Position numbers and translations under genes: made by a program
Notes under the pieces: generated by a model
The model's database searches: none
What the model saw: only the letters and a program-made list of their open reading frames with translations
Told to the model about the DNA's origin: nothing
In this document: piece by piece, positions 1 through 39,254 of the stretch
How positions within the stretch are numbered: the stretch's first letter is position 1
Layout: each line of letters starts with the position of its first letter
Source of the DNA: a virus
UHGV virus genome: UHGV-0143367
Strand: one strand, 5' to 3'
DNA: 39,254 nucleotides

Positions 1-2539
1 GCAACGCGGCTTCCAGGTTGGTATCAATGTCGCCTGTCAGGCGGTCACCGTCGGCGGATGTAAGAAAACCGGTACCAATACTATCCAGATACTCATCCGT
101 ATTATCATTGGAAAGCCCTCTCTCCCAGTCAGTCCAGTCAGAGCGGTTGCCTATTTTGTCGATAAGGCGCGCTCGATACCAGAACTCCTGCCCGGCACGA
201 AGCCCCATCTGTGAATATGTGGACTGCGGGTAAGGAACATTACTCAGCAACAGAGCCGTGTTGCCGTCGCGTTCCTGCGCATACTGCAGCTCCGTATAGA
301 GCGAGTCCTCAGCTCCTGCGGGAATAGACCAGTCGATACGAATACCCCATAGCATCGGGGTTGTTCTCAAATTGACAGGAACGGGTGGCTTCCCGATTTT
401 GCCATCCAGCTGGACTTCCTTTGATACTGCCCATACCGAGGCAACATCCATCGCGTTGATGGCCCGAACACGAACGACATAACGGCCGGCATAAATACCA
501 TCGACCTCAATTCGGGTATTTCCTGTCCTGCCTCCATTAATCCAGTCGCCGCTGTTCTGGCGCCATTGCACCTCGTAGGCGATGGCGTTTACCACCGGGT
601 CCCATGTTGCGACCAGGGTGTTAATACCTATCCCCTGAACAATTCGGTATTCACTGGTGATTTCAATGTTCGTTGGTACAGCCTGGCTACCTGGTGGGAC
701 CACGGTCACAGGACGGTCTTCGACAATCGCGCCATCATCAATTTTCGCGAATTTGTTCGGGTTATAGGGCAACCCGGATATTGTCACCAGGTCATCACTC
801 CCGATGGCCACACGGCGAACCCTGAATAACTGGATGGCCAGATCCTGCTGGTCAATTACCCACGCCGACTCAGCGTTCGGTAATACGCTGTATGCAGATT
901 CCACAGTGACCGCGCGGCCAGATACTGACTTAATCGTTCGTCCTTCGGCCTTTCCCGTCGGCAGGTTGATGATCAGCCGATTACCGGGAACGGCAACGGT
1001 ATTCCTGTCCAGCGTGATTTTTGTACCTGCAGCTGCAGCTACACGGCCACCGTTCGCCCGTCCGGCCAGTGGTGCGTTATTCACGCCGATCACTTTGCCT
1101 ACCCTCGGAATACGGCCTTCCATGCCCGTTTTGAACTCCACCGCATTATCATCGCGGTTTGTCTCGATGCCCCACAATCCGCGGCGCTGCGCCTCACTCT
1201 CGCGCGTGCAGCCGACGGCAGTCATTTCCATCGTATTGAAACCAAATCGCGAAGATACTTCAGGTACGTGAACGCTGGCCTGATCATCGTTGTAGCCGTT
1301 GTTCGGGTTGCTGTAAGTCACTATCGCCGCAGAATAGTTGGTACGTTCGGATGAGCTGGAGAAGTTGAACGAACCGACAATATTGGACTTATTGAAGACA
1401 AAGTCCGGGTCCAGCTCGCGCGGCATATCGGCATCAAGCGAAAGCAGATTATTCGACCAGCTGATCATCCCCCTGAAAATCGCCGCCAAATCCATCAGGA
1501 CCGTCCAGGCGTCGGTTCTCTGTGAAATGTACAGGTCGCAAAGATGACGCGCTTCTGTGCCTCCTGCGCCGTCAGAAACCTTCGCATCGCAGTACTGAGC
1601 TATCTGATAGAGCGTCCACTTATCAACGAGGTTTGTCGTTATGCGGCGACCCAGGCCGTACCGGGCATTCGTCACGATGTCGTAAAAAATCCAGGCCGGG
1701 TTGTTCGTCCATGCCCATTTAAACGTCCCGTCCCACGTACCGCTATACGTCCTGTTGATCGGGTCATAGTTCGATGGAACGCGAATAATGATCCCCTTCA
1801 TTTTTATCGTTACTGTCGGCGTACGACCATCGAACAACTGAGAATCGAACTGGACGAACAGCAGCGAGGTGTGGGGATACCGCAGCTTGGCATCAACGAT
1901 ATCGGTTATCGATTCGATTCGGGATGTATCGGCGTGCCGTGCATCATTGGCGTTTGGTGTAAGGCGTCTTACACGAATTTGCCATCCAGCCTGTGCCGGT
2001 GGCAGCTCAATTCGATAGCTACGCTCATAGCCATTATTAGCAATACCACTTGCGGTATCCCGCCCGTATTCGACATAGGAACTGCCATCAGTTGAGATAT
2101 CAATGGCAAACTCAACGGTATAACCGCTCTTCCCACCTGAGTCTCGCAGTTCATACAGGCCATTAGGGAACTTCAGGCGCAGACGAACGGCTGAGAGCTG
2201 CGTGTTATTAATCGACTTAACCCACGGCGTCCCGTATTTCAGCTCCGTAGAAACGGCCACTTCATTTTCAACAGCAGGGAAGCCGGAAATATATGGCTGG
2301 TCGACAGTCCCGCTACGCCATTCCCAGGTAACGCCTGGGAAGTTTGCATTCCCGGAATCATCCAGCAGCGGTGTGCCATCGAGATAAATATCCTTGCCTG
2401 AGAATCCGCCGGCGGCTTCGCCTTCGGTCAGCGCCAGTAATATCTTCATGTAAGCAACTGAAGCGATCTCGGTACCGCGATTCTCGCCTTTATCGCTACT
2501 TCCGCTGCCGCCGCCACCTTTTGCGCCTGTAATTTCCAT
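1..2539 (-). CDS. J: Host-specificity / central tail fibre protein J, N-terminal ~846 aa; C-terminus lies beyond the window start
   Basis: Manual minus-strand translation from ATG at 2539 runs open to position 1 (absent from ORF track because no stop in window). Contains block IIRVPSNYDPINRTYSGTWDGTFKWAWTNNPAWIFYDIVTNARYGLGRR, matching the conserved lambda J core as recalled. GGAG Shine-Dalgarno upstream. Confidence 0.85.
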   Translation of the reverse strand, partial: MEITGAKGGGGSGSSDKGENRGTEIASVAYMKILLALTEGEAAGGFSGKDIYLDGTPLLDDSGNANFPGVTWEWRSGTVDQPYISGFPAVENEVAVSTELKYGTPWVKSINNTQLSAVRLRLKFPNGLYELRDSGGKSGYTVEFAIDISTDGSSYVEYGRDTASGIANNGYERSYRIELPPAQAGWQIRVRRLTPNANDARHADTSRIESITDIVDAKLRYPHTSLLFVQFDSQLFDGRTPTVTIKMKGIIIRVPSNYDPINRTYSGTWDGTFKWAWTNNPAWIFYDIVTNARYGLGRRITTNLVDKWTLYQIAQYCDAKVSDGAGGTEARHLCDLYISQRTDAWTVLMDLAAIFRGMISWSNNLLSLDADMPRELDPDFVFNKSNIVGSFNFSSSSERTNYSAAIVTYSNPNNGYNDDQASVHVPEVSSRFGFNTMEMTAVGCTRESEAQRRGLWGIETNRDDNAVEFKTGMEGRIPRVGKVIGVNNAPLAGRANGGRVAAAAGTKITLDRNTVAVPGNRLIINLPTGKAEGRTIKSVSGRAVTVESAYSVLPNAESAWVIDQQDLAIQLFRVRRVAIGSDDLVTISGLPYNPNKFAKIDDGAIVEDRPVTVVPPGSQAVPTNIEITSEYRIVQGIGINTLVATWDPVVNAIAYEVQWRQNSGDWINGGRTGNTRIEVDGIYAGRYVVRVRAINAMDVASVWAVSKEVQLDGKIGKPPVPVNLRTTPMLWGIRIDWSIPAGAEDSLYTELQYAQERDGNTALLLSNVPYPQSTYSQMGLRAGQEFWYRARLIDKIGNRSDWTDWERGLSNDNTDEYLDSIGTGFLTSADGDRLTGDIDTNLEAAL

Positions 2540-2553
2540 TGCTAACTCCGGGC

Positions 2554-2578
2554 AAAAAAAATCCCGCCGAAGCGGGAT
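2554..2578 (-). terminator. Rho-independent terminator-like hairpin (ATCCCGC-ttcg-GCGGGAT + U7 on minus strand) between I and J
   Basis: Perfect 7-bp GC-rich stem, 4-nt loop, followed on the minus strand by a 7-8 nt T run. Confidence 0.55.
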
Positions 2579-2595
2579 AGTTGGATAAAGGTCTT

Positions 2596-3207
2596 TTAGT
2601 TCTGGTCCTCGGCGTAGATCCCGCCGCTAATCAGTACGCCGCCGATTTCACGGATGCCGTAAAGAATCGGAACACCACTCCCCGCGGCCACCTGGTTCGC
2701 CGGCGCACCGAACGAGTAACTTTTCCGGGTGTCTTTTGATTCGTTCGTCATACCCTGCGTCCCTGCTGGAACGAGCATCTGCGCAACACCACCCAGCATC
2801 ATTGCCGCACCCATTTTGTAGAGAAACGGTGATGCTGCTGCGTATGGTGTAAAACTGAGCACGAATCCCACTGCAACTAATACGGCACCAAAAATAGTCT
2901 GGAACGCCCCATTTTTCTTGCTGCCGATAATCACCGGCGCAATGCGGATAACTTCGTGTACGCCATCCAGCTGCAGGTCCTGCTCGCGGATATTGCGTTC
3001 GCCGTTAAAGATGGCATACGTAATACCCCGCTCCTGGCTTGTTTCCAGCCAAAGTTCGAAACCGGGGATCATGATGCAGAGCGCGCGTATCGCTTCACGT
3101 ACGGATGAGACGGACAGCCGGTGCTCGCGCCCAAATAACGTTCCCAGCTTGCCGTACAGGCGCACCAGGACGACTTTTTCAACGGTATTAAGGGATTCAC
3201 TGCCCAT
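2596..3207 (-). CDS. I: Tail assembly protein I-like
   Basis: 203-aa ORF in the lambda I position (between K and J), hydrophobic C-terminal half; synteny-based. Confidence 0.7.
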   Translation of the reverse strand: MGSESLNTVEKVVLVRLYGKLGTLFGREHRLSVSSVREAIRALCIMIPGFELWLETSQERGITYAIFNGERNIREQDLQLDGVHEVIRIAPVIIGSKKNGAFQTIFGAVLVAVGFVLSFTPYAAASPFLYKMGAAMMLGGVAQMLVPAGTQGMTNESKDTRKSYSFGAPANQVAAGSGVPILYGIREIGGVLISGGIYAEDQN

Positions 3208-3904
3208 CTCTATACCTCAGCGTTAACAGCGTACGGTCGCGCCACATGCCGCCGTACGGAACAACTTCACTCAGCCGGCCATACATGTGGTGGAACATCT
3301 TTCCGTCCCCCAGGTAAATGCCGGCATGGTTAATTTCATCGGCCTTGTACTGCATCAGGATGATATCGCCCGGCTGCAGCTCGCTGACGTGCGAGTAAAA
3401 CCCCGCCTCAGCATAGTGCCGAACGTAGAGATTCTCTCCGCGTGTCCACCAGTTATCGGTCCGCTCAAAGTTGGGTAACTCTATGCCACGTTCCTGCTTG
3501 TACCAGTCGCGGATAAGCCCATAGCAGTCCCAACTGCCATGGATAAACGGACGCTTCAGCAGCGGCGGTGTATCGGCTGGCGTGGTGACGGTGTGCTCTC
3601 CGGATGGCCACGACATAATGATCCATGGCAGGCCGCTTTCATGGCATTGCTTCAGGTCTTCTGCAGACGCATGTGGCCCGGCATCAGGATGCGAATGCAC
3701 AACCGCCAGCACCTCGCCAGCGTCCTCAGCATCGGCCCAGGCTTCAGCACTGATCCGGAAAAATTCAGCGGGCTGGTCGTGGGTGTTTTCGCAGGGAATA
3801 TACCGGCGCTGGCGTCCAGCCCGGATAATCAACCCGCAACACTCATGCGGATATACCTTCTCGGCATGCTTCTGGATGGCGGTAATCAGTCGCTGGCTCA
3901 GCAT
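3197..3904 (-). CDS. K: Tail tip assembly protein K (JAB/MPN + NlpC/P60-like)
   Basis: HSHP metal-binding motif (AVVHSHPDAG) and HAGIYLGDG segment; start placed at internal ATG 3904 just after the L stop rather than the upstream ORF-track start at 4003. Confidence 0.75.
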   Translation of the reverse strand: MLSQRLITAIQKHAEKVYPHECCGLIIRAGRQRRYIPCENTHDQPAEFFRISAEAWADAEDAGEVLAVVHSHPDAGPHASAEDLKQCHESGLPWIIMSWPSGEHTVTTPADTPPLLKRPFIHGSWDCYGLIRDWYKQERGIELPNFERTDNWWTRGENLYVRHYAEAGFYSHVSELQPGDIILMQYKADEINHAGIYLGDGKMFHHMYGRLSEVVPYGGMWRDRTLLTLRYRDGQ

Positions 3905-3906
3905 GG

Positions 3907-4656
3907 TTACATCCTTATCAGTGCAATGGCCGGGTAGCCGCCGAACGGCAGCTCTGAGTTTTCGCCCCAGCGCAATTTGCAGCCGGCTACGGTGCCGGGA
4001 CATTCATCTTTCGCCGGGTTGTCGACCCGGTTGCCAAATTTGTCGAAGTAATTTGTTCCGGTATAGCCACAGTCGGCGCCACGGTATTGGCCCTGCAGGC
4101 ACCAGGCGCAACGGCTCAGCATCTGGCGGCCCGGTAGCTTCTGCCCGGTCACATCGACCGGCGAGGATAATTTGAACTGGACAGTGGTGTCGTTCTCCGC
4201 AGACTTGCTGTCGATGTACCAGACCTCCACGCTGTCAGCGGTCGGGTCGGCGCCAGGGTTGCCGTCGGGGAAGTTTTCCGCATCGAGATAATGTGCGTAG
4301 GTCCGGTGAACCGTCACCTTGGCCTGCTTCATGTCCTGGAACATGCCACACAGGGAAGAGATCGAGCCGTCCAGGTTGGCTACCGATAATTTCGGTGTAG
4401 CCGGCGAGCCATCACCGTTCGATTCCATGTCCTCAATCCGGCATGGCCACGCATCGTAGCGTATGCCCTGCCAGAAAATAGGCTTACCGGGCAGCAGGCT
4501 GGCATCATCGCCGGCGGCGAGGATCTCTTCTGCGGTGTACGGGATGGCGTGGTTATGGAAATAAAGCACCTCGGCCCCGAACGCAGTGCCGTCCACCTCG
4601 TACAGTTCGATTTTGCTGCCGGGTTCTAATTTCTGATCATCAGCTGCGATACCCAT
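3907..4656 (-). CDS. L: Tail tip protein L
   Basis: 249 aa; N-terminal IELYEVDG...IFWQGIRYDAWP and C-terminal Cys cluster (CAWC...CGYTG...CPGTVAGC) match lambda L as recalled. Confidence 0.85.
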   Translation of the reverse strand: MGIAADDQKLEPGSKIELYEVDGTAFGAEVLYFHNHAIPYTAEEILAAGDDASLLPGKPIFWQGIRYDAWPCRIEDMESNGDGSPATPKLSVANLDGSISSLCGMFQDMKQAKVTVHRTYAHYLDAENFPDGNPGADPTADSVEVWYIDSKSAENDTTVQFKLSSPVDVTGQKLPGRQMLSRCAWCLQGQYRGADCGYTGTNYFDKFGNRVDNPAKDECPGTVAGCKLRWGENSELPFGGYPAIALIRM

Positions 4657-4668
4657 GGGGTTCTCCTG

Positions 4669-4688
4669 ATTGGGACCATGGTCCCAAT
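4669..4688. repeat. SopB-box-like palindrome ATTGGGACCATGGTCCCAAT (centromere-like site)
   Basis: Perfect 20-bp palindrome, core identical in arms to the F sopC SopB-binding inverted repeat TGGGACC-NN-GGTCCCA. Confidence 0.7.
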
Positions 4689-4691
4689 AAC

Positions 4692-4713
4692 AAAAAACCC
4701 CGCAGAGCGGGGT
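4692..4713 (-). terminator. Rho-independent terminator downstream of the lipoprotein moron
   Basis: CCCCGC-agag-GCGGGG stem-loop followed by a U6 run on the minus strand. Confidence 0.55.
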
Positions 4714-4736
4714 TTGTGTGGGGGTGGGGGATGAAG

Positions 4737-5114
4737 CTATTTCACGTCATCAGACCATTTGACGGCATTTAAATTGACACCTGTGGTCACATCTTTAAAC
4801 GCGCCACCAAAATAGGCGTAGTAATAAAGTTGGAAGCCGGTGTATCCCCCATAACTATTTTTAGCATTAACACCTACCGGTACTGTATAGGCAAAATGCT
4901 TGCTACTTTCTGTATACGATTTTTTTGGCGTGAAAAATCTATATTTTGCAGAGTCAGGATCTTTCAGCCTTAGATCAATCGTTGACTTTATTTGCTCCTG
5001 GTAATCTGTCGGCAACGGCTCATAAACTGCGCGATTAACTTCTGCTTTTGTCATGGGTTGGACACAACCAGCTAATGCAGCACACATAACAAATGCGGAA
5101 AATAGTTCTTTCAT
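4737..5114 (-). CDS. Lipoprotein moron inserted between tail genes M and L
   Basis: 125 aa with signal peptide and lipobox (MCAALAGC); lower-GC insert inside an otherwise syntenic lambda tail operon; own downstream terminator. Confidence 0.6.
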   Translation of the reverse strand: MKELFSAFVMCAALAGCVQPMTKAEVNRAVYEPLPTDYQEQIKSTIDLRLKDPDSAKYRFFTPKKSYTESSKHFAYTVPVGVNAKNSYGGYTGFQLYYYAYFGGAFKDVTTGVNLNAVKWSDDVK

Positions 5115-5122
5115 ATATCCCT

Positions 5123-5476
5123 CTATGATGATTCGGCTCGATATGCCGTCACAAACGTAACAGATAGAGACATACGAGCAAAATCCATCACGGTAGGTTT
5201 TATCTGGGTGGCACGATATAACCCAAGCTCACCCAGGGGGTTGACCCACTTAAACGCACGTGTTTCGCCATGCTCTCTGAGAAACGTCAGGATGGGGCGG
5301 ATATCCTCATTTAACCCGACAAACGTCAGTGGCCATGACTGCGTTTCGGAGTTAATACCGTCGCCAGTTACCTGCTCGTAACCGTCGCCATATTGCGCTG
5401 ACCGGGTACGAAATTGAATGTCCCCGACAGGACCATTCCTCGGCGACCAGTTGAATGTTTCCAGCGCCATTATCAC
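5123..5476 (-). CDS. M: Tail tip assembly protein M
   Basis: 117 aa; GDGYEQ motif and position between H and L as in lambda. Confidence 0.7.
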   Translation of the reverse strand: MIMALETFNWSPRNGPVGDIQFRTRSAQYGDGYEQVTGDGINSETQSWPLTFVGLNEDIRPILTFLREHGETRAFKWVNPLGELGLYRATQIKPTVMDFARMSLSVTFVTAYRAESS

Positions 5477-8448
5477 GCCCCCTTGATTGCGTTCAGGATC
5501 ATGCCGTTATTCGATAACTCACGGTCCAGCACGCTATAGCAGACCTGCTTAATCTGGGATAGCGCCTCGAGGCTTAGAGCTTCATCACTGGTTTTTCCCT
5601 GGTCTTTGGATTGCTGGGTTGCCGCGCCCTGCTTAATCACCTGCAGCGGGATATTCACCATGACGCGGATATTCCGATTATCGCTGCCGGCATCTTCATT
5701 ACTGGAAGGCCGGGCTATGCTACCACCGACCAAACCGCCGTCTGCATATCCGCTGCCATAGGTCAGCTGGTTCAGGAAGTTCAGCATGCCAGGCTTTTGC
5801 ACGACGTTCTGAGGAACTACCCATTCGCCTTTATGGACCACGCCGGCAACATCGTGCCTACCACCATCACCTGTATAACCACCATCTGCAAAACCAAAAA
5901 ATGACCCAAACCCAGCCGCGTTAATGCCAGCCTTTACAGTCTGCGCAACTAACATTCTGGATAGCATCTGACCGATATCATTGATGACAGATACAGCAAA
6001 TGACTTAAAATCTGCTTTCCCTTTTGAAGCGAACGTCCAGACCATATCACTCATACCATTCATAGTATTTTTCGTGACATCGTAAACTTGCGAATTAACA
6101 TCCTCAGCATCTGTAAACCAATCACTCATAGCCCGTTTAAAACCGGATGCGGCATCTTCCTGTGCTCTAACCTTTTCCTTCGCTGAGCGGCGCACTATAT
6201 TGATCTGCTTCTGCTCCTCATTATCCAGAATGGCCGTCTGTTTTTGGTACTCCCTCGATGCGCTATCCGTAATTTGCTTATCCAATTCCTCACGCAGTTT
6301 TGAGAACCTTTCACGCACTTGCTGCTCAGCAACCAGCTGTTCATACGCATCTGAAGTCATCGTCATCTGAGCAACCCGGTTGCTGTACTCCTGCTGCAAC
6401 TGGATTGTTGAGCGGTACAGCTCCTGATTCTGCTCTTGCATCTGCAGGCCGATTTTCCGCTGCGCGTTGGCTCGGTCCAGACTGGCGTTGATCTGCAGCT
6501 GGTTACGAAGCTCAGTTTCCTGCGCCAGCAGACTGCGCTGGCCAGCGGTCAGGATGCGCTTTTCTTTCAGATCGGCAACTTCCTGATTGAACTGCAGCAG
6601 CTTACGCTCGCTGTTCGTCAGTTCTTCCGTCTGGTCGTTCTGCGTACGCAGCACCGTCTCTTCCTGCTTCAGCTCCTGCAGGCGGCGAGTGGCAGCATCA
6701 TCGCTGTAGGCTTTCTCACGCGCTTTTTTCTGCTCGGCGTACATCTTGTTCACGCCAGCCATCGCCTGCGTGTACTCCGCCGTGCCTTTCGTATAGTTCG
6801 CGTTAACCAGTGCGATAGCATCAGCGCGCTCTTTTTCGCGCGATACGCCCGCTTTCATCAGGCCAGAAAGGGTGTTTTCATCCTTCAGGCGCTTCGTCAG
6901 CTCTTCGCGCTCTTTCTTCCGCTGCTGGTAGAGTTTTTCAGCTTCTTCACGCTGTTTGATGGCGGGGTCTTCGGTTGGCGTCAGATCGACATTGGCACCA
7001 GCGGCCATCGCCTGGGCGGTAGCCATATGCGCATCGCCCATGGTCTTAAAAGCATCAGCCACAAACCCTTTCAGGGACTTCCACGCGCCTTCCAGCACGC
7101 CGACCTGGCTTTCCTGCTCTTTGAGTTTCTGGGAAACGTCATCCATGGCCGCCTGCTGCAGCAGCGCGGTAGCCTCAGTCGTTTTCCCCTGGCGGTTCAG
7201 GGTAACAATCTGATCGACCATACTGCTGTTCAGCAAAATCCCCTGATCGGTCAGCTTTTGCAGCGCGTTCAGCGGGTCGCCGCTGAGACTGGAAAGCAGC
7301 GTAACCAGGTCATCAGAACTCTGGCCAATTTCTTCCATACGGGTGCCAAGCCCCGCCACCTGATCCAGAATATCGCCGCCGAACCCGGCGCCGACAGCGG
7401 CAGTGACCGACTTAACCGCACCGGCGGTGTCGCCCAGGCGGGAAACCAGGTTCTGCAGGTACATCACGTTCATCACGGACTGCTGCCCGGACTTCTGCAA
7501 TGCCTTATTGAATCCGTCGATCTCCGCCTGGCTGTGCGAGAATGCGGTATAAATCGCGGTACCGACGCCGGCAACCGCCATCACGGCAAGGCCGACAGGA
7601 CCGCCGACCATCGCCAGCGCACCACGCAATAACCCGGCACTGGCCGCAGCCGCACGCTGGCCGAGCGAGAGTTCCTGGCTGACAACCGCCAGATTACGGG
7701 TCGATGTGGCCAGCTGCTGCTTACCGTTGGATTCGGCAATATCGGCGGCCAGCACGGCTTTTGTCGCTTCTGCCAGGCTGCCTTTCCCTTTGGCTTCCGC
7801 CAGGTTGGCTTCATTAATCACACGCGAGTTTTTAACGTGCTCTTCCTGATAATCAACCGTCAGCCCGAACTGTTTGTTTACCTCGGCCTGTTTGGCGTAA
7901 TACTCATCGAGTGCGAATGCACGTTCACGATCGGCCTTCGCCGCCTCAATAGTTTTCACAGCGGCGTTCTGTTTGGCGATGGCCTCTTCGCGGAGGCTCC
8001 TGGCGTTCTCAATGACGCCGCGCGCCGCATCAACCTGCGCCGCAGTGAACTCAATCTGGGCCTGTCGCTGGTTCTTCAGGCCATTCACGCTGTTTGATAG
8101 CGCGGTGCTCATACCCTCGCTGAGCGAAGTAACCAGCGCGTTTGCTATAGAACTACCGGCAACGTTACTACCGGCAGAGATGCTGGCCAGCAGGCCGCGC
8201 ATCTCATCAAGCCCGGTCAGACGCTTATCAACCGTGCGGCCAAGTTTGTTAAAATCAGCATCGAGACCGGTGATCCCTTTGCTGACTCCTTCGTATGACT
8301 GGCGGGTATTTTTGGCATCCGCCTGCGCCTTTCTGTTGAACTGTTGCGCCCCACTGTCAGCCGACCGCATCGCATCAGCAAACTGCGATTTGAAGCTGGC
8401 CGAGTTCAGGTGAAGCGCAACAGCCAACGATGCAACATCAGCAGCCAT
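5473..8448 (-). CDS. H: Tail tape measure protein
   Basis: 991 aa, coiled-coil and Ala/Gln-rich low complexity, hydrophobic central segment, Gly-rich C-terminal region; position after G/G-T. Confidence 0.9.
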   Translation of the reverse strand: MAADVASLAVALHLNSASFKSQFADAMRSADSGAQQFNRKAQADAKNTRQSYEGVSKGITGLDADFNKLGRTVDKRLTGLDEMRGLLASISAGSNVAGSSIANALVTSLSEGMSTALSNSVNGLKNQRQAQIEFTAAQVDAARGVIENARSLREEAIAKQNAAVKTIEAAKADRERAFALDEYYAKQAEVNKQFGLTVDYQEEHVKNSRVINEANLAEAKGKGSLAEATKAVLAADIAESNGKQQLATSTRNLAVVSQELSLGQRAAAASAGLLRGALAMVGGPVGLAVMAVAGVGTAIYTAFSHSQAEIDGFNKALQKSGQQSVMNVMYLQNLVSRLGDTAGAVKSVTAAVGAGFGGDILDQVAGLGTRMEEIGQSSDDLVTLLSSLSGDPLNALQKLTDQGILLNSSMVDQIVTLNRQGKTTEATALLQQAAMDDVSQKLKEQESQVGVLEGAWKSLKGFVADAFKTMGDAHMATAQAMAAGANVDLTPTEDPAIKQREEAEKLYQQRKKEREELTKRLKDENTLSGLMKAGVSREKERADAIALVNANYTKGTAEYTQAMAGVNKMYAEQKKAREKAYSDDAATRRLQELKQEETVLRTQNDQTEELTNSERKLLQFNQEVADLKEKRILTAGQRSLLAQETELRNQLQINASLDRANAQRKIGLQMQEQNQELYRSTIQLQQEYSNRVAQMTMTSDAYEQLVAEQQVRERFSKLREELDKQITDSASREYQKQTAILDNEEQKQINIVRRSAKEKVRAQEDAASGFKRAMSDWFTDAEDVNSQVYDVTKNTMNGMSDMVWTFASKGKADFKSFAVSVINDIGQMLSRMLVAQTVKAGINAAGFGSFFGFADGGYTGDGGRHDVAGVVHKGEWVVPQNVVQKPGMLNFLNQLTYGSGYADGGLVGGSIARPSSNEDAGSDNRNIRVMVNIPLQVIKQGAATQQSKDQGKTSDEALSLEALSQIKQVCYSVLDRELSNNGMILNAIKGA

Positions 8449-8656
8449 TTCCTAAGATCCTCAGACAATCAGCGAACTGCTGAGCGCCCTCAGACGGTGC
8501 AACAGCAGGCTGCGGTGATGGTAGTTTTTGTGGTTGTGGTTCGTCGGCGATTTCCGTTTTGAGAAGGTTAAAATAGGCTTCCCAATACGTAAGAATATTC
8601 GCCGGCAGATCACTCAGTTTTCGCGGGTCAGGCTCACCCCAGCGGTCTGCCAGCAT
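8438..8656 (-). CDS. T: T segment of tail assembly chaperone G-T, reached by -1 frameshift from G
   Basis: ORF in the -1 frame relative to G, directly downstream of the slippery heptamer; manual read-through gives ...EAEKKLTNSPRLRLLFMLADRWGEPDP... Confidence 0.7.
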   Translation of the reverse strand: MLADRWGEPDPRKLSDLPANILTYWEAYFNLLKTEIADEPQPQKLPSPQPAVAPSEGAQQFADCLRILGNGC

Positions 8657-8685
8657 GAACAGCAGCCGGAGCCGGGGCGAGTTGG

Positions 8686-9030
8686 TTAGTTTTTTTCCGC
8701 TTCCTCTGGCGTGCCATAGGAATAACGCTGAACCGCGGTGATGGCGGTCAGCAAGTCAGCTGAAGCATGCGCATCCAGCAGCTCCTCCGCCGTCGGCAGG
8801 TCTTTTTTGCCTGGGCGGGTACCGTCTTCATTCACCAACGCCTGCAGGAACAAACTGGCCCCCAGGATGGAGAGTTGGCGTGATGTCTGGCCGTCTTTTC
8901 GGGCCGCATCAACCGTATCGTTATAATTATCCAGCTCGGTATTGGTCAGACGGCGAATAAACACCTTCTGGCCAAGCAGTTTCTTTTCAGTCGTTGTATT
9001 CAATGGGGTGGTGAGGGATTTGTAGTTCAT
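8686..9030 (-). CDS. G: Tail assembly chaperone G
   Basis: 114 aa ORF between major tail protein and tape measure, ending in the slippery site. Confidence 0.75.
   Translation of the reverse strand: MNYKSLTTPLNTTTEKKLLGQKVFIRRLTNTELDNYNDTVDAARKDGQTSRQLSILGASLFLQALVNEDGTRPGKKDLPTAEELLDAHASADLLTAITAVQRYSYGTPEEAEKN
8689..8695 (-). other. Programmed -1 ribosomal frameshift slippery site A_AAA_AAC at the 3' end of G
   Basis: Minus strand reads GCG GAA AAA AAC TAA; the heptamer AAAAAAC sits immediately before the G stop codon. Confidence 0.7.
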
Positions 9031-9092
9031 GACGATGATCCTGATGATGAATGAGTGAAGGGAAGCCGGGCCGGGTCAGCTATTAAATGGCG

Positions 9093-9566
9093 TTATTCGC
9101 CGCCAGCATCAGCTGGAGTAACGGTCCATTTCAGTTTGTTCTGCTTGCCGTAAACCTCCAGCTGCAGCACCTTGCCTTTCGGTGAATCGACGGTCTGCAT
9201 GCTCCAGCCGGCAAGAACGAGCTGAATCTCCGCCAGACGGCGGTTCGGGAACTGCATGAAGAATACGACCGTTTCTTTCGCGTCAGCGGAGGCCAGCAGC
9301 GCCTGCTGTGCTACATCATCTGGGTCATCAATAAAGACCAGCGTTTTATCTTCGCCTTCGCCCATGTCAGCCATATATTTCGGCTCGGTATCAATCAGGC
9401 GGGTAACGTCGATAAACGTCCCTTTGTTGCCTGTGGCTCCGATGGCCGTTGCCGACTGCAACAGCTTCGCCGTTGCAAGTGTTGCGCCAACTGTGCCGTA
9501 AGACACGCGGGTACCCGCCGGGAGAGATGCATACTCCGAGGGGGATTTGATATTTTCGTCAGCCAT
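9093..9566 (-). CDS. V: Major tail tube protein (V-like, without C-terminal Ig domain)
   Basis: 157 aa, position immediately upstream of G; Shine-Dalgarno present. Confidence 0.65.
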   Translation of the reverse strand: MADENIKSPSEYASLPAGTRVSYGTVGATLATAKLLQSATAIGATGNKGTFIDVTRLIDTEPKYMADMGEGEDKTLVFIDDPDDVAQQALLASADAKETVVFFMQFPNRRLAEIQLVLAGWSMQTVDSPKGKVLQLEVYGKQNKLKWTVTPADAGGE

Positions 9567-9578
9567 TTTTATCTCCGA

Positions 9579-9989
9579 TTATTGACCTTCCAGCCCGATG
9601 CGGATTTCGGTTGCCAGCACCTGCAGGATTTTTTGAACGTTGTAATCCATCGCCGGACGAATAAACGGCTTGGCCACCTGTTTTACGGTGCCAAACTCTT
9701 GCGCCAGGGCTTTCATGTGATGGAATTTGCTGGGACCGACACGAAGCGTGACGATCGTGTTATAGCGGGATGTTTCTGCTACGTTGGTGCTGCGGATTTT
9801 GATGCTGTCGCGCATGTGCGGCCCGATGCTTTCCTCATCGAAACCGGCGCTGCTAATCATGTCCAACTGAACGATTTTCATCGCCTCACGTCCAGCATCA
9901 CGTAGCAACTTCACACCCACTTTTTTGTCGATATCTTCCAGAATCCGATCGAAATCCTTCCCGGTCGGGAATTTAATGTTCATCTCCAT
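9579..9989 (-). CDS. Tail terminator / tail completion protein (HK97 gp10-like)
   Basis: 136 aa, synteny between neck proteins and major tail protein. Confidence 0.45.
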   Translation of the reverse strand: MEMNIKFPTGKDFDRILEDIDKKVGVKLLRDAGREAMKIVQLDMISSAGFDEESIGPHMRDSIKIRSTNVAETSRYNTIVTLRVGPSKFHHMKALAQEFGTVKQVAKPFIRPAMDYNVQKILQVLATEIRIGLEGQ

Positions 9990-9994
9990 AGGAT

Positions 9995-10375
9995 TTACTC
10001 TGGAACCGTAAACGTAAAATCGCGGATGAGGCGGTACTGTACGCGTCCGCTGGTCAGGGTGACTTTATCCTGCTGGATGCCACCGCGTTCAACATACTGG
10101 ACCGGATAGCTTTCAAGCTCACCGTGTACCAGCGTTTTCCACTCGTCCCATAACGCCTTATCCAGCGCCAGCATGTGGGTGTAGTCGTCAACGATGTACA
10201 AATTTACCTGCATCCGTACATCACAAAGCCCCGTACGCACCAGACCATCGCCGACCGGTGGATCGGAAATTCGCTGAAACGTGACCCCTTCCTGCACGCT
10301 GTCAGGCAGCAGCAGCGGGTACGCTTTCAGGCCCGTTATGCGCTCCAGCGCAGGTTTAATTGCCAGCTCGATCAT
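9995..10375 (-). CDS. Neck / tail completion protein
   Basis: 126 aa, synteny in head-tail joining module. Confidence 0.4.
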   Translation of the reverse strand: MIELAIKPALERITGLKAYPLLLPDSVQEGVTFQRISDPPVGDGLVRTGLCDVRMQVNLYIVDDYTHMLALDKALWDEWKTLVHGELESYPVQYVERGGIQQDKVTLTSGRVQYRLIRDFTFTVPE

Positions 10376-10700
10376 GGCGCCCGTCAGCCTCCCCCGTGAT
10401 GATCATGCGGTCCGGAAGTCGGTCAACGTTGCGAACGGTATAAACCCGGTCCTTTGTGGCCACCTTCCAGTCGATATCCACTTCACGCGGATAGAGAGTA
10501 AATTCACAGGTTTCGACCACCTGCTGCTGGTCCAGCGTCCGGATTTTCCGTCCTGAAATCAGCTCTTTCTTCGCCCAGGCTTTCCCCGCCTGCACTTCCT
10601 GCGCCGGAAGCGGCTCACCCAGCGGGCCTTCGCCAATAACGATGTAGCTGAACGACAGCCGGCAATTCAGCTCGCCGGGTTGCAGTGGTTTCTGGCTCAT
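10356..10700 (-). CDS. Head closure / head-tail adaptor protein
   Basis: 114 aa, synteny. Confidence 0.45.
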   Translation of the reverse strand: MSQKPLQPGELNCRLSFSYIVIGEGPLGEPLPAQEVQAGKAWAKKELISGRKIRTLDQQQVVETCEFTLYPREVDIDWKVATKDRVYTVRNVDRLPDRMIITGEADGRHDRAGN

Positions 10701-11026
10701 ACTGTGTGCTCCATCAGCGGAAACAGCAGGTAAGAGACGCCAAGTTCTGACGGCGTTCCTTCGCCGGCCCCTGTCGGGTTGAGATACCAGTGGGCGACCA
10801 TCATCTGCATGGCCAGCTGGATATCGTCATCAATCAGGTACGCCGGCTGGCCTTCCGGAAGTTTGTCCAGTTCATCCTGCGATTCTGCCAGGCGACAGTA
10901 ATACGAGCGCTCGATACTGCGACGCGCGGCACCAATCAGGCGCGTCAGCAGATCATCATGCTCGGTAAAATCCAGCTCGAGGCGCAGCTGGACCTTAACT
11001 TCATCCAATGTCGGTTTCATGGTCAT
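10697..11026 (-). CDS. Head-tail connector protein (gp6-like)
   Basis: 109 aa, synteny directly after the capsid module. Confidence 0.45.
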   Translation of the reverse strand: MTMKPTLDEVKVQLRLELDFTEHDDLLTRLIGAARRSIERSYYCRLAESQDELDKLPEGQPAYLIDDDIQLAMQMMVAHWYLNPTGAGEGTPSELGVSYLLFPLMEHTV

Positions 11027-11333
11027 CGTCTCCCCGACGAGGATTCAACGCACGCTTCGCATCTTCTGGCCAGGCTGCAATTTTGCGCGTAACCAGCTCT
11101 TCAGCGTATTCAGCATCGAATGCAGCGACATCAGCGCGCGAATAGCGATGATATGGCCCCAGGAACACAACAGCGCGACGTTCCGGCGCGGATTTCACCG
11201 CTGGGACCACGGTCCCAATTTCATCACCGGTAATCACACCGTCGACAATATTGGAGGTATCAATAATCGCATCAACACCATCAACGGAAGTTGTGGTGTC
11301 CGCGTCTGTTTCTTTTTTAGGTTTTCCAGCCAT
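11001..11333 (-). CDS. Hypothetical head-module protein with an embedded SopB-box palindrome
   Basis: 110 aa ORF between major capsid and connector genes; the motif TGGGACCACGGTCCCA (11202-11217) encodes ...GTVVP... in frame. Confidence 0.4.
   Translation of the reverse strand: MAGKPKKETDADTTTSVDGVDAIIDTSNIVDGVITGDEIGTVVPAVKSAPERRAVVFLGPYHRYSRADVAAFDAEYAEELVTRKIAAWPEDAKRALNPRRGDDDHETDIG
11202..11217. repeat. SopB-box-like inverted repeat TGGGACC-AC-GGTCCCA, identical to the F sopC core
   Basis: Direct sequence match; lies inside a coding region. Confidence 0.65.
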
Positions 11334-11414
11334 GGTCTATCTCCAGCTAAAGTGAATAAAAAAGGCCCGCTTAGCGGGCCTTTTCAGCATCGAACGAATC
11401 ACTATCGCGAACAA

Positions 11415-12704
11415 TTACCAGAGAACGCCGGTACCGAGCGCCAGACCTTCGACGTGACGGAAACCAATATCGTGCTCAACGATAACGCGGATCAGGGACT
11501 GGTTACGGGCGAACGCAGAAACGGTGTTGCCATCCGCATCGATGTAAGTTGCTTCACGCGAGAAATCGACCTTCATGTCTCCCTCTTCACCGATCAGCAC
11601 ATCGCTGAAGTCAGCGAAGTAAATCTCTGACTCGTTACCGCCGGTACCGAGGTTCGCCGGGATCGCGCTGGTACGCTCAATCGGATAGCCCTTCAGCATA
11701 CCGGTGGCCATTTCTGGATAGACCTTGTTCCCGTTGCCATCACGCAGACCAAACAGCTTCATGTAGGTACGGTTGGACATACCCCAGCCGCACTGCAGCA
11801 TGTTGCTGTTGCCATCCATGGTCATCAGGATAAGCCCATCCAGATAGGTGTCGATGTTCTGCAGCGTTGGGTCAGCATCCTTATCCCATGCTTTGAAGCG
11901 TGTCGCAGCGGTCGCAACTGCTTTCATGCCCTTCGGCGTGTCAGCGGTGCCATCATCGCGCAGGAAGGCTTTATCTTCGCGGGTAGCAATACCGCTGATG
12001 ATATCGCCCAGCACCAGCTGCTCAACGGAGAACCCGGCACGACCAATCAGCTGGTTCGACAGCGGAACCATACAGATCATCGTTTTCGCGCTGAGTTTCA
12101 CATCATCAAAGCTGGCGCCGCTGGCTTTCACATCCTTCCCTTCACCGACATAGCTGGCAGTCGAACCACCGGCCAGGCGTGGGAGCGCCAGATTGCCGTT
12201 CGGCAGTGGCACGGAGCGCGCACCCAGCTTACGAACGATGGTGCGGTCGCGCAGCAGCTCGATGACCTCGTTCTGCATGTTGGTCGGAACCAGCGCGCCG
12301 CCAGAACCGGCAGCAGTGCTGATCGCCATCGCGACCTGATTATCGTTCAGTTCCTTAGCGGCAAAGATCTGCGCATCGCCCAGGTTACCACCACCGGCGG
12401 CGATAGCCATAACCATGCGGGTCATGCTCGCGCCCTTGTACTGAGCGGGTTCGGCTTTCACATGAATCTCCGGCGCGCCAGTACCCATTGCGGATACCGG
12501 AACCGCTACCGCTGCTGCGGCGCGTTCTGCCGCTTCCAGACGGGTGATTTGAGCGGTGATATCGGTGAACTGTTGCTGCAGGCTGTGAAACTGAGTCAGT
12601 TGCTCGGCGGACAATACGCCGCCGCCCAGCTCAACCTGAGCCAGAGCCTGAACCTGATCGTTAATACCCGCGCGCTGACGACGTAATTCTTCAATCTGAG
12701 GCAT
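11415..12704 (-). CDS. Major capsid protein, HK97 fold, with N-terminal coiled-coil delta/scaffold domain
   Basis: 429 aa; N-terminal ~100 aa coiled coil then capsid-like body; strong terminator-like hairpin downstream (11360-11395); position after protease. Confidence 0.85.
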   Translation of the reverse strand: MPQIEELRRQRAGINDQVQALAQVELGGGVLSAEQLTQFHSLQQQFTDITAQITRLEAAERAAAAVAVPVSAMGTGAPEIHVKAEPAQYKGASMTRMVMAIAAGGGNLGDAQIFAAKELNDNQVAMAISTAAGSGGALVPTNMQNEVIELLRDRTIVRKLGARSVPLPNGNLALPRLAGGSTASYVGEGKDVKASGASFDDVKLSAKTMICMVPLSNQLIGRAGFSVEQLVLGDIISGIATREDKAFLRDDGTADTPKGMKAVATAATRFKAWDKDADPTLQNIDTYLDGLILMTMDGNSNMLQCGWGMSNRTYMKLFGLRDGNGNKVYPEMATGMLKGYPIERTSAIPANLGTGGNESEIYFADFSDVLIGEEGDMKVDFSREATYIDADGNTVSAFARNQSLIRVIVEHDIGFRHVEGLALGTGVLW

Positions 12705-12775
12705 GATTTTTCTCTCTTTTTAGACATAAAAAAGCAGCCATATGGCTGCTTTCAGGGTGACGCGTAGGCGTCGGG

Positions 12776-13753
12776 TTAAAGTTGGGTCTGCATGTCCATG
12801 ACTGAGGCCCGTAACAGGATTGATTGCTGGGGTTTTCGGTACTTTGCTGCAATCGCGTTGATAGCCGATTGTGGGTCGGAAACTTCATCAGCTAACCCGG
12901 CAGCAACCGCGTCAGCACCTGTATACAGCGCCGCCTGCGTATCGATAACCGCCTGTTGCGCCATGCCGCGGTATTCAGCAACCGAACTGGTGAATACCTC
13001 ATACATCTGGTCGATCATGCCCTGAAACATCGCCTGGGCCTGCTCGCTCAATGGTTCATGCGGCGAGCCGTTGTTCTTGTTATCACCTCGGAAAATCGTC
13101 GTAAACTTCAGACCGATATTCTCTTCCCACTTTGACGCCTCCATGTGCTCCATGATGACGCCAATCGACCCCACACCGCTGGTCTGGCTGACGATAACCT
13201 TGCTACATGCCGACGCGATAAAATAGGCCGCTGAGTAGGCACTGAAATTCACGATAGCGGTGATCGGCTTCACGTCACGCGACTGGAAAATATAATCGGC
13301 CAGTTCTTTACAGCCGACTGCAGCTCCGCCACCAGAGTTAATATCCAGCACGATTTCACTGACGGCCGCATCGTTCAGCGCAACATTAATCAGGCTGCGG
13401 ATTCGCTCGTAGCTGGTCAGCTCCGTACAGGCCGCCGTAATCTGGCCGCGTCGCGGCACCAGGATGCCGTGAACAGGGATCACCGCAATACCACCGGCCG
13501 CCTGCGTTTGCTCAGGCTCTGGGGCATCATCGGCTTCGAACGCCATAGACAAATCCGGAGAACCATTCCCCTGCAGGCGCGGGACCAGAACGGCTTTCAC
13601 CGAGTCCATAATCTGGCGCGTTGCATAGTGCGGAACACCGAAGACCTGATCCGCAAGGTGCGGCAGGTTAATCATTTTTAGTTTCATGGTTTCCACCAAA
13701 AGAAAAGCCCGCTGCTGCGGGCTTGTTTCAGGTACGTGCCAGAATGGCTTCAA
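12776..13753 (-). CDS. Prohead maturation protease (S49/ClpP-like)
   Basis: 325 aa; S49 family-like segments (GGGAAVG, SAYSAAYFIASA); between portal and capsid. Confidence 0.75.
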   Translation of the reverse strand: MKPFWHVPETSPQQRAFLLVETMKLKMINLPHLADQVFGVPHYATRQIMDSVKAVLVPRLQGNGSPDLSMAFEADDAPEPEQTQAAGGIAVIPVHGILVPRRGQITAACTELTSYERIRSLINVALNDAAVSEIVLDINSGGGAAVGCKELADYIFQSRDVKPITAIVNFSAYSAAYFIASACSKVIVSQTSGVGSIGVIMEHMEASKWEENIGLKFTTIFRGDNKNNGSPHEPLSEQAQAMFQGMIDQMYEVFTSSVAEYRGMAQQAVIDTQAALYTGADAVAAGLADEVSDPQSAINAIAAKYRKPQQSILLRASVMDMQTQL

Positions 13754-14990
13754 TCTCTTTCAGCTGTGAGGCTGAGGCTTTGCTGACGCCCTGAATAACC
13801 TTGGCGCTATCCACCATATTCAGCGGTGTCAGGTAGGTTTCACCACCAGGAATAGGCGGCAGATTCTCCATGCGGCGGATATCATTAACCGATAACCAGC
13901 CCCACTGGCGCCCCAGCGCGTACGATTCATAGCGCGATTTCTGGTCCCCTCGCAGCAGCGAGGAAACGTTGAACTCGATATACAGATCCCGGCGTTCGCT
14001 GGGCAGTAGCAGATCGCGCATCATCGCGCTTTCATGTCGCTTCAGCCATGCCAGCAGCGTGTACATCACGTATTGCAGACCCTGGTGCTCGATGTTGTTG
14101 TTGGTCGATTGCTCCAGCAACTGAATCATGTGCGGCGGGACTTTATACAGTCGGCAGATTTCGTTCACCGACCATTTACGCGATTCCAGCAGCTGCGCTT
14201 TCTCGTTGTCCTGAGACAACTGCTTATAGCTCATGCCCTCCTGCAGCAGCGCGACAGAAAACGCATTACGGACGCCGGAATAACGGTCCGTCCATTTGGC
14301 CAGCAGCTTATCAATCGCCTCCTGGCTCTTGATTGCCGCCGCCTCTCTTGGTCGTTCAATAACACCGCTCATTGTCGTGCCGCGCGCAAATACCTGGGCT
14401 GCGTGCTGCTCGACGGCCAGGCCGAGGCCGAGAACATCCGCGTTCGTCTGGATTGGCGACGTGCCGACATAACCGTCGAACGAGAAATATTTAACGTGAT
14501 GCACCATGCGCATCGGCAATGTTTCACCGAGATCGGGGAGATGGTAATAAGGCATCGCGTCCGGGCCTTTCATCACAATGACCTTTTTCGGGTTCACTGG
14601 AATCAATTCCGTCGGTTCACCTTTCCCGTTGCGCTCAATCAGTGCAAACGAGTTGCCTTCAATCCCCAGCGCGCCCTGCTGCTGCTCGTAGTACTCAAAA
14701 GAGGTGTCTTTCTTGTTCGGCTGGGAGTGAATCAGGTCATAAAGCGGGTGATCGGTCGCCCTAATACGCCCGCCTTTTTCATCACGTCGATACAATTCAC
14801 ACGGCAGCTGCGCCACCGACTCCGCCAGAAGCGTCACACATGCCCGGACCGCCGACATGGCCATGGCCGTTTCCGGCGTGATAATGATGCCCGATGAGCT
14901 ACTGCTGGCACCGAACCCACCAAGGACGGTCCAGTCGCCTCGGTTTACTCCGGGTTTTGATGCTCCCCGGAAAAATTGGGGGATAAACAT
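13728..14990 (-). CDS. Portal protein (HK97 family)
   Basis: 420 aa, position after terminase large subunit, typical size. Confidence 0.8.
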   Translation of the reverse strand: MFIPQFFRGASKPGVNRGDWTVLGGFGASSSSSGIIITPETAMAMSAVRACVTLLAESVAQLPCELYRRDEKGGRIRATDHPLYDLIHSQPNKKDTSFEYYEQQQGALGIEGNSFALIERNGKGEPTELIPVNPKKVIVMKGPDAMPYYHLPDLGETLPMRMVHHVKYFSFDGYVGTSPIQTNADVLGLGLAVEQHAAQVFARGTTMSGVIERPREAAAIKSQEAIDKLLAKWTDRYSGVRNAFSVALLQEGMSYKQLSQDNEKAQLLESRKWSVNEICRLYKVPPHMIQLLEQSTNNNIEHQGLQYVMYTLLAWLKRHESAMMRDLLLPSERRDLYIEFNVSSLLRGDQKSRYESYALGRQWGWLSVNDIRRMENLPPIPGGETYLTPLNMVDSAKVIQGVSKASASQLKEIEAILART

Positions 14991-15175
14991 TAGTTGTTCC
15001 CCTTGTTAGCTGACTGACCCAGATATTTAGCCCACATACATGAGCAAAAAACACAGAGAACGCCGCCGGTGATTAGTCCCGCTGCGGGAGAAAATAGCCA
15101 TGCGCCGGCAGAGATCATGACGGCGCCGGCCAGACCAATCAGAAAAATCAGAACCGAGATCGCTGCTGTTAACAT
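14990..15175 (-). CDS. Small hydrophobic protein between terL and portal
   Basis: 61 aa, two predicted transmembrane stretches, tightly packed between flanking genes. Confidence 0.3.
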   Translation of the reverse strand: MLTAAISVLIFLIGLAGAVMISAGAWLFSPAAGLITGGVLCVFCSCMWAKYLGQSANKGNN

Positions 15176-16890
15176 GCCACGTCTTCCTCGTCATAAATGG
15201 ATTTGCCGCCCCCGCCTCCGCCGTTCTGCAGCGCGCGCGTAAGGGCGTTAAACAACGCTGTCGCGCCGTCGATTTTTGATTGTTTATCGCCTTTTGTCGG
15301 GCGAACGACGTCATCGCTGCCGGGAATGAACTTCCCGATAACGTTGCTGATACACCAGGTGAGAATCGGATTGCCGTCGTGGTGGAATCTCCCGCCAGCG
15401 AGCGCCGCTTCCAGCTCGTTCATCGCCGGAGACATGTTCTGGAAGTTCTGCGTGATCTCCACACATTCAACCCCGTCATCCTCCAGTAAATGGCGCAGCG
15501 CTGTCGCGCCGGCGGGGTCGATGTCCGCCTCTTTAATCCTGATTTCCTGCCGCAGATCGAGGATGCTGGCGTGAATCTCACGATAATCAGCCTCGGCGCC
15601 ATCGGTCGCCTCCAGTACCTTCATCGTGACGAATTTCCGGTACCGGTCAGCAGCTTTAAGGTGCTTAGGATCGGTGCTGTGAACTGTATCTTCCGGGACC
15701 CAAAATTTGGGGGCCACGGAGTAGTAGTGCTTCTTGCCCTCAATTTCCCGCGTGAATAAAGGTATGCAGGCGTTCATATCGAGCTTTTTCGCGAGATCCA
15801 GCCCCAGATTGGCATCGTCATCAGTAAAGTCCGACAGCTTCAGCGTCTTATCTTCGGCTTCTTTCCACTGCTCCATATTGAAGAACGCTGCGGCACCGGA
15901 AACCCACATATTCAGACGCTTTGTCTTAAATGCGTTCGTCATACGCGGGACTTTCTTTGCCACTTCCAGCAGCTCGACCAGATCGCTGTATTTCACCGAG
16001 ACATCGAGGTTCGGGTTGGCTTTAATCAGGTTTGCCGGGTCAGTCCAGTCGTCCCCCTGATCCAGCTCGTAAATCATGCCAAACAGTCGATCGTTCGGGG
16101 TGATTTCGTCCAGCGCCTCTTTGACCTCTTTGTCCTTGTCGTAACAAGGTGATTCGAGGTCAGTACCGGCAGTGGTAATAATCAGCGTCAACGGCTGAGA
16201 ACGGGCGCCCATGCCCGTCGTCATCGCCTGGTAAAGACGGTCTGTTTTGTGCTCGTGGTATTCGTCAATGATGGCGCAGCTGGGTGAGTCACCATCACCA
16301 GGGTCGCCGACCACCGGCGCAAATATGGAGCCGTCCGGACGCGTCAGCTTCTCGGTCCAGACTGAAACATCAAACCGCCGGCGCAGCGCTGGCAGCATTT
16401 TTGCTATTTGTTGGGCTGGGGTGAAGACCTTCTTGGCCTGCCTCATCTGCGTGGCGCCACAGTAGACTTCTGCGCTATTTTCGCCATCAGCGCAGAACAT
16501 ATACATACCAATGCCCGCAGAGATAAACGATTTACCGTTTTTACGGGCAACGCGGATGTAGGCTTCCTTAAAGCGTCGTTTTTTGTTGGATTTCGTAACC
16601 CAGCCGAAGATCGAGCAGAAAGCGAAGGCTTGCCACATTTCCAGCTTCAGTTTCTGCCCTTTGAGGTCCCCACTGGAGTGGGGTAGCAGCTGAACAAATC
16701 GACATGCACGTTCAGCTAAATCCCGGTCAAATCGGTACGGATAATCCTTATCCAGTGATTTTTTCAGGTCGTCAAAATGGCGCTGGCAGGCCAGCCGGAT
16801 GTATTTACAGGCGACTATGCTGCCGCTGAGCACATCACGCGCATACTGATTCGCCAGATTGACGTTCGGGTATGCGGCCATATAACTCAT
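15169..16890 (-). CDS. Terminase large subunit
   Basis: ORF-track ORF starts at a TTG directly after the terS stop; more probable start is the ATG for MSYMAAYPNV at ~16890. Size and position typical of TerL. Confidence 0.85.
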   Translation of the reverse strand: MSYMAAYPNVNLANQYARDVLSGSIVACKYIRLACQRHFDDLKKSLDKDYPYRFDRDLAERACRFVQLLPHSSGDLKGQKLKLEMWQAFAFCSIFGWVTKSNKKRRFKEAYIRVARKNGKSFISAGIGMYMFCADGENSAEVYCGATQMRQAKKVFTPAQQIAKMLPALRRRFDVSVWTEKLTRPDGSIFAPVVGDPGDGDSPSCAIIDEYHEHKTDRLYQAMTTGMGARSQPLTLIITTAGTDLESPCYDKDKEVKEALDEITPNDRLFGMIYELDQGDDWTDPANLIKANPNLDVSVKYSDLVELLEVAKKVPRMTNAFKTKRLNMWVSGAAAFFNMEQWKEAEDKTLKLSDFTDDDANLGLDLAKKLDMNACIPLFTREIEGKKHYYSVAPKFWVPEDTVHSTDPKHLKAADRYRKFVTMKVLEATDGAEADYREIHASILDLRQEIRIKEADIDPAGATALRHLLEDDGVECVEITQNFQNMSPAMNELEAALAGGRFHHDGNPILTWCISNVIGKFIPGSDDVVRPTKGDKQSKIDGATALFNALTRALQNGGGGGGKSIYDEEDVAC

Positions 16891-16900
16891 CCATAAAAAA

Positions 16901-16916
16901 TGGGACCGTGGTCCCA
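16901..16916. repeat. SopB-box-like inverted repeat TGGGACC-GT-GGTCCCA at the terS/terL junction
   Basis: Direct sequence match; overlaps the terS stop codon. Confidence 0.65.
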
Positions 16917-16917
16917 A

Positions 16918-17376
16918 TTAAAAATCGTCGAAATCGTTTCCCGCTTCTCTGCCACCTTGCCCCGGATTAGCAACTCTGACCCGGCTGTTCGGGTCCAGTT
17001 TCAGAACGACGCTCAGCCTGATGAGCTGCGAAATGTACTTATCGCGCGCTTTCACCGCGGCGCCCAGCTTCTGGCCGCCGGCAGCAGTTTCATCGCCTAT
17101 CCCGTCGCCTTTGATTTCCTGATTCGCGTCGTACAGCAGCTGCACGGTGTTGCAGTACTCCATCAGCAGGTAGCAATCTTCCATCTCAAAATTTCCACGG
17201 TCGATCATCAGCCGGCAGGTCCGTTTCCAGGCATCGACTGCCATATCACCCAGCAATTCCTCTGGCGGTGAAACGGCGCGAGTTACGGAACTGACCTGCG
17301 TGCCGGCATTGTTCGGTTTCCGGCCTCCGCCAGGAGAGCGCACTCCTGTCGCCATTCGTGCACCTCCATGCATCAA
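16918..17376 (-). CDS. Terminase small subunit
   Basis: 152 aa immediately upstream of terL; Gly-rich N-terminus. Confidence 0.7.
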   Translation of the reverse strand: MMHGGARMATGVRSPGGGRKPNNAGTQVSSVTRAVSPPEELLGDMAVDAWKRTCRLMIDRGNFEMEDCYLLMEYCNTVQLLYDANQEIKGDGIGDETAAGGQKLGAAVKARDKYISQLIRLSVVLKLDPNSRVRVANPGQGGREAGNDFDDF

Positions 17377-18171
17377 TTGCGTTTTCTGTTACGTTAAAAA
17401 TCACCAAAAAAAAGATCTTATTTCCCACGCGTAAAAATCGACTTGAAGCGGCAGTCCTCAAACACGAAAGGGGTTAGGGATTTTCCCCCCCCCCCCTACC
17501 CCCCGGCTGGCGGCGGTTCTGTAGCCGGCCTGCCGGGGTCCGCTGCTCAGGGCGCGCGGGTCGGGCAATGGGTGTGTGGGCCAGGCGCTGATCTTCTGGT
17601 TGCCGTCGGTGCGGCTGCAATTCACCACAACTGGAAGCGCCCTGGCCTCACACCGCATGCTGAGGCGTGGTGGTTGTCCATCGGGTTCAGGACGCTTCCA
17701 TGTTATGAGCTGGCAATAAAAATCCCGGCGTACCGGGATTCGCTCTGCTGACCCTTGCAGTGGGAGACTGGATCACCTCCTTCATTGCGCTTATGGGTGG
17801 CGCACTCATCACAAGGAGAAGGGCACCAGAAAGCTGTGGCGGGTTATCGCCACTCTTTCCCTGAAGGGTGGCCCTTAGAGCTATGCGCCAACGTTCTGAT
17901 GCCCTTATCGCTGTGATGCCGCCACACTTTCGCAGTGGCCGCGCCCATGCCGTGGGTGGCGCTTAGGGTTCGTCTCTGCTCCCCCGCAGCTGTAACCGGT
18001 GCGCTTATCGGCGTTCGCGCTGCCTTACCGGTGCTTCTTTTCTTATTAACCCTCACCAGATGCAAAGCTGGCTCTCTACTCGGAGACTAGGGGGCCGGTT
18101 ACTACCCAGCCATCGCCGCCGTTCGGCTGCTGCGGTCTACCCGCTTTAATGCTTCATCTTCTTTCCCTCCG
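17377..18171. other. Non-coding GC-rich region upstream of terS; putative cos packaging region containing a C12 homopolymer
   Basis: About 800 bp with no convincing ORF; HNH-terS-terL arrangement typical of cos packaging; C12 run at 17485-17496 followed by TACCCCCC. Confidence 0.4.
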
Positions 18172-18372
18172 TCAGTCCAGATAGAAATTGTCATTCAGCC
18201 GGCGACGATTGCCGTTGCTGGCGTTATGGGGGCAGGCATCCGATGAATGCCCAGCGCCACCGCAATATGAGCAGCGTAGGTTGGCACGGCGGGAAGAACC
18301 GCCCCACGTTTTAGGGCAGTTCGCTACGGTATGCAGCTGCGAGCCGCAGTAGGTACAACGGATATATGCCAT
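18172..18372 (-). CDS. Small protein with two tandem CCHC zinc knuckles (CX2CX4HX4C)
   Basis: 66 aa; CTYCGSQLHTVANC and CSYCGGAGHSSDAC both fit C-X2-C-X4-H-X4-C. Confidence 0.5.
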   Translation of the reverse strand: MAYIRCTYCGSQLHTVANCPKTWGGSSRRANLRCSYCGGAGHSSDACPHNASNGNRRRLNDNFYLD

Positions 18373-18734
18373 CAGTTAAACCGCTCCTTAGCTGTCTTCC
18401 GGCGGTGGCATGGCCAGCACAACGATTCGAGGTTGCTATCGTCATCGGTGCCGCCGTGGGCTTTCGGGATGATGTGATCCACACTTTCAGCTTTCATGCC
18501 TATGCCCCGGCGCCGGCAGTCCTGGCAGAGATATTTATCCCGCATCAGAATGCGATCGCGGCGTATCTCCCATGGTCTTCCATACCCGCGATCCTGTCGG
18601 CTCTTCCCTGGCTGGTAATTACGCCAGCCATCACCGGCGTGCTGCTGGCGATGGCTATCGCAATATCCTGATGGGTCGTTAGTGGCGGTAGAGCATCCTT
18701 TGTGCTTACAAGGGCGCTTAGCGCGGGCTGGCAT
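18372..18734 (-). CDS. HNH endonuclease (terminase-associated)
   Basis: C-terminal CQDCRRRG...VDHIIPKAHGGTDDDSNLESLCWPCHRRK HNH motif; start trimmed to internal Met (MPARAKRP) because the longer ORF overlaps the upstream gene. Confidence 0.8.
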   Translation of the reverse strand: MPARAKRPCKHKGCSTATNDPSGYCDSHRQQHAGDGWRNYQPGKSRQDRGYGRPWEIRRDRILMRDKYLCQDCRRRGIGMKAESVDHIIPKAHGGTDDDSNLESLCWPCHRRKTAKERFN

Positions 18735-19698
18735 TATCGTTTCCCAGCGCGTTGAAAGCAGATCGTACCGCACGAGCCAGGGCAATAGCCGCTTCTTCGG
18801 TTCGACCCCCTGGTACGTTGGGGAGAGTAGCGGCGAGCACTGCTGATAATGTTTCTTTCGCAATATCGTGGCAGGAAAGACCCAATGATGCTGTATGTGC
18901 AAGTGGTGGTAATGCTTTCGATACCATGGTGCTGCTATCACCCCAATTACTGATGATGATTCGCCCACCGCCAGCCAGATTGACAACCATGTCCTTATCG
19001 CTCACCTCAAATGAAATGCCATGAATGTTACTATCGGCACCAGATGCGGACGGGGCATCGTTTACGTTAATGCTCATAGATGCTGTATAGGTTAATGGCG
19101 TTATCTCACCGCAGCTCGTATGTTGCTTAAAGATTTGAGAGGATACTCGGGCATTTGCTATAGCCTGAGCCAGAACGTTCACAGCATCCCCGATACATGG
19201 GCGACCACTTTTCCAAGCATCGTCAAGAATCTTACCTACATCGATGTTGCTATTACTGGTCTTCGGCTTCAGCGTTTCTGCCGCGTGGATAGTTTCCGAA
19301 ATAAATGCGTTATTGATGAAGACTTCACCGTTTTCAATCTTAAATTTTGGTGCAACAAAAGAGGTCATTAAGCACATGTCGTTACTACCAGCCATTGCAT
19401 TGAGGTACTCTTCTGCATTGCTGGATGACACACCTTCGATCCAGTCACTTCCCATCCAATCACGAACTGCACCATTTTTATCAATCGGTCGTAAGCGAAT
19501 CTGCAGGCGTTCGCCACCCTTAAGGCCACCGATTAACGCTCCAACTAATGGCCATGCGATAACCTGTCTTTTCAAACGTCCATCGGCGTTGAGATACTGC
19601 ATTTCAAGCCGCGAATGCTCGCCGCTATTTTCTGGCCACTGCCATTCAACCTGGATACCCCAGACTCGGGGTGACGTTAATACTTGCGGAAGTTGCAT
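18718..19698 (-). CDS. Hypothetical 326-aa protein, possible N-terminal FN3/Ig-like fold
   Basis: AAGGA Shine-Dalgarno before ATG; lower GC than the structural block; no recognisable catalytic motif. Confidence 0.45.
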   Translation of the reverse strand: MQLPQVLTSPRVWGIQVEWQWPENSGEHSRLEMQYLNADGRLKRQVIAWPLVGALIGGLKGGERLQIRLRPIDKNGAVRDWMGSDWIEGVSSSNAEEYLNAMAGSNDMCLMTSFVAPKFKIENGEVFINNAFISETIHAAETLKPKTSNSNIDVGKILDDAWKSGRPCIGDAVNVLAQAIANARVSSQIFKQHTSCGEITPLTYTASMSINVNDAPSASGADSNIHGISFEVSDKDMVVNLAGGGRIIISNWGDSSTMVSKALPPLAHTASLGLSCHDIAKETLSAVLAATLPNVPGGRTEEAAIALARAVRSAFNALGNDNASPR

Positions 19699-19810
19699 TG
19701 AATTTTCCTTTTAGACGTGAGCCTGTCGCACGGCAAAGCCGCCAAGAGTTAACGGATTACCCAGGCTCACTACTGAAAGACTCTCTTTGATGTGCGCGTG
19801 CGATGCGCAT

Positions 19811-19833
19811 AAAAAAACCACCCGAAGGTGGTT
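19811..19833 (-). terminator. Rho-independent terminator (AACCACC-ttcg-GGTGGTT + U7)
   Basis: Perfect 7-bp stem followed by a 7-nt U run on the minus strand. Confidence 0.6.
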
Positions 19834-19839
19834 CATTTC

Positions 19840-19859
19840 ATTGGGACCATGGTCCCAAT
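19840..19859. repeat. SopB-box-like palindrome ATTGGGACCATGGTCCCAAT
   Basis: Perfect 20-bp palindrome, same sequence as 4669-4688 and 32501-32520. Confidence 0.7.
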
Positions 19860-20173
19860 CAGGCAGCCTGTTCGCTGGCCACCGGTGGGTAATGCAGTGT
19901 GCTGTAGACCGGCAGCTCCATTTTGTACGCGTAGTGATACTCAGCGGTCGCGCCAGATGACGCCTGCCAGCCTGGCAGCATCAAAATGGCATCCGCACAG
20001 CGCAGCATCGCAAAGCAGATGTCCATATACTCGCGCGGCTCCATGCCTGCCGGTAGCGTGGCGGGATTAAGGACGACATGCCCATGCTTAGCCAGCCGCT
20101 CAGCTTCTTTGTTGAACGCCTCGCGGTTGAAATTCTCACTGCCTGTCATGGGGCCAGCGATGTAGACTTTCAT
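19859..20173 (-). CDS. DUF4406 / nucleoside 2-deoxyribosyltransferase-like protein
   Basis: 104 aa starting MKVYIAGPMTG, the characteristic N-terminal motif of this fold family as recalled. Confidence 0.5.
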   Translation of the reverse strand: MKVYIAGPMTGSENFNREAFNKEAERLAKHGHVVLNPATLPAGMEPREYMDICFAMLRCADAILMLPGWQASSGATAEYHYAYKMELPVYSTLHYPPVASEQAA

Positions 20174-20436
20174 TCGTCATCCTCAATCAGTGCCGTTAAT
20201 TTGATGGCAAACATCGGTTCGTAATACGGGTCAATCAGTGTCATGAACCAAATCGGGATACCCGATAGCCAATCGGCAGCATCCAGTGTCCATTCCGGCA
20301 CCCAATTCCGCGTGGCCACATCCGGGCATTCATCGTTACGCATGTTGACGTAGACCGGAACACACCCCCAGAACAATCCATAATGCGTGAACTGGCGGCG
20401 TATCTCGGCTTTCGTCATTCTTTTAAAGAGCGCCAT
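20170..20436 (-). CDS. Hypothetical protein
   Basis: 88-aa ORF, start/stop coupled with neighbours. Confidence 0.35.
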   Translation of the reverse strand: MALFKRMTKAEIRRQFTHYGLFWGCVPVYVNMRNDECPDVATRNWVPEWTLDAADWLSGIPIWFMTLIDPYYEPMFAIKLTALIEDDE

Positions 20437-20443
20437 ATTCCCT

Positions 20444-20692
20444 CTACTTCGGTGGGATACAGCCCGCTTCCAGCGCGGCTATATATCCGGTGAGCTTCCC
20501 CATATCGCTCTCCGGGATGACGAAATAACCATCCACATGAGCAATATCAATCGTCGGTTTTTCCGCTGCGCATGGTGCCGCTTTCATTGTCGGTACCAAC
20601 TGATCCGAGTTCCCGCACGCGCCCAAACCTACGCAGATAATCAGCAGGGTTATTGCGCGCATAATCAATGCGCTGTTGCCGCTCATCTTCAC
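20444..20692 (-). CDS. Lipoprotein (possible o-spanin)
   Basis: 82 aa, signal peptide with lipobox LGAC; position downstream of holin/endolysin candidates. Confidence 0.4.
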   Translation of the reverse strand: MKMSGNSALIMRAITLLIICVGLGACGNSDQLVPTMKAAPCAAEKPTIDIAHVDGYFVIPESDMGKLTGYIAALEAGCIPPK

Positions 20693-21150
20693 TGTGCGTC
20701 TTTGCTACCTGGATGATCATTTCCAGGATAATCGCCAGCACTCTCAATCCTACTTCCACGAATCTCTCCCCGGTTTTTAGCTGTTTCAACTGCAACGCGG
20801 TATTCGTCATCCGTGGCGCCAGCGGCTTTTGCCGTTTCCGTAACCTGCTTAGCGACTGAGGCATTACGCGCATGCTTGTAATTCGCCGCTACATAATCCA
20901 GGACCATCATCACGACGCTGGGGATCTTGTCCGTTACCGATGGCGGCAGAACGGCACGCAGCTGCGCGATGGCATAGAGCACAATAAAGACCGCCGTTAC
21001 TCCACCGGCCCAGCCAGCGGGAAGGCTGGAGATCAGCGAGTCGATATCAATGCTATCTGCTGCAAACACCGGACGAGTGACCATCAGCAGCAGGAAGAAC
21101 ACGCCGTTCATGAGTACCCAGGCGCGGGTAATGCTTCTTAATTTGTTCAT
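20689..21150 (-). CDS. Membrane protein in lysis cassette (possible spanin/antiholin component)
   Basis: Start placed at internal Met (MNKLRSITRAW...) to avoid overlap with upstream gene; N-terminal signal/TM and a second hydrophobic segment. Confidence 0.3.
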   Translation of the reverse strand: MNKLRSITRAWVLMNGVFFLLLMVTRPVFAADSIDIDSLISSLPAGWAGGVTAVFIVLYAIAQLRAVLPPSVTDKIPSVVMMVLDYVAANYKHARNASVAKQVTETAKAAGATDDEYRVAVETAKNRGEIRGSRIESAGDYPGNDHPGSKDAQ

Positions 21151-21163
21151 GGGAACCTCACAT

Positions 21164-21655
21164 TCACTGGCCAAGCAACGCATCAACATCAGCGCGGCGA
21201 CATTTATCGAGATAGTCAGCTGGCGTACCTTTGCCGGCGACGGTGTTGTAGTATTTTTTCCAGTAGTCCGCGCGAGCCTCACGCGTACCGGGAATGGATT
21301 CCGGTACCGCCAGGTAGCGCAAACGACAAAACAGCATCGCCATCAGTGGTGATGTGCGAAGCTCCTGGTAAACCGTTCGGCTCAGGTCGATGCCAAACGT
21401 GGAAAGAAGAGGGGCCGCATAACGGCTGTTCCGGTACTTATCGCGCAACCATTCAAACGTACCGATATCGACCTGGGTCAATCCGGTACCGGCGCTCGTT
21501 GGTGTCGGATCTTTAAAGTCACCGAGCAGCGTTTCTGCTGCTGCCGTTTCGACACACAGCGAAACCGCGGCGTTATTTTTACCGTGTCCTATCACGTCAC
21601 AGATAACCGTGGCGTAACGAACCGCGTCCTGTTTGCTAATCAGTCCGTAATTCAT
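21164..21655 (-). CDS. Putative endolysin (by position after holin)
   Basis: 163 aa, typical endolysin size; no catalytic motif recognised with certainty. Confidence 0.35.
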   Translation of the reverse strand: MNYGLISKQDAVRYATVICDVIGHGKNNAAVSLCVETAAAETLLGDFKDPTPTSAGTGLTQVDIGTFEWLRDKYRNSRYAAPLLSTFGIDLSRTVYQELRTSPLMAMLFCRLRYLAVPESIPGTREARADYWKKYYNTVAGKGTPADYLDKCRRADVDALLGQ

Positions 21656-21963
21656 CGTTGTTTTCTCCCGCCGAATAAACGGCTGATAGTCCGCTTCGCA
21701 AACCGCGTGACCTCGTTGACTGTATGCGGCCAGGCCACCGACGCGAGTCCGGCCAAAGTGATAATTTTTAGAATTGAGATTTCGCCGATCACGCCGTAAG
21801 ACCAGAGGATGATGGCTACCAGAACCCCCCGAAGGACATCACCTACAAGGCGCTTTAAATTGATGGGGTCGGCAGAGAGCAGGGCGCTGGATATTGCTCC
21901 TGCTGCGAGCATGAGCAAAACCAGCCATAAATCAGGATTCCCGTATTCGATAGCTGTGTTCAT
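21652..21963 (-). CDS. Putative holin
   Basis: About 103 aa from MNTAIEY; two to three hydrophobic helices and a charged C-terminus; first gene after the 21992-22017 terminator. Confidence 0.5.
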   Translation of the reverse strand: MNTAIEYGNPDLWLVLLMLAAGAISSALLSADPINLKRLVGDVLRGVLVAIILWSYGVIGEISILKIITLAGLASVAWPHTVNEVTRFAKRTISRLFGGRKQR

Positions 21964-21991
21964 GACGCAACCCGAGACCTGCAGCGCAGGC

Positions 21992-22017
21992 AAATAAAAA
22001 GCCCCGCAATGCGGGGC
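21992..22017 (-). terminator. Rho-independent terminator (GCCCCGC-att-GCGGGGC + U-rich) upstream of lysis genes
   Basis: Perfect 7-bp GC stem plus UUUUUAUUU on the minus strand. Confidence 0.6.
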
Positions 22018-22022
22018 TGTGG

Positions 22023-23084
22023 TTATAATTCTGTAATTTCTGAGACAGTCTGTAAGAAGCGCTCCTCTTCCAGCTCAACGCCAATTGCACGCCGGCCCAG
22101 CTGCATAGCTGCTTTGACCGTTGCCCCCGAACCCATAAAGAAGTCGGCTACCAGGTCGCCAGGGCGAGTACTGGCTGAGATGATATCGATCATCATCTCT
22201 ATCGGCTTTTCACATGGATGTTTACCGGGATAATGCTGGACTGGTGGGTACGTCCAGACGTTCGTATGCGGTACGTCCTTTGTTACCCGGAATGGGCGCC
22301 GCAGGTTTTCGTACTGCTCACGCAAATCACCGTACTGTTTAACCAGTTCTGAATACTGCCCCGATAACTCGTTGTATTCCGCTTCCAGCACGGCGTGGTC
22401 GGACAGTAAGCCAGAGGTTTTCTTCTCTTTCGCTACCCGATTAAACAACGCCTGAAGAGCCTGGTATTGTTTTTCGCTGGGCAGTTGCCATTGGCTTGAG
22501 CTAAACCAGTGGCTGCACATTTGAGTACCCGTCGCCGCGTTAATCTCTGCTGCCGAAATACCCAGGCGCTGCCGGGTAGTTCGGAAGTATTCAATCAACG
22601 GCGCAAAGACCTGGCTTTTCAGTTCCCGGCACTTCGTCGCATACCCGGCATTACCTTTTGCGAATCCCTCAGAGCCATAATGTTCAGCAAACACAATGTG
22701 CTCAGTCGCCGGGAAATACGATCTCAAATCCTCTTTCCGGCAGCCGTTCCAACGACCGCTCGGTTTGGCCCAGATGATATGGTTTAGCACGTTGAACCGC
22801 TCGCCTATCAGCAGTTCTGTGTCAGATGACAGCTTAGGACCGCAGAATACGTACAGAGAGCCAGCCGGCTTCAGCACCCGCCAGAATTCCGCCAAGCACT
22901 CATCGAGCCATGCCAGATAATCAACAGCCGTCGGCCATTGGTTATCCCACGATGCCGCCTTTACTTTGTAGTAGGGCGGGTCGGTGATGATGGCATCGAT
23001 ACTGTTGTCCGGGAGAGTTTTTATGTATGCCAGAGTATCAGCACGCACAAGAACGGCACTGTTTATATTTACAGTGTTTTCCAT
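22023..23084 (-). CDS. DNA methyltransferase, beta-class (N6-adenine or N4-cytosine), orphan
   Basis: 353 aa; DPPY catalytic motif near the N-terminus (AIITDPPYY) and FxGxG AdoMet motif near the C-terminus (FFMGSGAT); no adjacent restriction endonuclease. Confidence 0.8.
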   Translation of the reverse strand: MENTVNINSAVLVRADTLAYIKTLPDNSIDAIITDPPYYKVKAASWDNQWPTAVDYLAWLDECLAEFWRVLKPAGSLYVFCGPKLSSDTELLIGERFNVLNHIIWAKPSGRWNGCRKEDLRSYFPATEHIVFAEHYGSEGFAKGNAGYATKCRELKSQVFAPLIEYFRTTRQRLGISAAEINAATGTQMCSHWFSSSQWQLPSEKQYQALQALFNRVAKEKKTSGLLSDHAVLEAEYNELSGQYSELVKQYGDLREQYENLRRPFRVTKDVPHTNVWTYPPVQHYPGKHPCEKPIEMMIDIISASTRPGDLVADFFMGSGATVKAAMQLGRRAIGVELEEERFLQTVSEITEL

Positions 23085-23220
23085 GGTGTTTATCAGCCTT
23101 TTTTGATAGGCTCGTTTTGCTGTTGCGCATCAGCAATGGGCCTTGTTTCACCCTGTCCCGCGGCATGGGCTGAAAGCTGTGGCATGGTCACACATGCTGC
23201 AGCGCCCATTTTCAAGGCAC

Positions 23221-23244
23221 AAAAAAACCGCCATGAAGGCGGTT
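23221..23244 (-). terminator. Rho-independent terminator (AACCGCC-ttcat-GGCGGTT + U7)
   Basis: Stem-loop followed by a U run on the minus strand. Confidence 0.55.
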
Positions 23245-23317
23245 AGAATAAGCTGGTTACAGAAAACCCAACTTAGAAAAAGTTTAATTTTTTTGTGAAG
23301 TTTTTGCAAGCTCCAGG

Positions 23318-23335
23318 TTGGGACCATGGTCCCAA
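23318..23335. repeat. SopB-box-like palindrome TTGGGACCATGGTCCCAA
   Basis: Perfect 18-bp palindrome in an AT-rich intergenic region. Confidence 0.7.
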
Positions 23336-23422
23336 TTTATCCGCGTCGCCACAACACGCCTGGAATATCCAACCTATCCGCCATCGACAAGCTGGGAAAT
23401 AGGACATATCAAAGCATCTGGA

Positions 23423-23704
23423 TCACCCGGCAGACTGGCGATCAGAGCTAGAGCCATACAGGCTGTAGTACTTGCTGCTCTGCTGATACAACTCAACATC
23501 TATCCGCTTTCGTATGGCTTCACAGTCTTGAGTCATCTCTCCAGCAGCGCCCATTAAATTAATGGCCTCGTTCAGATAAATGCTGCCTTCACTGCTATCC
23601 AGCGTCCGACGAACAACCTGAATCAATGCGTTTAGCTGCTGTAGTTTCAACGCGAGTAAATCAGAACTGCATGTGTCGTCTGTCATCAATTCAACCTCCT
23701 GCAA
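23423..23704 (-). CDS. Hypothetical protein
   Basis: 93-aa ORF. Confidence 0.35.
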   Translation of the reverse strand: MQEVELMTDDTCSSDLLALKLQQLNALIQVVRRTLDSSEGSIYLNEAINLMGAAGEMTQDCEAIRKRIDVELYQQSSKYYSLYGSSSDRQSAG

Positions 23705-23713
23705 CCTAGCTAC

Positions 23714-23950
23714 TTAATCCGGCAGCCAGCTATCGTCTTCCCAGACGCTCTGTAAGATGTCCATAGCTGCACTGTGCTCATCTGCTGATTTAGTGCCGGT
23801 GATCTGCACCGCAGAGCTACTGCTCTTTGCTATGCGCAATGTGAATTTTTCGAACTGAGGGGAAAGGCGCTGCTTTACCTGCTCTGAAAGAGCGGCCATT
23901 ACTTTTTCTGAAACCTTAGCTTCTTGATCAATAAGTATTTCTACTCTCAC
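23714..23950 (-). CDS. dinI: DinI-like protein (RecA/SOS modulator)
   Basis: 78 aa; MRVEILIDQ N-terminus and ILQSVWEDDSWL C-terminus resemble E. coli DinI (MRIEVTIAK...ILQETWESADDW) as recalled. Confidence 0.65.
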   Translation of the reverse strand: MRVEILIDQEAKVSEKVMAALSEQVKQRLSPQFEKFTLRIAKSSSSAVQITGTKSADEHSAAMDILQSVWEDDSWLPD

Positions 23951-24034
23951 CGAGATCCCCTTTCCTTGATGATACTGTTTATTTATACAGTGTAAATAGA
24001 GAAAGGGGATCTTCCAAGCTGATTTTAAAAATAT

Positions 24035-24661
24035 TTATCGTATCGATAGGTTTTTGTATCGGATTGTTATCAATCCATATTTCCCAGAACTGATTGCAGC
24101 GGCGCCAGCGGCCAGGATGTCATCACGGTTTATCGGTAGGCCGGCGGCAAGGATTGGATGCTCCCCGGGGATAAATTCAGCAACGCAGTGGTTTTCGGTC
24201 TGCTCGTTGTCTATTTTCCCTGTCGCTGAATCCACAAAACCTACTCGGCCAACGATAAACCAGATTCGGCTGGCCAGCTGCCAGGGAAACCAGTTTTCGC
24301 CAGGACGGGCACGGAAAAGCCATTGAGAATAAGCACCACGCTCAGCCTCTACGCGCGCCTTACGGAAGAAGTTTCCCATGCCATTGTGCGGAGTGGCCGC
24401 TCGGCTGTCCTCTTTCGAGAATGGCGGGTTGGCATAAAGCGCCGGCAGTACGCCGCGACGTTTTGTTTCAGCCATCCAGTCCAGCTGCAGGCAATTATCT
24501 TCGCGGGTAAAAAACTCCGGCAGAAGATGATTTTCAGTGCTGGCGCATGCATCAACATGGCAAGGGCGCAATAGCTCGAAAAGGCCCGCGGCTATGCGCG
24601 GGTCAGTTCTCCATGTGTCTCGATGCTCAGCGGCGGTGTGGCTGCGATGATCTAAGAGCAT
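24035..24661 (-). CDS. Phage Dam-family DNA N6-adenine methyltransferase
   Basis: 208 aa; NPPF motif (LYANPPFS) preceded by a DACAS segment, arrangement of small phage Dam-family enzymes. Confidence 0.65.
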   Translation of the reverse strand: MLLDHRSHTAAEHRDTWRTDPRIAAGLFELLRPCHVDACASTENHLLPEFFTREDNCLQLDWMAETKRRGVLPALYANPPFSKEDSRAATPHNGMGNFFRKARVEAERGAYSQWLFRARPGENWFPWQLASRIWFIVGRVGFVDSATGKIDNEQTENHCVAEFIPGEHPILAAGLPINRDDILAAGAAAISSGKYGLITIRYKNLSIR

Positions 24662-24888
24662 GCCACCTCCCGAATACGATAGCTGTATGACTTACCTGGC
24701 CCGTTGGAACGGCGCTCGGCTTCACCCAACTCTACTGCGCTATCGAGCATGCGACGAATAGTCCTAGTATTCAGGCCAACATCAAATGACAACGTGCCGG
24801 TAGAAATGAAACCATCACCGCCGGCAGTGACGTTCGCCATTGTTCGGCGCGTCAATGTGTTTATCAATACGATGTTCCGGTCTATCAT
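24652..24888 (-). CDS. Hypothetical protein
   Basis: 78-aa ORF, translationally coupled. Confidence 0.35.
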   Translation of the reverse strand: MIDRNIVLINTLTRRTMANVTAGGDGFISTGTLSFDVGLNTRTIRRMLDSAVELGEAERRSNGPGKSYSYRIREVACS

Positions 24889-25196
24889 GCGCCCCCCTGA
24901 TCTGCGTCGGGTAAACGCTTAATTAGTTCCTGCACATCATCAACAATTTTCTCAGCCTGCAGGCGAAGGTCGCTTTTCGGAGTAGGGCGATCCCATTTTG
25001 CCATCTGGGCGCTTTCTTCTGCAGAATGCGTTGCCAACCGAGACAGCTGTCCGTTAAGACCATCATCAATATTGCGCGTTTCGTCAGCTTTCATGCCGTT
25101 ACACTGCCCATATTCAACATCAACATATTCGCGAATATCCTGGCTTGTCGCAGTATCTGGCACTTCAATTTCGACTGTCACTGTTACTACTTTCAC
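24885..25196 (-). CDS. Hypothetical acidic protein
   Basis: 103-aa ORF. Confidence 0.35.
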   Translation of the reverse strand: MKVVTVTVEIEVPDTATSQDIREYVDVEYGQCNGMKADETRNIDDGLNGQLSRLATHSAEESAQMAKWDRPTPKSDLRLQAEKIVDDVQELIKRLPDADQGGA

Positions 25197-25447
25197 TGTT
25201 CCGGCCTCCAGTCGAGTGGAAATACCTCATCCAAGAATCGGCAATTTGTCGCCTTACCATCGCGCGATTTAACGAGAATGTTCACAACGAATATGCCAAG
25301 ACGGTGTTCCTCTTCAATAACTGATTTTCTGACTTCATAGCCGACAACCTCATATTCGCGCATACCGCATGACGACAGGTTAATAAGCACGAAACAACCG
25401 ACGGGAGGAAGGTTTTTCCCATCCCAGATACTTTTCATTCCCATCAT
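25193..25447 (-). CDS. Hypothetical protein
   Basis: 84-aa ORF. Confidence 0.35.
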   Translation of the reverse strand: MMGMKSIWDGKNLPPVGCFVLINLSSCGMREYEVVGYEVRKSVIEEEHRLGIFVVNILVKSRDGKATNCRFLDEVFPLDWRPEQ

Positions 25448-25740
25448 GCTTCTCCTTCGATAACCAATCTGCGCACTTTAATCAGGTGTGGACGGGTTAG
25501 TTTGCACAGTTGCTCGGTTGCGGCGTCGATGGTGTCGAACTTGTGCGCCTCTTCGATATTCAGCGTCCAGTATTTGGCCTTACCATCACCTAAATCAGAC
25601 TCGAAATAGTTTCGCTTTACGTCCATACGCTTTGGCCTACCGAGCATCAACACAATGCCACGCTCATCAAAGAGAATGTCGTCACCCTCCAGCGTCATTA
25701 GGACAAATGGCCCTTCTGGTTTCACTGTTTTGATTGTCAT
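25444..25740 (-). CDS. Hypothetical protein
   Basis: 98-aa ORF. Confidence 0.35.
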   Translation of the reverse strand: MTIKTVKPEGPFVLMTLEGDDILFDERGIVLMLGRPKRMDVKRNYFESDLGDGKAKYWTLNIEEAHKFDTIDAATEQLCKLTRPHLIKVRRLVIEGEA

Positions 25741-25768
25741 AATCCGCGCTCCTTTCTTGTCTGAGTGC

Positions 25769-26395
25769 CTATTGCGCCGGAAATGCCGTCTCTAGATGGC
25801 AGTAATGCGCGCCGTCATGCTTAACCGATAAATCCAACTCCCTTTTACAGCGTGGGCATACAGCTACTGGCTTACAGCCCGCAGCAACAAGAGCTTCGAT
25901 TACTTGGTACTCGTTCATCACTAACGGCAGTTCGATATCTCCATCCGGATAGAACGAGTCCGGCAGCTTGACGGGGCGGAACTCCAGCTCAGCAATATGT
26001 GATTTAGCTTCTTCGTATGCATGGACATAAACACCCATCGTCCGCAGGAGGTTCAGACGGCCTGCAACTAACTCGGCAATCTGTTTATCCCTAGCTTCCA
26101 GCTCGCCTACCAGCGCCATGACATTGGTCGGATTGGCCAGCGCAATGAATGCGGCATCATGGGCCGTATTCAGCTCGCTTCTCCATTCTGAGCGAAATAA
26201 TTTGCACAGAACTACGCGAGCCGCTCCGCCTCTTAGCAAGGCAACTGGCGCCTGAACAATTGAGTTGAACCCGGAGCGCGCATAACTCCACTCGCCTTGA
26301 GTCGCAAGACTTGCGGCTAATTTCATCCGTTGAACCAGTTCAGTGATAGCGCTCATTTCTTCACCTTCCATTTGCGATCGCATTCTTCCAACCAA
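25769..26395 (-). CDS. Hypothetical protein, possibly Ead/Ea22-like, with C-terminal Cys4 cluster
   Basis: 208 aa; coiled-coil middle and CPRCK...C.H C-terminus; family assignment from memory only. Confidence 0.35.
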   Translation of the reverse strand: MVGRMRSQMEGEEMSAITELVQRMKLAASLATQGEWSYARSGFNSIVQAPVALLRGGAARVVLCKLFRSEWRSELNTAHDAAFIALANPTNVMALVGELEARDKQIAELVAGRLNLLRTMGVYVHAYEEAKSHIAELEFRPVKLPDSFYPDGDIELPLVMNEYQVIEALVAAGCKPVAVCPRCKRELDLSVKHDGAHYCHLETAFPAQ

Positions 26396-26754
26396 CCAGC
26401 TAAATTCGCGCTGGCTATTCCATTCATGCCTGTACCTAAATGATATTTTTCACGATGCTTTCTGCAGCGAATCCATACAGGAAATGCCACTATCCAGAAG
26501 ATGAACGGCCAGACAACAATTCCTGCCAAAGCAGTGATAAGAACCGCCAGCATGAGCGGTAGCTCCCTGACTTCCGTGCCAGGGAATTCATAACAAACAT
26601 CTGCAAAAGCTGAAAAAACGGCATCGTATCTGTCGGCTGTAAAAGCCATGCAGTCCAGATAGTTAAAATCGTATCCGGTCGCCGCAGCCCATGTAGGGCG
26701 ATCGAGGAAGTGCTTAAGCGTTAGCATCCTGCCCACCACTCGGTTGATATTCAT
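26356..26754 (-). CDS. Small membrane protein (uncertain)
   Basis: 133 aa from internal ATG of ORF 26353-27099; hydrophobic stretch LPLMLAVLITALAGIVVWPFIFWIVAFPVWI; overlaps exonuclease 3' end by ~40 nt. Confidence 0.25.
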
Positions 26755-27676
26755 AAAGGCCCTGGTGGCGCTTATCGCGCGTGTTCCAGTTCTTCTTGGC
26801 GGCGTTCTCCAGCTGCTCGACGTCGCTATCATCAAACACAACATCGGTGGCCTCTTCGCCATGTGCGCCGCACTCATGACAGAAAACAACGGCGCCGGCA
26901 TACAGGCCATCCTCGCCATAGTTGGCTGGGTTCCACAAAGGTTTGTACTGGAGGCCATGCAGGTGGTGAACAAACACAGACGGCGGCCCGTAGCAGAACG
27001 GGCAGGGGGCCAGCCCTGAATCATCACTGTGGTGAAGGTCAGCGCCGCTGTCTGGAAGATGGGGATCGTTGCAGACGCTTTCCAGAACGCGGAGAACACG
27101 CTGGCAGTCGGCCAGCGAACGGTGAGCTTCAGCGCTGACAGTTACACCCTGCTGAACAACGGCCATCGACAGAGACTGTCGGACAAAGTTTCTATCCTTC
27201 ATAGAAAGCGCGCCGTACCACTGGCTGTAAGTCTCTTTCGCATCGATATGGCCAGAATGAATGCGGCTGTACATTTCCAGCATGGCCGCCGGTGCCAGAT
27301 CGTTATAAAGGCCAGTAATCAGGCAGGTCTGAGTAATCAACCGGGCATCAAATTTTGAGTTCCAGGCAAGCCACTTATGGCCGCCAATCGCGGCGACTAC
27401 CGCCGGATAAACTTCCTGCCAGGATGGGGCATCAGCAACCATTTCGTTGGTGATGTTGTTGATAGCGGTCGCAGCTGCGGGGATAGGGCGGGTCGGCTTA
27501 ACAAGCGTATCAAGCAGCACATCACCACGCATATTGATGATCGAGATTTCGATAATCTCATCATTATCTGCCATCCCGGTTGTTTCCGTATCAATAATAC
27601 GAAAATCACTTTTAAGCCATGTAGCCATTAACAGCTGTAAAATAGTCTTATGTGCATTATCCATCATTATTTCCAT
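26714..27676 (-). CDS. DnaQ-like DEDDh 3'-5' exonuclease fused to a C-terminal Lar-like zinc ribbon
   Basis: Exo I motif FRIIDTETTG near N-terminus, H-x4-D (HRSLAD) Exo III-like; C-terminal CPFCYG...CHECGA...AAKKNWNTR resembles the Lar restriction-alleviation family. Confidence 0.65.
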   Translation of the reverse strand: MEIMMDNAHKTILQLLMATWLKSDFRIIDTETTGMADNDEIIEISIINMRGDVLLDTLVKPTRPIPAAATAINNITNEMVADAPSWQEVYPAVVAAIGGHKWLAWNSKFDARLITQTCLITGLYNDLAPAAMLEMYSRIHSGHIDAKETYSQWYGALSMKDRNFVRQSLSMAVVQQGVTVSAEAHRSLADCQRVLRVLESVCNDPHLPDSGADLHHSDDSGLAPCPFCYGPPSVFVHHLHGLQYKPLWNPANYGEDGLYAGAVVFCHECGAHGEEATDVVFDDSDVEQLENAAKKNWNTRDKRHQGLYEYQPSGGQDANA

Positions 27677-27867
27677 ATTCTTTGTTGATATGTCGCTGAT
27701 TGTCTGGGGCGAAATCTGCTGACTGGCAGATAAACCTGAACATATTTAAGACCTGGCTGAAACGACGCCGTTATTGATACCCGGCGTCCTGATGCTTTGT
27801 ACTTATTTGCCAGCTCCGTAGCTTCCTGTTCTGTCATTGGCCCCTGCATAAACAGATCCAATGCCAT
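27667..27867 (-). CDS. Hypothetical small protein
   Basis: 66-aa ORF between exonuclease and rdgC-like gene. Confidence 0.3.
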   Translation of the reverse strand: MALDLFMQGPMTEQEATELANKYKASGRRVSITASFQPGLKYVQVYLPVSRFRPRQSATYQQRIWK

Positions 27868-27869
27868 AT

Positions 27870-28808
27870 TTATTCCTGTGGCGTGAGGCTATTATCTTCC
27901 AGATCCACGCCGATAAACTCTTCCAGCCCGGACAGAATTTGATGTGTGTAGTTAGTCACGAGGTGCATTTCAGCAATCAAAGCCTGCGATAAGTCATCGC
28001 GTTCCATATCATCGTCGTAATCGAACGATTTTAAATGAACGTTGCCATTCGGCGGCATGACAAGGTTGAAGTTCGCTAAGTTTTCAATTTGACCATTATC
28101 AGGGCGTTTATAAAGAGACATCTCAACTGAACGGGCCGTCATTCCGGAAAGAATATTTCGTGCATCGTCAGTATCATTCGATACGCCATCAAGCGTGATT
28201 TTTAAAGACGTGTCTTCACCAGTGAATAACGTTTTCCCATACGGCGAAATAGCCAATATAGGTGGCAGCTTATAGATGCTATTTCCCTCAGTCATATTCT
28301 TAGTAACTGCTGTGGAAGTAAAATGTGAATTCCCCCATGGCATCGCATGCAGACTGCCCAGCGTGTTACGCAAAAATGACAGTGCATCCTCACACTTTGA
28401 TGCCGTTCCGCCAGAAACCAACAGAAGGCGGCGAGCTGGCCACATCAGGATGTAGATCGCGGTGTTACTGATTGGGGAGTACTTCATCACATCGCTCTCA
28501 GCCTGGAAGCGCATCTCTTCCATCAGCTCCGGAGTAACCTCCCGACCGTCTACGATTACTTCATCGGTACGTTCGTTAAGCAGACGCTGAACCGCCAGCT
28601 GGTCAGGGCGGCGCTTGCTAGCGAAATAACGGAAAAGATACTTACCATCAACAGTAAGCATGCGTTCATCGCCAATTCTGGCCCAGCCTTTACCCTCACG
28701 TTCACAATCAGACAGGCCATCAAACGCACGTTCGATGAGTAGTTCGTTGATGTTTTCGGGTACTGCTGTTTTGCTGATGTAAGGGAATACGCAACGGAAG
28801 TTTTTCAT
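27870..28808 (-). CDS. rdgC: RdgC-like recombination-associated protein
   Basis: Matches E. coli RdgC segments as recalled (ASKCEDALSFLRNTLGSL vs AKKAEDTLALLRKSLGSL); start set to internal MKNFRCVF. Confidence 0.65.
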   Translation of the reverse strand: MKNFRCVFPYISKTAVPENINELLIERAFDGLSDCEREGKGWARIGDERMLTVDGKYLFRYFASKRRPDQLAVQRLLNERTDEVIVDGREVTPELMEEMRFQAESDVMKYSPISNTAIYILMWPARRLLLVSGGTASKCEDALSFLRNTLGSLHAMPWGNSHFTSTAVTKNMTEGNSIYKLPPILAISPYGKTLFTGEDTSLKITLDGVSNDTDDARNILSGMTARSVEMSLYKRPDNGQIENLANFNLVMPPNGNVHLKSFDYDDDMERDDLSQALIAEMHLVTNYTHQILSGLEEFIGVDLEDNSLTPQE

Positions 28809-29044
28809 CTTATTTTCCTTTATAACGACGATTAGCATTGGCCCTGGCCTTATCCATGGCTTGCTGACGTTGGCTCTTTGTATTTGCCTTTGCTACTGGC
28901 TGCACGCTGGGTTCTGCCTGCCGTTTCGCTGGCGGGGAACGCAACCGCGCAATAAGTAGAAATAGCGATGAGTGAAATCACCAGAATCGTGATAAGTGCG
29001 ATTCGTCCCGAAAAGGTTATCTGCCATAATTACCTCATCCGATT

Positions 29045-29062
29045 TTGGGACCATGGTCCCAA
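29045..29062. repeat. SopB-box-like palindrome TTGGGACCATGGTCCCAA
   Basis: Perfect 18-bp palindrome, intergenic. Confidence 0.7.
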
Positions 29063-29066
29063 TGAG

Positions 29067-29369
29067 TTAAATATTCATCTTTTTTGCAAGACTTTCATTT
29101 TGTTGCTCTGTATAGCGCTTTAACCAAAGCTCCTGAATATGCTGGTCACCTGGTTTATTTGCGCCACACCACTCCGCAATAACGGCATTTCGACACCAGT
29201 CAGGATGTGTTCTGAATCCGCAAGATGGACAAAACATCAAATATTCATTGCGTAGCTCAGATCTAACTAATTTCGGTTTTACTGCGTGGTGATGCATTAC
29301 TTGTTTGCAAAGGCAGGAAGGAATTTCACCGCCTGTTGCTGATATGCTTCTTCCGTAATTGGTCGACAT
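29067..29369 (-). CDS. Small Cys/His-rich (zinc-ribbon-like) protein
   Basis: 100 aa with CLC...H, CPSCG, C...C clusters; function unknown. Confidence 0.4.
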   Translation of the reverse strand: MSTNYGRSISATGGEIPSCLCKQVMHHHAVKPKLVRSELRNEYLMFCPSCGFRTHPDWCRNAVIAEWCGANKPGDQHIQELWLKRYTEQQNESLAKKMNI

Positions 29370-29991
29370 GTATTAACGCCTCCCGATCCATTTGAACACC
29401 GCAGGCCAACATGACATCCCAGCGATTTTTATAATTCTTCCGCCATAGGTCATATTTCACACCACATAGCTGGCTCAATTCTTCCTGGCTGTATTTAAGC
29501 TCGCCGCGGTTAATGAAATTTTTTGATTCCTGTAGAGCCAACCAGGCAAGTGCTTTTAAGTTGCTTTCAGTCTTGCCGTTCATTTTTGGCGATTTGCTTT
29601 CAGCCAAGTTAATCAGCAGGGAATGCCAGATATGTGTTGTCAGTATTGTTTGATATTCAAATGAAATTGAATCGCCGTAGCAGTAATTCAACCAGGATTT
29701 ATACGGCTCAGGCATTTTCAATAACGCGCTACGCCATGACACCTGGCTAAAAATGGCTGGCGATACCGGGATCATGCTCGTATGGTAACGCTTGCCTTCT
29801 CTGTAGCTGATTGGCTCGGCATCAATGACAATGACAGTGTCGTTATCGATATCAATTTCACGCTGCGGCTTTGCAGTAAATCGGCTCTGCAGTGGCGCAC
29901 GTTCTGCCATCGCGATGATCTGATTGCGGTGCGATTTTGAGAACGACAAAAGCGCTGCAGTAAGCTCGTTGCGAACAAAATTAAACTGCAT
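29326..29991 (-). CDS. Hypothetical regulatory protein (candidate late antiterminator Q by position)
   Basis: 221-aa ORF downstream of cro in the immunity region; no motif confirmed. Confidence 0.35.
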   Translation of the reverse strand: MQFNFVRNELTAALLSFSKSHRNQIIAMAERAPLQSRFTAKPQREIDIDNDTVIVIDAEPISYREGKRYHTSMIPVSPAIFSQVSWRSALLKMPEPYKSWLNYCYGDSISFEYQTILTTHIWHSLLINLAESKSPKMNGKTESNLKALAWLALQESKNFINRGELKYSQEELSQLCGVKYDLWRKNYKNRWDVMLACGVQMDREALIHVDQLRKKHISNRR

Positions 29992-30634
29992 ATTTGCCCC
30001 CTGCTTGATGGCCTAGCGGGCTTAGCGCACTAAGTTCAACGTGGTCCGGTTTAATGCCGGTGGCCATTTCTATATTCAGGATTTCCCGATAGAGGTATGA
30101 CGACAACTCATACAGGCGGTTCTGCAGCTGCTTCAGCGCGTGCTGGTCATCACTGCCATCGTATACACCGTCCTGGGCTGGCGCTGAGTTGGCGAGAACG
30201 GCACCGAATTTCACAGTGATCTCGTCAATTTCAGCGTCGACAGAATCAACACGAATACGGTTGTACTTAGGCATGCGGACCCATTGCAGACCCTGCATTG
30301 CGGCCAGCTTTTGAGAGCACTTATTACGGTACTCTTCCGGAAGACATGACAACCACGTTAACACCCAGTCTGCAGGCATCGGCGTATCACCAGCCAGGAC
30401 GCGCTGTGCACGCTTAATGCAACGGCTACGCCAGCGCATGTAATCCGTGACATTGATGCCTTCAGACCCCATATCAACAAGTCCCTGGAGTTCCAGAGCC
30501 GGAATCAAGCGCATTGTAGAGAATTGTGCGACACTGCCGCCGGTTTCATCGAGCATCCGCAAGGTTGCCCGTATAACCACTGATGACATTGTGTCTCGCG
30601 ATGGACGTTTATTCTGCCCCATGGTCTGAGTCAT
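29981..30634 (-). CDS. Hypothetical early protein downstream of cro (candidate regulator)
   Basis: Start at ATG 30634 with AAGGA Shine-Dalgarno; overlaps cro 3' end. Confidence 0.4.
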   Translation of the reverse strand: MTQTMGQNKRPSRDTMSSVVIRATLRMLDETGGSVAQFSTMRLIPALELQGLVDMGSEGINVTDYMRWRSRCIKRAQRVLAGDTPMPADWVLTWLSCLPEEYRNKCSQKLAAMQGLQWVRMPKYNRIRVDSVDAEIDEITVKFGAVLANSAPAQDGVYDGSDDQHALKQLQNRLYELSSYLYREILNIEMATGIKPDHVELSALSPLGHQAGGKYAV

Positions 30635-30815
30635 CCTTTTCTTTATGCAGTGTGTAATCAGATTTGAGTCGGCCATTTGTCTTAACTTCCAGCTCGTACT
30701 GCCTAAGCATGGGGACATCCTCTCCCCATTTGTAGATCGCAACGCGAGTACAACCGAGCAGTTCGCAGAGTTTGTTTATGCCGCCGCAGGCGGCTATGGC
30801 GTCTTTTGTTTTCAT
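30609..30815 (-). CDS. cro: Cro-like HTH regulator
   Basis: 68 aa; HTH segment (AIAACGGINKLCELLGCTRVAIYKW); divergent from the repressor gene. Confidence 0.7.
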   Translation of the reverse strand: MKTKDAIAACGGINKLCELLGCTRVAIYKWGEDVPMLRQYELEVKTNGRLKSDYTLHKEKDDSDHGAE

Positions 30816-30930
30816 GAAATGATACTAACCAAGCTATACAAGTTTTGTAAAGTGTACTTGTCAAAATTTACATTAATATTCCCTTTAGCCTTGTATAGCT
30901 AGCTATACAGATTTGATTTAATATCTCTCT
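30816..30930. promoter_or_regulatory. Divergent cro/cB promoter-operator region with 18-bp perfect palindrome TGTATAGCTAGCTATACA (30892-30909) and half-site AGCTATACA (30832-30840)
   Basis: Minus-strand -35 TTGACA (30859-30864) with 17-bp spacer to TTGTAT (30836-30841); palindrome lies ~20 bp upstream of the apparently leaderless cB ATG. Confidence 0.5.
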
Positions 30931-31560
30931 ATGGAAAAACGTGGTGATTGGCTGAAGGCTCGCCGTGAAGAGCTGAAGAAGCGAAATAAATCAAAGTTCT
31001 CAGTGAGAGCTGTTGCCGAACGCATCGGTATTACCGGTGCTGGCCTCTCGCATCTCGAAAACAGCGATGCTATGCCCGCGTTAGATCTGGCTATCAAGCT
31101 GGCGCGAGAGCTGGGCCGTCCTGTTGAATGGATCTTAACCGGTGCTGGCGGGGATGTGTTCCGTGGAGTCCCTGTTATTGGTTCTACTGCTACCGGTCCC
31201 AATCTGGAAATGATAAACAGCGGTCTGGCTCAAAACTGCCGGGAATTCGTTGATATCAATGTACAGGATGCAGCCTTATACGGCCTGATGGTCGATAACG
31301 ACGTTGCAGCGCCGTATCATATCGGTGAAGTACTGATCGCAGACCCTAATCGCGAGCCGGTGACAGGGGAAGATGTGGTGGTAGTCACAAAATCTGGCAA
31401 TGATACGTTTATTAAGATGTTAGCGTCTAAACGTGATGGCAAAGTGTTTCTTGACGCGCCGAACGACAGATCTCAGCGCGTGATAATCGATCTTGACGAA
31501 ATTATTTTGATTCATCCCGTTATCTGCGTGGCTAAATCTATAGCAGTTAAGGCCAGATAG
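30931..31560 (+). CDS. cB: Prophage repressor CB (CI-like HTH-XRE with C-terminal S24/LexA-like domain)
   Basis: 209 aa; N-terminal HTH (FSVRAVAERIGITGAGLSHLEN), C-terminal beta-rich domain; divergent from cro. Confidence 0.75.
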   Translation: MEKRGDWLKARREELKKRNKSKFSVRAVAERIGITGAGLSHLENSDAMPALDLAIKLARELGRPVEWILTGAGGDVFRGVPVIGSTATGPNLEMINSGLAQNCREFVDINVQDAALYGLMVDNDVAAPYHIGEVLIADPNREPVTGEDVVVVTKSGNDTFIKMLASKRDGKVFLDAPNDRSQRVIIDLDEIILIHPVICVAKSIAVKAR

Positions 31561-31580
31561 TAAATTTTAGTAACCAAGGT

Positions 31581-31610
31581 TTGTCAAATGCACTTGTCAG
31601 AGGCTATTAT
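31581..31610 (+). promoter_or_regulatory. Sigma70-like promoter (TTGTCA-18 bp-TATTAT) directed toward repA
   Basis: -35 TTGTCA at 31581-31586, -10 TATTAT at 31605-31610. Confidence 0.4.
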
Positions 31611-31703
31611 GTGGCGTGATAGCAATGATGAGTAAGAACTTGCCCCAGAGGTATAGTGCCAAGTGAGCACTTTTTAACCACCTCTGGATTCAGACAAATA
31701 AAA

Positions 31704-31731
31704 AGCCCCGGATGTGGCGTCCAGGGCTTTT
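31704..31731 (+). terminator. Terminator-like hairpin in repA leader
   Basis: AGCCCCGGA ... TCCAGGGCT stem (one mismatch) followed by TTTT. Confidence 0.4.
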
Positions 31732-31841
31732 CGGTGAAACAGGTCTAGAGTCAGCTCTTGTCGAAATGTGATTGGCGTTCACTAACAAAGATGCTAATCA
31801 AGACACAAGTGTGGAGTTGATTGTAGTTCGTTTCACCTGCA

Positions 31842-31868
31842 CTGCGCAACTGCGCAGCGTCTTTTTTT
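31842..31868 (+). terminator. Terminator-like hairpin plus T7 run ending ~10 nt before the repA start codon
   Basis: CTGCGC-aact-GCGCAG stem followed by CGTCTTTTTTT, then GGTGA Shine-Dalgarno and ATG. Confidence 0.4.
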
Positions 31869-31878
31869 GGGTGAAATA

Positions 31879-34800
31879 ATGAATTTAACGGAATATTTTC
31901 AACACAAATTTAACTCTGACCCGTTTTCGCTGCTTGATGCAGCATCAAATGAACTGAGTGATCTCGCGAACGCTGCCGGTATCGACTGGCATAAATGCGC
32001 TGGAGATATTCAGCTTTCTGCCTCTCGCGGTTCCGCTGAAAAATTCACAAAGTATGCCCACCATGGTCCTGCCGTTACTGATCCAAAGCTGAAAGGCAAG
32101 GTTGAGATTTACTCCCGCATGGAGTGTTCTCAGGACGGTATCAAATACCCGTTCATCAACTTTGTCTGTAAAGGTGCTGACGCTGGCGTATGGAGTGGCT
32201 TCCAGTTCCTTATCTCTGAATACCGTCGATACAAAGAACAGAACGGTGGGACCGTGGTCCCACTGTCTGCGCGTGAACTGGAGCAGCGTAAACGTGCTGA
32301 GGCGCGCCGCCATGAACGTGAGCGCCAGCAGGCTATCTCTGTGTTTATGGAGTCGCAGCGCCGCGACGCTGACCTGAACGAATACCTGCAGTTCTCCGCC
32401 GCATTCGCCAAGGCACCGGCAGAAGATGGTTCATGGCCATATGCGGTGAAGAAAGGCATCAGCTCTGTTTTCTCATACTGTAACGTAAGACGCGTAACCC
32501 ATTGGGACCATGGTCCCAATTCTAAAGCGGTTAAAAAACAAACTGTTATGGCGATTCCGCTGTCGCATATTGATGACCGTCGGGAAGACCGTGAATCTCG
32601 CGTTGGGCCGATTGTTGGCTGGCAGCGAATCACCGAGAGAAACGACAAGCTGCAGACCCGCGCTGTAGATTCCGGTGACTTTGCCGGTTCGTGTCACATC
32701 ATCGGCCAGCTGCGCGGCGCAACCAGGATCTGTGTTGTTGAAGGGTTCGCGACTGGTGCCAGCGTGTTCGCTGTAGCGAAAAAACGCTTTGATGCTGTTG
32801 TTGTGGCTGTGTCAGCAAATAACGTTATCAAGGTTGTTGATCAGCTGGTCAGCCTGTACCCAGGCATGGAAATCTGGTGCGCACTGGATAACGACCAGAA
32901 ATCGGCGCGGAATGGAAAAGGCAATACCGGGTTAAGAGTCGGCATCGATGTGATGAAGAAATTCCCGCAGGTCCGCTGCACATTCCCGATTTTCGACAGC
33001 AGCGAAACCGAATTAAGCGACTTTAACGATCTCCACCAGGCGCGCGGCGCCACCGAAACCAACCGCCAGCTGTTTTCAAAACAGAACCGCCTGCAGCTGC
33101 CAGGCAATTCCTTTGATGCTGAAATGCTGTCTCTGGCCGTTGCGCCGGTTTCCGATCGCCGCGCGTTCTCGCGCCAGCTGGTACGCTGCATTGATGCCGG
33201 CATGATGCAATGCCCGTCCAAGTTATCCCCGCAGGAGCTGATCTCGCTGATAAAAATGAAGCTGGACCAGCTCGGCGCCGACAAAGCGCTGCACGGTACC
33301 GTGTATAACCGCGTTAAACGCGCCTTCAAACAGAAATGCGACAAGGCCCAGGCTTTCCGATCATTCAGCGAGCGCGTAACGAACCCGGCAATACGCCCCG
33401 ACCACATCACCTATAAGCGGTTTGAAACACCCCACATGACCAAGGAAGTGCTGGATTACATCAAAGCACTGAGCGGCCCGGTAATCGTCCGTGCCGGCAT
33501 GGGGTCGGGCAAATCCAAACACTTGCTGCGCCCTATGATGCACAGCGCGCAGCGCGGCGTTTCGGTGGCGCACCGCGTTTCGCTGATTGGTGGCCTCTGG
33601 GACATGATGACGCGTGCCGACGATGGCCGTCGCATGAATTGCGACATCCTGCACTACCAGGACCCCGGCTATCAGGAGCTGGCGCCGTATGCCAGCAAAC
33701 TGACAATTTGTATTAACTCTATCGTGAAGGGCTGCTGGCAGCCACTGATGCGCAAACACGATTTCTTTGGCCTGGATGAAGCCACCCAGGGCCTGCGCGC
33801 CACGCTTTCCGGTAAAGCGATGGCGCACCCGGTTGATGTATTCAACCGTCTTATCGACTCTATCGCGTACAGCGATGACCACGCGCTGCTGGTTGATGCA
33901 GACGCCAGCGATATCCTGGTAGACCTCTGCGAACTGGCGCTGGCCAAACGCGAACAAACAGGCCTGTCGACCTGGACACAGATCCACGTCATCGAGCTGC
34001 CGGTTGATGTGAAGTACAAAAAAGCCGATGGCACGCGCGAAGCGCGCCGCGTACTTTACACCGACACCGATCGCATCATGGTTGAAGTACTGAAAGCCGT
34101 GGCTGCCGGCGAAAAATTCCTGCTGGCCACTGACTCAACCAACTTTGCCGAACAGTTGCTACTGCAGCTGCGCGACCGCTGGCCAGAAAAGAAATGGCTT
34201 TACGTCAGCCAGGACACAAAGCCGGATCAGGAAGTTGTGGCGTTTACCGACGCGCCGAACCAGCGCGCTAAACTCTACGATGGCCTTATTTATAGCCCGG
34301 CTATCAGTTCTGGCGTATCGATCGAAGAACGGCACTTCACCCGCCATTTCGGCTGCTTCTGCGGCCAGGTAGTGCCGTCCGACGCCATTCAGATGCTGCG
34401 CCGCGACAGGACCGCCACCGAATTTATGGTCGGCCTGAACAAGCTGCCTGGCGTACGCGAAGAGAACGCCGACAACATCCGCCGTGGGTTCCTGCAGGCA
34501 CTGCTGGAAACTGCCGAGATAAACGAAGAATTTACCGACGCCATCCTGGATGGCGACCGCCTTTCCCTTGGTCTGGCGGACACCACCTATGTCCGCATGA
34601 AATTTAAAGTTGCCGCGATGGAGGCCCAGGCCAGAAACGATTTCGCCAACAACCTGATCTGCATTCTCTACGCCGATGGCTATAACGTCAGCCACTTGGC
34701 CGAAGACTCGCTGGCCAGCGAAACCGGCAAAGAACTGCGTAAGGCATCGAAAGAGCGGGTCTGGGATATGACCGTTCTGCGCCATATGGAAGTGGAAACC

Positions 34801-35868
34801 CCGGACGAAGACGAACGCGACGAACTGATGGGCAAGCGATCACTATCTGAAGATGAGCAGGCGCAACTGGCGCGCTGGGATATCGAAAAAGAGTTGATGC
34901 TGGATGTCAGCCCGGAATCTCTGAAATTCCTGCTCGATGGCGGGAAGAAGAAACTGACGCTGGCCGAACTGATGACGATGGATGAAATGACCGCCGCACG
35001 CATTGACCGTGAGCAGCAGGCTTTCACGTTCACCTACCAATTCCGCAAAGGGCCGCGTAACGAATTTGTAACGATCACCGCGCTCAACCGCGAAGCAGCT
35101 GATGCGCAGTTCGACCGCATGCAGCCAGGAATAACCGGCTACACCGTCCAAAGCCGCCCGGTGATGGAAGTAACCCAGCGTACGTACGCATCGCTGCACC
35201 GTAAGGCCGCCAGGGAGTATTTCTCCACCTGCGGTATTAACCCAGATACCGGCGCCGGTGAAGCCAGCCAGGAAGGTATGGCGGAAGCTATGGCCAAACT
35301 TATGGACCCAACCACCGCGGATCGTTTCAACAACGTCCTGCGGTTCGGTGGCTATATAAACCCTAAAGGCCGCCAGAAACGCCCCGAGACGGTTTTCAAA
35401 CAGATCTGTGAGGCATTCGGTTACGCGACTCAGAAACGCCGCCTACCGCGTTCACAGGGCCTCGGTTACGTGTGGTCAATCGTCCCCGAATCCTGGGAAT
35501 TCATTCACGGAATTCTGGCGCGTCGCGCCGAGGCATCACTGTCGTTTGTCCAGATGAAACTGGATGTGGGGGCACCGGAAGAACCGGATCTCGATTGCCG
35601 ATCAAATATAGATGTAAGATCCCAATCTGGATCTGCTGAGACGGCATTTATTGAGGCAACGCTGACGACGATTGAAGAGGCTATCGCTGCGATGCCGGTG
35701 CCATTTGCATGGCTGAGAACCGCACTGACGCCGGAAGAACTGGCACAACTCGCGACTATGCCGCCACGGTTGATACAGGCGACGGTTGCCGGGCTGTTTA
35801 TGGCTGACAATATGTGGCAACTATCAGATGGCCAATACAACGAACTGAAGCGGTTGCAGGCGGTTTAA
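31879..35868 (+). CDS. repA: Replication protein RepA (primase-helicase) of N15-type linear plasmid-prophage
   Basis: About 1329 aa from ATG 31879 (ORF track begins at upstream TTG); Walker A GMGSGKSK; size and position next to cB and telN as in N15. Confidence 0.85.
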   Translation: MNLTEYFQHKFNSDPFSLLDAASNELSDLANAAGIDWHKCAGDIQLSASRGSAEKFTKYAHHGPAVTDPKLKGKVEIYSRMECSQDGIKYPFINFVCKGADAGVWSGFQFLISEYRRYKEQNGGTVVPLSARELEQRKRAEARRHERERQQAISVFMESQRRDADLNEYLQFSAAFAKAPAEDGSWPYAVKKGISSVFSYCNVRRVTHWDHGPNSKAVKKQTVMAIPLSHIDDRREDRESRVGPIVGWQRITERNDKLQTRAVDSGDFAGSCHIIGQLRGATRICVVEGFATGASVFAVAKKRFDAVVVAVSANNVIKVVDQLVSLYPGMEIWCALDNDQKSARNGKGNTGLRVGIDVMKKFPQVRCTFPIFDSSETELSDFNDLHQARGATETNRQLFSKQNRLQLPGNSFDAEMLSLAVAPVSDRRAFSRQLVRCIDAGMMQCPSKLSPQELISLIKMKLDQLGADKALHGTVYNRVKRAFKQKCDKAQAFRSFSERVTNPAIRPDHITYKRFETPHMTKEVLDYIKALSGPVIVRAGMGSGKSKHLLRPMMHSAQRGVSVAHRVSLIGGLWDMMTRADDGRRMNCDILHYQDPGYQELAPYASKLTICINSIVKGCWQPLMRKHDFFGLDEATQGLRATLSGKAMAHPVDVFNRLIDSIAYSDDHALLVDADASDILVDLCELALAKREQTGLSTWTQIHVIELPVDVKYKKADGTREARRVLYTDTDRIMVEVLKAVAAGEKFLLATDSTNFAEQLLLQLRDRWPEKKWLYVSQDTKPDQEVVAFTDAPNQRAKLYDGLIYSPAISSGVSIEERHFTRHFGCFCGQVVPSDAIQMLRRDRTATEFMVGLNKLPGVREENADNIRRGFLQALLETAEINEEFTDAILDGDRLSLGLADTTYVRMKFKVAAMEAQARNDFANNLICILYADGYNVSHLAEDSLASETGKELRKASKERVWDMTVLRHMEVETPDEDERDELMGKRSLSEDEQAQLARWDIEKELMLDVSPESLKFLLDGGKKKLTLAELMTMDEMTAARIDREQQAFTFTYQFRKGPRNEFVTITALNREAADAQFDRMQPGITGYTVQSRPVMEVTQRTYASLHRKAAREYFSTCGINPDTGAGEASQEGMAEAMAKLMDPTTADRFNNVLRFGGYINPKGRQKRPETVFKQICEAFGYATQKRRLPRSQGLGYVWSIVPESWEFIHGILARRAEASLSFVQMKLDVGAPEEPDLDCRSNIDVRSQSGSAETAFIEATLTTIEEAIAAMPVPFAWLRTALTPEELAQLATMPPRLIQATVAGLFMADNMWQLSDGQYNELKRLQAV
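32247..32262. repeat. SopB-box-like inverted repeat TGGGACC-GT-GGTCCCA inside repA
   Basis: Direct match; encodes ...GGTVVP... in the RepA frame. Confidence 0.65.
32501..32520. repeat. SopB-box-like palindrome ATTGGGACCATGGTCCCAAT inside repA
   Basis: Perfect 20-bp palindrome; encodes ...HWDHGPN... in the RepA frame. Confidence 0.7.
35585..35640. other. Candidate replication-origin element inside the 3' end of repA: four GATC sites in 47 bp with inverted repeat AGATCC...GGATCT
   Basis: GATC at 35587, 35600, 35618, 35630; the N15 ori maps within the 3' part of repA (recalled, not verified here). Confidence 0.3.
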
Positions 35869-35878
35869 GGGGATATCT

Positions 35879-36220
35879 ATGTCGACTACTGATTTTTTGA
35901 AAACACTGGATCGTGTCCAGCTGCAGTTCTGCCGGAATAAGTGCGACGAAATGCTTCGTGCTATCCAGGAAGAACAAAAGAAGGTCGCCTGGGCGGTAAC
36001 TGATGGCTCGGTCAACTACGGCTGGTACCGAACTGAGGACTACCTTAAAGCTGTCGAATGCCTGGTACGCGAAGCTGAGAAGCGCTGGAACGAAGAGACT
36101 GAAGAAGACAAAGGCAACCCGCAAACTCGCGGCTGGCTGAACTTTTCTATTCAGGGCCAGCGCCTGCCGGCGTCCGAATACGAAGCGCTGTTTGCTGATG
36201 GCCAGTGGGGGTTAACGTGA
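35879..36220 (+). CDS. Hypothetical protein, first gene of operon downstream of repA
   Basis: 113 aa; strong Shine-Dalgarno (AAGGGGA) 10 nt after the repA stop. Confidence 0.45.
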   Translation: MSTTDFLKTLDRVQLQFCRNKCDEMLRAIQEEQKKVAWAVTDGSVNYGWYRTEDYLKAVECLVREAEKRWNEETEEDKGNPQTRGWLNFSIQGQRLPASEYEALFADGQWGLT

Positions 36221-36597
36221 TCTACAAATATGAAAACTTGTGTGAGAAAGGATTCGTTCGAATTCCCGTAAGCAGGGCTACGCATAACAAAATGCTGCCA
36301 AACTGCAAGCAACGATTTGGAGCAAAAATTGAGTATTACTTCGAGCCAGAATCTCAGATATTCGAGGCACAGTATTTCACTTCGGCATGGATGAAGGTTT
36401 TGCTCATCGTTGTCATGTTTCTTCCTGCAATCGTCATGCAGGGTGTTCCCAGAACTATTCGTGACACTGGCGATTTAATTCACCAACGGGAAAGAGGGAA
36501 ATTTTCGTCTGATAGATGGTTTTTGAAACGTGAAAAGACGACAGATGGCGCACTTGAAAGTTATATCGACCAGAAACTACGTGAGGTAGGGGCATGA
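36205..36597 (+). CDS. Hypothetical membrane protein (non-ATG start)
   Basis: GTG start at 36205 or 36217 overlapping the upstream stop; one transmembrane helix (WMKVLLIVVMFLPAIVMQGV). Confidence 0.4.
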   Translation: MGVNVIYKYENLCEKGFVRIPVSRATHNKMLPNCKQRFGAKIEYYFEPESQIFEAQYFTSAWMKVLLIVVMFLPAIVMQGVPRTIRDTGDLIHQRERGKFSSDRWFLKREKTTDGALESYIDQKLREVGA

Positions 36598-36977
36598 TTG
36601 ATATTAACGTAAAAAAGCTAACTGACTACGATCTGGATGAGCTTAAGCAAGATATTGCACGAGAAATTGAACGCCGCGCCAGTGGCCCGACCCGCGTCGT
36701 TTATGTGGTGACTGAGTTTGGAGAGCATCGGGCCTTTGCTGATTTTCGCTGCGCGGCGATCTGCTTTTCTGACATAGCTCAATCTGTTCTGGAAGATGCA
36801 GGGACCAAAGAAGGAACGGAAATGTTTTATATGAATAAAGGTACCCTGCTTTATGGTATCAGACCTGTAGAAATGACGCTGAATGACTTTGAGTTGAAAG
36901 TTGAGCAGAAGTATTTCGACGATGTGTGCTACGAAAAGCGGCTGCAGGAAATGTTTCCAGAAACGGAGCTTAAATAA
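36594..36977 (+). CDS. Hypothetical protein
   Basis: 127 aa; ATGA overlap with upstream stop indicates translational coupling. Confidence 0.45.
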   Translation: MIDINVKKLTDYDLDELKQDIAREIERRASGPTRVVYVVTEFGEHRAFADFRCAAICFSDIAQSVLEDAGTKEGTEMFYMNKGTLLYGIRPVEMTLNDFELKVEQKYFDDVCYEKRLQEMFPETELK

Positions 36978-37111
36978 TTATTTATCGCAGAGGATGAACG
37001 AGGAAATTTTCGCAAAACATCCGGTAGAAATATTGGTGACAGTTTTCGGCATATAATTCAGCCGGATGCCGTTAGAGGTTCGTCCCTACGGGCTGGATAG
37101 GTCGGTTGTAA

Positions 37112-37133
37112 AACCGGGACCACGGTCCCGGTT
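37112..37133. repeat. SopB-box variant AACCGGGACC-AC-GGTCCCGGTT
   Basis: 10-bp arms around an AC spacer; inner arms GGGACC/GGTCCC as in the other copies, outer position differs (C/G instead of T/A); convergent intergenic region. Confidence 0.55.
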
Positions 37134-37140
37134 ATGTGAA

Positions 37141-39042
37141 TTAATTTTCTGGGAAATACGCAAACCATGCTGATTTCATGGCACTGCTGATACTATCCGC
37201 CGCGCCACTCCAGGCGTATAGCTGCCCCTTGTATTTGAAACGGATCGTCCAGCTGCCGTCGTCACTACGAACGGGCGCGGAGAAGCGTGGACGAGTGTCT
37301 ATTGGTACTGGTTTTTCCTCTTCGGCCTCGGCGGTCACGCCATCTTCTCGGCCTTCCTCTTCAGCTTCCAGCGCCTGGGTATCGTCACTGGTTTCCTCTC
37401 TATCGGCACCGCTATCGCCAGCGAGGTCGTCTTCACCATCCAGTTCGTCAGAGGTTATGACAATAGAGGGCGCATCTGCATTGTTAATCGTACTGCTCAT
37501 AGCCAGCGCCTCAGCAACAAAATCAAGATACCGGCGAACTAGCGTCGGGTTAAATCCAGCATCTCGTAATATTTTTGTGTTGATGACGATATCAGCTGAT
37601 TCCTCCACCAGCCGCTTTGTTGTTTCATGAATACGGATACCGGCATCGCCCCTGGCGAAGCCAGGCATTTGGTCGTCAAGCGCTTGTAGAGCAGCGAGGC
37701 GCTTATTTTCAATCCCCGTTTCCGGGCGCCAGCTGCGTGAGAAATTATGCAGTTTGAACTGTTTGTAGTGCAGCTGCGTATTTTCGTCGTCATGCCCCAG
37801 GATTTCAGAGAAAAAGACGTCCTCATCAACGTTTTTCCAGCGCGGGTCGTAGCGGAAAAACGCCTCATAGGTGATACGCGCATAAATTGCGCGCGTGTCT
37901 TTGAATGTTCGGCGGTCGTCGCCGAAGAACAGCTTCGCGTGCTGGTTAAATGTGTTACCAAGAATTGATGCGATGCGCACATTTGCGGCCCGGTAGCTAT
38001 CATCGTTCAACAGAGATCTGATTTCGTCAAAATCAGCCGCTGCGGGGCAACTTCTCAGTTCATTTAAACGTTGAACGAACAGGGCCGGGTCGCACAGCAC
38101 ATAAATTTTACGCCCCTTATCCTCGCCGGTTCGTTTTTTGGCCTGCCCGTAGAAAATAACTTCATACTTGCCGGTAACCTCAAATTCTCCCTGAACCATC
38201 ACCTCAATCAATCGACGCCCGGATACGGCTGCTAGCGCGAACGCCAGCGGCGCCATATCCTTACGTTGCGTGATAAGTGATGGTTCAAACGCCTTGTAGA
38301 TCTGCTCGGTCACAGCCTGCATATATTTGGGGTAGTCCAAGAGTACAGTTGACCGTTTCTTCTCGCTGAGCACCTCGCCCCAGCGCTGCTGTATCGATGA
38401 GCGTTCTGCCGGACTCAACTGCAGGTGATACAGAATTTCATGGTTGATTTTCAGGCCGTTCAGATCATCCAACAAGCGGGTTCCCTGTTGGAACGCGGCA
38501 TGCATTTCGGTTTCGACCGACTTCCAGTCTTGGCTGGTCAACGCGTTAAGATAGATGCTCCAGGCAGGGTATTTTTTTGCCAGGCGCGTCAATTTTTTCT
38601 CCGCAGCCGGTCCGAACTTCATACCCGAAAGCACCTCCGCCAGCGGCATAATTTCCTTCAGTTGGCCCTGTAGATTGCCGTATGCCTGACGAATATCTGC
38701 CGCAGGCATAGATTGCCACGCCTGTAATTCAGCACTGTAGGCGGGGTATTTTGCCGCTAACTTTTCAATGCTGCTGGTGAAGTGATGGTGCAAACGGTCG
38801 TCGAACTGTTTACGAATACGGGTCATATACGCGTTATAAGTATTGGCTGTAATGCGTTTCTTCAAACCGTTACCACGGAACTTCCTTTTATCTAAAAATA
38901 GCGCGTTTTTAACACGTGTAGCCGCAGCCTTATATTTTCGTGTCTTATCTCCCTGTGGGATGTCGGACGCTTCGATAGCGTCAACGTCCGCCACCAAATC
39001 AGAGATGATTTTACCAATTCCGCCATCGCCTAGCTTCGCCAT
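37141..39042 (-). CDS. telN: Protelomerase (telomere resolvase) TelN
   Basis: 633 aa; long blocks match N15 TelN as recalled (QGDKT, NALF.DKRKFRG.GL.KRITAN, HLQLSPAER.SIQQRW, MAPLAFALAAVSGRR, WKNVDEDVFF.EILGHDDENTQLHYKQFKL.NFSR.WRPE, MPGFARGDAG); acidic C-terminal tail; GAGGGGGG Shine-Dalgarno. Confidence 0.95.
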   Translation of the reverse strand: MAKLGDGGIGKIISDLVADVDAIEASDIPQGDKTRKYKAAATRVKNALFLDKRKFRGNGLKKRITANTYNAYMTRIRKQFDDRLHHHFTSSIEKLAAKYPAYSAELQAWQSMPAADIRQAYGNLQGQLKEIMPLAEVLSGMKFGPAAEKKLTRLAKKYPAWSIYLNALTSQDWKSVETEMHAAFQQGTRLLDDLNGLKINHEILYHLQLSPAERSSIQQRWGEVLSEKKRSTVLLDYPKYMQAVTEQIYKAFEPSLITQRKDMAPLAFALAAVSGRRLIEVMVQGEFEVTGKYEVIFYGQAKKRTGEDKGRKIYVLCDPALFVQRLNELRSCPAAADFDEIRSLLNDDSYRAANVRIASILGNTFNQHAKLFFGDDRRTFKDTRAIYARITYEAFFRYDPRWKNVDEDVFFSEILGHDDENTQLHYKQFKLHNFSRSWRPETGIENKRLAALQALDDQMPGFARGDAGIRIHETTKRLVEESADIVINTKILRDAGFNPTLVRRYLDFVAEALAMSSTINNADAPSIVITSDELDGEDDLAGDSGADREETSDDTQALEAEEEGREDGVTAEAEEEKPVPIDTRPRFSAPVRSDDGSWTIRFKYKGQLYAWSGAADSISSAMKSAWFAYFPEN

Positions 39043-39054
39043 GTGCCCCCCTCA

Positions 39055-39176
39055 TTATCGTAACAATATGCGCAAACATTACACCTAAAAGGCTAAAAAT
39101 CAACCTATAAATCATCGTAACATAATTCTAATTATGTGTAAATAATTATCGTAACTGTTAATTAATTTATCGTAAC
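39055..39176 (+). repeat. Four direct copies of ATCGTAAC (mostly TTATCGTAAC) between the telN start and the telomere palindrome; inverted copy GTTACG at 39193-39198
   Basis: Exact 8-mer at 39057, 39114, 39148, 39169 in an AT-rich stretch; candidate TelN occupancy/regulatory repeats. Confidence 0.55.
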
Positions 39177-39200
39177 ATCATTTGCATATACTGTTACGTT

Positions 39201-39254
39201 AAACGACACACATTATTAAATATACGCGCGTATATTTAATAATGTGTGTCGTTT
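39201..39254. repeat. Telomere resolution site (telRL-like): perfect 54-bp palindrome centred on TATACGCGCGTATA
   Basis: AAACGACACACATTATTAAATATACGC|GCGTATATTTAATAATGTGTGTCGTTT is its own reverse complement; central (CG)3 in TATA context resembles the N15 telO core; located ~160 bp upstream of the telN start. Confidence 0.85.

Follow-up and report, generated by a model that had tools for sequence, protein, structure and literature searches.

A candidate countertranscript and alternative leader pairing in the cB-repA copy-number control region of an N15-like linear plasmid-prophage

Background

Linear phage-plasmids of the N15 type are model replicons with hairpin telomeres, form the basis of the pJAZZ linear vectors and are common in Enterobacteriaceae. 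In N15 and φKO2 the CB repressor binds OL operators at the repA promoter and thereby reduces both transcription of repA and copy number (PMC4997575, PMC4488713), and inactivation of the repressor raises copy number only from ~5 to ~50 (PMC2847241), a limited rise that leaves room for a second brake. The incompatibility type of N15-type elements is listed as unknown (PMC11652158). The work on the OL-CB system covers control of transcription initiation only, with no countertranscript or leader refolding in the papers examined (PMC4997575, PMC4488713). No paper in the literature examined links repA of N15, PY54 or φKO2 to an antisense RNA; an earlier description elsewhere is possible. Copy control of N15-type elements was attributed to the prophage repressor alone in the literature examined.

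Several plasmids combine or replace such a repressor with RNA. In R1 (IncFII) the CopB repressor is joined by CopA, a constitutive RNA of ~90 nt from within the leader that ends in a terminator hairpin, engages its target through kissing loops and works at the level of translation: synthesis of the tap leader peptide is blocked, and repA is coupled to tap. In pSK41, pIP501 and pT181 a countertranscript bound to the 5' portion of the leader releases a segment further downstream, which then folds into an inhibitory structure just before rep, and in pSK41 the induced structure both attenuates transcription and occludes the ribosome binding site. Fully complementary 7-nt loops make the first contact between ColE1 RNAI and RNAII, while the lambdoid boxB elements are twin hairpins with one loop sequence that co-varies between phages. 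RNAII of pMV158 pairs at the repB initiation region itself. The CopG repressor and the short antisense RNAII of pMV158 inhibit initiator translation, and RNAII consists of a 5' single-stranded tail and a terminator hairpin (PMC4485353).

Results

Region and relatives

The window analysed here is the whole 39,254-nt stretch of virus genome UHGV-0143367. Its gene set and order (Q, divergent cro, cB/cI, repA and convergent protelomerase), with the Pfam domains Phage_antiter_Q, P22_Cro, HTH/CI repressor, Toprim and TelK across the module, are those of an N15-type telomere phage-plasmid, and the phage is an N15-like linear plasmid-prophage. The genes of interest are as follows.

29326-29991: Q gene, near the leader
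30931-31560, plus strand: cB/cI-type prophage repressor gene, an open reading frame with Pfam HTH_3 and Phage_CI_repr, annotated 'prophage repressor' in PY54
31879-35868, plus strand: repA, N15/PY54-type primase-helicase replication protein, 1329 aa from the ATG, with a Toprim domain
37141-39042: telN, convergent with repA, which is followed by two open reading frames on the plus strand

The repressor gene lies directly upstream of the leader and in the same orientation as repA. RepA is 53% identical to that of N15, and its counterpart in Salmonella linear plasmids is annotated 'plasmid replication protein, CyRepA1 family'. The DNA of the region is 64-67% identical to PY54 and P840; these two and four Salmonella linear plasmids were the only relatives at the DNA level (64-69% identity), and no close DNA relative of the region was found in E. 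coli genomes. Since DNA-level relatives were few, those used for the leader comparison were gathered through RepA. A search of viral contigs with a 16-mer from the first of the two leader hairpins (hairpin 1) recovered the same family and chance matches in GC-rich contigs.

A scan of 1.8 kb gave four promoter-like sites against 2.6±1.9 expected and six terminator-like sites against 1.4±1.3 expected. Chance expectation alone does not decide which elements are real, and they were judged so because they are conserved: relatives in which RepA is only 41-77% identical keep the -10 box, the two hairpins and the stretch that runs from the 3' arm of a long hairpin to the repA ATG. The preliminary description had placed a promoter, two hairpins and a T7 tract, Shine-Dalgarno (SD) and ATG in the leader, and all four are present at the positions given and conserved in relatives. 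It had also proposed RNA folding as a check, and the leader folds at -93.6 kcal/mol over 280 nt (z = -4.0 relative to shuffles).

Leader promoter and repressor operator

The transcription start region of the leader contains two overlapping features.

31581-31610, plus strand: leader promoter P, TTGTCA (31581-31586), an 18-nt spacer and TATTAT (31605-31610), 10/12 consensus, with a start expected near 31617
31562-31599, no strand assigned: operator-like repeat of OL type that overlaps P at its -35 box and spacer and duplicates 30817-30863, between cro and cB

The pattern of P (TTGnnA, 17/18 nt, TATTAT or TATCAT) is kept with diverged spacers in group A, L143 and L146-149. The operator-like repeat comprises families D1 and D2, and a 19-mer occurs twice in the 39 kb against 0.01 expected. 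The repA promoter is thus overlapped by operator-like sequence also present between cB and cro, and the locus shares with the N15/φKO2 OL-CB system the gene order cro-cB-leader-repA, the replicon family and a cB-repA gap promoter overlapped by operators common to the cB/cro region. It differs in that the operator sequence of the window is its own (TTGTCAAATGCACTTGTCA). The best model, by analogy with the known OL control and from the operator-like site, is that P is repressor-controlled. The cB-repA gap is a real copy-number control region, and the earlier proposal of a copy-number control point before repA agrees with the operator-like cro/cB sequence on P.

Hairpin 1

31694-31731, minus strand: hairpin 1 with U-tract, AAAAGCCCCGGATG-TGG-CGTCCAGGGCTTTT (31701-31731), minus-strand U-tract from 31704 down to 31694; also a hairpin in the plus-strand repA leader

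In the scan hairpin 1 was scored as a terminator on the minus strand only, where it folds at -19.7 kcal/mol and is followed by the tail UUUUUAUUU. The minus-strand tail has 7-8 U in nine positions in 19/19 lineages, whereas the plus-strand tail has 3-7 and is often interrupted (TTTTCGG in the window, CTTCGTACT in PY54). The plus side carries 5-7 T in the N15 group and L143, and the hairpin is bidirectional in the N15 group. Within the core stem at least five pairs are wobble pairs exclusively in minus-strand RNA, and no pair is a wobble exclusively in plus-strand RNA. The preliminary description had read this hairpin as a plus-strand terminator of the repA leader, a reading we abandon, as the conserved U-tract and the wobble pairs belong to the minus strand. 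Judged from these sequence features, hairpin 1 most likely ends a small RNA of the opposite strand.

Predicted countertranscript

31820-31849, minus strand: predicted countertranscript promoter, σ70-type, -35 TTGCGC (31849-31844), an 18-nt spacer and -10 TACAAT (31825-31820)
31696-31813, minus strand: predicted countertranscript of ~116 nt, its ends placed within a few nt from the promoter and terminator; complementary to hairpin 1 and to the 5' arm and apex of the long hairpin, not to its 3' arm

A putative opposite-strand promoter and intrinsic terminator would delimit an RNA in the range of ~50-150 nt at the rep leader. In 18/20 lineages, across RepA N-termini that are 95-41% identical, the top-scoring minus-strand site in the interval from hairpin 1 to repA places its -10 box at -53 to -63 from the ATG, and the minus-strand terminator lies 67-116 nt downstream of that promoter (18/20 lineages). 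The hexamers are TTGCGC, TTGAAA or TTGCGT and TACAAT, TAAAAT, CACAAT, CAGAAT or TATCAT at 17-18 nt, with unrelated spacers. Judged by consensus this promoter is weak, with 3/6 matches in its -35 box and an 18-nt spacer, and its score of 10.3 is close to the median best score of shuffles (10.0). Its significance lies in its conserved position alone, and the conservation of ATTGTA could stem in part from pairing of the 3' arm with the coding start. The predicted RNA folds into a weakly structured 5' part and the terminator hairpin, and would be ~75 nt in PY54. Its predicted start in the window (~31813) falls just outside the segment 31816-31837, which can pair with the repA translation initiation region (TIR), and the -10 box keeps the same offset from the ATG in other lineages.

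Among 33 distinct leaders of the N15 group diversity was zero in hairpin 1 and in the promoter block, compared with 0.34 at third codon positions of repA, and the segment between these two elements varied at 0.37-0.45. This is approximately the neutral rate, and there was no excess over the synonymous 0.34 in these leaders that would indicate diversifying selection on the antisense body. The whole window contained no Rfam family at gathering score; at permissive thresholds the best leader match was NsiR1 (E = 0.73), driven by the terminator, and the known Rfam countertranscript families (CopA, RNAI, ctRNA_pT181, ctRNA_pND324 and others) gave no covariance-model match to the window. A small regulatory RNA is probably encoded here, as had been proposed. 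It had been taken for a part of the leader itself and would instead be antisense to it, because the conserved U-tract and the wobble pairs of hairpin 1 lie on the minus strand.

Alternative pairing of the 3' arm

31733-31837, plus strand: long leader hairpin of 105 nt ('open' state), 5' arm 31733-31758 (GGTGAAAC...) paired with 3' arm 31812-31837 (...GTTTCACC)
31816-31837, plus strand: anti-TIR segment within the 3' arm, GTTGATTGTAGTTCGTTTCACC, whose two potential partners are the 5' arm and the repA translation initiation region
31869-31903, plus strand: repA translation initiation region, SD GGTGA (31870-31874), ATG (31879-31881) and codons through TCAAC (31899-31903), paired with the 3' arm in the 'closed' state

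The long hairpin folds at -40.6 kcal/mol on the plus strand compared with -25.0 kcal/mol on the minus strand, and is found with a variable apex in every group-A lineage and also in the N15 group. Duplexes of the 3' arm with either cognate partner lie at -10 to -15 kcal/mol. The 5' arm, 3' arm and SD covary, as GGTGAAA/TTTCACC/GGTGAAA in the window, GGCGAAA/TTTCGCC/GGCGAAA in L002 and L006 and CGGAGAT/TTTCCGC/GCGGAAA in PY54, and 3/8 pairs of the helix between SD and anti-SD are changed on both sides. The closed helix was found unsupervised by RNAalifold, with 97% of cells pairing, against 37-47% in slid controls, and five pairs changed on both sides, although the independent covariation events are few (~6 group-A lineages). 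When the part covered by the predicted countertranscript was removed, the 3' arm of almost all lineages tested folded back on the SD, the AUG or the opening codons, and it did so with differing sequences (for example CTCCC/GGGAG in L094 and TCTCC/GGAGA in L141).

The full leader of PY54 already favours the closed form, the closed structure of L087 spans codons 3-10 with the SD region open, and predicted SD accessibility in the N15 group is low in both states. SD accessibility was therefore rejected as a simple readout, being non-discriminating in these three.

A two-layer model

The sequence features, with their conservation, covariation and strand asymmetry, are what the comparison shows; from them we infer that a countertranscript exists, binds the leader and affects repA translation. 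On the sequence features and modelled folds, our favoured account, which we hold to be slightly better than an even bet, is a two-layer module in which a repressor acts at P and a countertranscript refolds the repA leader. In the first layer the prophage repressor at the shared operator would limit repA transcription from P, as is known in relatives. In the second, the constitutive minus-strand σ70 promoter would produce the ~116-nt countertranscript ending at hairpin 1. Without this RNA the long hairpin would hold the 3' arm and leave the weak SD and the ATG accessible. The two RNAs would probably first meet through kissing 7-nt loops at hairpin 1, an element transcribed immediately ahead of the 5' arm. 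Once bound to the 5' arm, the countertranscript would release the 3' arm, which would then pair with GGTGAAA, the start codon ATG and the codons that follow, with the second hairpin (hairpin 2) as a cap, and repA translation would be blocked. Negative feedback on copy number would follow because the amount of countertranscript would track gene dosage. In addition, some of the plus-strand transcripts may be terminated at hairpin 2 and its T7 tract.

Taken by themselves, the folds and the covariation in them call for no trans-acting RNA, and the same leader might act purely in cis, the long hairpin and anti-TIR helix serving as a constitutive translational damper or folding timer and hairpin 1 as a bidirectional insulator against cB read-through and stray antisense transcription. 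The minus-strand promoter, weak by consensus, and the bidirectional hairpin 1 of the N15 group are consistent with this. We nevertheless consider it unlikely, as it leaves unexplained both the universal minus-strand U-tract, the nearest minus-strand gene being 4 kb off, and the fixed hexamers, spacing and position of a promoter with diverged spacers, and as two balanced partners of the 3' arm need something to flip the switch.

Hairpin 2 and the attenuation question

31842-31868, plus strand: hairpin 2 and T7, CTGCGC-AACT-GCGCAG (31842-31857, extendable to 31839-31860), CGTC and T7 (31862-31868); caps the closed structure and contains the minus-strand -35 box

The T7 tract ends 10 nt before the repA ATG (31879). 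In its extended form hairpin 2 has a folding energy of -12.2 kcal/mol and precedes CUUUUUUU, so that it has the GC-rich stem and U-tract of a plus-strand intrinsic terminator, and the G·U changes seen in two clades are compatible with plus-strand RNA alone. L044, L087, L143 and L146-L149 lack the T-run, although hairpin 2 and the other architecture persist in them. No pairing that competes with hairpin 2 was found, and hairpin 2 forms in both open and closed folds. A conditional terminator of the pT181/pIP501 type was rejected at this position, there being no mutually exclusive pairing and no T-run in several lineages. From its sequence, hairpin 2 with T7 may be a constitutive, leaky plus-strand attenuator in this phage.

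The preliminary description had proposed that repA is gated on the plus strand by hairpin 1 and by hairpin 2 with T7, with read-through set by attenuation or antitermination; phage Q would be a possible antiterminator. The canonical terminator shape of hairpin 2 and its folding in plus-strand RNA speak for this, as does the fact that the repA message must cross it, since there is no room for a promoter between T7 and the ATG; the T-rich plus side of hairpin 1 in the N15 group and L143, a long hairpin followed by CGGATTTTTT in the N15 group and the nearby Q gene point the same way. Q, however, exerts its effect via a DNA site located at the late promoter under its own control. Hairpin 1 has a poor plus tail in the window and in PY54 and minus-only wobble pairs, the T-run is lost in the lineages named above though hairpin 2 stays, and with nothing competing with hairpin 2 nothing makes termination conditional. 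At the sequence level there is accordingly no attenuation or antitermination switch, that part of the proposal falls away, and gating on the plus strand as a whole seems improbable.

hp0 and the twin loops

31603-31623, plus strand: hp0, GCTATTA-TGTGGCG-TGATAGC, on the -10 box and start site, from RNAalifold (columns 26-46) and the fold

About 15 pairs of hp0 are G·U on the plus strand only compared with two on the minus strand only, which fits a plus-strand RNA. The stems of hp0 and hairpin 1 are unrelated, yet their apex is identical and in the same orientation, and the loop co-varies between lineages: TGTGGCG is shared in the window group, the PY54 clade, L087 and L094, TTTTGCCG in L146-149 and TGCAGA in L143. 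The N15 group is without the twin-loop pattern. One leader thus carries two identical loops ~100 nt apart, one of them on the promoter. The predicted countertranscript loop is an exact complement of both, and the sole perfect complement in the 39-kb window. The 9-mer ATGTGGCGT was rejected as a dispersed protein site, as its only exact copies in the 39 kb are the two in the leader. Because its 5' stem contains the -10 box, hp0 cannot form in transcripts initiated at P.

A wider and tentative reading, which we think rather unlikely to hold in full, is that every telomere phage-plasmid of the N15/PY54 type has, within its repA leader, a countertranscript gene not described before, that the immunity repressor and the antisense RNA set copy number jointly, and that the terminator loop of the RNA recognises both hairpin 1 and hp0 and so treats cB read-through and P messages differently. 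If true, hp0 would exist only in transcripts reading through from the repressor gene, and the small RNA would couple the immunity state (lysogenic cB read-through as opposed to derepressed P messages) to replication control. The co-varying apex on unrelated stems and the plus-strand wobble pairs of hp0 would also suit twin sites for one loop-specific RNA-binding protein, boxB/N-like, that sets cB-repA read-through or stability. This is a long shot, given that no candidate protein is known, that the N15 group lacks the twin loops, that hp0 is excluded from transcripts begun at P and that an RNA partner exactly complementary to both loops is already at hand in the predicted countertranscript.

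Translational coupling of repA to a leader peptide, as with tap-repA, can virtually be set aside: a 35-codon frame (31772-31879) starts within the antisense-covered region and ends TAATG over the repA start, and all lineages have this frame free of stops between TTGATT and the beginning of repA, but the TTG start has no usable SD and no conserved position, the stops vary (-2, +1, -11 or in frame with repA), non-synonymous changes alter the peptide (RFTCTAQ vs RFAVPAQ) and 20 stop-free codons are expected by chance at ~38%. Coupling of the R1 (tap) or IncI-IncB (repY) kind was rejected likewise, as no lineage but the window and L002 has the TAATG overlap and start, stop and peptide are unconserved.

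Discussion

The two-layer model resembles R1/IncFII CopA-CopT in that the rep gene would be under dual control by a repressor and a countertranscript. Unlike R1, there is no sequence or Rfam match, the leader peptide is unconserved and the proposed effector is the anti-TIR helix. The form given for pMV158 RNAII matches the short predicted countertranscripts (~75 nt, PY54). Unlike RNAII, the antisense RNA predicted here would end ~55 nt before reaching the SD and exert its effect indirectly, by refolding. With pSK41, pIP501 and pT181 the locus would share countertranscript-driven refolding of the leader before rep. Those plasmids form an induced intrinsic terminator, whereas the hairpin with T7 here forms whatever the state of the 5' arm and its T-run is unconserved in the family. 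The 7-nt complementary loops and the two hairpins with one co-varying loop recall ColE1 and boxB; the loops here differ in being identical, 100 nt apart and in one case on a promoter, with no known counterpart of the Rom or N protein.

If the model is true, an antisense RNA and a refolding leader would explain why copy number stays bounded without the repressor (~5 to ~50, PMC2847241), and the RNA would be an incompatibility determinant for N15-type elements. It would also offer a handle for tuning the copy number of linear vectors, and a phage immunity circuit and plasmid-style RNA feedback would share one 300-nt leader.

The 105-nt hairpin, hp0 on the -10 box and start site, and one further structure had been missed in the preliminary description.

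31645-31687, plus strand: stem-loop A, CCAGAGGT...ACCTCTGG, also seen in the window fold

Stem-loop A was present in all ten folded leaders of the group-A type, and was built from differing sequences (CCAATT/AATTGG, CCAAAA/TTTTGG, GTCAA/TTGAC and others).

Locus and relatives

The window belongs to the N15/PY54 type of linear phage-plasmids ("telomere phages"). Genes around the site of interest are:

29326-29991, minus strand, Q antiterminator gene
30609-30815, minus strand, P22-type cro
30931-31560, plus strand, CI-type HTH repressor gene, here named cB
31879-35868, plus strand, repA, a 1329-aa Toprim primase-helicase
37141-39042, minus strand, TelK-type protelomerase gene, convergent

The site of the finding was the 318-nt gap between cB and repA. 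The closest annotated relatives were the Yersinia phages PY54 and P840 (64-67% DNA identity) plus four Salmonella linear plasmids. A search with the RepA N-terminus of viral, genome and metagenome collections gathered more than 100 loci (L-numbers), among them N15 itself (L012) and PY54 (L007), along with a metagenome contig of 95% identity (L043) and lineages whose identity went down to 41% (L143, L146-149). Apart from several outliers, these formed two groups, window/PY54 and N15, and the leader layout was common to all groups although leaders could not be aligned between them. Several 44-92 kb IMG/VR contigs carried the repA region twice, in inverted orientation (L009/L011, L027/L031, L028/L032, L037/L038, L089/L090 and L117/L123), which fits the head-to-head dimers expected of hairpin-ended linear plasmids, as replication intermediates or through assembly across the telomere.

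Features of the repA leader

The preliminary description had placed a TTGTCA-18-TATTAT promoter, two terminator-like hairpins and a GGTGA Shine-Dalgarno (SD) sequence with its ATG in this gap, and all four features were found at the positions given there and were kept in relatives. The promoter (P, 31581-31610) agreed with the consensus at 10 of 12 positions. Hairpin 1 occupied 31701-31731 and hairpin 2 31842-31857, the latter with its T7 at 31862-31868, and GGTGA (31870-31874) stood ahead of the ATG at 31879. The leader RNA folded at -93.6 kcal/mol (z = -4.0). Consensus scans gave four promoter-like sites (2.6±1.9 expected) and six terminator-like sites (1.4±1.3 expected) and by themselves are weak evidence for leader features. 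A 105-nt hairpin between hairpins 1 and 2, overlooked in that description, recurred in all lineages, although its apex varied, and its fold was stronger on the plus strand (-40.6 kcal/mol) than on the minus strand (-25.0 kcal/mol):

31733-31758, plus strand, 5' arm of the long hairpin
31812-31837, plus strand, 3' arm of the long hairpin

Stem-loop A (31645-31687), between P and hairpin 1, was present in every leader of the window/PY54 type examined, upheld by quite different sequences in each lineage and usually with a U-rich loop.

A predicted countertranscript

Both terminator-like hairpins exist, but in the terminator scan hairpin 1 scored as a minus-strand and not a plus-strand terminator, and its tail, wobble pairs and fold agree that it belongs there. 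The 5' side carried 7-8 A per 9 nt in 19 of 19 lineages, which is a U-tail on the minus strand, while the 3' side had just 3-7 T, often interrupted (e.g. CTTCGTACT in PY54). All imperfect pairs of the core stem (window, L005/L006, L094, L139) were A·C on the plus strand and G·U on the minus strand, with no plus-strand-only G·U among the pairs inspected. The minus-strand fold reached -19.7 kcal/mol and was followed by UUUUUAUUU. Another minus-strand terminator-like hairpin (GTGGGACCACGGTCCCAC, 32246-32263), with a poor T-tail, was seen within the 5' part of repA.

Sigma 70-type sites on the minus strand from hairpin 1 to the repA start were scored with a simple weight matrix in 20 lineages. The best site was co-located in 18 of 20, with its -10 box between positions -53 and -63 relative to the ATG and the minus-strand terminator 67-116 nt downstream.

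Minus-strand promoters by lineage
TTGCGC-18-TACAAT: window, L002, L006, PY54, L089, L092, L143, L146, L149
TTGCAC-18-TAAAAT: L003, L005
TTGAAA-18-TAAAAT: L094
TTGCGT-18-TAAAAT: L141
TTGAAA-17-CACAAT or CAGAAT: N15 group
TTGCGC-17-TATCAT: L087

Spacers were unrelated between lineages (e.g. AGTGCAGGTGAAACGAAC, ATAGGGGCAGGACTTCGC, ACAGGGTCCGGTCTTAGC); conserved hexamers, fixed spacing and free spacers are the signature expected of a promoter. The window site alone was unremarkable (score 10.3 versus a median best of 10.0 in shuffled sequence).

Among the N15 group, 33 distinct leaders shared an invariant hairpin 1, loop and flanks included, and an invariant 35-nt block, TTATTGTGGCTGCTCCTGCGGATTTTTTCA (e.g. 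L012 2335-2375 and 2440-2475). Diversity was zero in hairpin 1 and the minus-promoter block versus 0.34 at third codon positions of repA (34% difference at its synonymous sites), and was 0.37-0.45 in the ~45 nt separating the two; such invariance exceeds the needs of a plain terminator or promoter. Because minus promoter and minus terminator are conserved and both blocks lack diversity, a minus-strand countertranscript is predicted from ~31813 to ~31696, and its gene probably exists. Stem-loop A lies outside it. The small regulatory RNA proposed earlier is therefore predicted in the leader region but encoded by the opposite strand (31813->31696), antisense to the leader. A search of Rfam gave no matching family.

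Alternative pairing of the 3' arm

The head of the 5' arm, TTTTCGGTGAAA (31728-31739), and the SD region, TTTTGGGTGAAA (31865-31876), were near-duplicates (repeat family D10), both complementary to the 3'-arm tail GTTTCACC (31830-31837). The motifs in 5' arm, 3' arm and SD were GGTGAAA/TTTCACC/GGTGAAA in the window, GGCGAAA/TTTCGCC/GGCGAAA in L002 and L006, and CGGAGAT/TTTCCGC/GCGGAAA in PY54; judged from these motifs, the three elements show three-way covariation. The alternative duplexes of the 3' arm, with the 5' arm or with the SD, were about equally stable (-10 to -15 kcal/mol). Unsupervised RNAalifold paired the 3' arm with the SD, ATG and codons 2-4, capped by hairpin 2. Taking this closed structure together with hairpin 1, 97% of cells paired, versus just 37-47% in slid controls. 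Five pairs were altered on both sides, among them three of the eight in the anti-SD:SD helix, counts that rest on about six independent lineages.

When the part of the leader covered by the countertranscript was deleted and the remainder folded again, the SD unpaired probability in the window fell from 0.33-0.74 to ~0. In nearly every lineage tested the 3' arm left over paired with the SD, AUG or first codons, each with its own sequence: CTCCC with GGGAG in L094, TCTCC with GGAGA and TCATTTT with AAAATGA in L141, and UCC and UGGCU with GGAAAGGCUA in N15. The AUG unpaired probability fell from 0.66 to 0.01 in L143 and from 0.49 to 0.04 in L140. Exceptions were PY54, where even the full-length leader preferred the closed form, L087, where closure covered codons 3-10 and the SD region stayed open, and the N15 group, where predicted SD accessibility was poor in both states.

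Possible attenuation at hairpin 2

Attenuation or antitermination had been suggested as the control of repA. Hairpin 2 folds in plus-strand RNA, since its G·U changes in the L003 and PY54 clades are mismatches on the minus strand; with two extra pairs it reached -12.2 kcal/mol and was followed by CUUUUUUU, and hairpin 2 with T7 is therefore a credible plus-strand terminator by sequence. There is no room for a promoter between it and the ATG, so repA mRNA must read through. Against a regulatory role, hairpin 2 formed in both leader states with nothing competing, and the T-run was missing in L044, L087, L143 and L146-149. Its 5' half doubles as the -35 box of the minus promoter. Hairpin 2 with T7 is possibly a constitutive attenuator in the window lineage rather than the mechanism's conserved core.

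Promoter P, its operator and hp0

P retained its -10 box TATTAT (replaced by TATCAT in L143) and, across a 17-18-nt spacer, a TTGnnA -35 box in the window group, L143 and L146-149, with diverged spacers. The region 31562-31599 repeats 30817-30863, which sits on the cro and cB promoters, and the operator-like 19-mer core occurred at two sites only in 39 kb (0.01 expected). It is the predicted counterpart of the N15/φKO2 OL operators, where bound CB represses repA transcription and reduces copy number (PMC4997575, PMC4488713); in relatives, control of the repA promoter by the repressor is an established layer. The promoter-operator module 31562-31610 resembles a duplicate of the cro/cB-intergenic module 30817-30874, whose plus-strand TTGTAA-18-TACATT, likely the cB promoter, overlaps the minus-strand cro promoter TTTACA-18-TAGTAT. 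The first operator repeat had one more copy, weaker than the other two, at 31786-31802 within the long-hairpin apex. Metagenome contig L045 (OKVX01004734.1) lacked the cB end, operator and P: some 330-250 nt before repA, the 3' part of its repressor gene ran straight into the leader sequence that normally follows the promoter. Either an assembly error or a naturally deleted variant could account for this.

A further hairpin, hp0, overlapped P:

31603-31623, plus strand, hp0, GCTATTA-TGTGGCG-TGATAGC, covering the P -10 box and start site

Its apex was identical, in the same orientation, to that of hairpin 1 (31709-31721) on unrelated stems, and exact ATGTGGCGT occurred in the window only in these two copies. 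The shared apex co-varied between lineages, and the pattern was absent from the N15 group.

Apex shared by hp0 and hairpin 1
TGTGGCG: window group, PY54 clade, L087, L094
TTTTGCCG: L146-149
TGCAGA: L143

Across the hp0 stems about 15 pairs formed G·U solely on the plus strand versus two of the opposite kind, so hp0 is a hairpin of plus-strand RNA. The -10 box is part of its 5' stem, so hp0 cannot form in P-started transcripts and would be confined to transcripts that read through from cB. An alternative is that a loop-specific protein might bind both hairpins, by analogy with N and boxB. The loop of the predicted countertranscript terminator, CGCCACA, was the exact complement of both loops, and hp0 as a putative second kissing site for the countertranscript is therefore the most economical reading.

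Proposed control of repA

The repressor at its operator would determine the number of leaders made, while the countertranscript would track gene dosage and bind nascent leaders. First contact is plausibly a kissing interaction in which the 7-nt loop of hairpin 1 in the mRNA meets its complement in the countertranscript's version of the hairpin. Hairpin 1 of the mRNA would emerge 1 nt ahead of the 5' arm, which the antisense RNA could then invade, and the partnerless 3' arm would close the ribosome-binding site. We infer both the RNA and its effect from conserved sequence signals, and we hold the overall model of repressor, countertranscript and leader refolding with slightly better than even confidence.

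Coupling through a leader peptide was judged very unlikely. An ORF lies at 31772-31879 (35 codons, TTG start, stop overlapping the repA start as TAATG). All relatives keep the frame open as far as the start of repA, but neither the ORF's start and stop nor its peptide was conserved.

R1 CopA with CopB and the pSK41/pIP501 family are known plasmid countertranscript systems. Another is pMV158 RNAII with CopG (PMC4485353). The proposed working resembles all three, but the leader of the window family differs in having neither a conserved leader peptide nor a conditional terminator, and in Rfam leader and countertranscript fell outside the RNA families of R1 CopA, pSK41/pIP501 and pMV158 RNAII. No description of the countertranscript, refolding leader or twin loops was found in a literature search that did not extend to the primary papers on N15 and PY54 replication, so priority is uncertain.

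The predicted countertranscript start (~31813) fell just outside the anti-TIR segment (31816-31837), the part of the 3' arm able to pair with the repA translation initiation region; under the model, an antisense RNA reaching further would mask this segment and activate translation instead of repressing it.

Follow-up and report, generated by a model that had tools for sequence, protein, structure and literature searches.

F-type SopB boxes, two of them within repA, as probable dispersed centromere sites of a linear PY54-like phage-plasmid

Results

Gene content of the window and collection of relatives

The window (the whole stretch of 39,254 nucleotides that was analysed) carries the following features in its right part.

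31879..35868, plus strand: repA, encoding a 1329-aa protein (CyRepA1 family, Toprim) and carrying two boxes
37141..39042, minus strand: protelomerase gene of the TelN/TelK family
39199..39254: telRL-like perfect palindrome of 56 bp, forming the right end of the window

Since protelomerase, telRL and RepA occur together, the window was assigned to a telomere phage-plasmid. The repA region and the right arm were run by megablast against phage and plasmid collections, by which no close DNA relative was found and PY54 was the top match at 73%; relatives were therefore gathered via protein search. By a scan of the genome contigs only five full-length RepA relatives were obtained, and the remaining 35 loci, as distant Toprim proteins, were excluded.

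Box inventory and statistics

The whole window was scanned for the box TGGGACC-NN-GGTCCCA with a tolerance of up to two mismatches, and 10 sites were obtained in total: eight perfect copies (at 4671, 11202, 16901, 19842, 23319, 29046, 32247 and 32503) and two near-copies (at 695 and 37115). The first-pass annotation had listed palindromes at 32247-32262, 32501-32520, 11202, 16901 and 695, and both their coordinates and their sequences were reproduced. It had also considered intragenic palindromes of this kind unlikely by chance. From 100 dinucleotide-preserving shuffles of the window the expectation was 0.11 sites, and none of the shuffles reached 10.

The 16-mer of the window is letter-for-letter identical to the SopB-binding box of F-plasmid sopC, TGGGACCACGGTCCCA, which has been described together with the consensus TGGGACC-NN-GGTCCCA (PMC3597684). 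Changes at arm positions 1 and 3 are tolerated by F SopB, which needs a purine-pyrimidine centre (PMC3177203). In the window boxes arm positions 2 and 4-7 are intact and deviations occur at positions 1 and 3 only, with G at position 3 in all boxes except for the single mismatch at 695. The centre is purine-pyrimidine (AC, AT or GT) in 10 of the 10 window sites and, across 13 elements, in 58 of 61 perfect boxes.

The boxes sit at operon boundaries, the majority in short intergenic spacers, and are 256-6531 nt apart; tandem 43-bp repeats as in F sopC were not found in the window, no pair of boxes being closer than 256 nt. In exploratory tests the spacing was more even than random for all 10 sites (P = 0.011) and for the set with the repA pair merged (P = 0.0006), the merging being a post-hoc choice. 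Even spacing is not a family trait, because large tail regions of PY54 and of the Salmonella plasmid are free of boxes.

Boxes outside repA

Eight sites lie outside repA.

695..710: variant box, TGGGACCACGGTCACA, mismatched at arm position 3; intragenic in tail gene J (minus strand; encoded peptide PVTVVPP)
4671..4686: perfect box, intergenic, with tail gene 4737-5114 (minus strand) on one side and the gene of minor tail protein L, 3907-4656 (minus strand), on the other
11202..11217: perfect box, TGGGACCACGGTCCCA, in head-module ORF 11001-11333 (minus strand), in its variable N-terminal part, IGTVVPAV
16901..16916: perfect box, TGGGACCGTGGTCCCA, between terS and terL (spacer of 36 nt)
19842..19857: perfect box, just downstream of DUF4406 gene 19859-20173 (minus strand), at a position that resembles N15 IR4
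23319..23334: perfect box, directly upstream of the conserved module of late promoter and terminator ahead of methylase gene 22023-23084 (minus strand)
29046..29061: perfect box, intergenic, past the Q antiterminator region and upstream of an rdgC-like gene, matching the position of N15 IR2
37115..37130: variant box with both outermost positions changed, CGGGACCACGGTCCCG, between the convergent DUF5448 gene and telN

In the tail module, J is an open frame on the minus strand that runs from 2626 off the left end of the window and matches Pfam GpJ FNIII-A; Enterobacteriaceae bacterium LSJC7 carries the 16-mer of 695 unchanged at the corresponding position in J, the J proteins being 63% identical. 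The box at 4671 adjoins a terminator-like hairpin and has no counterpart in PY54, P840 or the Salmonella plasmid. The head-module ORF is a genuine gene with the homologues gp7 in phiKO2 and ORF7 in PY54, and a box is present in the same gene of PY54 (6566), P840 (6668) and Salmonella (22464), while in the Citrobacter element it stands in the spacer preceding the head gene.

The box at 16901 had been thought to overlap the terS stop and the start of terL. It lies instead entirely in the intergenic spacer, 1 nt past the terS stop (16918-16920) and 20 nt ahead of the terL ATG at 16881, the product of which begins with MAAYPNVN, a start shared with PY54, Salmonella and phiKO2. T6 follows this box on the sense (minus) strand in a terminator-like arrangement, and a box is also found at the terS/terL junction of PY54 (508), P840 (513) and Salmonella pAR-0403 (28417).

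The equivalence of the box at 19842 to N15 IR4 is approximate and refers to a box after a DUF4406 gene, as are likewise the boxes PY54 44409 and phiKO2 48618, which follow DUF4406-type genes. The box at 23319 is the orthologue of N15 IR3, according to an alignment with N15, phiKO2, PY54 and Salmonella, in which the box changes its type without moving and the downstream TTTTTCTAAGTTGGG and terminator are both conserved; the late-promoter -35 and -10 are annotated in N15 and phiKO2. For the box at 29046, the neighbouring Q gene is 29326-29991 (minus strand). At 37115 the hairpin is followed by UUUU on the telN strand, and after telN perfect boxes are found in PY54 (26513) and P840 (26451) and the identical variant in Pantoea (2238).

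The repA boxes and the coding/DNA constraint

The two boxes within repA are as follows.

32247..32262, repA site 1: TGGGACCGTGGTCCCA, codons 123-128, read in frame as GGT GGG ACC GTG GTC CCA (GGTVVP)
32503..32518, repA site 2, core box: TGGGACCATGGTCCCA, read in frame as HWDHGPN

Site 1 lies 368 nt into repA and is orthologous by position to N15 IR1 and to the annotated phiKO2 partition site; this position holds a box in 14 of the 14 related elements compared. The core of site 2 is embedded in a perfect 20-bp palindrome at 32501-32520, ATTGGGACCATGGTCCCAAT. Site 2 is perfect in LSJC7 and Xenorhabdus, is mismatched once, at one of the tolerated arm positions (1 or 3), in PY54, P840, Salmonella and Pantoea, and is absent from the N15-type elements among those compared, N15 lacking the second repA box because of a 4-codon gap there.

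A dual constraint on these stretches, as coding sequence and as cis-element, had been proposed, and it is borne out by the synonymous-site check. The check was done with five orthologues (63% nucleotide identity), from which Pantoea was excluded since its box had been set one codon out of register by MAFFT; with Pantoea included, the test failed for site 1 in that misregistered alignment, the Pantoea box itself being visible. Among the 1497 windows of 16 nt in the repA 5' alignment, sites 1 and 2 rank first and second for conservation, and 14 of the 14 core positions of site 1 are invariant in five G-type orthologues. Only 34 of the 504 third-codon positions compared are invariant, and 10 of these 34 lie inside the two boxes. 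The fourfold-degenerate third positions in the repA boxes are all frozen, while elsewhere 93% of third positions vary.

Amino-acid changes occur at every point where the box has freedom to vary or changes its specificity. The free spacer positions of the repA boxes alter the amino acid (V/T/A and H/R), and between lineages position 3 undergoes a symmetric G/C to C/G switch, with which the peptide changes from GTVVP to ATVVA and which tracks the SopB recognition helix (S-R-K versus D-R-N). Among the 14 elements, no orthologue was found that keeps the peptide with the palindrome broken by synonymous changes.

Cognate SopA and SopB

The genes sopA and sopB were found about 2-4 kb beyond telRL, outside the window, on two contigs (L004 and L005) that are 100% identical to window positions 27141-39247 (12.1 kb). 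Both products exceed the NCBIfam equivalog cut-offs (SopA, 752.8 versus 725; SopB, 444.2 versus 274), and SopB matches the F SopB-DNA crystal structure 3MKY by phmmer with E = 5e-36. The base contacts of F SopB and the recognition-helix segment that sets F versus N15 specificity have been described (PMC2910045); S189, R190, K191, I192, R195 and R219 are retained in the SopB of this element, with the aligned segment ...AENISRKIIVRC...ELSAR.... In the 6.5 kb around sopAB the sole box is a copy with one mismatch inside sopB, so that the element has about 11 sites in total.

F SopB is nonfunctional with N15 boxes, which differ at arm position 3 alone (PMC7205306), so that a change there cannot be neutral in vivo. 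The variants at 695 and in sopB, both at position 3, may be weaker sites.

Comparison with known partition systems

The arrangement is like that of N15 in that single 16-bp SopB boxes are dispersed on a linear phage-plasmid with no array beside sopAB, and in that boxes occur in repA at the same codon (IR1), after Q (IR2), directly upstream of the late promoter (IR3) and near the right-arm end (one box, IR4). The sequences of IR1-IR4, there called N15 centromere sites bound by N15 SopB, are given in Table 4 of PMC7205306, and the flanks of N15 IR1 in repA match the IR1 oligonucleotide of that paper. Unlike N15, in which the core is TGCGACC (GTGCGACC-NN-GGTCGCAC, with C at arm position 3) and only four sites occur, the window has the F-type core TGGGACC, with 10 sites in the window itself and 11 in the whole element, among them a second repA box and extra boxes in the virion module (terS/terL spacer, head gene, tail spacer and J). 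With G at arm position 3, the window boxes therefore combine an N15-like layout with F-type specificity. The N15 IR sites were reportedly shown by experiment to be centromeres, by Ravin and Lane in 1999 and by Grigoriev and Lobocka in 2001.

With F sopC are shared the identical 16-bp box, the purine-pyrimidine centre and the SopB residues S-R-K-I, R195 and R219. F, however, is a circular plasmid whose boxes are arrayed in tandem beside sopB (43-bp repeats with one box each; PMC3177203, PMC3597684, PMC2910045), whereas here they are single, 0.26-6.5 kb apart on a linear phage genome, and some are intragenic.

The F-type box occurs as here in the Yersinia phages PY54 and vB_YenS-P840, in Salmonella pAR-0403 and in Pantoea ppDSJ01, with 8-14 copies (up to two mismatches) per genome. 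Placements common to this group are the terS/terL spacer, the head gene, the spacer after telN, repA site 1, the spacer after Q, the position upstream of the late promoter and the sopB 5' end. PY54, P840 and Salmonella differ in that a single mismatch in the second repA box turns P into H in the protein, and in that the tail module is without boxes. No box annotation is present in the PY54 and P840 records, and no description of the PY54 boxes came up in a text search of the accessible literature.

In phiKO2 (NC_005857; Casjens et al. 2004), dispersed 'putative plasmid partitioning sites' are likewise annotated, one of them in repA at the orthologous position; unlike those of the window, the phiKO2 boxes are of the N15 type, GTGCGACCACGGTCGCA, and only four in number.

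Discussion

The palindromes are very probably SopABC (type Ia) centromere sites, of the parS/sopC type, on a linear phage-plasmid with hairpin ends that belongs to the N15/PY54 group, as judged by comparison of sequences. The description 'centromere-like' in the first-pass annotation is thus upheld by three findings: the box is the F sopC SopB site, sopAB are carried on the same element, and the repA site is orthologous to N15 IR1. Each 16-bp box would be bound by a SopB dimer via its helix-turn-helix, and the bound SopB would, by analogy with F SopB/ParB, load more SopB on the flanking DNA; the partition complexes would then be positioned by the SopA ATPase, with the low-copy prophage being inherited by each daughter cell. 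The few intragenic boxes were fitted, in every case, into variable, linker-like stretches (G-T-x-V-P or W-D-x-G-P), in which selection acts on the DNA and the protein just tolerates it. A ParB-family palindrome inside coding sequence, as DNA with two purposes, is reportedly also found in Bacillus subtilis, where Lin and Grossman are said to have placed parS within spo0J in 1998; unlike the boxes described here, that site is chromosomal and belongs to another ParB family and box. The layout, with dispersed SopB sites including one in repA, is known from N15 and involves no new mechanism; the element described here adds to this N15-style dispersed centromere the F-type boxes, the second site in repA and a total of about 11 sites.

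A role of the boxes mainly as RNA or DNA hairpins (terminators, attenuators or mRNA stability elements), instead of protein-binding centromeres, is improbable. RNA hairpins of -9.9 to -20.5 kcal/mol were predicted, N15 IR4 lies within an annotated terminator stem-loop, and the box at 16901 is terminator-like with its T6 tail, as is, weakly, that at 37115 between convergent genes; for these two a terminator is possible as a secondary role because T-runs follow them. Hairpins, however, would allow compensatory stem variants, yet one exact 16-mer, the F SopB site, recurs eight times, and between lineages the stem was seen to change at position 3 alone (G/C to C/G), in step with the SopB recognition helix. 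The purine-pyrimidine composition of the unpaired centre is a requirement of SopB and not of a hairpin, a terminator within repA or J would be harmful, and a stem-loop with a T-run is missing at the boxes of repA, J and the head gene and at 23319 and 29046. On the recurrence of the exact 16-mer, the switch that tracks SopB and the scarcity of T-runs, the hairpin or terminator was rejected as a general explanation. Even less credit can be given to the highly improbable reading that the boxes are recognised by some other sequence-specific factor (a phage repressor, a restriction-modification system or a methyltransferase, for example). Palindromes are typical targets of such factors and the element has several methylases, among them the window DNA methylase at 22023-23084; but a 16-bp target far exceeds methylase or restriction sites, the sequence is the SopB site, the box variant of each lineage covaries with the SopB helix, and the N15 IR sites are treated as centromere sites bound by N15 SopB (PMC7205306). 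Methylase targets were rejected on this length, this identity and this covariation.

It is scarcely credible at all that a conserved peptide motif (GTVVP, WDHGP) or chance, and not selection on the DNA, accounts for the intragenic copies. T-V-V-P is indeed found in RepA, the head protein and J, but these proteins are mutually unrelated, the peptide is itself variable (GTVVP, GTTVP, GTAVP, ATVVA), and the frozen third positions of the boxes are set against a background in which nearly all others vary; both the peptide motif and chance were rejected on these frozen positions, the changing peptide and the low expectation in the shuffles. It is also unlikely that the boxes are SopB sites whose main selected role, at least for the extra repA, late-promoter and packaging ones, is gene regulation and not segregation. 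SopB could silence or stimulate neighbouring transcription units: in each of the five lineages aligned, the conserved late promoter has a box directly upstream, boxes occur at operon boundaries, and there are 10-11 sites versus four in N15. The N15 Sop system reportedly facilitates late gene expression, as Ravin, Rech and Lane are said to have found in 2008; this would be a precedent for the coupling of partition to replication or packaging genes that the first-pass annotation had put forward as a possibility. The intragenic boxes, however, are hundreds of bases away from any promoter, and regulation and partition, which the sequence does not tell apart, are compatible roles.

With the boxes regarded as SopB centromere sites, it may be speculated, with a low probability, that the PY54-like lineage turned the four-site centromere of N15 into a near-'holocentric' array, in which about 11 SopB loading sites may be placed every 3-6.5 kb over the whole linear genome, even in repA (twice), sopB, the head gene and J. 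If so, one possible purpose of the array would be to maintain a coat of SopB clamps on the entire hairpin-ended replicon, from the ends of which they would otherwise slide off; on linearised F, the ParB signal drops at the telomeric end (bioRxiv 10.1101/2024.03.26.585537). A second possible purpose would be that of SopB as a genome-wide regulator of the replication, late and packaging operons.

The repA boxes are a natural example of overlapping constraints, in which a palindrome is kept in genes at the cost of synonymous freedom and even of amino acids, and in which, across the phage-plasmid family, the binding site switches in place along with the DNA-binding helix. Centromere sites can now be annotated in PY54-like telomere phages, and the sequences are marked that engineering or recoding of such linear phage-plasmids, or of repA-based vectors, must leave intact. 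Because the box is identical, partition incompatibility with F-type plasmids is predicted for this element.

Palindromic boxes in the window

A scan of the whole window detected eight perfect copies of a 16-bp palindromic box with the core TGGGACC-NN-GGTCCCA (at 4671, 11202, 16901, 19842, 23319, 29046, 32247 and 32503) and two near-copies (695, TGGGACCACGGTCACA; 37115, CGGGACCACGGTCCCG). Ten sites were thus found against 0.11 expected by chance, a number reached in 0 of 100 shuffles. The five palindromes listed by the first-pass annotation (32247-32262, 32501-32520, 11202, 16901 and 695) were all present, the last with one mismatch, in the following contexts.

31879-35868, plus strand: repA, carrying both intragenic boxes (32247 and 32503)
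32247-32262, in repA (plus strand): site 1 box TGGGACCGTGGTCCCA, in the frame GGT GGG ACC GTG GTC CCA (GGTVVP)
32501-32520, in repA (plus strand): site 2, a 20-bp palindrome ATTGGGACCATGGTCCCAAT encoding HWDHGPN
695: inside J, a minus-strand open frame running off the left window end
11202: in a head-module gene
16901: in the 36-nt spacer from the terS stop codon to the true terL start (MAAYPNVN...)

The assignment of 695 to J was borne out by a match of the open frame to Pfam GpJ, and that of 11202 to a head-module ORF by homology of what is a genuine gene to phiKO2 gp7 and PY54 ORF7. The box at 16901 does lie at the terS/terL junction as described, but the overlap with coding sequence did not hold, as it is outside both genes. 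Short spacers hold 6 of the 10 boxes. Those in coding sequence fall where the host protein varies, namely in the charged linker that follows the N-terminal domain of RepA, in the variable N-terminal section of the head protein, and in J; this fits placement of sites where the protein tolerates it. Gaps between boxes are 2.9-6.5 kb, save for the 256-nt repA pair, and an exploratory CV test on the ten boxes (695-37130) gave a spacing more even than random (P = 0.011; P = 0.0006 after the post-hoc choice of merging the repA pair). PY54 and the Salmonella plasmid pAR-0403 have a tail module of ~16-18 kb without boxes.

The element and its SopB

The window is an N15/PY54-like telomere phage-plasmid, because its genes include those for a protelomerase carrying all four TelK/ResT domains, a RepA of 1329 aa (CyRepA1/Toprim), the antiterminator Q, terminase, and capsid and tail proteins, and because it ends in a complete 56-bp telRL-type palindrome at 39199-39254, the exact right window edge (AAACGACACACATTATTAAATATACGCG and CGTATATTTAATAATGTGTGTCGTTT). 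Several TTATCGTAAC-like repeats at 39054-39180, immediately before this palindrome, may be protelomerase or flanking binding repeats. The closest phage by DNA was PY54, at only 73% identity. The protelomerase was also found on ~46.5-kb contigs (from metagenomes and one genome assembly), which match window 27141-39247 at 100% identity and extend beyond telRL to include sopA and sopB. Both SopA and SopB from these contigs scored above the NCBIfam equivalog cut-offs, and SopB matched the F SopB-DNA crystal structures with E = 5e-36. On one such contig (L004), a TacA1-like antitoxin and a GNAT acetyltransferase (a TacAT-type toxin-antitoxin pair) were observed between sopA and telRL (5185-6046). 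On a metagenomic contig (L008, ERZ28629107 scaffold_695), telN and its neighbours occur twice, inverted and head to head (3181-7354), as expected for assembler read-through of a hairpin telomere and consistent with a linear prophage form.

The window 16-mer is letter for letter the SopB-binding site TGGGACCACGGTCCCA of F sopC (PMC3597684). When the F site was mutated, positions 2 and 4-7 of the arm proved essential, changes at positions 1 and 3 were tolerated and a purine-pyrimidine central dinucleotide was required (PMC3177203). The window boxes deviate solely at position 3 in 695 and at position 1 in 37115, and the centre is AC, AT or GT in all ten; a purine-pyrimidine centre was recorded in 58 of 61 perfect boxes from 13 related elements. 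The base-contacting F residues S189, R190, K191, I192, R195 and R219 are all kept in the element's SopB.

Conservation of the boxes in repA

The first 400 repA codons of 14 elements, whose RepA proteins are as little as ~40% identical, were aligned by codon, and the site 1 box was found in all 14. Among five orthologues of F type, which share 63% of nucleotides on average, the core positions were invariant at 14/14 for site 1 and 13/14 for site 2, ranking first and second, respectively, of 1497 16-nt windows, and 10 of the 34 invariant third-codon positions (out of 504) lay within the two boxes, so that conservation of the palindrome at the nucleotide level was confirmed. Amino-acid changes coincided exactly with the positions free to vary in the DNA element: the spacer codes for V, T or A in site 1 and for H or R in site 2, and where lineages differ at arm position 3 the peptide GTVVP becomes ATVVA. 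Among the 14 elements, no orthologue was found that keeps the peptide but breaks the palindrome. Fourfold-degenerate third positions are frozen in the boxes while the peptide varies, in agreement with the dual coding and cis-element constraint proposed earlier. A perfect site 2 occurs in the window, the LSJC7 contig and Xenorhabdus, and one with a single mismatch (arm position 1 or 3) in PY54, the Yersinia phage P840, Salmonella and Pantoea; N15-type repA lacks four codons in this region and has no site 2.

Box placement and box type in relatives

In N15 the four boxes are of the variant TGCGACC-NN-GGTCGCA, corresponding to the IR1-IR4 oligonucleotides of PMC7205306, where IR sites are treated as the N15 centromere sites; the one with IR1-matching flanks lies inside repA at the codon position of window 32247. 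phiKO2 likewise has four, annotated in its record as putative plasmid partitioning sites, one of them at that same repA position. The F-type box occurs in PY54, P840, the Salmonella and Pantoea plasmids and the LSJC7 and Xenorhabdus contigs, with 6-14 sites per sequence at <=2 mismatches. Placements are shared as follows.

terS/terL spacer and gp7-like head gene: also in PY54, P840 and Salmonella
after telN: also in PY54, P840 and Pantoea
after Q: conserved among relatives
sopB 5' end: PY54, P840 and the window element
J: LSJC7, with the mismatch identical to window 695
L004 3534-3549, outside the window: one-mismatch box TGGGACCGCGGTCACA inside sopB, ~65 nt from its start

The sopB box reads TGGGACCGTGGTCGCA in PY54 (L003, 22251) and P840 (L054, 22465), its position being kept across the three elements. 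No box annotation was found in the PY54 and P840 sequence records, and a search of the accessible literature likewise gave no description of PY54 boxes.

The recognition-helix segment decides F versus N15 specificity (PMC2910045), and the SopB helix S-R-K goes with the TGGGACC box and D-R-N with TGCGACC; the Pantoea helix is intermediate (D-R-K). The Pantoea stewartii telomere phage-plasmid ppDSJ01 has a tail of the myovirus type, with sheath, tube and baseplate, and 14 boxes at <=2 mismatches, their outermost T/A often swapped for C/G. Asymmetric boxes on an Erwinia tasmaniensis contig, the source of another RepA relative, at 1833, 1932 and 10363 (TGCGACCGTGGTCACA twice, one at repA site 1, and TGTGACCGTGGTCACA) suggest a third variant at arm position 3.

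A different dispersed palindrome, CGTGAC-(CA/TG)-GTCACG, was observed at three conserved positions in N15-type elements.

N15 (L001): 28550, 33237 and 39269
phiKO2 (L002): 32783, 37663 and 43540
Citrobacter (L052), E. coli (L053) and Pseudocitrobacter (L011) elements: the equivalent three places

One copy is inside repA, ~10 nt or less from the F-type site 2 position. It is absent from the window and the PY54, Salmonella and Pantoea elements.

Late-promoter module

23226-23310, minus strand: TTGCAA -35-like hexamer, invariant TTTTTCTAAGTTGGG block and strong terminator AACCGCC...GGCGGTTTTTTT

This module, presumably the Q antitermination target, is common to the window, N15, phiKO2, PY54 and Salmonella. 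The box at 23319, directly upstream, aligns with N15 IR3, the box type changing in place while the rest of the module is conserved. This box may influence late transcription, an effect reportedly described for N15 by Ravin, Rech and Lane in 2008. Some boxes may have a second role; those at 16901 and 37115 can fold into hairpins, each with a T-run behind it on the transcribed strand.

Discussion

Selection at the DNA level acts on these boxes, which are of the SopB type, have the N15 IR sites as orthologues and are located on an element encoding matching SopA and SopB, so that 'centromere-like' was an apt description. By analogy with the F and N15 systems, SopB dimers would occupy every box and seed the assembly of partition complexes, to be positioned on the nucleoid by SopA. 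The core finding is of a known kind, since dispersed SopB boxes, one of them in repA, are already established in N15 and form part of the phiKO2 annotation. The dispersed layout is like that of N15, but the box specificity here is F-type. What is added is this F-type specificity within an N15-style layout, a second conserved repA box, boxes within the virion module and sopB, ~11 sites in the window element with a spacing more even than random (exploratory), and a clear demonstration that site and protein have switched in concert without a change of position.

Follow-up and report, generated by a model that had tools for sequence, protein, structure and literature searches.

A conserved GATC-bounded dyad within repA as the likely core of the replication origin in a new N15/PY54-like telomere phage

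Gene context of the repA locus

The window, that is, the whole stretch of 39,254 nucleotides analysed here (virus genome UHGV-0143367), is a previously undescribed N15/PY54-like telomere phage, a linear plasmid prophage whose replication gene, repA, lies in the right-hand part of the sequence together with the following features.

22023-23084, minus strand: second N6/N4 methyltransferase
24035-24661, minus strand: Dam-family N6-adenine methyltransferase (PF05869, E = 7e-20)
Upstream of repA: CI-like repressor and Q antiterminator
31867/31879-35868, plus strand: repA, primase-helicase-type replication initiator; the reading frame opens with TTG at 31867 and the likely start is the ATG at 31879
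Downstream of repA: three small open reading frames
37141-39042, minus strand: protelomerase
39201-39254: perfect 27+27-nt palindrome at the end of the window, the telomere, centred at 39227/39228

The product of repA matches PHROG 4913 ("replication") over its full length with 1857 bits, and it carries a Toprim primase domain at residues 288-395 and an NCBIfam CyRepA1-type domain at residues 539-1085. The hallmarks of a telomere-phage replicon, i.e., the RepA primase-helicase, the protelomerase and a telomere palindrome nearby, are thus all present.

The nearest deposited phage is the Yersinia phage PY54, with approximately 71% nucleotide identity across 58% of repA, and the structural genes are about 74% similar to those of the phiKO2-type Klebsiella phages. 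The C-terminus of RepA is approximately 39% identical in amino acids to that of N15. The possibility that the window is N15 itself was rejected, given this level of identity of its repA to that of PY54, and a megablast search in near mode against a plasmid collection and complete E. coli genomes returned no match.

GATC sites near the 3' end of repA

The 3' part of repA contains four GATC sites, starting at 35587, 35600, 35618 and 35630, which span 47 bp in total. The original prediction, made from the letters of the sequence, had placed the sites at exactly these positions and within the last 300 bp or so of repA, and both statements hold, as the cluster begins 281 nt upstream of the end of the repA reading frame and occupies the region 235-281 nt before the stop codon.

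This is the tightest four-site GATC cluster of the window, the next one extending over 211 bp, and its density of four sites in 47 bp compares with one per 289 bp across the window, in which GATC is under-represented (136 occurrences, against 170 +/- 13 expected). The probability that an equally tight cluster arises somewhere in the window is nevertheless 0.06 with uniform placement of the sites and 0.04 with an order-3 Markov model, so that the cluster is no more than marginally unusual when this sequence is taken alone. The comparison with relatives provides much stronger evidence than these statistics.

Two other points had been attached to the cluster in the original prediction. One was an inverted repeat, AGATCC (35617-35622) and GGATCT (35629-35634), which does exist, but which is incidental, given that four of its six pairs come from the two palindromic GATC sites and that the flanking pairs are lost in the relatives. 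The other was GC skew, proposed as a check, which did not mark the element: the cumulative minimum falls near 30-31 kb, at the switch in the direction of transcription, and the skew is uninformative here because it follows that direction.

Organisation of the dyad

The symmetry that is conserved among the relatives is larger than the 6-bp repeat and has its centre at 35610/35611, between the two inner GATC sites. Its parts are arranged as follows, all within repA.

35587-35633: dyad-symmetric element, the proposed origin core, in the order GATC, arm, GATC, AT-rich spacer, GATC, arm, GATC
35587-35590: GATC site 1, outer left, in the codons GAT CTN (Asp-Leu); kept in 12/12 PY54-type sequences, always as GAT and never as GAC
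35591-35599: left arm, TCGATTGCC, with the core GATTG at 35593-35597, which pairs with CAATC of the right arm
35600-35603: GATC site 2, inner left, in the codons xGA TCN (Arg/Gly-Ser); kept in 12/12, with the first codon varying between CGA, GGA and AGA
35604-35617: AT-rich spacer of 14 nt, AAATATAGATGTAA, the proposed melting site, with an invariant TATAG at 35607-35611
35618-35621: GATC site 3, inner right, in the codons (A/G)GA TCN; kept in 12/12
35622-35629: right arm, CCAATCTG, with the core CAATC at 35623-35627, the reverse complement of the left-arm core
35630-35633: GATC site 4, outer right, in the codons GGA TCN; kept in 12/12

The spacer and its borders are the weakest point of the gene in terms of duplex stability, given that, of all 20-mers in the 4-kb repA, the one at 35601-35620 has the lowest stability, with a predicted energy of -19.9 kcal/mol (mean, -28.3 +/- 2.7).

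The arms vary in sequence, and the pairing between them persists. Across the 12 PY54-type sequences, 94.8% of the cells of the dyad are paired (with G-T counted as a pair), a proportion that falls to 15-55% on shifting the partner columns, and two adjacent arm pairs have changed on both sides, a covariation that represents few evolutionary events. For example, the arm cores of the PY54 clade read AACTTG/CAAGTT, in which both sides have changed in a compensated manner, and those of the Klebsiella clade read CG(G/A)TTT(A/G) and its complement.

At the level of the protein, the C-terminal 399 residues of RepA were modelled, with a mean pLDDT of 53.7, and the residues encoded by the element appear in the model as coil, with pLDDT below 50, between helices; the confidence of this model is low because the protein database search gave only five fragments. 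The model suggests that the stretch may be an interdomain linker, variable and probably unstructured.

Constraint on the DNA in PY54-type relatives

To analyse the conservation of the element, the 3' 2 kb of repA from the window and from 11 distinct relatives were aligned by codon; the relatives were retrieved on the basis of the protein, and the pairwise nucleotide identity is 67-95%. Of the 38 columns with a GATC in one or more sequences, only four are occupied in every one of the 12, and they coincide with the cluster, the other nine GATC sites of the window in this region being retained in 0-9 of the 11 relatives. A search of 2.9 million viral contigs for the exact PY54-type motif returned these 12 loci and no others, and, in the complete genome of PY54, the element is the tightest four-site GATC cluster (AJ564013, 27863-27909).

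Of the 16 codons at 35584-35631, 8 have an invariant third position, against 6.5% of the 663 codons overall, which corresponds to P = 2.5e-6 per codon window, or approximately 2e-3 when corrected for 659 such windows. The entropy of the third positions reaches its minimum at the element (z = -4.3), and the entropy of the amino acids there is above the average of the gene. Codons alternate between Gly and Arg as CGA, GGA or AGA, so that the residue differs and the GA is retained, and the codon at 35605 encodes five different amino acids with a single invariant T in its third position, which is part of TATAG. Given that synonymous positions are fixed where amino acids vary, as in CGA/GGA/AGA, GAT and TATAG, the selection acts on the DNA and not on the protein.

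The same alignment bears on the simplest alternative, in which the pattern would reflect a constraint on RepA itself, in the form of a motif D-L-x-x-(R/G)-S-x-I-D-x-(R/G)-S-Q-x-G-S, or else an overlapping gene or mere chance. Some residues are indeed conserved as amino acids, namely the Asp at 35587, the Ile at 35608 and the Gln at 35623, together with the Ser residues, but a protein motif accounts neither for the invariant synonymous positions, including the common T shared by five amino acids and the swaps that keep xGA, nor for an amino-acid entropy above the average of the gene. No open reading frame in an alternative frame is maintained among the relatives, and the same sites recur in a second clade with about 40% amino-acid identity, in different codon phases. 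This explanation is consequently disfavoured and hardly credible.

The element in N15-type and more distant relatives

The second clade is represented by 40 unique N15-type loci, for which protein similarity was the sole criterion of retrieval. N15, phiKO2 and the relatives from Klebsiella and Escherichia are approximately 38-40% identical in amino acids in this part of RepA, and have the element in the same layout and equally far from the stop codon. In total, the element occupies the homologous position in repA of PY54, N15 and phiKO2 and in some 50 other telomere-phage repA genes, and this position across the family is about 260-330 nt before the stop codon of repA.

In the N15-type loci, GATC is retained at -302, -290 and -259 relative to the stop codon in 39, 37 and 39 of the 40 sequences, respectively, and no other GATC column of the 3' 2 kb is retained as often as these three; the homologue of site 4 reads CGATCC in 39/40. 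The region of the element is once more the minimum of the third-position entropy (z = -4.1), so that, in each of two independent clades, no part of the 3' half of repA has a stronger signal of synonymous-site conservation.

The geometry of the element is also shared. Among the cores listed with an outer pair spaced by 43, those of both clades place the outer GATC sites at 43 bp from each other, and in every member with four sites, whichever its clade, a spacer of 14 nt separates the inner pair. The inner sites themselves are shifted by 1 nt and fall in another codon phase, being read as CGA TCA in the window and as GAT CTA in N15.

On the other hand, not all parts of the dyad are retained everywhere. 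Site 3 is present in the Klebsiella-type clade and lost in N15 and phiKO2, which have three GATC sites and from which most of the right arm is gone, and four sites with a full dyad are therefore not strictly required. In the complete genome of N15, the homologous sites still form the tightest three-site GATC cluster (AF064539, 30145-30191). Further away, a relative with 31% amino-acid identity has six GATC sites in 81 nt, from -313 to -236 relative to the stop, and the Vibrio phage VP882, with a distant RepA, has a single GATC at the corresponding place.

The repeats of the element had been noticed before, since the N15 record U63085.1 annotates three 11-bp repeat regions which are exactly the three GATC-bearing units, with no function stated. 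One of these repeats, CGATTTGGATC, resembles the left arm of the window. None of the deposited records examined contains a rep_origin feature.

A candidate origin core

The position of the element agrees with what has been described for the origins of this family. Ziegelin et al. 2005 reportedly mapped a 212-bp origin of PY54 to the 3' portion of repA and described structure elements that are conserved among PY54, N15 and phiKO2. The literature search returned neither origin coordinates nor statements on Dam or GATC in the origins of telomere phages, the primary mapping papers lying outside its scope. The premise of the original prediction that the N15 origin is located within repA is in agreement with the published account, in which replication is initiated bidirectionally by RepA, from a start within repA (PMC2847241). 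The element is probably homologous to these repA-internal origins of PY54 and N15.

On the basis of this homology and of the anatomy of the element, it is quite probable that the 47 bp are part of the replication origin. The explanation that best accounts for the observations as a whole, to which a probability of roughly 0.7 may be assigned, is that 35587-35633 would constitute the core of a RepA-dependent origin, placed inside a part of repA that appears to code for a linker. The original proposal of a candidate origin thereby gains support from the DNA-level conservation in two clades, the homologous position, and the dyad with the least stable 20-mer of the gene.

In the mechanism proposed, RepA, a fusion of primase and helicase, would bind the two GATC-bounded inverted arms symmetrically, a binding which we infer, and the 14-nt AT-rich spacer would melt between the bound arms. 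RepA could then load in both directions and prime, giving rise to bidirectional replication toward the hairpin telomere, which lies approximately 3.6 kb away. No DnaA boxes (TTATCCACA, with one mismatch at most) are found within 10 kb of the element, as would be expected for an initiator that is self-priming.

Conservation at the level of the DNA is, by itself, silent on which function is conserved, and the element might instead be a cis site of another kind, such as a handcuffing or incompatibility site of RepA, a Dam-sensitive promoter for the small genes downstream, or a hairpin in the RNA or DNA. A single-strand hairpin of 6 bp can be formed (z between -1.7 and -2.0), but what remains invariant are the tetranucleotides and a dyad of DNA type around an AT-rich spacer. 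In addition, no sigma-70-like promoter lies over the element on either strand, no Rfam family matches, a terminator-like hairpin next to it, at 35634-35646, lacks conservation in the relatives, and the position agrees with the region of the origins reported for the family. A cis site with a function other than that of an origin is thus very improbable.

Specific candidates of this type were rejected individually. The single-strand hairpin was discarded as the conserved feature in view of its modest z-scores and of a 6-bp repeat that is due to the two palindromic GATC sites; the lack of any promoter and of conservation of the hairpin spoke against a promoter or terminator there, and the Rfam result against a known RNA family. 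A role as centromere was likewise rejected, as the sopC-like palindromes are a different motif at another location.

GATC sites and adenine methylation

If the element is the core of an origin, the retention of the GATC sites may be explained in two ways. In the first, which is the main rival of a regulatory role, GATC would simply be the conserved part of the sequence recognised by RepA, i.e., the core of an iteron, with no regulation by methylation or SeqA. The sites do lie at the ends of repeat units of 11-12 bp, such as CGATTTGGATC and CGAAGTGGATC in N15 and GATTGCCGATC and GATTGGGATC in the window, and a conserved DNA-binding domain of RepA could read the GATC, with the variable arms giving the specificity of the replicon. 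Against this, sites 2 and 3 move by 1 nt between the clades and yet remain GATC, and the number of sites ranges from 2 to 6. Such shifts and variation in number suggest selection for the tetranucleotide rather than for a fixed protein contact. Furthermore, GATC is otherwise avoided in these genomes, and readers of GATC, Dam and SeqA, are known to exist in the enterobacterial hosts. The iteron-core explanation is, for these reasons, considered improbable.

In the second, the four GATC sites would couple the origin to adenine methylation. Given that the tetranucleotide itself is the conserved feature, a reader of GATC is probably involved, and methylation-dependent control of the element is plausible from its sequence; the chances that methylation or SeqA matters there are, in our estimate, about even. 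SeqA requires paired hemimethylated GATC sites on approximately the same face of the helix (PMC2691817). With offsets of 0, 13, 31 and 43 bp and 10.5 bp per turn, sites 1, 3 and 4 of the window fall within about 35 degrees of one face, and site 2 is about 86 degrees off. The literature search found no paper linking the N15-type phages with Dam and SeqA.

The presence of a Dam-family methyltransferase in the element's own genome, which had been put forward in favour of such control, was borne out by the gene at 24035-24661, whose product scores 65.8 bits against TIGR01712, below the cut-off of 97. This enzyme may be the one that writes the GATC marks. After the origin has fired, SeqA of the host would bind the hemimethylated sites and delay re-initiation or, alternatively, full methylation might be required for the binding of RepA or for melting; the enzyme of the phage could shorten the hemimethylated period in lytic growth.

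A fuller model may be derived from these steps, although it is speculative and, in all its parts together, unlikely. The GATC-bounded dyad would be a methylation-gated loading site of RepA, in which sequestration by SeqA keeps the copy number of the prophage low and remethylation by the phage Dam frees the origin in the lytic cycle, the inner arms providing the specificity of the replicon and the GATC frame a switch common to the family.

Implications

The likely origin of an undescribed N15/PY54-like linear plasmid prophage is narrowed here to 47 bp. In the telomere phages of enterobacteria, the element is defined by GATC sites around an AT-rich spacer, with arms that are specific to each lineage. 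That the origin lies in the 3' part of repA was already known, and it is an expected feature of the family and no new kind of system; the combination of a family-wide GATC frame with lineage-specific arms is, similarly, a refinement rather than a surprise. Testable predictions follow from it, concerning both the control of copy number by Dam and SeqA and the determinant of replicon specificity. These are of relevance to the N15-based linear cloning vectors and to the switch of phage-plasmids between plasmid and lytic replication.

Comparison with known systems

The closest counterparts are the repA-internal origins of PY54, N15 and phiKO2, with which the window shares the gene, the position, the GATC sites, the AT-rich core ATATAGAT and the flanking arms. 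The arms themselves, GATTG/CAATC, differ from the AACTTG/CAAGTT of PY54 and from those of the Klebsiella type, and the window has four GATC sites and a full dyad, whereas N15 has three sites and a decayed right arm.

The origin oriC of E. coli, which is controlled through Dam and sequestration by SeqA and contains 11 GATC sites in about 245 bp, resembles the element in having a GATC density far above the background at the site of melting. In the window, however, there are no DnaA boxes, the initiator is encoded by the phage, and the sites number only four, in 47 bp. The spacings of 12-13, 30-31 and 43 bp between pairs of sites would place sites 1, 3 and 4 roughly on one face of the helix, an arrangement that may suit SeqA.

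A further parallel is oriR of P1, the origin of a plasmid prophage in which heptamer repeats containing GATC lie in an AT-rich core and replication depends on methylation, P1 also encoding a Dam of its own. The likeness thus consists of a plasmid prophage, an AT-rich GATC cluster and a Dam-family enzyme encoded by the phage. In contrast, oriR relies on RepA iterons and host DnaA boxes and is located outside the initiator gene, and the element of the window is inside that gene and dyad-symmetric. The element may act like a methylation-controlled origin, but it is not a DnaA-dependent origin of the oriC or P1 type.

An origin placed in the coding sequence of its own initiator has other precedents. 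In phage lambda, ori is found inside gene O and consists of four iterons with no GATC cluster. In the repABC plasmids, oriV is inside repC, adjoining or within an A+T-rich stretch (PMC3155836). In both cases, as is proposed for the window, a DNA element constrains the synonymous sites of the initiator gene, although the families of initiators and the types of repeats differ.

Finally, the origin of chromosome II of V. cholerae has 11/12-mers recognised by RctB, each with a GATC, whose full methylation is needed for the binding of the initiator (PMC2865523). It resembles the window in its GATC-bearing repeats, and offers a precedent for the methylation-gated loading of an initiator, even though its initiator is unrelated, its repeats are in tandem rather than in a dyad, and the origin is intergenic.

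GATC content of the genome

The sequence GATC occurs 136 times in the window, which is fewer than the 170 +/- 13 copies expected, with at least 136 being found in 100 of 100 shuffles, and it is similarly under-represented in the related phages PY54 (127 observed, approximately 176 expected from base composition) and N15 (131 observed, approximately 181 expected on the same basis). Given this genome-wide shortage, the cluster of four GATC sites proposed as the core of the origin, within repA, is kept against a general avoidance of the motif.

The DNA methyltransferase genes of the window, and a further ORF which combines two domains, were identified through domain matches:
22023-23084, minus strand, DNA methyltransferase gene (PF01555, N6_N4_Mtase)
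24035-24661, minus strand, DNA methyltransferase gene (PF05869, phage Dam)
26714-27676, minus strand, RNase_T-type exonuclease domain and Lar restriction-alleviation domain in one ORF

The two methyltransferase genes may be compared with PY54, in which two adenine methylases are annotated.

Limits of repA and relatives of RepA

The mechanical ORF call places the start of repA at TTG 31867, although ATG 31879 is more likely to be the true start, given that the match to the family profile begins at residue 5. At the far 3' end of the gene, a second stretch of very low synonymous variation is found at 35833-35868 (z ~ -4, a value partly influenced by one of the relatives having a gap in the alignment), and the next ORF begins just past it, at ATG 35879. 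This low variation may reflect a ribosome-binding site or translational coupling.

When the C-terminal 399 aa of RepA (window 34669-35865) were compared with a large protein database, only five matches were obtained, all of them incomplete proteins whose records belong to Salmonella and E. coli, and the full-length RepA of PY54 or N15 was not among them. Unlike this search, the comparison at the DNA level found dozens of relatives, and the RepA family seems to be missed by the protein index.

Probable telomere and head-to-head dimers

The window ends in a perfect palindrome of 27+27 nt (39201-39254, centre 39227/39228, ...TATACGC/GCGTATA...), which lies upstream of the protelomerase gene. In front of the palindrome, at 39055-39202, a TTATCGTAAC-like repeat occurs five times. 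Together, the palindrome and these repeats are probably telRL or a hairpin telomere with its accessory sites, and the contig may read 27 nt round the hairpin at its end.

In some related viral contigs, the repA region is present twice, in opposite orientations, with the two copies placed symmetrically about the contig midpoint:
IMGVR_UViG_3300012078_000004, 83162 bp
IMGVR_UViG_2791355284_000001, 92470 bp

These two contigs are head-to-head dimers, a form to be expected if the assembly passed through a hairpin telomere, or else if the contigs represent replication intermediates.

Dispersed centromere-like palindromes

Ten copies of the palindrome TGGGACC-NN-GGTCCCA, eight of them perfect, are scattered over the window (695, 4671, 11202, 16901, 19842, 23319, 29046, 32247, 32503 and 37115), where 0.11 would be expected by chance, and two of the ten fall within repA. 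These palindromes are similar to F sopC and to the SopB centromere sites of the N15 type and, given that four such sites are reported for N15, the dispersed centromere set of this phage may be unusually large.

Follow-up and report, generated by a model that had tools for sequence, protein, structure and literature searches.

Three small genes were located between the replication gene repA and the protelomerase gene telN on an arm of an N15/PY54-like linear telomere phage-plasmid. The DNA analyzed, referred to here as the window, is the whole 39,254-nucleotide stretch of virus genome UHGV-0143367, and its lineage was present on at least 24 contigs. The features relevant to the locus, in order along the window, were as follows:

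30931-31560, + strand: cB/cI-like repressor gene, upstream of repA
31867-35868, + strand: repA, replication gene, 1333 aa (coordinates from the list of open reading frames), 51-84% identical to RepA of N15, phiKO2, PY54, and related loci
35879-36220, + strand: ORF1, 113 aa, ATG start, N15 gp35 family (phrog_10878)
36217-36597, + strand: ORF2, 126 aa from a GTG start, predicted single-pass membrane protein, phrog_15458
36594-36977, + strand: ORF3, 127 aa, DUF5448 / P22 EaF / phiKO2 gp33 family (phrog_6018)
37112-37133, no strand assigned: 22-bp perfect palindrome AACCGGGACCACGGTCCCGGTT, a hairpin-forming variant of the dispersed sopC-like box, lying where the repA unit and telN converge
37141-39042, - strand: telN, protelomerase, 633 aa, 55-57% identical to TelN of N15 and phiKO2; TelK/ResT Pfam domains were found on an identical protein
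Beyond telN, ending exactly at the window edge: a perfect 54-bp palindrome of the telRL type

The initial annotation had placed three open reading frames of 113, about 126, and 127 aa behind repA, and all three were recovered. The longest frame of ORF2 begins at 36205; its proposed GTG start at 36217 gained independent support from the gene calls for an identical element (NCBI assembly GCA_032558115.1), which include the 126-aa product, and relatives carry either ATG or GTG at the homologous position, 2 nt past the ORF1 stop. ORF2 was left out of the gene calls in six other contigs. When compared with relatives at 67-90% identity, each of the three frames gave a dN/dS ratio between 0.07 and 0.20 (0.07-0.2 for ORF1, 0.12-0.15 for ORF2), indicating purifying selection. 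Because of these ratios, and because each frame matched a PHROG family, we regard ORF1, ORF2, and ORF3 as genes and not chance reading frames.

Overlapping stop and start codons had been described for the entire run from repA. The overlaps were present at two junctions, where ORF1 and ORF2 share GTGA (36217-36220) and ORF2 and ORF3 share ATGA (36594-36597), but not between repA and ORF1, where 10 nt separate the stop at 35868 from the ATG at 35879. ORF1 is preceded by an AAGGGG Shine-Dalgarno sequence, and a search between the repA stop and ORF1 for terminator or promoter consensus sequences found none. The short gap, the overlapping codons, and this lack of consensus signals suggest co-transcription with repA; the three genes probably share the repA transcript, with coupled translation. 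GC content was 43% in ORF2 and 44.5% in ORF3, as compared to 55% in repA and 53% in ORF1, and the low values of ORF2 and ORF3 were taken as a signature of imported cargo.

The palindrome beside telN had been labeled a variant SopB box, and that label proved accurate. The 22-bp sequence contains the 14-nt core GGGACCACGGTCCC, which we take to be the core of the F-plasmid sopC repeat. Counting exact copies and those with one or two mismatches, the window has 10 core sites, where chance would give 0.28. Eight of the nine other sites read T-GGGACC-AY/GT-GGTCCC-A, with T/A flanks, whereas the site at 37112-37133 has C/G flanks and is thus properly called a variant. Two core sites of this type lie inside repA; the phiKO2 annotation lists palindromes of this type (GTGCGACCACGGTCGCAC) as putative partition sites, one of them inside repA. 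The palindrome is located in the 163-nt spacer that separates ORF3 from telN, at a distance of 135 nt from the stop codon of ORF3 and 8 nt from that of telN. The sequence can form a 9-bp GC hairpin; read on the telN strand, UUUUAC comes next, and read on the repA strand, the tail is poorer. The transcript running from repA through ORF3 would most likely end in this spacer, which holds the hairpin.

Protein families of ORF1, ORF2, and ORF3

That nothing in the three sequences could be recognized, as originally proposed, held for function but not for family. ORF1 matched phrog_10878 (E 6.3e-41; ORF1 residues 1-107, profile positions 1-104 of 104) and was 65.5% identical to N15 gp35 over 97% of the query, 87% identical to gp49 of Klebsiella phage NAR688, and 33% identical to ORF35 of PY54. 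The product is acidic (pI 4.8) and is predicted to be a soluble alpha/beta protein (AlphaFold2 mean pLDDT 88). A profile search returned 188 cluster representatives of the family at E ≤ 1e-3, some with N-terminal extensions of about 100 aa that matched no Pfam family; the TPR protein P0214, which appeared among the profile matches (14 stretches), was rejected as a motif coincidence. One homologue was found in the Vequintavirinae phage ChuuTotoro, surrounded by small hypothetical genes and with a DNA ligase gene three genes downstream.

ORF2 had been called a membrane protein, and the sequence is in keeping with that prediction. The product, with a pI of 9.3, is basic, and a single hydrophobic helix is predicted at its center (residues 59-77; Kyte-Doolittle 19-residue maximum 2.23), and the hydrophobic segment occupies the same position in homologues of 21-95% identity. 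ORF2 matched phrog_15458 (E 2.5e-13, residues 6-111) and had no Pfam match. Membership in the N15 gp33 family of membrane proteins was considered and rejected, the two being unrelated by profile comparison (hhalign probability 0.9%). Homologues were located in Swiduovirus CF-SP1 and its relatives, amid co-oriented hypothetical genes.

ORF3 matched Pfam family DUF5448 (PF17526) with 60.2 bits against a cut-off of 25, over profile positions 2-114 of 118, and phrog_6018 with E 1.6e-47. It was 71% identical to phiKO2 gp33, 38% identical to P22 EaF over 86% of the length, and 36% identical to ORF33 of PY54; N15 gp34 clusters with it. Like the ORF1 product it is acidic (pI 4.65) and predicted to be an alpha/beta protein (AlphaFold2 mean pLDDT 82). 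In P22, the counterpart gene eaF belongs to the group of ea genes found downstream of erf/abc.

A new point concerns the kinship of ORF1 and ORF3. The first profile comparison between them gave a probability of 94%, but chimeric sequences among the aligned ORF3 homologues had inflated this value; with the chimeras removed and shallow profiles, it was 3%. With diverse, chimera-free profiles it was 63% and then 94.7%. For these, the ORF1 profile was built from the search that returned 188 representatives, none of its 70 aligned members matching DUF5448, and the ORF3 profile was widened with P22 EaF, PY54 ORF33, and N15 gp34. The final alignment (hhalign E 6e-8) covered 93 collinear columns, from ORF1 residues 7-102 and ORF3 residues 6-100, while neighboring unrelated families reached 0.3% at most. 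The two proteins also have the same predicted order of fold elements. In the chimeras, phiKO2 gp33 and P0152, an ORF1-type N-terminus is fused in frame to an EaF core, and one of the two has an ORF1-type C-terminus as well. Based on these profile comparisons, ORF1 and ORF3 are likely remote paralogues.

The initial annotation had proposed remote-homology searches and structure prediction as a check. These supplied families for the three genes and alpha/beta models for ORF1 and ORF3, but no activity could be assigned to any of them. Searches of Pfam, NCBIfam, and PADLOC returned no toxin-antitoxin, partition, or defense family for ORF1, ORF2, or ORF3, and no DNA-binding Pfam domain was found in them. 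Sequence searches of the PDB gave nothing meaningful; matches to engineered proteins were dismissed as compositional, with zero qualifying stretches. That neither an experiment nor an annotated homologue gives an activity for any of the three families counts against reading the genes as cargo.

Gene content of the locus in related elements

We surveyed 69 loci encoding both TelN and the C-terminus of RepA, which yielded 59 distinct repA-telN intervals, the shortest of 296 bp and the longest of 6 kb. Nineteen of them had neither ORF1 nor ORF2 nor ORF3. ORF1 was accompanied by ORF2 in 11 intervals and by ORF3 in 10, and was the only one of the three in nine; ORF3 occurred without the others in six, ORF3 followed by ORF2 in two, and ORF2 without the others in one. 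Among the 59 intervals, all three were found together only in the lineage of the window. The order of ORF2 and ORF3 varied between intervals, either being first, and close relatives by RepA (82-84% identity) carried ORF1 alone, ORF1 with ORF3, ORF3 with ORF2, or none. The three genes thus assort independently across related elements, and each family is also found in phages without TelN (ChuuTotoro for ORF1, CF-SP1 for ORF2, P22 for ORF3).

Some regularities were seen within this assortment. The ORF1 family was present in 31 of the 59 intervals, always as the first or second gene after repA; a position directly behind repA, or one small gene later, in about half of the relatives could fit a replication-linked role and runs against the reading of these genes as cargo. 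Of the 15 distinct intervals with ORF2, 14 had it directly behind a gene of the ORF1 or ORF3 family, and ORF2 may therefore form a functional pair with such a gene within telomere phages. A general rule that gp35/EaF-type proteins are paired with a downstream membrane protein was rejected, as no such pairing was seen in ChuuTotoro, CF-SP1, or P22.

The layout of the window is closest to named elements in the following respects. N15 has the order repA-gp36-gp35-gp34-gp33, antirepressor locus, telN, so its block has the same position and strand as the block in the window; unlike N15, the window has no gp36 or c6-type gene ahead of ORF1. PY54 has three ORFs (ORF35-ORF34-ORF33) between repA and telN, ORF35 resembling ORF1 and ORF33 resembling ORF3, and the window is like PY54 in having a three-gene block and no antirepressor locus. 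The block has a different middle gene: in N15, PY54, and phiKO2 it encodes a membrane protein of the gp33 family, whereas in the window it belongs to the unrelated ORF2 family, and the two families did not co-occur in any of the 59 intervals. The P22 eaF gene sits in an integrating phage, whereas ORF3 of the window follows a plasmid replication gene.

In linear plasmid-like phages, the stretch from repA to telN is described as a variable locus (PMC10432266). The window resembles the VP882 VqmA-Qtip and TF-smORF loci in having a variable locus between convergent repA and telN genes and a cI-like repressor gene upstream of repA; it differs in lacking both a transcription factor and a small ORF in the opposite orientation, its genes being co-oriented with repA and coupled to one another. 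A further comparison is provided by Klebsiella phage NAR688, which carries a telocin A/ImmA cassette in the repA-telN locus, both proteins having been detected in the lysogen proteome (PMC12042878). Its gene order is RepA, an 86-aa membrane protein (gp48), gp49 (the ORF1 homologue), ImmA (181 aa), TelA (377 aa, opposite strand), icd/antA/antB, and TelN. Because ImmA and TelA directly follow the ORF1 homologue, ORF2 and ORF3 occupy the telocin cargo slot of NAR688. In contrast to NAR688, the window has neither a bacteriocin gene nor a four-helix immunity protein but has ORF2 and ORF3 in their place; in the terms of PMC12042878 it is an element of the Tel0 type. Nine phage proteins were detected in the NAR688 lysogen proteome; gp49 was absent, as was RepA, and the absence of gp49 is weak negative evidence on expression of the ORF1 family in lysogeny. 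The protein listed there as gp35 is not an ORF1 homologue; the name follows the numbering of NAR688 itself and denotes a RelE/ParE toxin.

Possible roles of the three genes

ORF1, ORF2, and ORF3 belong to known, uncharacterized phage families and lie in a known variable cargo slot. We consider it probable, with appreciable room for doubt, that the block is a variable accessory tail of the repA unit, made up of three exchangeable, non-essential genes that serve as cargo directed at the host or at competitors. Relatives are found among the ea genes of P22, within series of small, like-oriented genes in phages that have no TelN, and in a slot whose genes are expressed in lysogens, and the reading as cargo follows from these settings. 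The three genes appear to fall outside replication, telomere resolution, and partition, and they are unlikely to have core maintenance or addiction roles, given their independent assortment and a report (PMC10612081) that names telN, repA, and telRL as the only elements needed for linear replication. They would accordingly be dispensable in the element of the window. As to their action, by analogy ORF1 and ORF3, as a soluble acidic pair, may bind a protein of the host or of a rival phage, and ORF2 would act at the inner membrane, for instance in exclusion. Superinfection-exclusion membrane proteins are a class that no sequence family defines; the predicted membrane location of ORF2 is the one feature in keeping with it.

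The original suggestion was that the three genes form a unit for plasmid maintenance or addiction, which would stabilize the linear plasmid or kill cured cells. The location between repA and telN with a sopC-like box adjoining, and the tight coupling of a small membrane protein between small soluble ones, are what such a module might look like, but this is the least supported of the explanations considered and we hold it to be highly improbable. No toxin-antitoxin, partition, or defense match was obtained; the partners do not co-vary as an obligate toxin-antitoxin pair would, every combination and each gene alone having been found in the survey, along with 19 intervals lacking all three, some of them shorter than 400 bp; and members of each family are found in non-plasmid phages. 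The reported sufficiency of repA, telN, and telRL for linear replication (PMC10612081) also speaks against an addiction module, as does the stable inheritance of a minimal N15-derived linear vector, which has its centromere inside repA, in a host supplying TelN and SopAB (PMC2847241). That ORF1, possibly along with its paralogue ORF3, is a small replication-accessory factor acting with RepA or host replication proteins is easier to entertain and still seems unlikely to us. ORF1 is the commonest gene directly downstream of repA (31 of 59 intervals, including N15, PY54, and NAR688), and the ChuuTotoro homologue lies near a DNA ligase gene. Against this, ORF1 is missing from 28 of the 59 intervals, among them those of the close RepA relatives L012, L017, and L020; in L065 and a few other contigs the best ORF1 tblastn match does not fall in the repA-telN interval but several kb upstream of telN, and in L065 ORF3 is found there too. 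The same paper reports repA alone to be enough for circular replication (PMC10612081).

Control of the lysis-lysogeny decision, in the manner of the N15 immA antirepressor, VP882 VqmA-Qtip, or TF-smORF modules, would suit a locus at which other linear plasmid-like phages house such modules (PMC10432266). Genes icd/antA/antB are found at this locus in N15 and phiKO2, and the window has none there; an antirepressor might in principle be a small acidic protein. We nevertheless judge this very unlikely, given that the genes have no DNA-binding domain and the interval no member of the icd/antA/antB clusters, and that all three run in the direction of repA, whereas a TF/smORF pair would be divergent. 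An Rfam scan of the whole window found no family, and so no C4-type antirepressor RNA is present. Moreover, N15 and its relatives carry gp35/EaF genes beside a complete immA locus, and because the two coexist there, the gp35/EaF genes are not a substitute for immA. We also strongly doubt a reading of ORF2, alone or together with ORF3, as a cassette for bacteriocin immunity or another lysogen benefit, equivalent to the telocin/ImmA cargo of Klebsiella telomere phages. ORF2 and ORF3 do sit in the exact slot of NAR688 ImmA/TelA (PMC12042878) and have a low, foreign-looking GC content, and ORF2 is a predicted membrane protein; but ORF2 has one hydrophobic helix where ImmA has four and falls outside the ImmA cluster (c60), no toxin gene or toxin-sized ORF is present in the interval of the window, and the Swiduovirus homologues of ORF2 lie amid co-oriented hypothetical genes.

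With the block read as an exchangeable accessory tail, the locus between repA and telN, which looks like part of the replication and telomere core, is in fact a cargo slot. Engineers of N15-type linear vectors and annotators of telomere phage-plasmids can treat ORF1, ORF2, and ORF3 as dispensable, exchangeable accessory genes. The gene-by-gene map of assortment marks the insertion site of lysogen-expressed cargo such as the telocins, and the proteins of the N15 gp35 type can be united with the DUF5448/EaF family in a single superfamily. A bolder proposal, which we put forward as speculation and think improbable, is that this superfamily inhibits host immunity or other host factors, and that the tandem paralogues, together with ORF2 or a gp33-family exclusion protein, make up an anti-defense and exclusion island carried on the replication transcript. 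If ORF1 and ORF3 do inhibit host immunity, a function would be gained for a family found in telomere phages, P22-like phages, and large virulent phages.

Alternative occupants of the repA–telN slot

Across the 59 distinct intervals between the replication gene repA and the protelomerase gene telN that were compared, ORF2 and the N15 gp33/PY54 ORF34 family occupied the same place and never co-occurred (0/59). Each is a small single-helix membrane protein; no relationship between the two was detectable. Directly after repA, gp36 alternated with a small membrane protein of a third kind (cluster c6, represented by NAR688 gp48). Several relatives, from Erwinia and others, carried within the interval a protein of about 125 aa that starts MGFPSPAQDY (loci L005, L022, L033, L039, L041, L058, and L059), which we take to resemble a pre-cleaved UmuD'-type S24 peptidase domain.

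The best match to the ORF1 (N15 gp35) family fell outside the interval, several kb upstream of telN, in contigs L065, L042, L043, L049, L068, and L071, and was accompanied there by ORF3 in L065 and by ORF2 in L049. At least some of these contigs far exceed one phage genome in length, and thus duplication or concatenation may explain the displaced matches. In-frame chimeras were also observed among proteins of the DUF5448 (ORF3) family, with an N-terminus of ORF1/gp35 type (MTSTTDCLNKLD...). The set of chimeric or extended proteins comprised phiKO2 gp33 (L002, 5495-6043), P0150, P0152, and P0113-P0147; in P0152 the C-terminus was ORF1-type as well, enclosing the EaF core, and many of the set were extended C-terminally by about 45 aa (DLKPLPVEPAGWQLVPKEIT...). 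Where such chimeras are included, they inflate the scores of profile comparisons of the ORF1 family with the DUF5448 family.

Dispersed palindromes and the telomere end

The palindrome GGGACC(A/G)(C/T)GGTCCC was found in 10 copies scattered over the window, against a chance expectation of 0.28 matches, with 14-nt cores at 696, 4672, 11203, 16902, 19843, 23320, 29047, 32248, 32504, and 37116. Most copies have T...A flanks, and two lie in the interior of repA. Presumably the copies are centromere boxes that bind SopB, of the F sopC type; the 13-kb stretch of phiKO2 examined has fewer, with two annotated partition sites. A short reading frame lies in the spacer that separates ORF3 from the palindrome at 37116 (DNA conservation of the spacer about 77% in loci L015 and L016), and the window closes on further repeated sequence:

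36994-37056, + strand, 20-codon ORF (MNEEIFAKHPVEILVTVFGI)
39055-39203, several TTATCGTAAC repeats in both orientations, upstream of telN
39201-39254, perfect 54-bp palindrome of telRL/tos type, centre 39227/39228, core TATACGCGCGTATA

Judged from its sequence, the 20-codon ORF is probably not translated, since GAGG directly adjoins its ATG. The 54-bp palindrome stops exactly where the window ends. In a related contig, L081, the assembly continues past the point of the telRL-type palindrome into a second, inverted copy of telN.

DNA methyltransferase genes, a Lar-like match and secondary immunity

Three further genes were noted elsewhere in the window, the two methyltransferase genes near the third:

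22023-23084, DNA methyltransferase gene
24035-24661, DNA methyltransferase gene
26714-27676, − strand, DNA polymerase exonuclease-subunit-like protein, 320 aa

The C-terminal part of the 320-aa protein (residues 219-316) matched a Lar-like restriction-alleviation PHROG (E 5.9e-10).

In N15 and phiKO2 the repA–telN interval houses the icd/antA/antB antirepressor locus, whereas the window lacks it there (35879-37140), and no C4-type RNA was found in the whole 39 kb. PY54 resembles the window in having no antirepressor locus in this interval; its annotation places an icd gene upstream of tel. A secondary immunity region, if the present element has one, must be on the other arm.

Follow-up and report, generated by a model that had tools for sequence, protein, structure and literature searches.

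The window, by which is meant the whole 39,254-nt stretch of viral DNA analyzed here (UHGV-0143367), very probably constitutes ~39.2 kb of the ~46.5-kb genome of an N15-type telomere phage of Citrobacter freundii that lysogenizes as a linear plasmid, with the right edge representing the telN-proximal hairpin telomere, read around its tip. The genes are assembled in plasmid-prophage order (telomere, telN, repA, repressor/cro/Q, (cos), terminase, head, tail) and the right edge would be the equivalent of telL. The initial annotation had proposed a linear plasmid-prophage with hairpin ends, of the N15/phiKO2 type, and this proposal is well supported by the protelomerase, RepA, the immunity switch and the SopB-type sites in the window, as well as by the sopAB genes that identical contigs carry on the other arm. 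Sequence comparison places the phage in a divergent Citrobacter lineage within the known telomere-phage group, separate from the N15 and phiKO2 species.

The identification begins with the gene that adjoins the right edge:

37141..39042, minus strand: telN, encoding a protelomerase (telomere resolvase) of 633 aa with four TelK/ResT Pfam domains and a match to the TelK chain.

The domains TelK_N, TelK_muzzle, ResT-TelK_cat and TelK_stirrup (PF22853, PF20849, PF16684 and PF20818) are all present, as in a full-length protelomerase, with scores far over the gathering cut-offs, and the TelK crystal chain 2v6e_A matches residues 9-532 with E=1e-211. The fold of TelN can be regarded as settled because its sequence is homologous to that of the solved TelK structure. 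R277, K302, R384, H417 and Y426 do not vary when the protein is aligned with N15 TelN, phiKO2 TelK, PY54 Tel and the Salmonella homologue; the first four residues are predicted to form the active site, with Y426 as the nucleophile. Their TelK counterparts are R275, K300, R383, H416 and Y425, which we take to be the catalytic Arg-Lys-Arg-His set and the tyrosine nucleophile. The predicted activity is the cleaving and joining of a palindromic duplex into two hairpins, for which the fold-back contig ends described below are indirect evidence. The 633-aa protelomerase of the initial annotation is thus confirmed as an open reading frame, by its domains and by its structural match; its "extensive identity" to N15 TelN stands as homology over the full length but is overstated as to degree, the two proteins being 55% (tblastn) or 58% (global alignment) identical and not nearly so. 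Identity is 57-59% to phiKO2 TelK, 62.7% (tblastn) to 65% (global) to Salmonella Tel and 41-43% to PY54 Tel. The exact protein is RefSeq WP_368904266.1 of Citrobacter freundii, and the host assignment derives from this exact-sequence match; relatives among GTDB representative genomes reach identities of 39-61% only.

The rest of the window supplies replication, immunity, partition-site and virion functions:

31867..35868, plus strand: repA, a large multidomain N15 RepA-type replication protein (1329-1333 aa; phrog_4913, Toprim_3).
29326..31560, no strand: the immunity/regulatory switch as a whole (Q, cII-like, Cro, repressor).
29326-29991, minus strand: Q antiterminator (PHROG match).
29981-30742, minus strand: cII-like gene (PHROG match).
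30609-30815, minus strand: Cro (PHROG match).
30931-31560, plus strand: divergent CI/CB-type repressor (PHROG match; HTH_3 and Phage_CI_repr domains).
1..17376, minus strand: virion module, from a partial J central tail fibre gene to TerS (PHROG matches).
18372-18986, strand not given: HNH endonuclease (HNH Pfam).
37116..37129, no strand: SopB-type (F sopC-like) palindrome GGGACCACGGTCCC, one of nine exact dispersed copies.

RepA matches phrog_4913 ("replication") over its full length at E=0, also matches primase PHROGs and has a Toprim_3 domain; its Salmonella homologue is annotated as a plasmid replication protein of the CyRepA1 family. The identical immunity gene in one same-phage contig (L002, below) has a P22_Cro domain. 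RepA and a cB/cro switch had both been recognized at the outset, and both are found again at these positions. The virion module encodes the partial J, I/K/L tail proteins, tape measure, major tail protein, major capsid, protease, portal, TerL and TerS. The sequence from the HNH gene to TerS runs unbroken across the presumed cos region, as it does in prophage (cos-joined) order.

The other exact SopB-type copies lie at 4672, 11203, 16902, 19843, 23320, 29047, 32248 and 32504, and there is a one-mismatch copy at 696, for 10 matches (nine of them exact) in the window against 0.06 expected. The F site is TGGGACCACGGTCCCA (PMC3597684) and N15 has four dispersed inverted repeats, GTGCGACC-NN-GGTCGCAC (PMC7205306). 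The partition genes themselves lie outside the window: sopA and sopB, together with a TacA/acetyltransferase pair, are found past the tel site in the same-phage contigs L001 and L002.

That all this is a defective or chromosomally integrated remnant, in which a protelomerase gene happens to lie beside a chance palindrome, is extremely improbable. Nothing specific speaks for it, beyond the fact that the window breaks off within the J gene and does not show the element whole. Against it stand the complete virion, replication and immunity set, with no integrase among the open reading frames scanned, the lack of flanking chromosomal DNA, the existence of ~46.5-kb contigs that contain the whole element including sopAB, and the palindrome core, of which chance predicts 0.01 copies. 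No integrase or recombinase family was found among the scanned open reading frames of the window (the small ones scanned in part), which bears out the absence of an integrase noted from the outset.

The right edge of the window is a perfect inverted repeat with arms at 39201-39227 and 39228-39254 and 0 nt between them (27+27 = 54 bp), whose final base is also the final base of the window, exactly as first described. Three parts of it have to be distinguished:

39208..39247, no strand: the part that matches the native tel site, a 40-bp perfect palindrome (20+20) with its centre between 39227 and 39228.
39221..39234, no strand: the 14-bp core TATACGCGCGTATA, common to the N15, phiKO2, Salmonella, Erwinia and Pseudocitrobacter relatives.
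39248..39254, no strand: the fold-back-only bases GTCGTTT, which reverse-complement 39201-39207 and are distinct from the native far (sop-side) arm.

The core is the only copy in the window and, by homology, would be the site of staggered cleavage and the tip of the hairpin. The tel site directly adjoins telN, its centre lying 185 nt upstream of the telN ATG.

Distinguishing these parts depends on public contigs of the same phage. L001 and L002 match the window with 100.000% identity across 12,107 nt and carry both tel arms. Their perfect palindrome has an arm of 20 nt; identity to the window ends at 39247 (centre+20), where the native far arm continues TCTGTTAATC, reading TCTGTTA where the window has GTCGTTT at 39248-39254. 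Past 39227/39228, the sop-arm sequence is TCTGTTAATCATTC whereas the fold-back sequence is GTCGTTTAACGTAACAG. (The far arm of telRL is not part of the window; its 20+20 structure is inferred from these contigs of other samples, at 100% identity over 12.1 kb.) The 54-bp palindrome is perfect because its last 7 bases, taken in reverse complement, repeat the telN-side arm of the window itself. On this comparison, those bases are a fold-back, read around a hairpin tip or across a replicated telLL junction. The edge being of the fold-back type, the description of the palindrome as complete, that is, as an intact and unresolved telRL, is wrong; the actual substrate, telRL, would be a 40-bp perfect palindrome with imperfect flanks, as seen in L001 and L002.

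The case for an intact telRL from circular or virion-derived DNA, with the window ending at its last base by chance, deserves a hearing all the same: the palindrome is perfect, the conserved core is present, and a 27-nt arm is possible in principle (perfect arms span 11 to 27 nt among relatives, the longest being that of Pseudocitrobacter). It is nevertheless highly improbable. The same-phage contigs have the 20-nt arm and diverge from the window in the far arm at +21 to +27, and the window is in cos-joined order. An imperfect telRL is, moreover, unique at k=55 and would not halt an assembler, whereas the window ends (55-1)/2 past the centre, at the very base (+27) at which an independent SPAdes NODE contig from another sample (L007) also ends. 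In a simulation, a canonical de Bruijn walk that enters a hairpin halts (k-1)/2 bases beyond the tip, or 27 bases at k=55. The comparison shows that short reads passed around the presumably covalently closed tip, or across the identical replicated telLL junction, so that everything past the centre is the reverse complement of what precedes it; we infer that a de Bruijn assembler run at k=55 stopped 27 nt beyond the tip, leaving an apparent 54-bp palindrome at the contig end. Assemblers are known to run on past hairpins onto the opposite strand (PMC12460055).

It had been anticipated that sequence beyond the window would continue as a reverse complement if a hairpin had been read through, and into unrelated genes such as sopAB in a circular or virion-order assembly. 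Public assemblies of the same phage provide both: sopAB lies past the site in L001 and L002, and there are read-through fold-backs in L005 (which folds back perfectly over its 10,534 nt, the arm being 5267 nt long), L007 and L003 (which extends 58 nt past the tip as a fold-back). At larger scale, the Salmonella record NZ_CP082957.1, at 99,702 bp, is twice the 49,855-bp monomer record, its tel site lying between a telN(-) and a telN(+) that face one another, and the longest contigs of the cluster with the exact TelN sequence, at 93.1 and 93.9 kb, are ~2 x 46.5 kb. The 40-bp tel core, searched for as an exact sequence, had 0 matches in IMG/VR and 0 in JGI metagenome contigs.

Fold-back reads fit a covalently closed hairpin, a duplex telLL junction and a snap-back chimera of library preparation alike. 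Palindromes are a source of inverted chimeric reads, which could mean that the fold-back arose by snap-back or template switching at the 40-bp palindrome while libraries were being prepared from unresolved DNA; in one Erwinia contig (L013), a Nextera adapter is fused 19 nt past the tel centre. That origin is nonetheless highly improbable, since, if reads spanning telRL were dominant, the contig would run into the sop arm or halt at +20, the point where the fold-back and telRL sequences part and where one contig (L009) does halt, whereas the window carries the fold-back to +27. The same fold-back also occurs in several independent samples and assemblers, and the Salmonella record is a head-to-head dimer of a whole plasmid. 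Reading around a hairpin tip, or across telLL, accordingly stays the preferred explanation of the fold-back, so that the window edge is direct evidence, at the sequence level, for the resolved linear form or for its replicated telLL junction; covalently closed ends are a predicted feature. The finding corrects the description of the edge but strengthens the main claim of the initial annotation, the linear form.

What is known of TelN and TelK suggests, by homology, how the element would be maintained. After infection, the genome would circularize at cos. A TelN dimer would then bind telRL and make staggered cuts around its centre via Tyr426, each strand being rejoined to its complement so as to generate two hairpins. 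The resulting linear plasmid would be replicated by RepA; replication through the tips would yield the palindromes telLL and telRR, on which TelN would act again. SopAB, encoded on the other arm, would partition the plasmid through the 9-10 dispersed GGGACC-NN-GGTCCC sites. The production of telLL and telRR by replication, and their resolution by TelN, have been described (PMC12624138), as has the general mechanism of telomere phages (PMC10612081). A fold-back at the tip of the sop arm would be expected to read ...CAGAACACATTATTAAATATACGC|GCGTATATTTAATAATGTGTTCTG.

Comparison with known telomere phages brings out both kinship and distance. Escherichia phage N15 (Ravinvirus N15) shares the gene order tel, telN, repA, immunity and lambdoid siphovirus module, with sopAB on the other arm; its TelN has the same domain set and active-site residues, its 14-bp core is identical, and it too has outer CACACA-type repeats and dispersed centromere-type palindromes (PMC7205306). 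In contrast to N15, the phage analyzed here has a Citrobacter host, a TelN that is only 55-58% identical, no DNA similarity at the megablast level, an AT-rich spacer between core and outer repeat (TTAAATA, where N15 has CCCATTA), a native perfect arm of 20 rather than 11 nt, and centromere half-sites that are F-type (GGGACC, where N15 has GCGACC) and present in 9-10 rather than 4 copies. Klebsiella phage phiKO2, whose TelK (PDB 2v6e) is the best structural reference and whose prophage, pKO2, is a linear plasmid, has the same tel core and shares a TTATCGTAACA repeat ~30 nt from the centre; it differs in the 57-59% identity of its TelK, its 14-nt perfect arm, its mere two copies of TCGTAAC and its larger genome (51.6 kb). 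The closest annotated relatives are in Salmonella enterica subsp. diarizonae/arizonae (NZ_CP117191.1 and NZ_CP082957.1; Tel identity 62.7-65%). They share the local order sopBA, tel, telN, DUF5448, RepA and repressor/Cro, and the fold-back dimer in the "circular" 99.7-kb record points to hairpin ends there as well, but DNA similarity is confined to short stretches, the perfect arm is 13 nt, the spacer is different, the genome is 49.9 kb and there is a serine recombinase on the sop arm. Yersinia phage PY54 has the same general organization and a long perfect palindrome (21-nt arm), flanked by an inverted repeat whose importance in vivo has been discussed (PMC10612081), but its Tel is only 41-43% identical and the shared core is reduced to TACGCGCGTA.

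Nucleotide similarity at the level of genus or species is absent, both to genus Ravinvirus (N15) and to the phiKO2 species. Megablast searches with the tel and tail regions found no match among 50,697 phage records, and there was none among E. coli complete genomes either; plasmids gave only short or ~74%-identical matches, the head genes being ~74% identical in DNA to those of phiKO2-like Klebsiella plasmids. These collections thus contain no annotated genome that is close to the phage.

Between telN and the palindrome lies a region rich in repeats:

39043..39200, no strand: telN leader/telomere-proximal region, AT-rich (~30% GC).
39142..39114, minus strand: promoter-like site for telN, within that region.

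All four exact copies of ATCGTAAC in the window are located here (39057-64, 39114-21, 39148-55 and 39169-76), with one inverted copy at 39193-98. The other arm carries a mirror image of the array, which is also kept in the Salmonella relative, with 9 copies in 520 bp where 0.18 are expected. Repeats of TGTTACGAT(A/G) number four per telomere arm, ordered and all pointing outward from the hairpin tip; layout and spacing are kept in the Salmonella relative, even though its Tel is only ~63% identical. These dense arrays flank tel, in contrast to N15, which has one copy, at +155. The repeats are not SopB sites, from which they differ in sequence, nor a sop promoter, since they adjoin tel and are not upstream of sopA; a literature search for the motif returned unrelated primer and barcode matches only. 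A tentative and rather doubtful suggestion is that the TGTTACGAT arrays are putative binding sites on which a higher-order telomere complex would be assembled, the protein bound being either a dedicated telomere-associated factor or TelN itself, through its poorly understood C-terminal part. Such a complex, which is not known to have been described for N15, would serve end protection, control of resolution or autoregulation of telN.

For the reading of sequence records, the ending of a short-read contig (k-1)/2 bases beyond a palindrome centre, beside a protelomerase gene, is diagnostic of a hairpin end, and such an edge should not be annotated as an intact telRL; double-length "circular" records such as NZ_CP082957.1 are fold-back artefacts. 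Telomere phages have recently been shown to be widespread (PMC12042878), and the Citrobacter lineage adds a divergent member to them. With a TelN that shares 55-59% identity with the enzymes studied so far, and a tel site in which the 14-bp core is retained but the spacer altered, it provides a natural variant on which the site specificity of TelN/TelK can be studied and, possibly, a protelomerase/site pair that is orthogonal and of use in the production of linear DNA.

The protelomerase gene on which the initial annotation built its reading of the element is borne out: the ORF at 37141..39042 (minus strand, 633 aa) yields a product that matches all 4 protelomerase Pfam domains (TelK_N, muzzle, ResT/TelK catalytic and stirrup; E-values 1e-24 to 3e-41) and the crystallised TelK chain 2v6e_A (E=1e-211, residues 9-532). 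Residues R277, K302, R384, H417 and Y426 are invariant in a five-way alignment of this TelN with N15 TelN, phiKO2 TelK, PY54 Tel and a Salmonella homologue, their TelK counterparts being R275, K300, R383, H416 and Y425. The identical protein is in RefSeq under WP_368904266.1 ('protelomerase family protein [Citrobacter freundii]') and belongs to a 90% cluster of 61 members, drawn from C. freundii, C. braakii, Kluyvera and Salmonella; an exact-sequence look-up finds it on 24 contigs.

The inverted repeat 158 nt upstream of the telN ATG is, as had been claimed, perfect: its arms (39201-39227 and 39228-39254) are separated by a spacer of 0, and it runs right up to the window's final base. The core, TATACGCGCGTATA, has a single copy in the window (0.01 expected). 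The further claim, that this palindrome is the complete, unresolved site, that is, the intact both-arm telRL of the phage, is not supported. L001 and L002, public contigs of the same C. freundii phage (~46.5 kb each) with DNA on both sides of the tel site, are 100.000% identical to the window across 12,107 nt, and the identity breaks off exactly at 39247, 20 nt past the palindrome centre. There the far, sop-side arm goes on as TCTGTTAATCATTC, where the window has GTCGTTT; these final 7 bases repeat, in reverse complement, the window's own telN-side arm. The native telRL, its far arm taken from other samples' contigs, is therefore a perfect palindrome of 40 bp between imperfect flanks. It follows the N15 pattern of a core with outer repeats. 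The 14-bp tel core is the same as in N15 and phiKO2, the spacer is different, and the native perfect arm is longer in the window phage (20 nt) than in phiKO2 (14) or N15 (11).

Beyond the edge the initial annotation had foreseen either fold-back or genes such as sopAB, and contigs of the same phage have both: sopA/sopB in L001 and L002, fold-back in L003, L005 and L007. L007, a SPAdes NODE contig, stops at +27 from the centre exactly as the window does; L003 extends 58 nt beyond the centre; L005 is a perfect palindrome of 10,534 nt in which two telN genes face each other. Another contig, L009, ends at +20, the point at which the fold-back and telRL sequences diverge. A simulated canonical k-mer walk through a hairpin (a sequence followed by its reverse complement) halts once it is (k-1)/2 bases beyond the tip, or 27 bases at k=55, a standard SPAdes k; an imperfect telRL would be unique at k=55 and would give an assembler no reason to stop. 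The end at +27, the fold-back bases and the simulation therefore make a contig end formed by reads round a hairpin tip the best reading of the window edge. Assemblers are documented to continue beyond a hairpin on the opposite strand (PMC12460055). The edge could equally derive from reads across a replicated telLL junction, whose sequence is identical to that of hairpin read-through (PMC12624138).

The RefSeq Salmonella plasmid record NZ_CP082957.1 (99,702 bp, deposited as circular) has telN(-) and telN(+) facing each other with a tel site between them (8570-12625), and twice the length of the monomer record NZ_CP117191.1 (49,855 bp); it is a head-to-head dimer of a ~49.85-kb telomere phage, an artefact of long reads that pass through the hairpin. 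Among contigs that encode this TelN or a protein of at least 90% identity to it, the longest (93,120 and 93,930 nt, ~2x 46.5 kb) are probably further fold-back dimers. At the start of the Erwinia tasmaniensis contig NZ_JBLREF010000012.1 (1-95), a Nextera mosaic-end adapter (AGATGTGTATAAGAGACAG) is joined to sequence 19 nt past the centre of a tel site, so that here too a telomere end with fold-back is present, with its adapter left untrimmed.

Fold-back reads alone are no proof of covalent closure, and snap-back chimeras from library preparation are a minor rival. The reading of the phage as an N15/phiKO2-type linear plasmid-prophage with hairpin ends is supported, and the fold-back edge supports it more directly than the initial annotation expected.

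Mirrored arrays of the repeat TGTTACGAT(A/G) occupy both telomere arms (window 39057-39198; L001 6295-6815), amounting to 9 copies in 520 bp where 0.18 would be expected: 4 per arm, pointing outward from the hairpin tip, and 1 inverted copy at ~30 nt from the centre. One of the repeats overlaps with what looks like a telN promoter. The spacing is kept in the Salmonella relative, the array is reduced in phiKO2, and N15 and PY54 have a single copy each. A literature search by sequence found no report of these repeats; flanking repeats of uncertain role are reported for N15 and PY54 (PMC12624138, PMC10612081).

PHROG and Pfam scans of window ORFs gave the following gene order.

Genes of the window, by PHROG and Pfam scans
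1-2593, minus, central tail fibre J, truncated
minus, tail genes I, K and L
5473-8448, minus, tape measure
minus, major tail protein
11415-12704, minus, major capsid protein
minus, protease and portal
15169-16917, minus, TerL
minus, TerS
18372-18986, minus, HNH endonuclease
minus, two DNA methylases, an exonuclease/Lar gene and an RdgC-like gene
minus, Q and a cII-like gene
30609-30815, minus, Cro
30931-31560, plus, divergent, CI/CB-type repressor
31867-35868, plus, RepA, 1333 aa (phrog_4913, E=0)
plus, three small genes after RepA, followed by telN on the minus strand

Neither an integrase nor a member of another recombinase family was found among the ORFs covered by these scans. Within 17377-18986, the HNH gene sits upstream of terS, from which ~1 kb of DNA with little coding sequence separates it; in HK97-like packaging modules cos is usually found at this position. 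Across this expected location the window runs unbroken from HNH to TerS, which fits a cos-joined prophage form; the order telomere, telN, repA, immunity, cos, head, tail is that of the plasmid-prophage and not of the virion.

A 326-aa ORF at 18718-19698, far from the tail module, resembles a segment of central tail fibre J in its N-terminal part; it matches phrog_13555, more weakly phrog_2589 and phrog_31, and no Pfam family. The window begins within the J gene (1-2593), and L001 and L002 are likewise broken in the tail-fibre region; host genomes probably carry this region in variable or repeated form, so that it fragments assemblies. Past the tel site, on the arm that the window lacks (L001 5185-6046 and 2418-4765, L002 likewise), L001 and L002 carry sopA/sopB and, between sopA and tel, genes for a TacA-like antitoxin and a GNAT acetyltransferase (TacT-like toxin), a pair that may serve the plasmid prophage as an addiction module.

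The sopAB genes lie outside the window. GGGACC-NN-GGTCCC palindromes are dispersed over the window (10 against 0.06 expected), most with the extended consensus tGGGACCayGGTCCCaat; 5 are intergenic and 2 lie within repA.

SopB-type sites of the window
Exact (9): 4672, 11203, 16902, 19843, 23320, 29047, 32248, 32504, 37116
Single mismatch (1): 696

The half-site is the same as that of F sopC, TGGGACCACGGTCCCA (PMC3597684); the dispersed layout resembles that of N15, where sites of the form GTGCGACC-NN-GGTCGCAC number four (PMC7205306), fewer than half as many.

By homology, the genome would circularise at cos, and a TelN dimer would bind telRL and make staggered cuts around its centre via Tyr426 (PMC10612081, PMC12624138), joining each strand to its complement to yield the telL and telR hairpins. 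Replication would be driven by RepA and, passing through the tips, would generate telLL and telRR junctions for TelN to resolve again; SopAB would partition the plasmid. A further role of TelN in N15 is to protect the hairpins from SbcCD (PMC10612081, PMC12624138).

The window TelN is 55% identical to N15 TelN by tblastn (58% globally), 57% (59%) to phiKO2 TelK, 41% (43%) to PY54 Tel and 63% (65%) to the Tel of Salmonella plasmid-prophages, one of which (NZ_CP082957.1) is the closest annotated relative; among GTDB species representatives identity is at most 61%. At megablast level, neither the tel nor the tail region has a DNA match among 50,697 phage records or the E. coli complete genomes, and the matches among 72,556 plasmid records are all short or weak; head genes of phiKO2-like Klebsiella plasmids are ~74% identical to those of the window. 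Telomere phages are widespread in Enterobacteriaceae (PMC12042878), and this phage is a divergent new one, outside the N15 species and genus and the phiKO2 species.

Follow-up and report, generated by a model that had tools for sequence, protein, structure and literature searches.

The short repeats located between the protelomerase gene telN and the telomere site telRL of an as yet uncharacterised telomere phage of enterobacteria are real and conserved and look functional; judged from their sequence, they are the homologue of the repeats which flank telRL in phage N15. They were investigated in a window of 39,254 nucleotides, i.e., the whole stretch of DNA analyzed (UHGV virus genome UHGV-0143367). 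The kind of element which they represent is already known from N15, and they do not constitute a new kind of system. On balance, these boxes probably act as non-cleaved accessory protelomerase boxes of the telRL region, of the N15 type, which would both build the telomere complex and autoregulate telN.

A search of the whole window for the core motif ATCGTAAC retrieved exactly four exact copies, all on the plus strand and all in the interval that separates the telN ATG from the terminal palindrome (Table 1). They follow one another at intervals of 57, 34 and 21 bp, without regular phasing; three of these direct copies have the form TTATCGTAAC and the remaining one reads TCATCGTAAC. This recount reproduces the four copies, their spacing and the longer form common to three of them, as reported in the first-pass annotation made from the sequence alone. 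The inverted copy that had been described next to the palindrome is also present and abuts it, but it is imperfect: TTAACGTAAC, on the minus strand at 39193-39202, agrees at nine of 10 positions and shares two bases with the palindrome arm, which starts at 39201. The full motif extends over about 12 nt and, on the telN strand, reads TGTTACGATRAT. A weight matrix of 20 nt was made from the box copies and scanned over the window. Its six top matches were the five array sites (20.0 to 26.3 bits) and an orphan site at 17382-17401 (19.6 bits), the latter being the only match above 12 bits outside the array in the whole window.

Table 1. Coordinates of the repeat boxes, of telN with its predicted expression signals, of the telomere site and of the sopC-like palindromes in the window.
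Feature	Position	Strand	Details
telN, protelomerase gene	37141-39042	-	633 aa; proposed box binder; Pfam TelK_N, TelK_muzzle, ResT-TelK_cat, TelK_stirrup
telN Shine-Dalgarno	39046-39053	-	GAGGGGGG; read from sequence; 3 nt upstream of ATG at 39042
Box 1 (proximal)	39051-39070	-	CATATTGTTACGATAATGAG, telN strand; ATCGTAAC core 39057-39064 (+); 22.0 bits
Predicted telN promoter P2	39076-39103	-	-35 TTGATT 39103-39098; 16-nt spacer; -10 TAATGT 39081-39076
Box 2	39108-39127	-	AATTATGTTACGATGATTTA; core 39114-39121; 26.3 bits, top matrix match of the window
Predicted telN promoter P1	39114-39142	-	-35 TTTACA 39142-39137; 17-nt spacer; -10 TACGAT 39119-39114; upstream TG
Box 3	39142-39161	-	TTAACAGTTACGATAATTAT; core 39148-39155; 20.0 bits
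Box 4	39163-39182	-	AATGATGTTACGATAAATTA; core 39169-39176; 24.8 bits
Box 5 (inverted)	39187-39206	+	TATACTGTTACGTTAAACGA; GTTACG core 39193-39198; 20.0 bits; adjoins outer end of telR arm
telN-side (right) half of telRL	39201-39227		Core TATACGCG/CGTATA; tip/cut centre between 39227 and 39228
Hairpin read-through	39228-39254		Reverse complement of 39201-39227; not the true far arm of telRL
sopC-like palindromes	695, 4671, 11202, 16901, 19842, 23319, 29046, 32247, 32503, 37115

Chance is a poor explanation for the repeats. The array region has a GC content of 25-33% (53% for the window), and in dinucleotide-preserving shuffles of the local sequence (158 bp, 30% GC), any 8-mer reached four or more copies in 46 of 20,000 shuffles (0.23%). 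When the whole window was shuffled, ATCGTAAC occurred 0.76 times on average and reached four copies in two of 100 shuffles, clustering not being demanded. The initial claim that such a recurrence is not expected by chance is sustained.

The window ends with a perfect 54-bp palindrome (39201-39254, 27 + 27 nt), its last base lying exactly 27 nt past the centre. This sequence, at first described as a telomere palindrome, is partly an artefact. An identical TelN occurs on at least 24 public contigs, and an uncut telRL together with the identical TelN was found in L074 (NCBI GCA_032558115.1, 46.5 kb; telRL centre at 2815/2816) and in L075. In these uncut contigs, the telRL arms are complementary over only 20 nt, the far arm reading ...TTAACAGAACAC/ATTATT... 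and the telN arm GTGTGTCGTTTAA..., and the final 27 bases of the window result from the assembly reading through the hairpin. Another contig (L077) opens with the very 54-nt palindrome that closes the window, and two others (L078 and L079) begin a few nucleotides within it. Collectively, the palindrome stopping at the window end, the arms of the uncut contigs and the contigs which start likewise indicate that what was sequenced was a linear plasmid ending in a hairpin; the stop at 27 nt would be consistent with de Bruijn assembly at k = 55. The core ACGCGCGT is common to N15 and many other loci. On a metagenome scaffold (L073, 729-4902), two telN copies are found head to head, inverted across the telomere, a duplication which reflects either read-through of the hairpin during assembly or a telomere junction that had been replicated but not resolved.

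The uncut contigs also revealed that the array, which had been placed between telN and the palindrome, does lie there but forms only the telN-side half of the element, a mirror half being located beyond telRL. In L074, nine boxes are found in about 400 bp between a TacA/GNAT toxin-antitoxin pair and telN. In both L074 and L075, the far-side boxes, at -208, -108, -83 and -44 from the telRL centre, share one orientation, and the telN-side direct boxes, at +54, +75, +109 and +166, have the opposite one; the inverted box is at +32. On the telN side, the boxes are confined to about 200 bp from telRL (+32 to +166), with the start of telN at +185. The far-side copies are found downstream of both a convergent gene and the terminator-like hairpin of this gene, where no gene starts. 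Alignment of the nine L074 boxes gives T-GTTACG-(A/T)-T-(A/G)-A-T, GTTACG being present in all nine and the form TGTTACG[A/T]T in eight. Since boxes occur on both sides of telRL and point the same way relative to the telomere, each resolved hairpin would carry a sub-telomeric array. The toxin-antitoxin genes of L074 (1445-2306) encode a TacA-type antitoxin and a GNAT acetyltransferase (TacT-like toxin pair); as they are flanked by parA and by the far side of telRL, they would adjoin the other telomere in the linear prophage.

Conservation was assessed among relatives gathered by TelN similarity. No relative above about 70% nucleotide identity was found in annotated phage and plasmid collections; the nearest one with a name, annotated as coming from Citrobacter freundii, shares 92% TelN identity. 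Within the telN-telRL region, conservation is concentrated in the boxes. Across an alignment of seven clade members (A1, TelN identity 54-71%), 20 of 44 columns in boxes are invariant vs 6 of 113 elsewhere (Fisher p = 1.4e-8), the spacers having diverged, and TGTTACG of box 1 is unchanged in all seven.

The positions of the boxes are conserved as well. Box offsets were mapped at 13 loci, among them phiKO2-like loci and N15 (L026), and the offsets from the telRL centre are kept across clades, at +32/33, +75/76, +100 to +109 and +154 to +167, and on the far side at -44/45, -83 and -108/109. The proximal box is found at +154 to +167 in all clades (+157 in N15, L004 and phiKO2-like loci, about +166 in the window), box 2 (+109) is conserved across the clade, and L081, L083, L010, L002, L003 and L057 each have a box at +75 or +76. 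The inverted box at +32/33 was found at 10 of the 13 mapped loci, including the phiKO2-like L029 and L033, and was not found in L010, N15 (L026) and L004. Box 4 (+54) is the least conserved, since it is mutated to GTTGCG in L081 (92% TelN identity).

At the level of sequence, the boxes appear to resemble the outer telRL arm, without the inner cleavage core. In N15, the box and the outer telRL arm are 80% complementary (ATATCAGCACACAAT vs ATTGTGTTACGATAT; pair I13), and of the 23 arm-like 15-mers (at most four mismatches) found genome-wide, nine are inside a 340-bp region around telRL. Among 17 uncut loci, the density of arm-like 15-mers in the flanks (±250 bp) is 9.7 times that of the remaining ~7 kb, and all 50 flank 15-mers are in mirror orientation, i.e., oriented like the arm next to them, a count which overstates independence because the loci are mutually related. 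In the window phage, the two arms align with the box matrix in a common register, at per-position p-values of 1.3e-4 and 1.3e-3, but the resemblance is weaker than in N15: the arms score 10.9 and 4.5 bits vs 14-24 bits for the boxes (leave-one-out), and the boxes have GTTACG in nine of nine cases vs GTTCTG and GTGTCG in the phage's own arms.

In N15, the 0.4-kb telRL region amplified with tosLOC and tosROC-2 has GTGTTACGAT at its right edge. The 3' end of the tosROC-2 primer used for this region, ...GGATATCGTAACAC, contains the N15 box (PMC2847241). This box, GATTGTGTTACGAT, agrees with the copy near 2700 in L074 over 14 of 14 bases and lies within the outermost 29-nt inverted repeat around N15 telRL (pair I2); in addition, the 8-mer GTTACGAT is common to the window phage and the N15 box (N15 record position 24956). 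The identity of the N15 box, the location of the repeat and its overlap with tosROC-2 support that the window repeats are the counterpart of the N15 flanking repeats. The equivalence tentatively put forward in the first-pass annotation is further substantiated by the mirror two-sidedness of the arrays and by the shared offsets from the telRL centre.

In N15, the tos region ('telomerase occupancy site') was reportedly described by Deneke et al. in 2000 and 2002 as telRL plus outer repeats, presumably those named L1, L2, R1 and R2. To our knowledge, these flanking repeats have been known for about 25 years without an established role. Similarly to the tos repeats, the boxes of the window phage are found between telRL and telN as well as on the far side, in mirror orientation, and appear to be related to the outer telRL arm. 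While N15 has a single GTTACGAT box and mainly AGAACA flanking repeats, the window phage uses one homogeneous box nine times. In phiKO2-like loci, ATC(G/A)TAACACAA boxes at -45, +33, +100 and +157 match the offsets of the window phage but, unlike in this phage, CGTAAC and CATAAC are mixed. The PY54-like locus L063 has ATACAT-type repeats and no GTTACG box. In PY54 and P840, an inverted repeat flanks telRL, and its requirement for processing in vivo is debated (PMC10612081). As the P840 flanking repeat is dispensable for processing (PMC10612081), such flanking repeats are not needed for cutting.

On the telN side, the boxes overlap one predicted telN promoter, flank a second one and lie directly upstream of the ribosome-binding site, an arrangement conserved in L010, L082, L083, L013 and L002. 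The gene product shares ~55% amino-acid identity with N15 TelN (Pfam E-values from 1e-24 to 1e-41). P1 has nine of 12 matches in the promoter scan, with the TG, and the same arrangement is found in L010 and L082; its -10 falls inside box 2, whose TGTTACGAT doubles as an extended -10. P2, with a score of eight of 12, is below the promoter-scan threshold. It may nevertheless be a telN promoter, and a P2-like TTGAYT/TTGAAA-16/17-TAnnnT element is found at the equivalent place in L010, L013, L014, L002, L082 and L083. P2 lies between box 2 and box 1, which bracket it, and box 1 is downstream of the predicted P2 -10 and immediately upstream of the telN Shine-Dalgarno, 3 nt from it. Since boxes 1 and 2 are at the predicted promoters and ribosome-binding site, their occupancy should lower telN transcription. 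The idea that the repeats are operators of telN is therefore in line with the telN-side boxes, which overlap or bracket two promoter-like sites and abut the Shine-Dalgarno, but it leaves the far-side array unexplained and is incomplete, because four far-side copies are found where no gene starts.

TelN is the protein known to read telRL. In the case of TelK, the monomer has been reported to bind preferentially to its target and then to wait for its partner (PMC3575837). It has also been shown that, once the reaction is over, TelN remains bound to the hairpin and protects it against SbcCD, higher-order structures having been speculated (PMC12624138), and that the distal contacts on the replicated telomere are made by the stirrup domain (PMC10686437). 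Together with telRL reading, these properties make TelN, acting through its stirrup, the most economical assumption for the binder of the boxes. In the mechanism which we favor, TelN monomers would sit on the boxes without cutting, the stirrup domain serving as the reader. After replication, two mirror-image arrays would be present per telomere junction, and box occupancy would keep TelN beside the site where two monomers must assemble. Box-bound TelN would also enlarge the nucleoprotein complex staying on the hairpin. On the telN side, occupancy would cover the -10 of P1, bracket P2 and lie between the predicted P2 transcript start and the ribosome-binding site, and through this occupancy of the promoters, free TelN would repress its own gene.

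The proximal box is near-invariant despite differing arms, which fits a constraint other than co-evolution with TelN, exerted by RNA polymerase or by another conserved protein. The boxes are also more uniform than would be expected from their likeness to the phage's own arms, and better conserved between clades than the telRL arms are, both of which count against TelN. The boxes could be bound by some other sequence-specific protein, either a telomere-associated or regulatory protein of the phage or a conserved host protein, that would organize the sub-telomeric DNA or control telN. We consider this alternative unlikely, although the TGTTACGAT core is near-invariant over clades in which TelN shares ~50-55% identity and the telRL arms differ, and although the boxes of the window phage match one another far better than they match the arms. 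In addition, N15 and phiKO2-like loci have nearly identical telRL arms and differ in part of their flanking repeats (AGAACA vs ATAACA). However, no candidate protein was found among those considered below, and the apparent likeness to the arm, along with the fixed distance from the telRL centre, points to a telRL reader.

Less probable still is that the boxes are mere sigma-70 promoter elements, TGnTACGAT being the extended -10 of several promoters firing away from the telomere. In this case, recognition by the host RNA polymerase would explain the invariance across clades; eight of the nine boxes keep the T, A and T of the -10 hexamer and the upstream TG, and box 2 has a -35 at 17 nt, kept in L010 and L082. 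Nonetheless, the invariant C-G positions of the boxes are the central ones, which matter least in the sigma-70 -10 hexamer, and most boxes have no -35 partner. Furthermore, the four far-side boxes face the end of the convergent toxin gene, with nothing to express, box 1 is 14 nt from the ATG, too close for a normal promoter, and the box positions follow the telRL centre and not the ATG. Finally, that the repeats are functionless, arising by chance in AT-rich DNA or as remnants of local duplications, is very improbable: the low GC content and the two of 100 whole-window shuffles would allow it, but the local shuffle (p ~0.002), the nine copies in ~400 bp of the uncut locus, the concentration of invariant columns in the boxes between diverging spacers and the positions kept in phiKO2-like and N15 loci all speak against it.

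Several specific candidates were considered and rejected. ParA has an F-type operator, CTTTGC-N28-GCAAAG, which adjoins parA (L074 1043-1084, near the parA start); in both hexamers and 28-bp spacing, it corresponds to the ParA-operator type described for F, N15 and phiKO2. For ParB, ten sopC-like TGGGACCAYGGTCCCA palindromes are found elsewhere in the window and none in the array. CI/Cro operators and RepA iterons were dismissed as well, repA, cI, cro and Q being inside the window with no box near them; in N15, the origin is inside repA. The high-affinity motif of H-NS, TCGATAAATT, has one match in the array, with no enrichment, and DnaA boxes and IHF sites have at least three mismatches to their consensus there (by eye). 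Regarding a structured RNA, Rfam gives only sub-threshold microRNA-hairpin matches, located on the palindrome.

The accessory protelomerase boxes proposed here have parallels in two known systems. By analogy only, they are like the arm-type sites of lambda integrase in that they flank the core site of an enzyme with the chemistry of a tyrosine recombinase, are uncut and could build a higher-order complex. However, lambda arm sites are unlike the core in sequence and are read by a separate N-terminal domain, whereas the boxes appear to be similar to the outer portion of their core site. The C-terminal domain of TelN (residues ~585-633, window 37144-37290), which follows a long acidic linker, was considered as an arm binder of the lambda-integrase type. 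It belongs to no Pfam family, has conserved W, G, A, M and W positions and, when searched alone, gave no homologues. An AF2 model of this domain, based on a 29-sequence alignment (pLDDT 83.4), has a beta-beta-beta-alpha topology, with two short beta bridges, a beta hairpin and a helix. This model matches only dsRNA-binding domains, with marginal scores, and no integrase arm-binding domain, and thus lends the idea no support. In the literature, no known function is reported for the last ~50 residues of TelN (PMC12624138).

The second parallel is with the Rap1 arrays of yeast telomeres, which similarly consist of several protein sites beside a chromosome end. TelN has itself been paralleled with yeast Rap1, as an end protein blocking Mre11-Rad50 (PMC12624138). 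Rap1 arrays block Mre11-Rad50, and a protective part for the boxes of the window phage would be an analogy with them; a single-site 40-bp hairpin is protected by TelN in vitro (PMC12624138). Pursuing this analogy, the mirror arrays on both telomeres might be loading sites for a multi-TelN cap, loosely shelterin- or Rap1-like, which would coat or fold the last ~200 bp of each end and combine protection of the hairpin from SbcCD, pre-loading of the two monomers for resolution and a titration sensor setting telN transcription by telomere number. We regard this extended proposal as speculative and rather unlikely.

Importantly, one homogeneous and easily mutated box used nine times provides a clean experimental handle, and the boxes are obvious DNA candidates for the higher-order structure of TelN and for the control of TelN dosage. 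The comparison presented here shows that distant telomere phages keep their boxes at fixed offsets from the telomere centre. It may also guide how much flanking sequence is kept in linear vectors based on TelN.

Outside the array, the orphan box at 17382-17401 (+), TTTTCTGTTACGTTAAAAAT, has a 13-mer in common with the telomere-abutting copy. It is located in a short insertion, with a cos-like region on one side and the 5' end of the small terminase gene (terS, 16918-17376, minus strand) on the other, and none of the 46 distinct relatives examined carries it; it has no place in the accessory-box model. Upstream of terS, a C-rich tract, ggggttagggattttccccccccccccctacccccc, is found at 17455-17500. 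This is probably the cos region, since the neighbouring block AATCCCTAACCCCTTTCG is conserved in relatives. The F-sopC-like 16-bp palindrome TGGGACCA(C/T)GGTCCCA occurs ten times in the window vs 0.28 times expected by chance, and these palindromes are presumably ParB centromere sites, of which N15 has four. One of the copies lies 11 nt past the telN stop codon.
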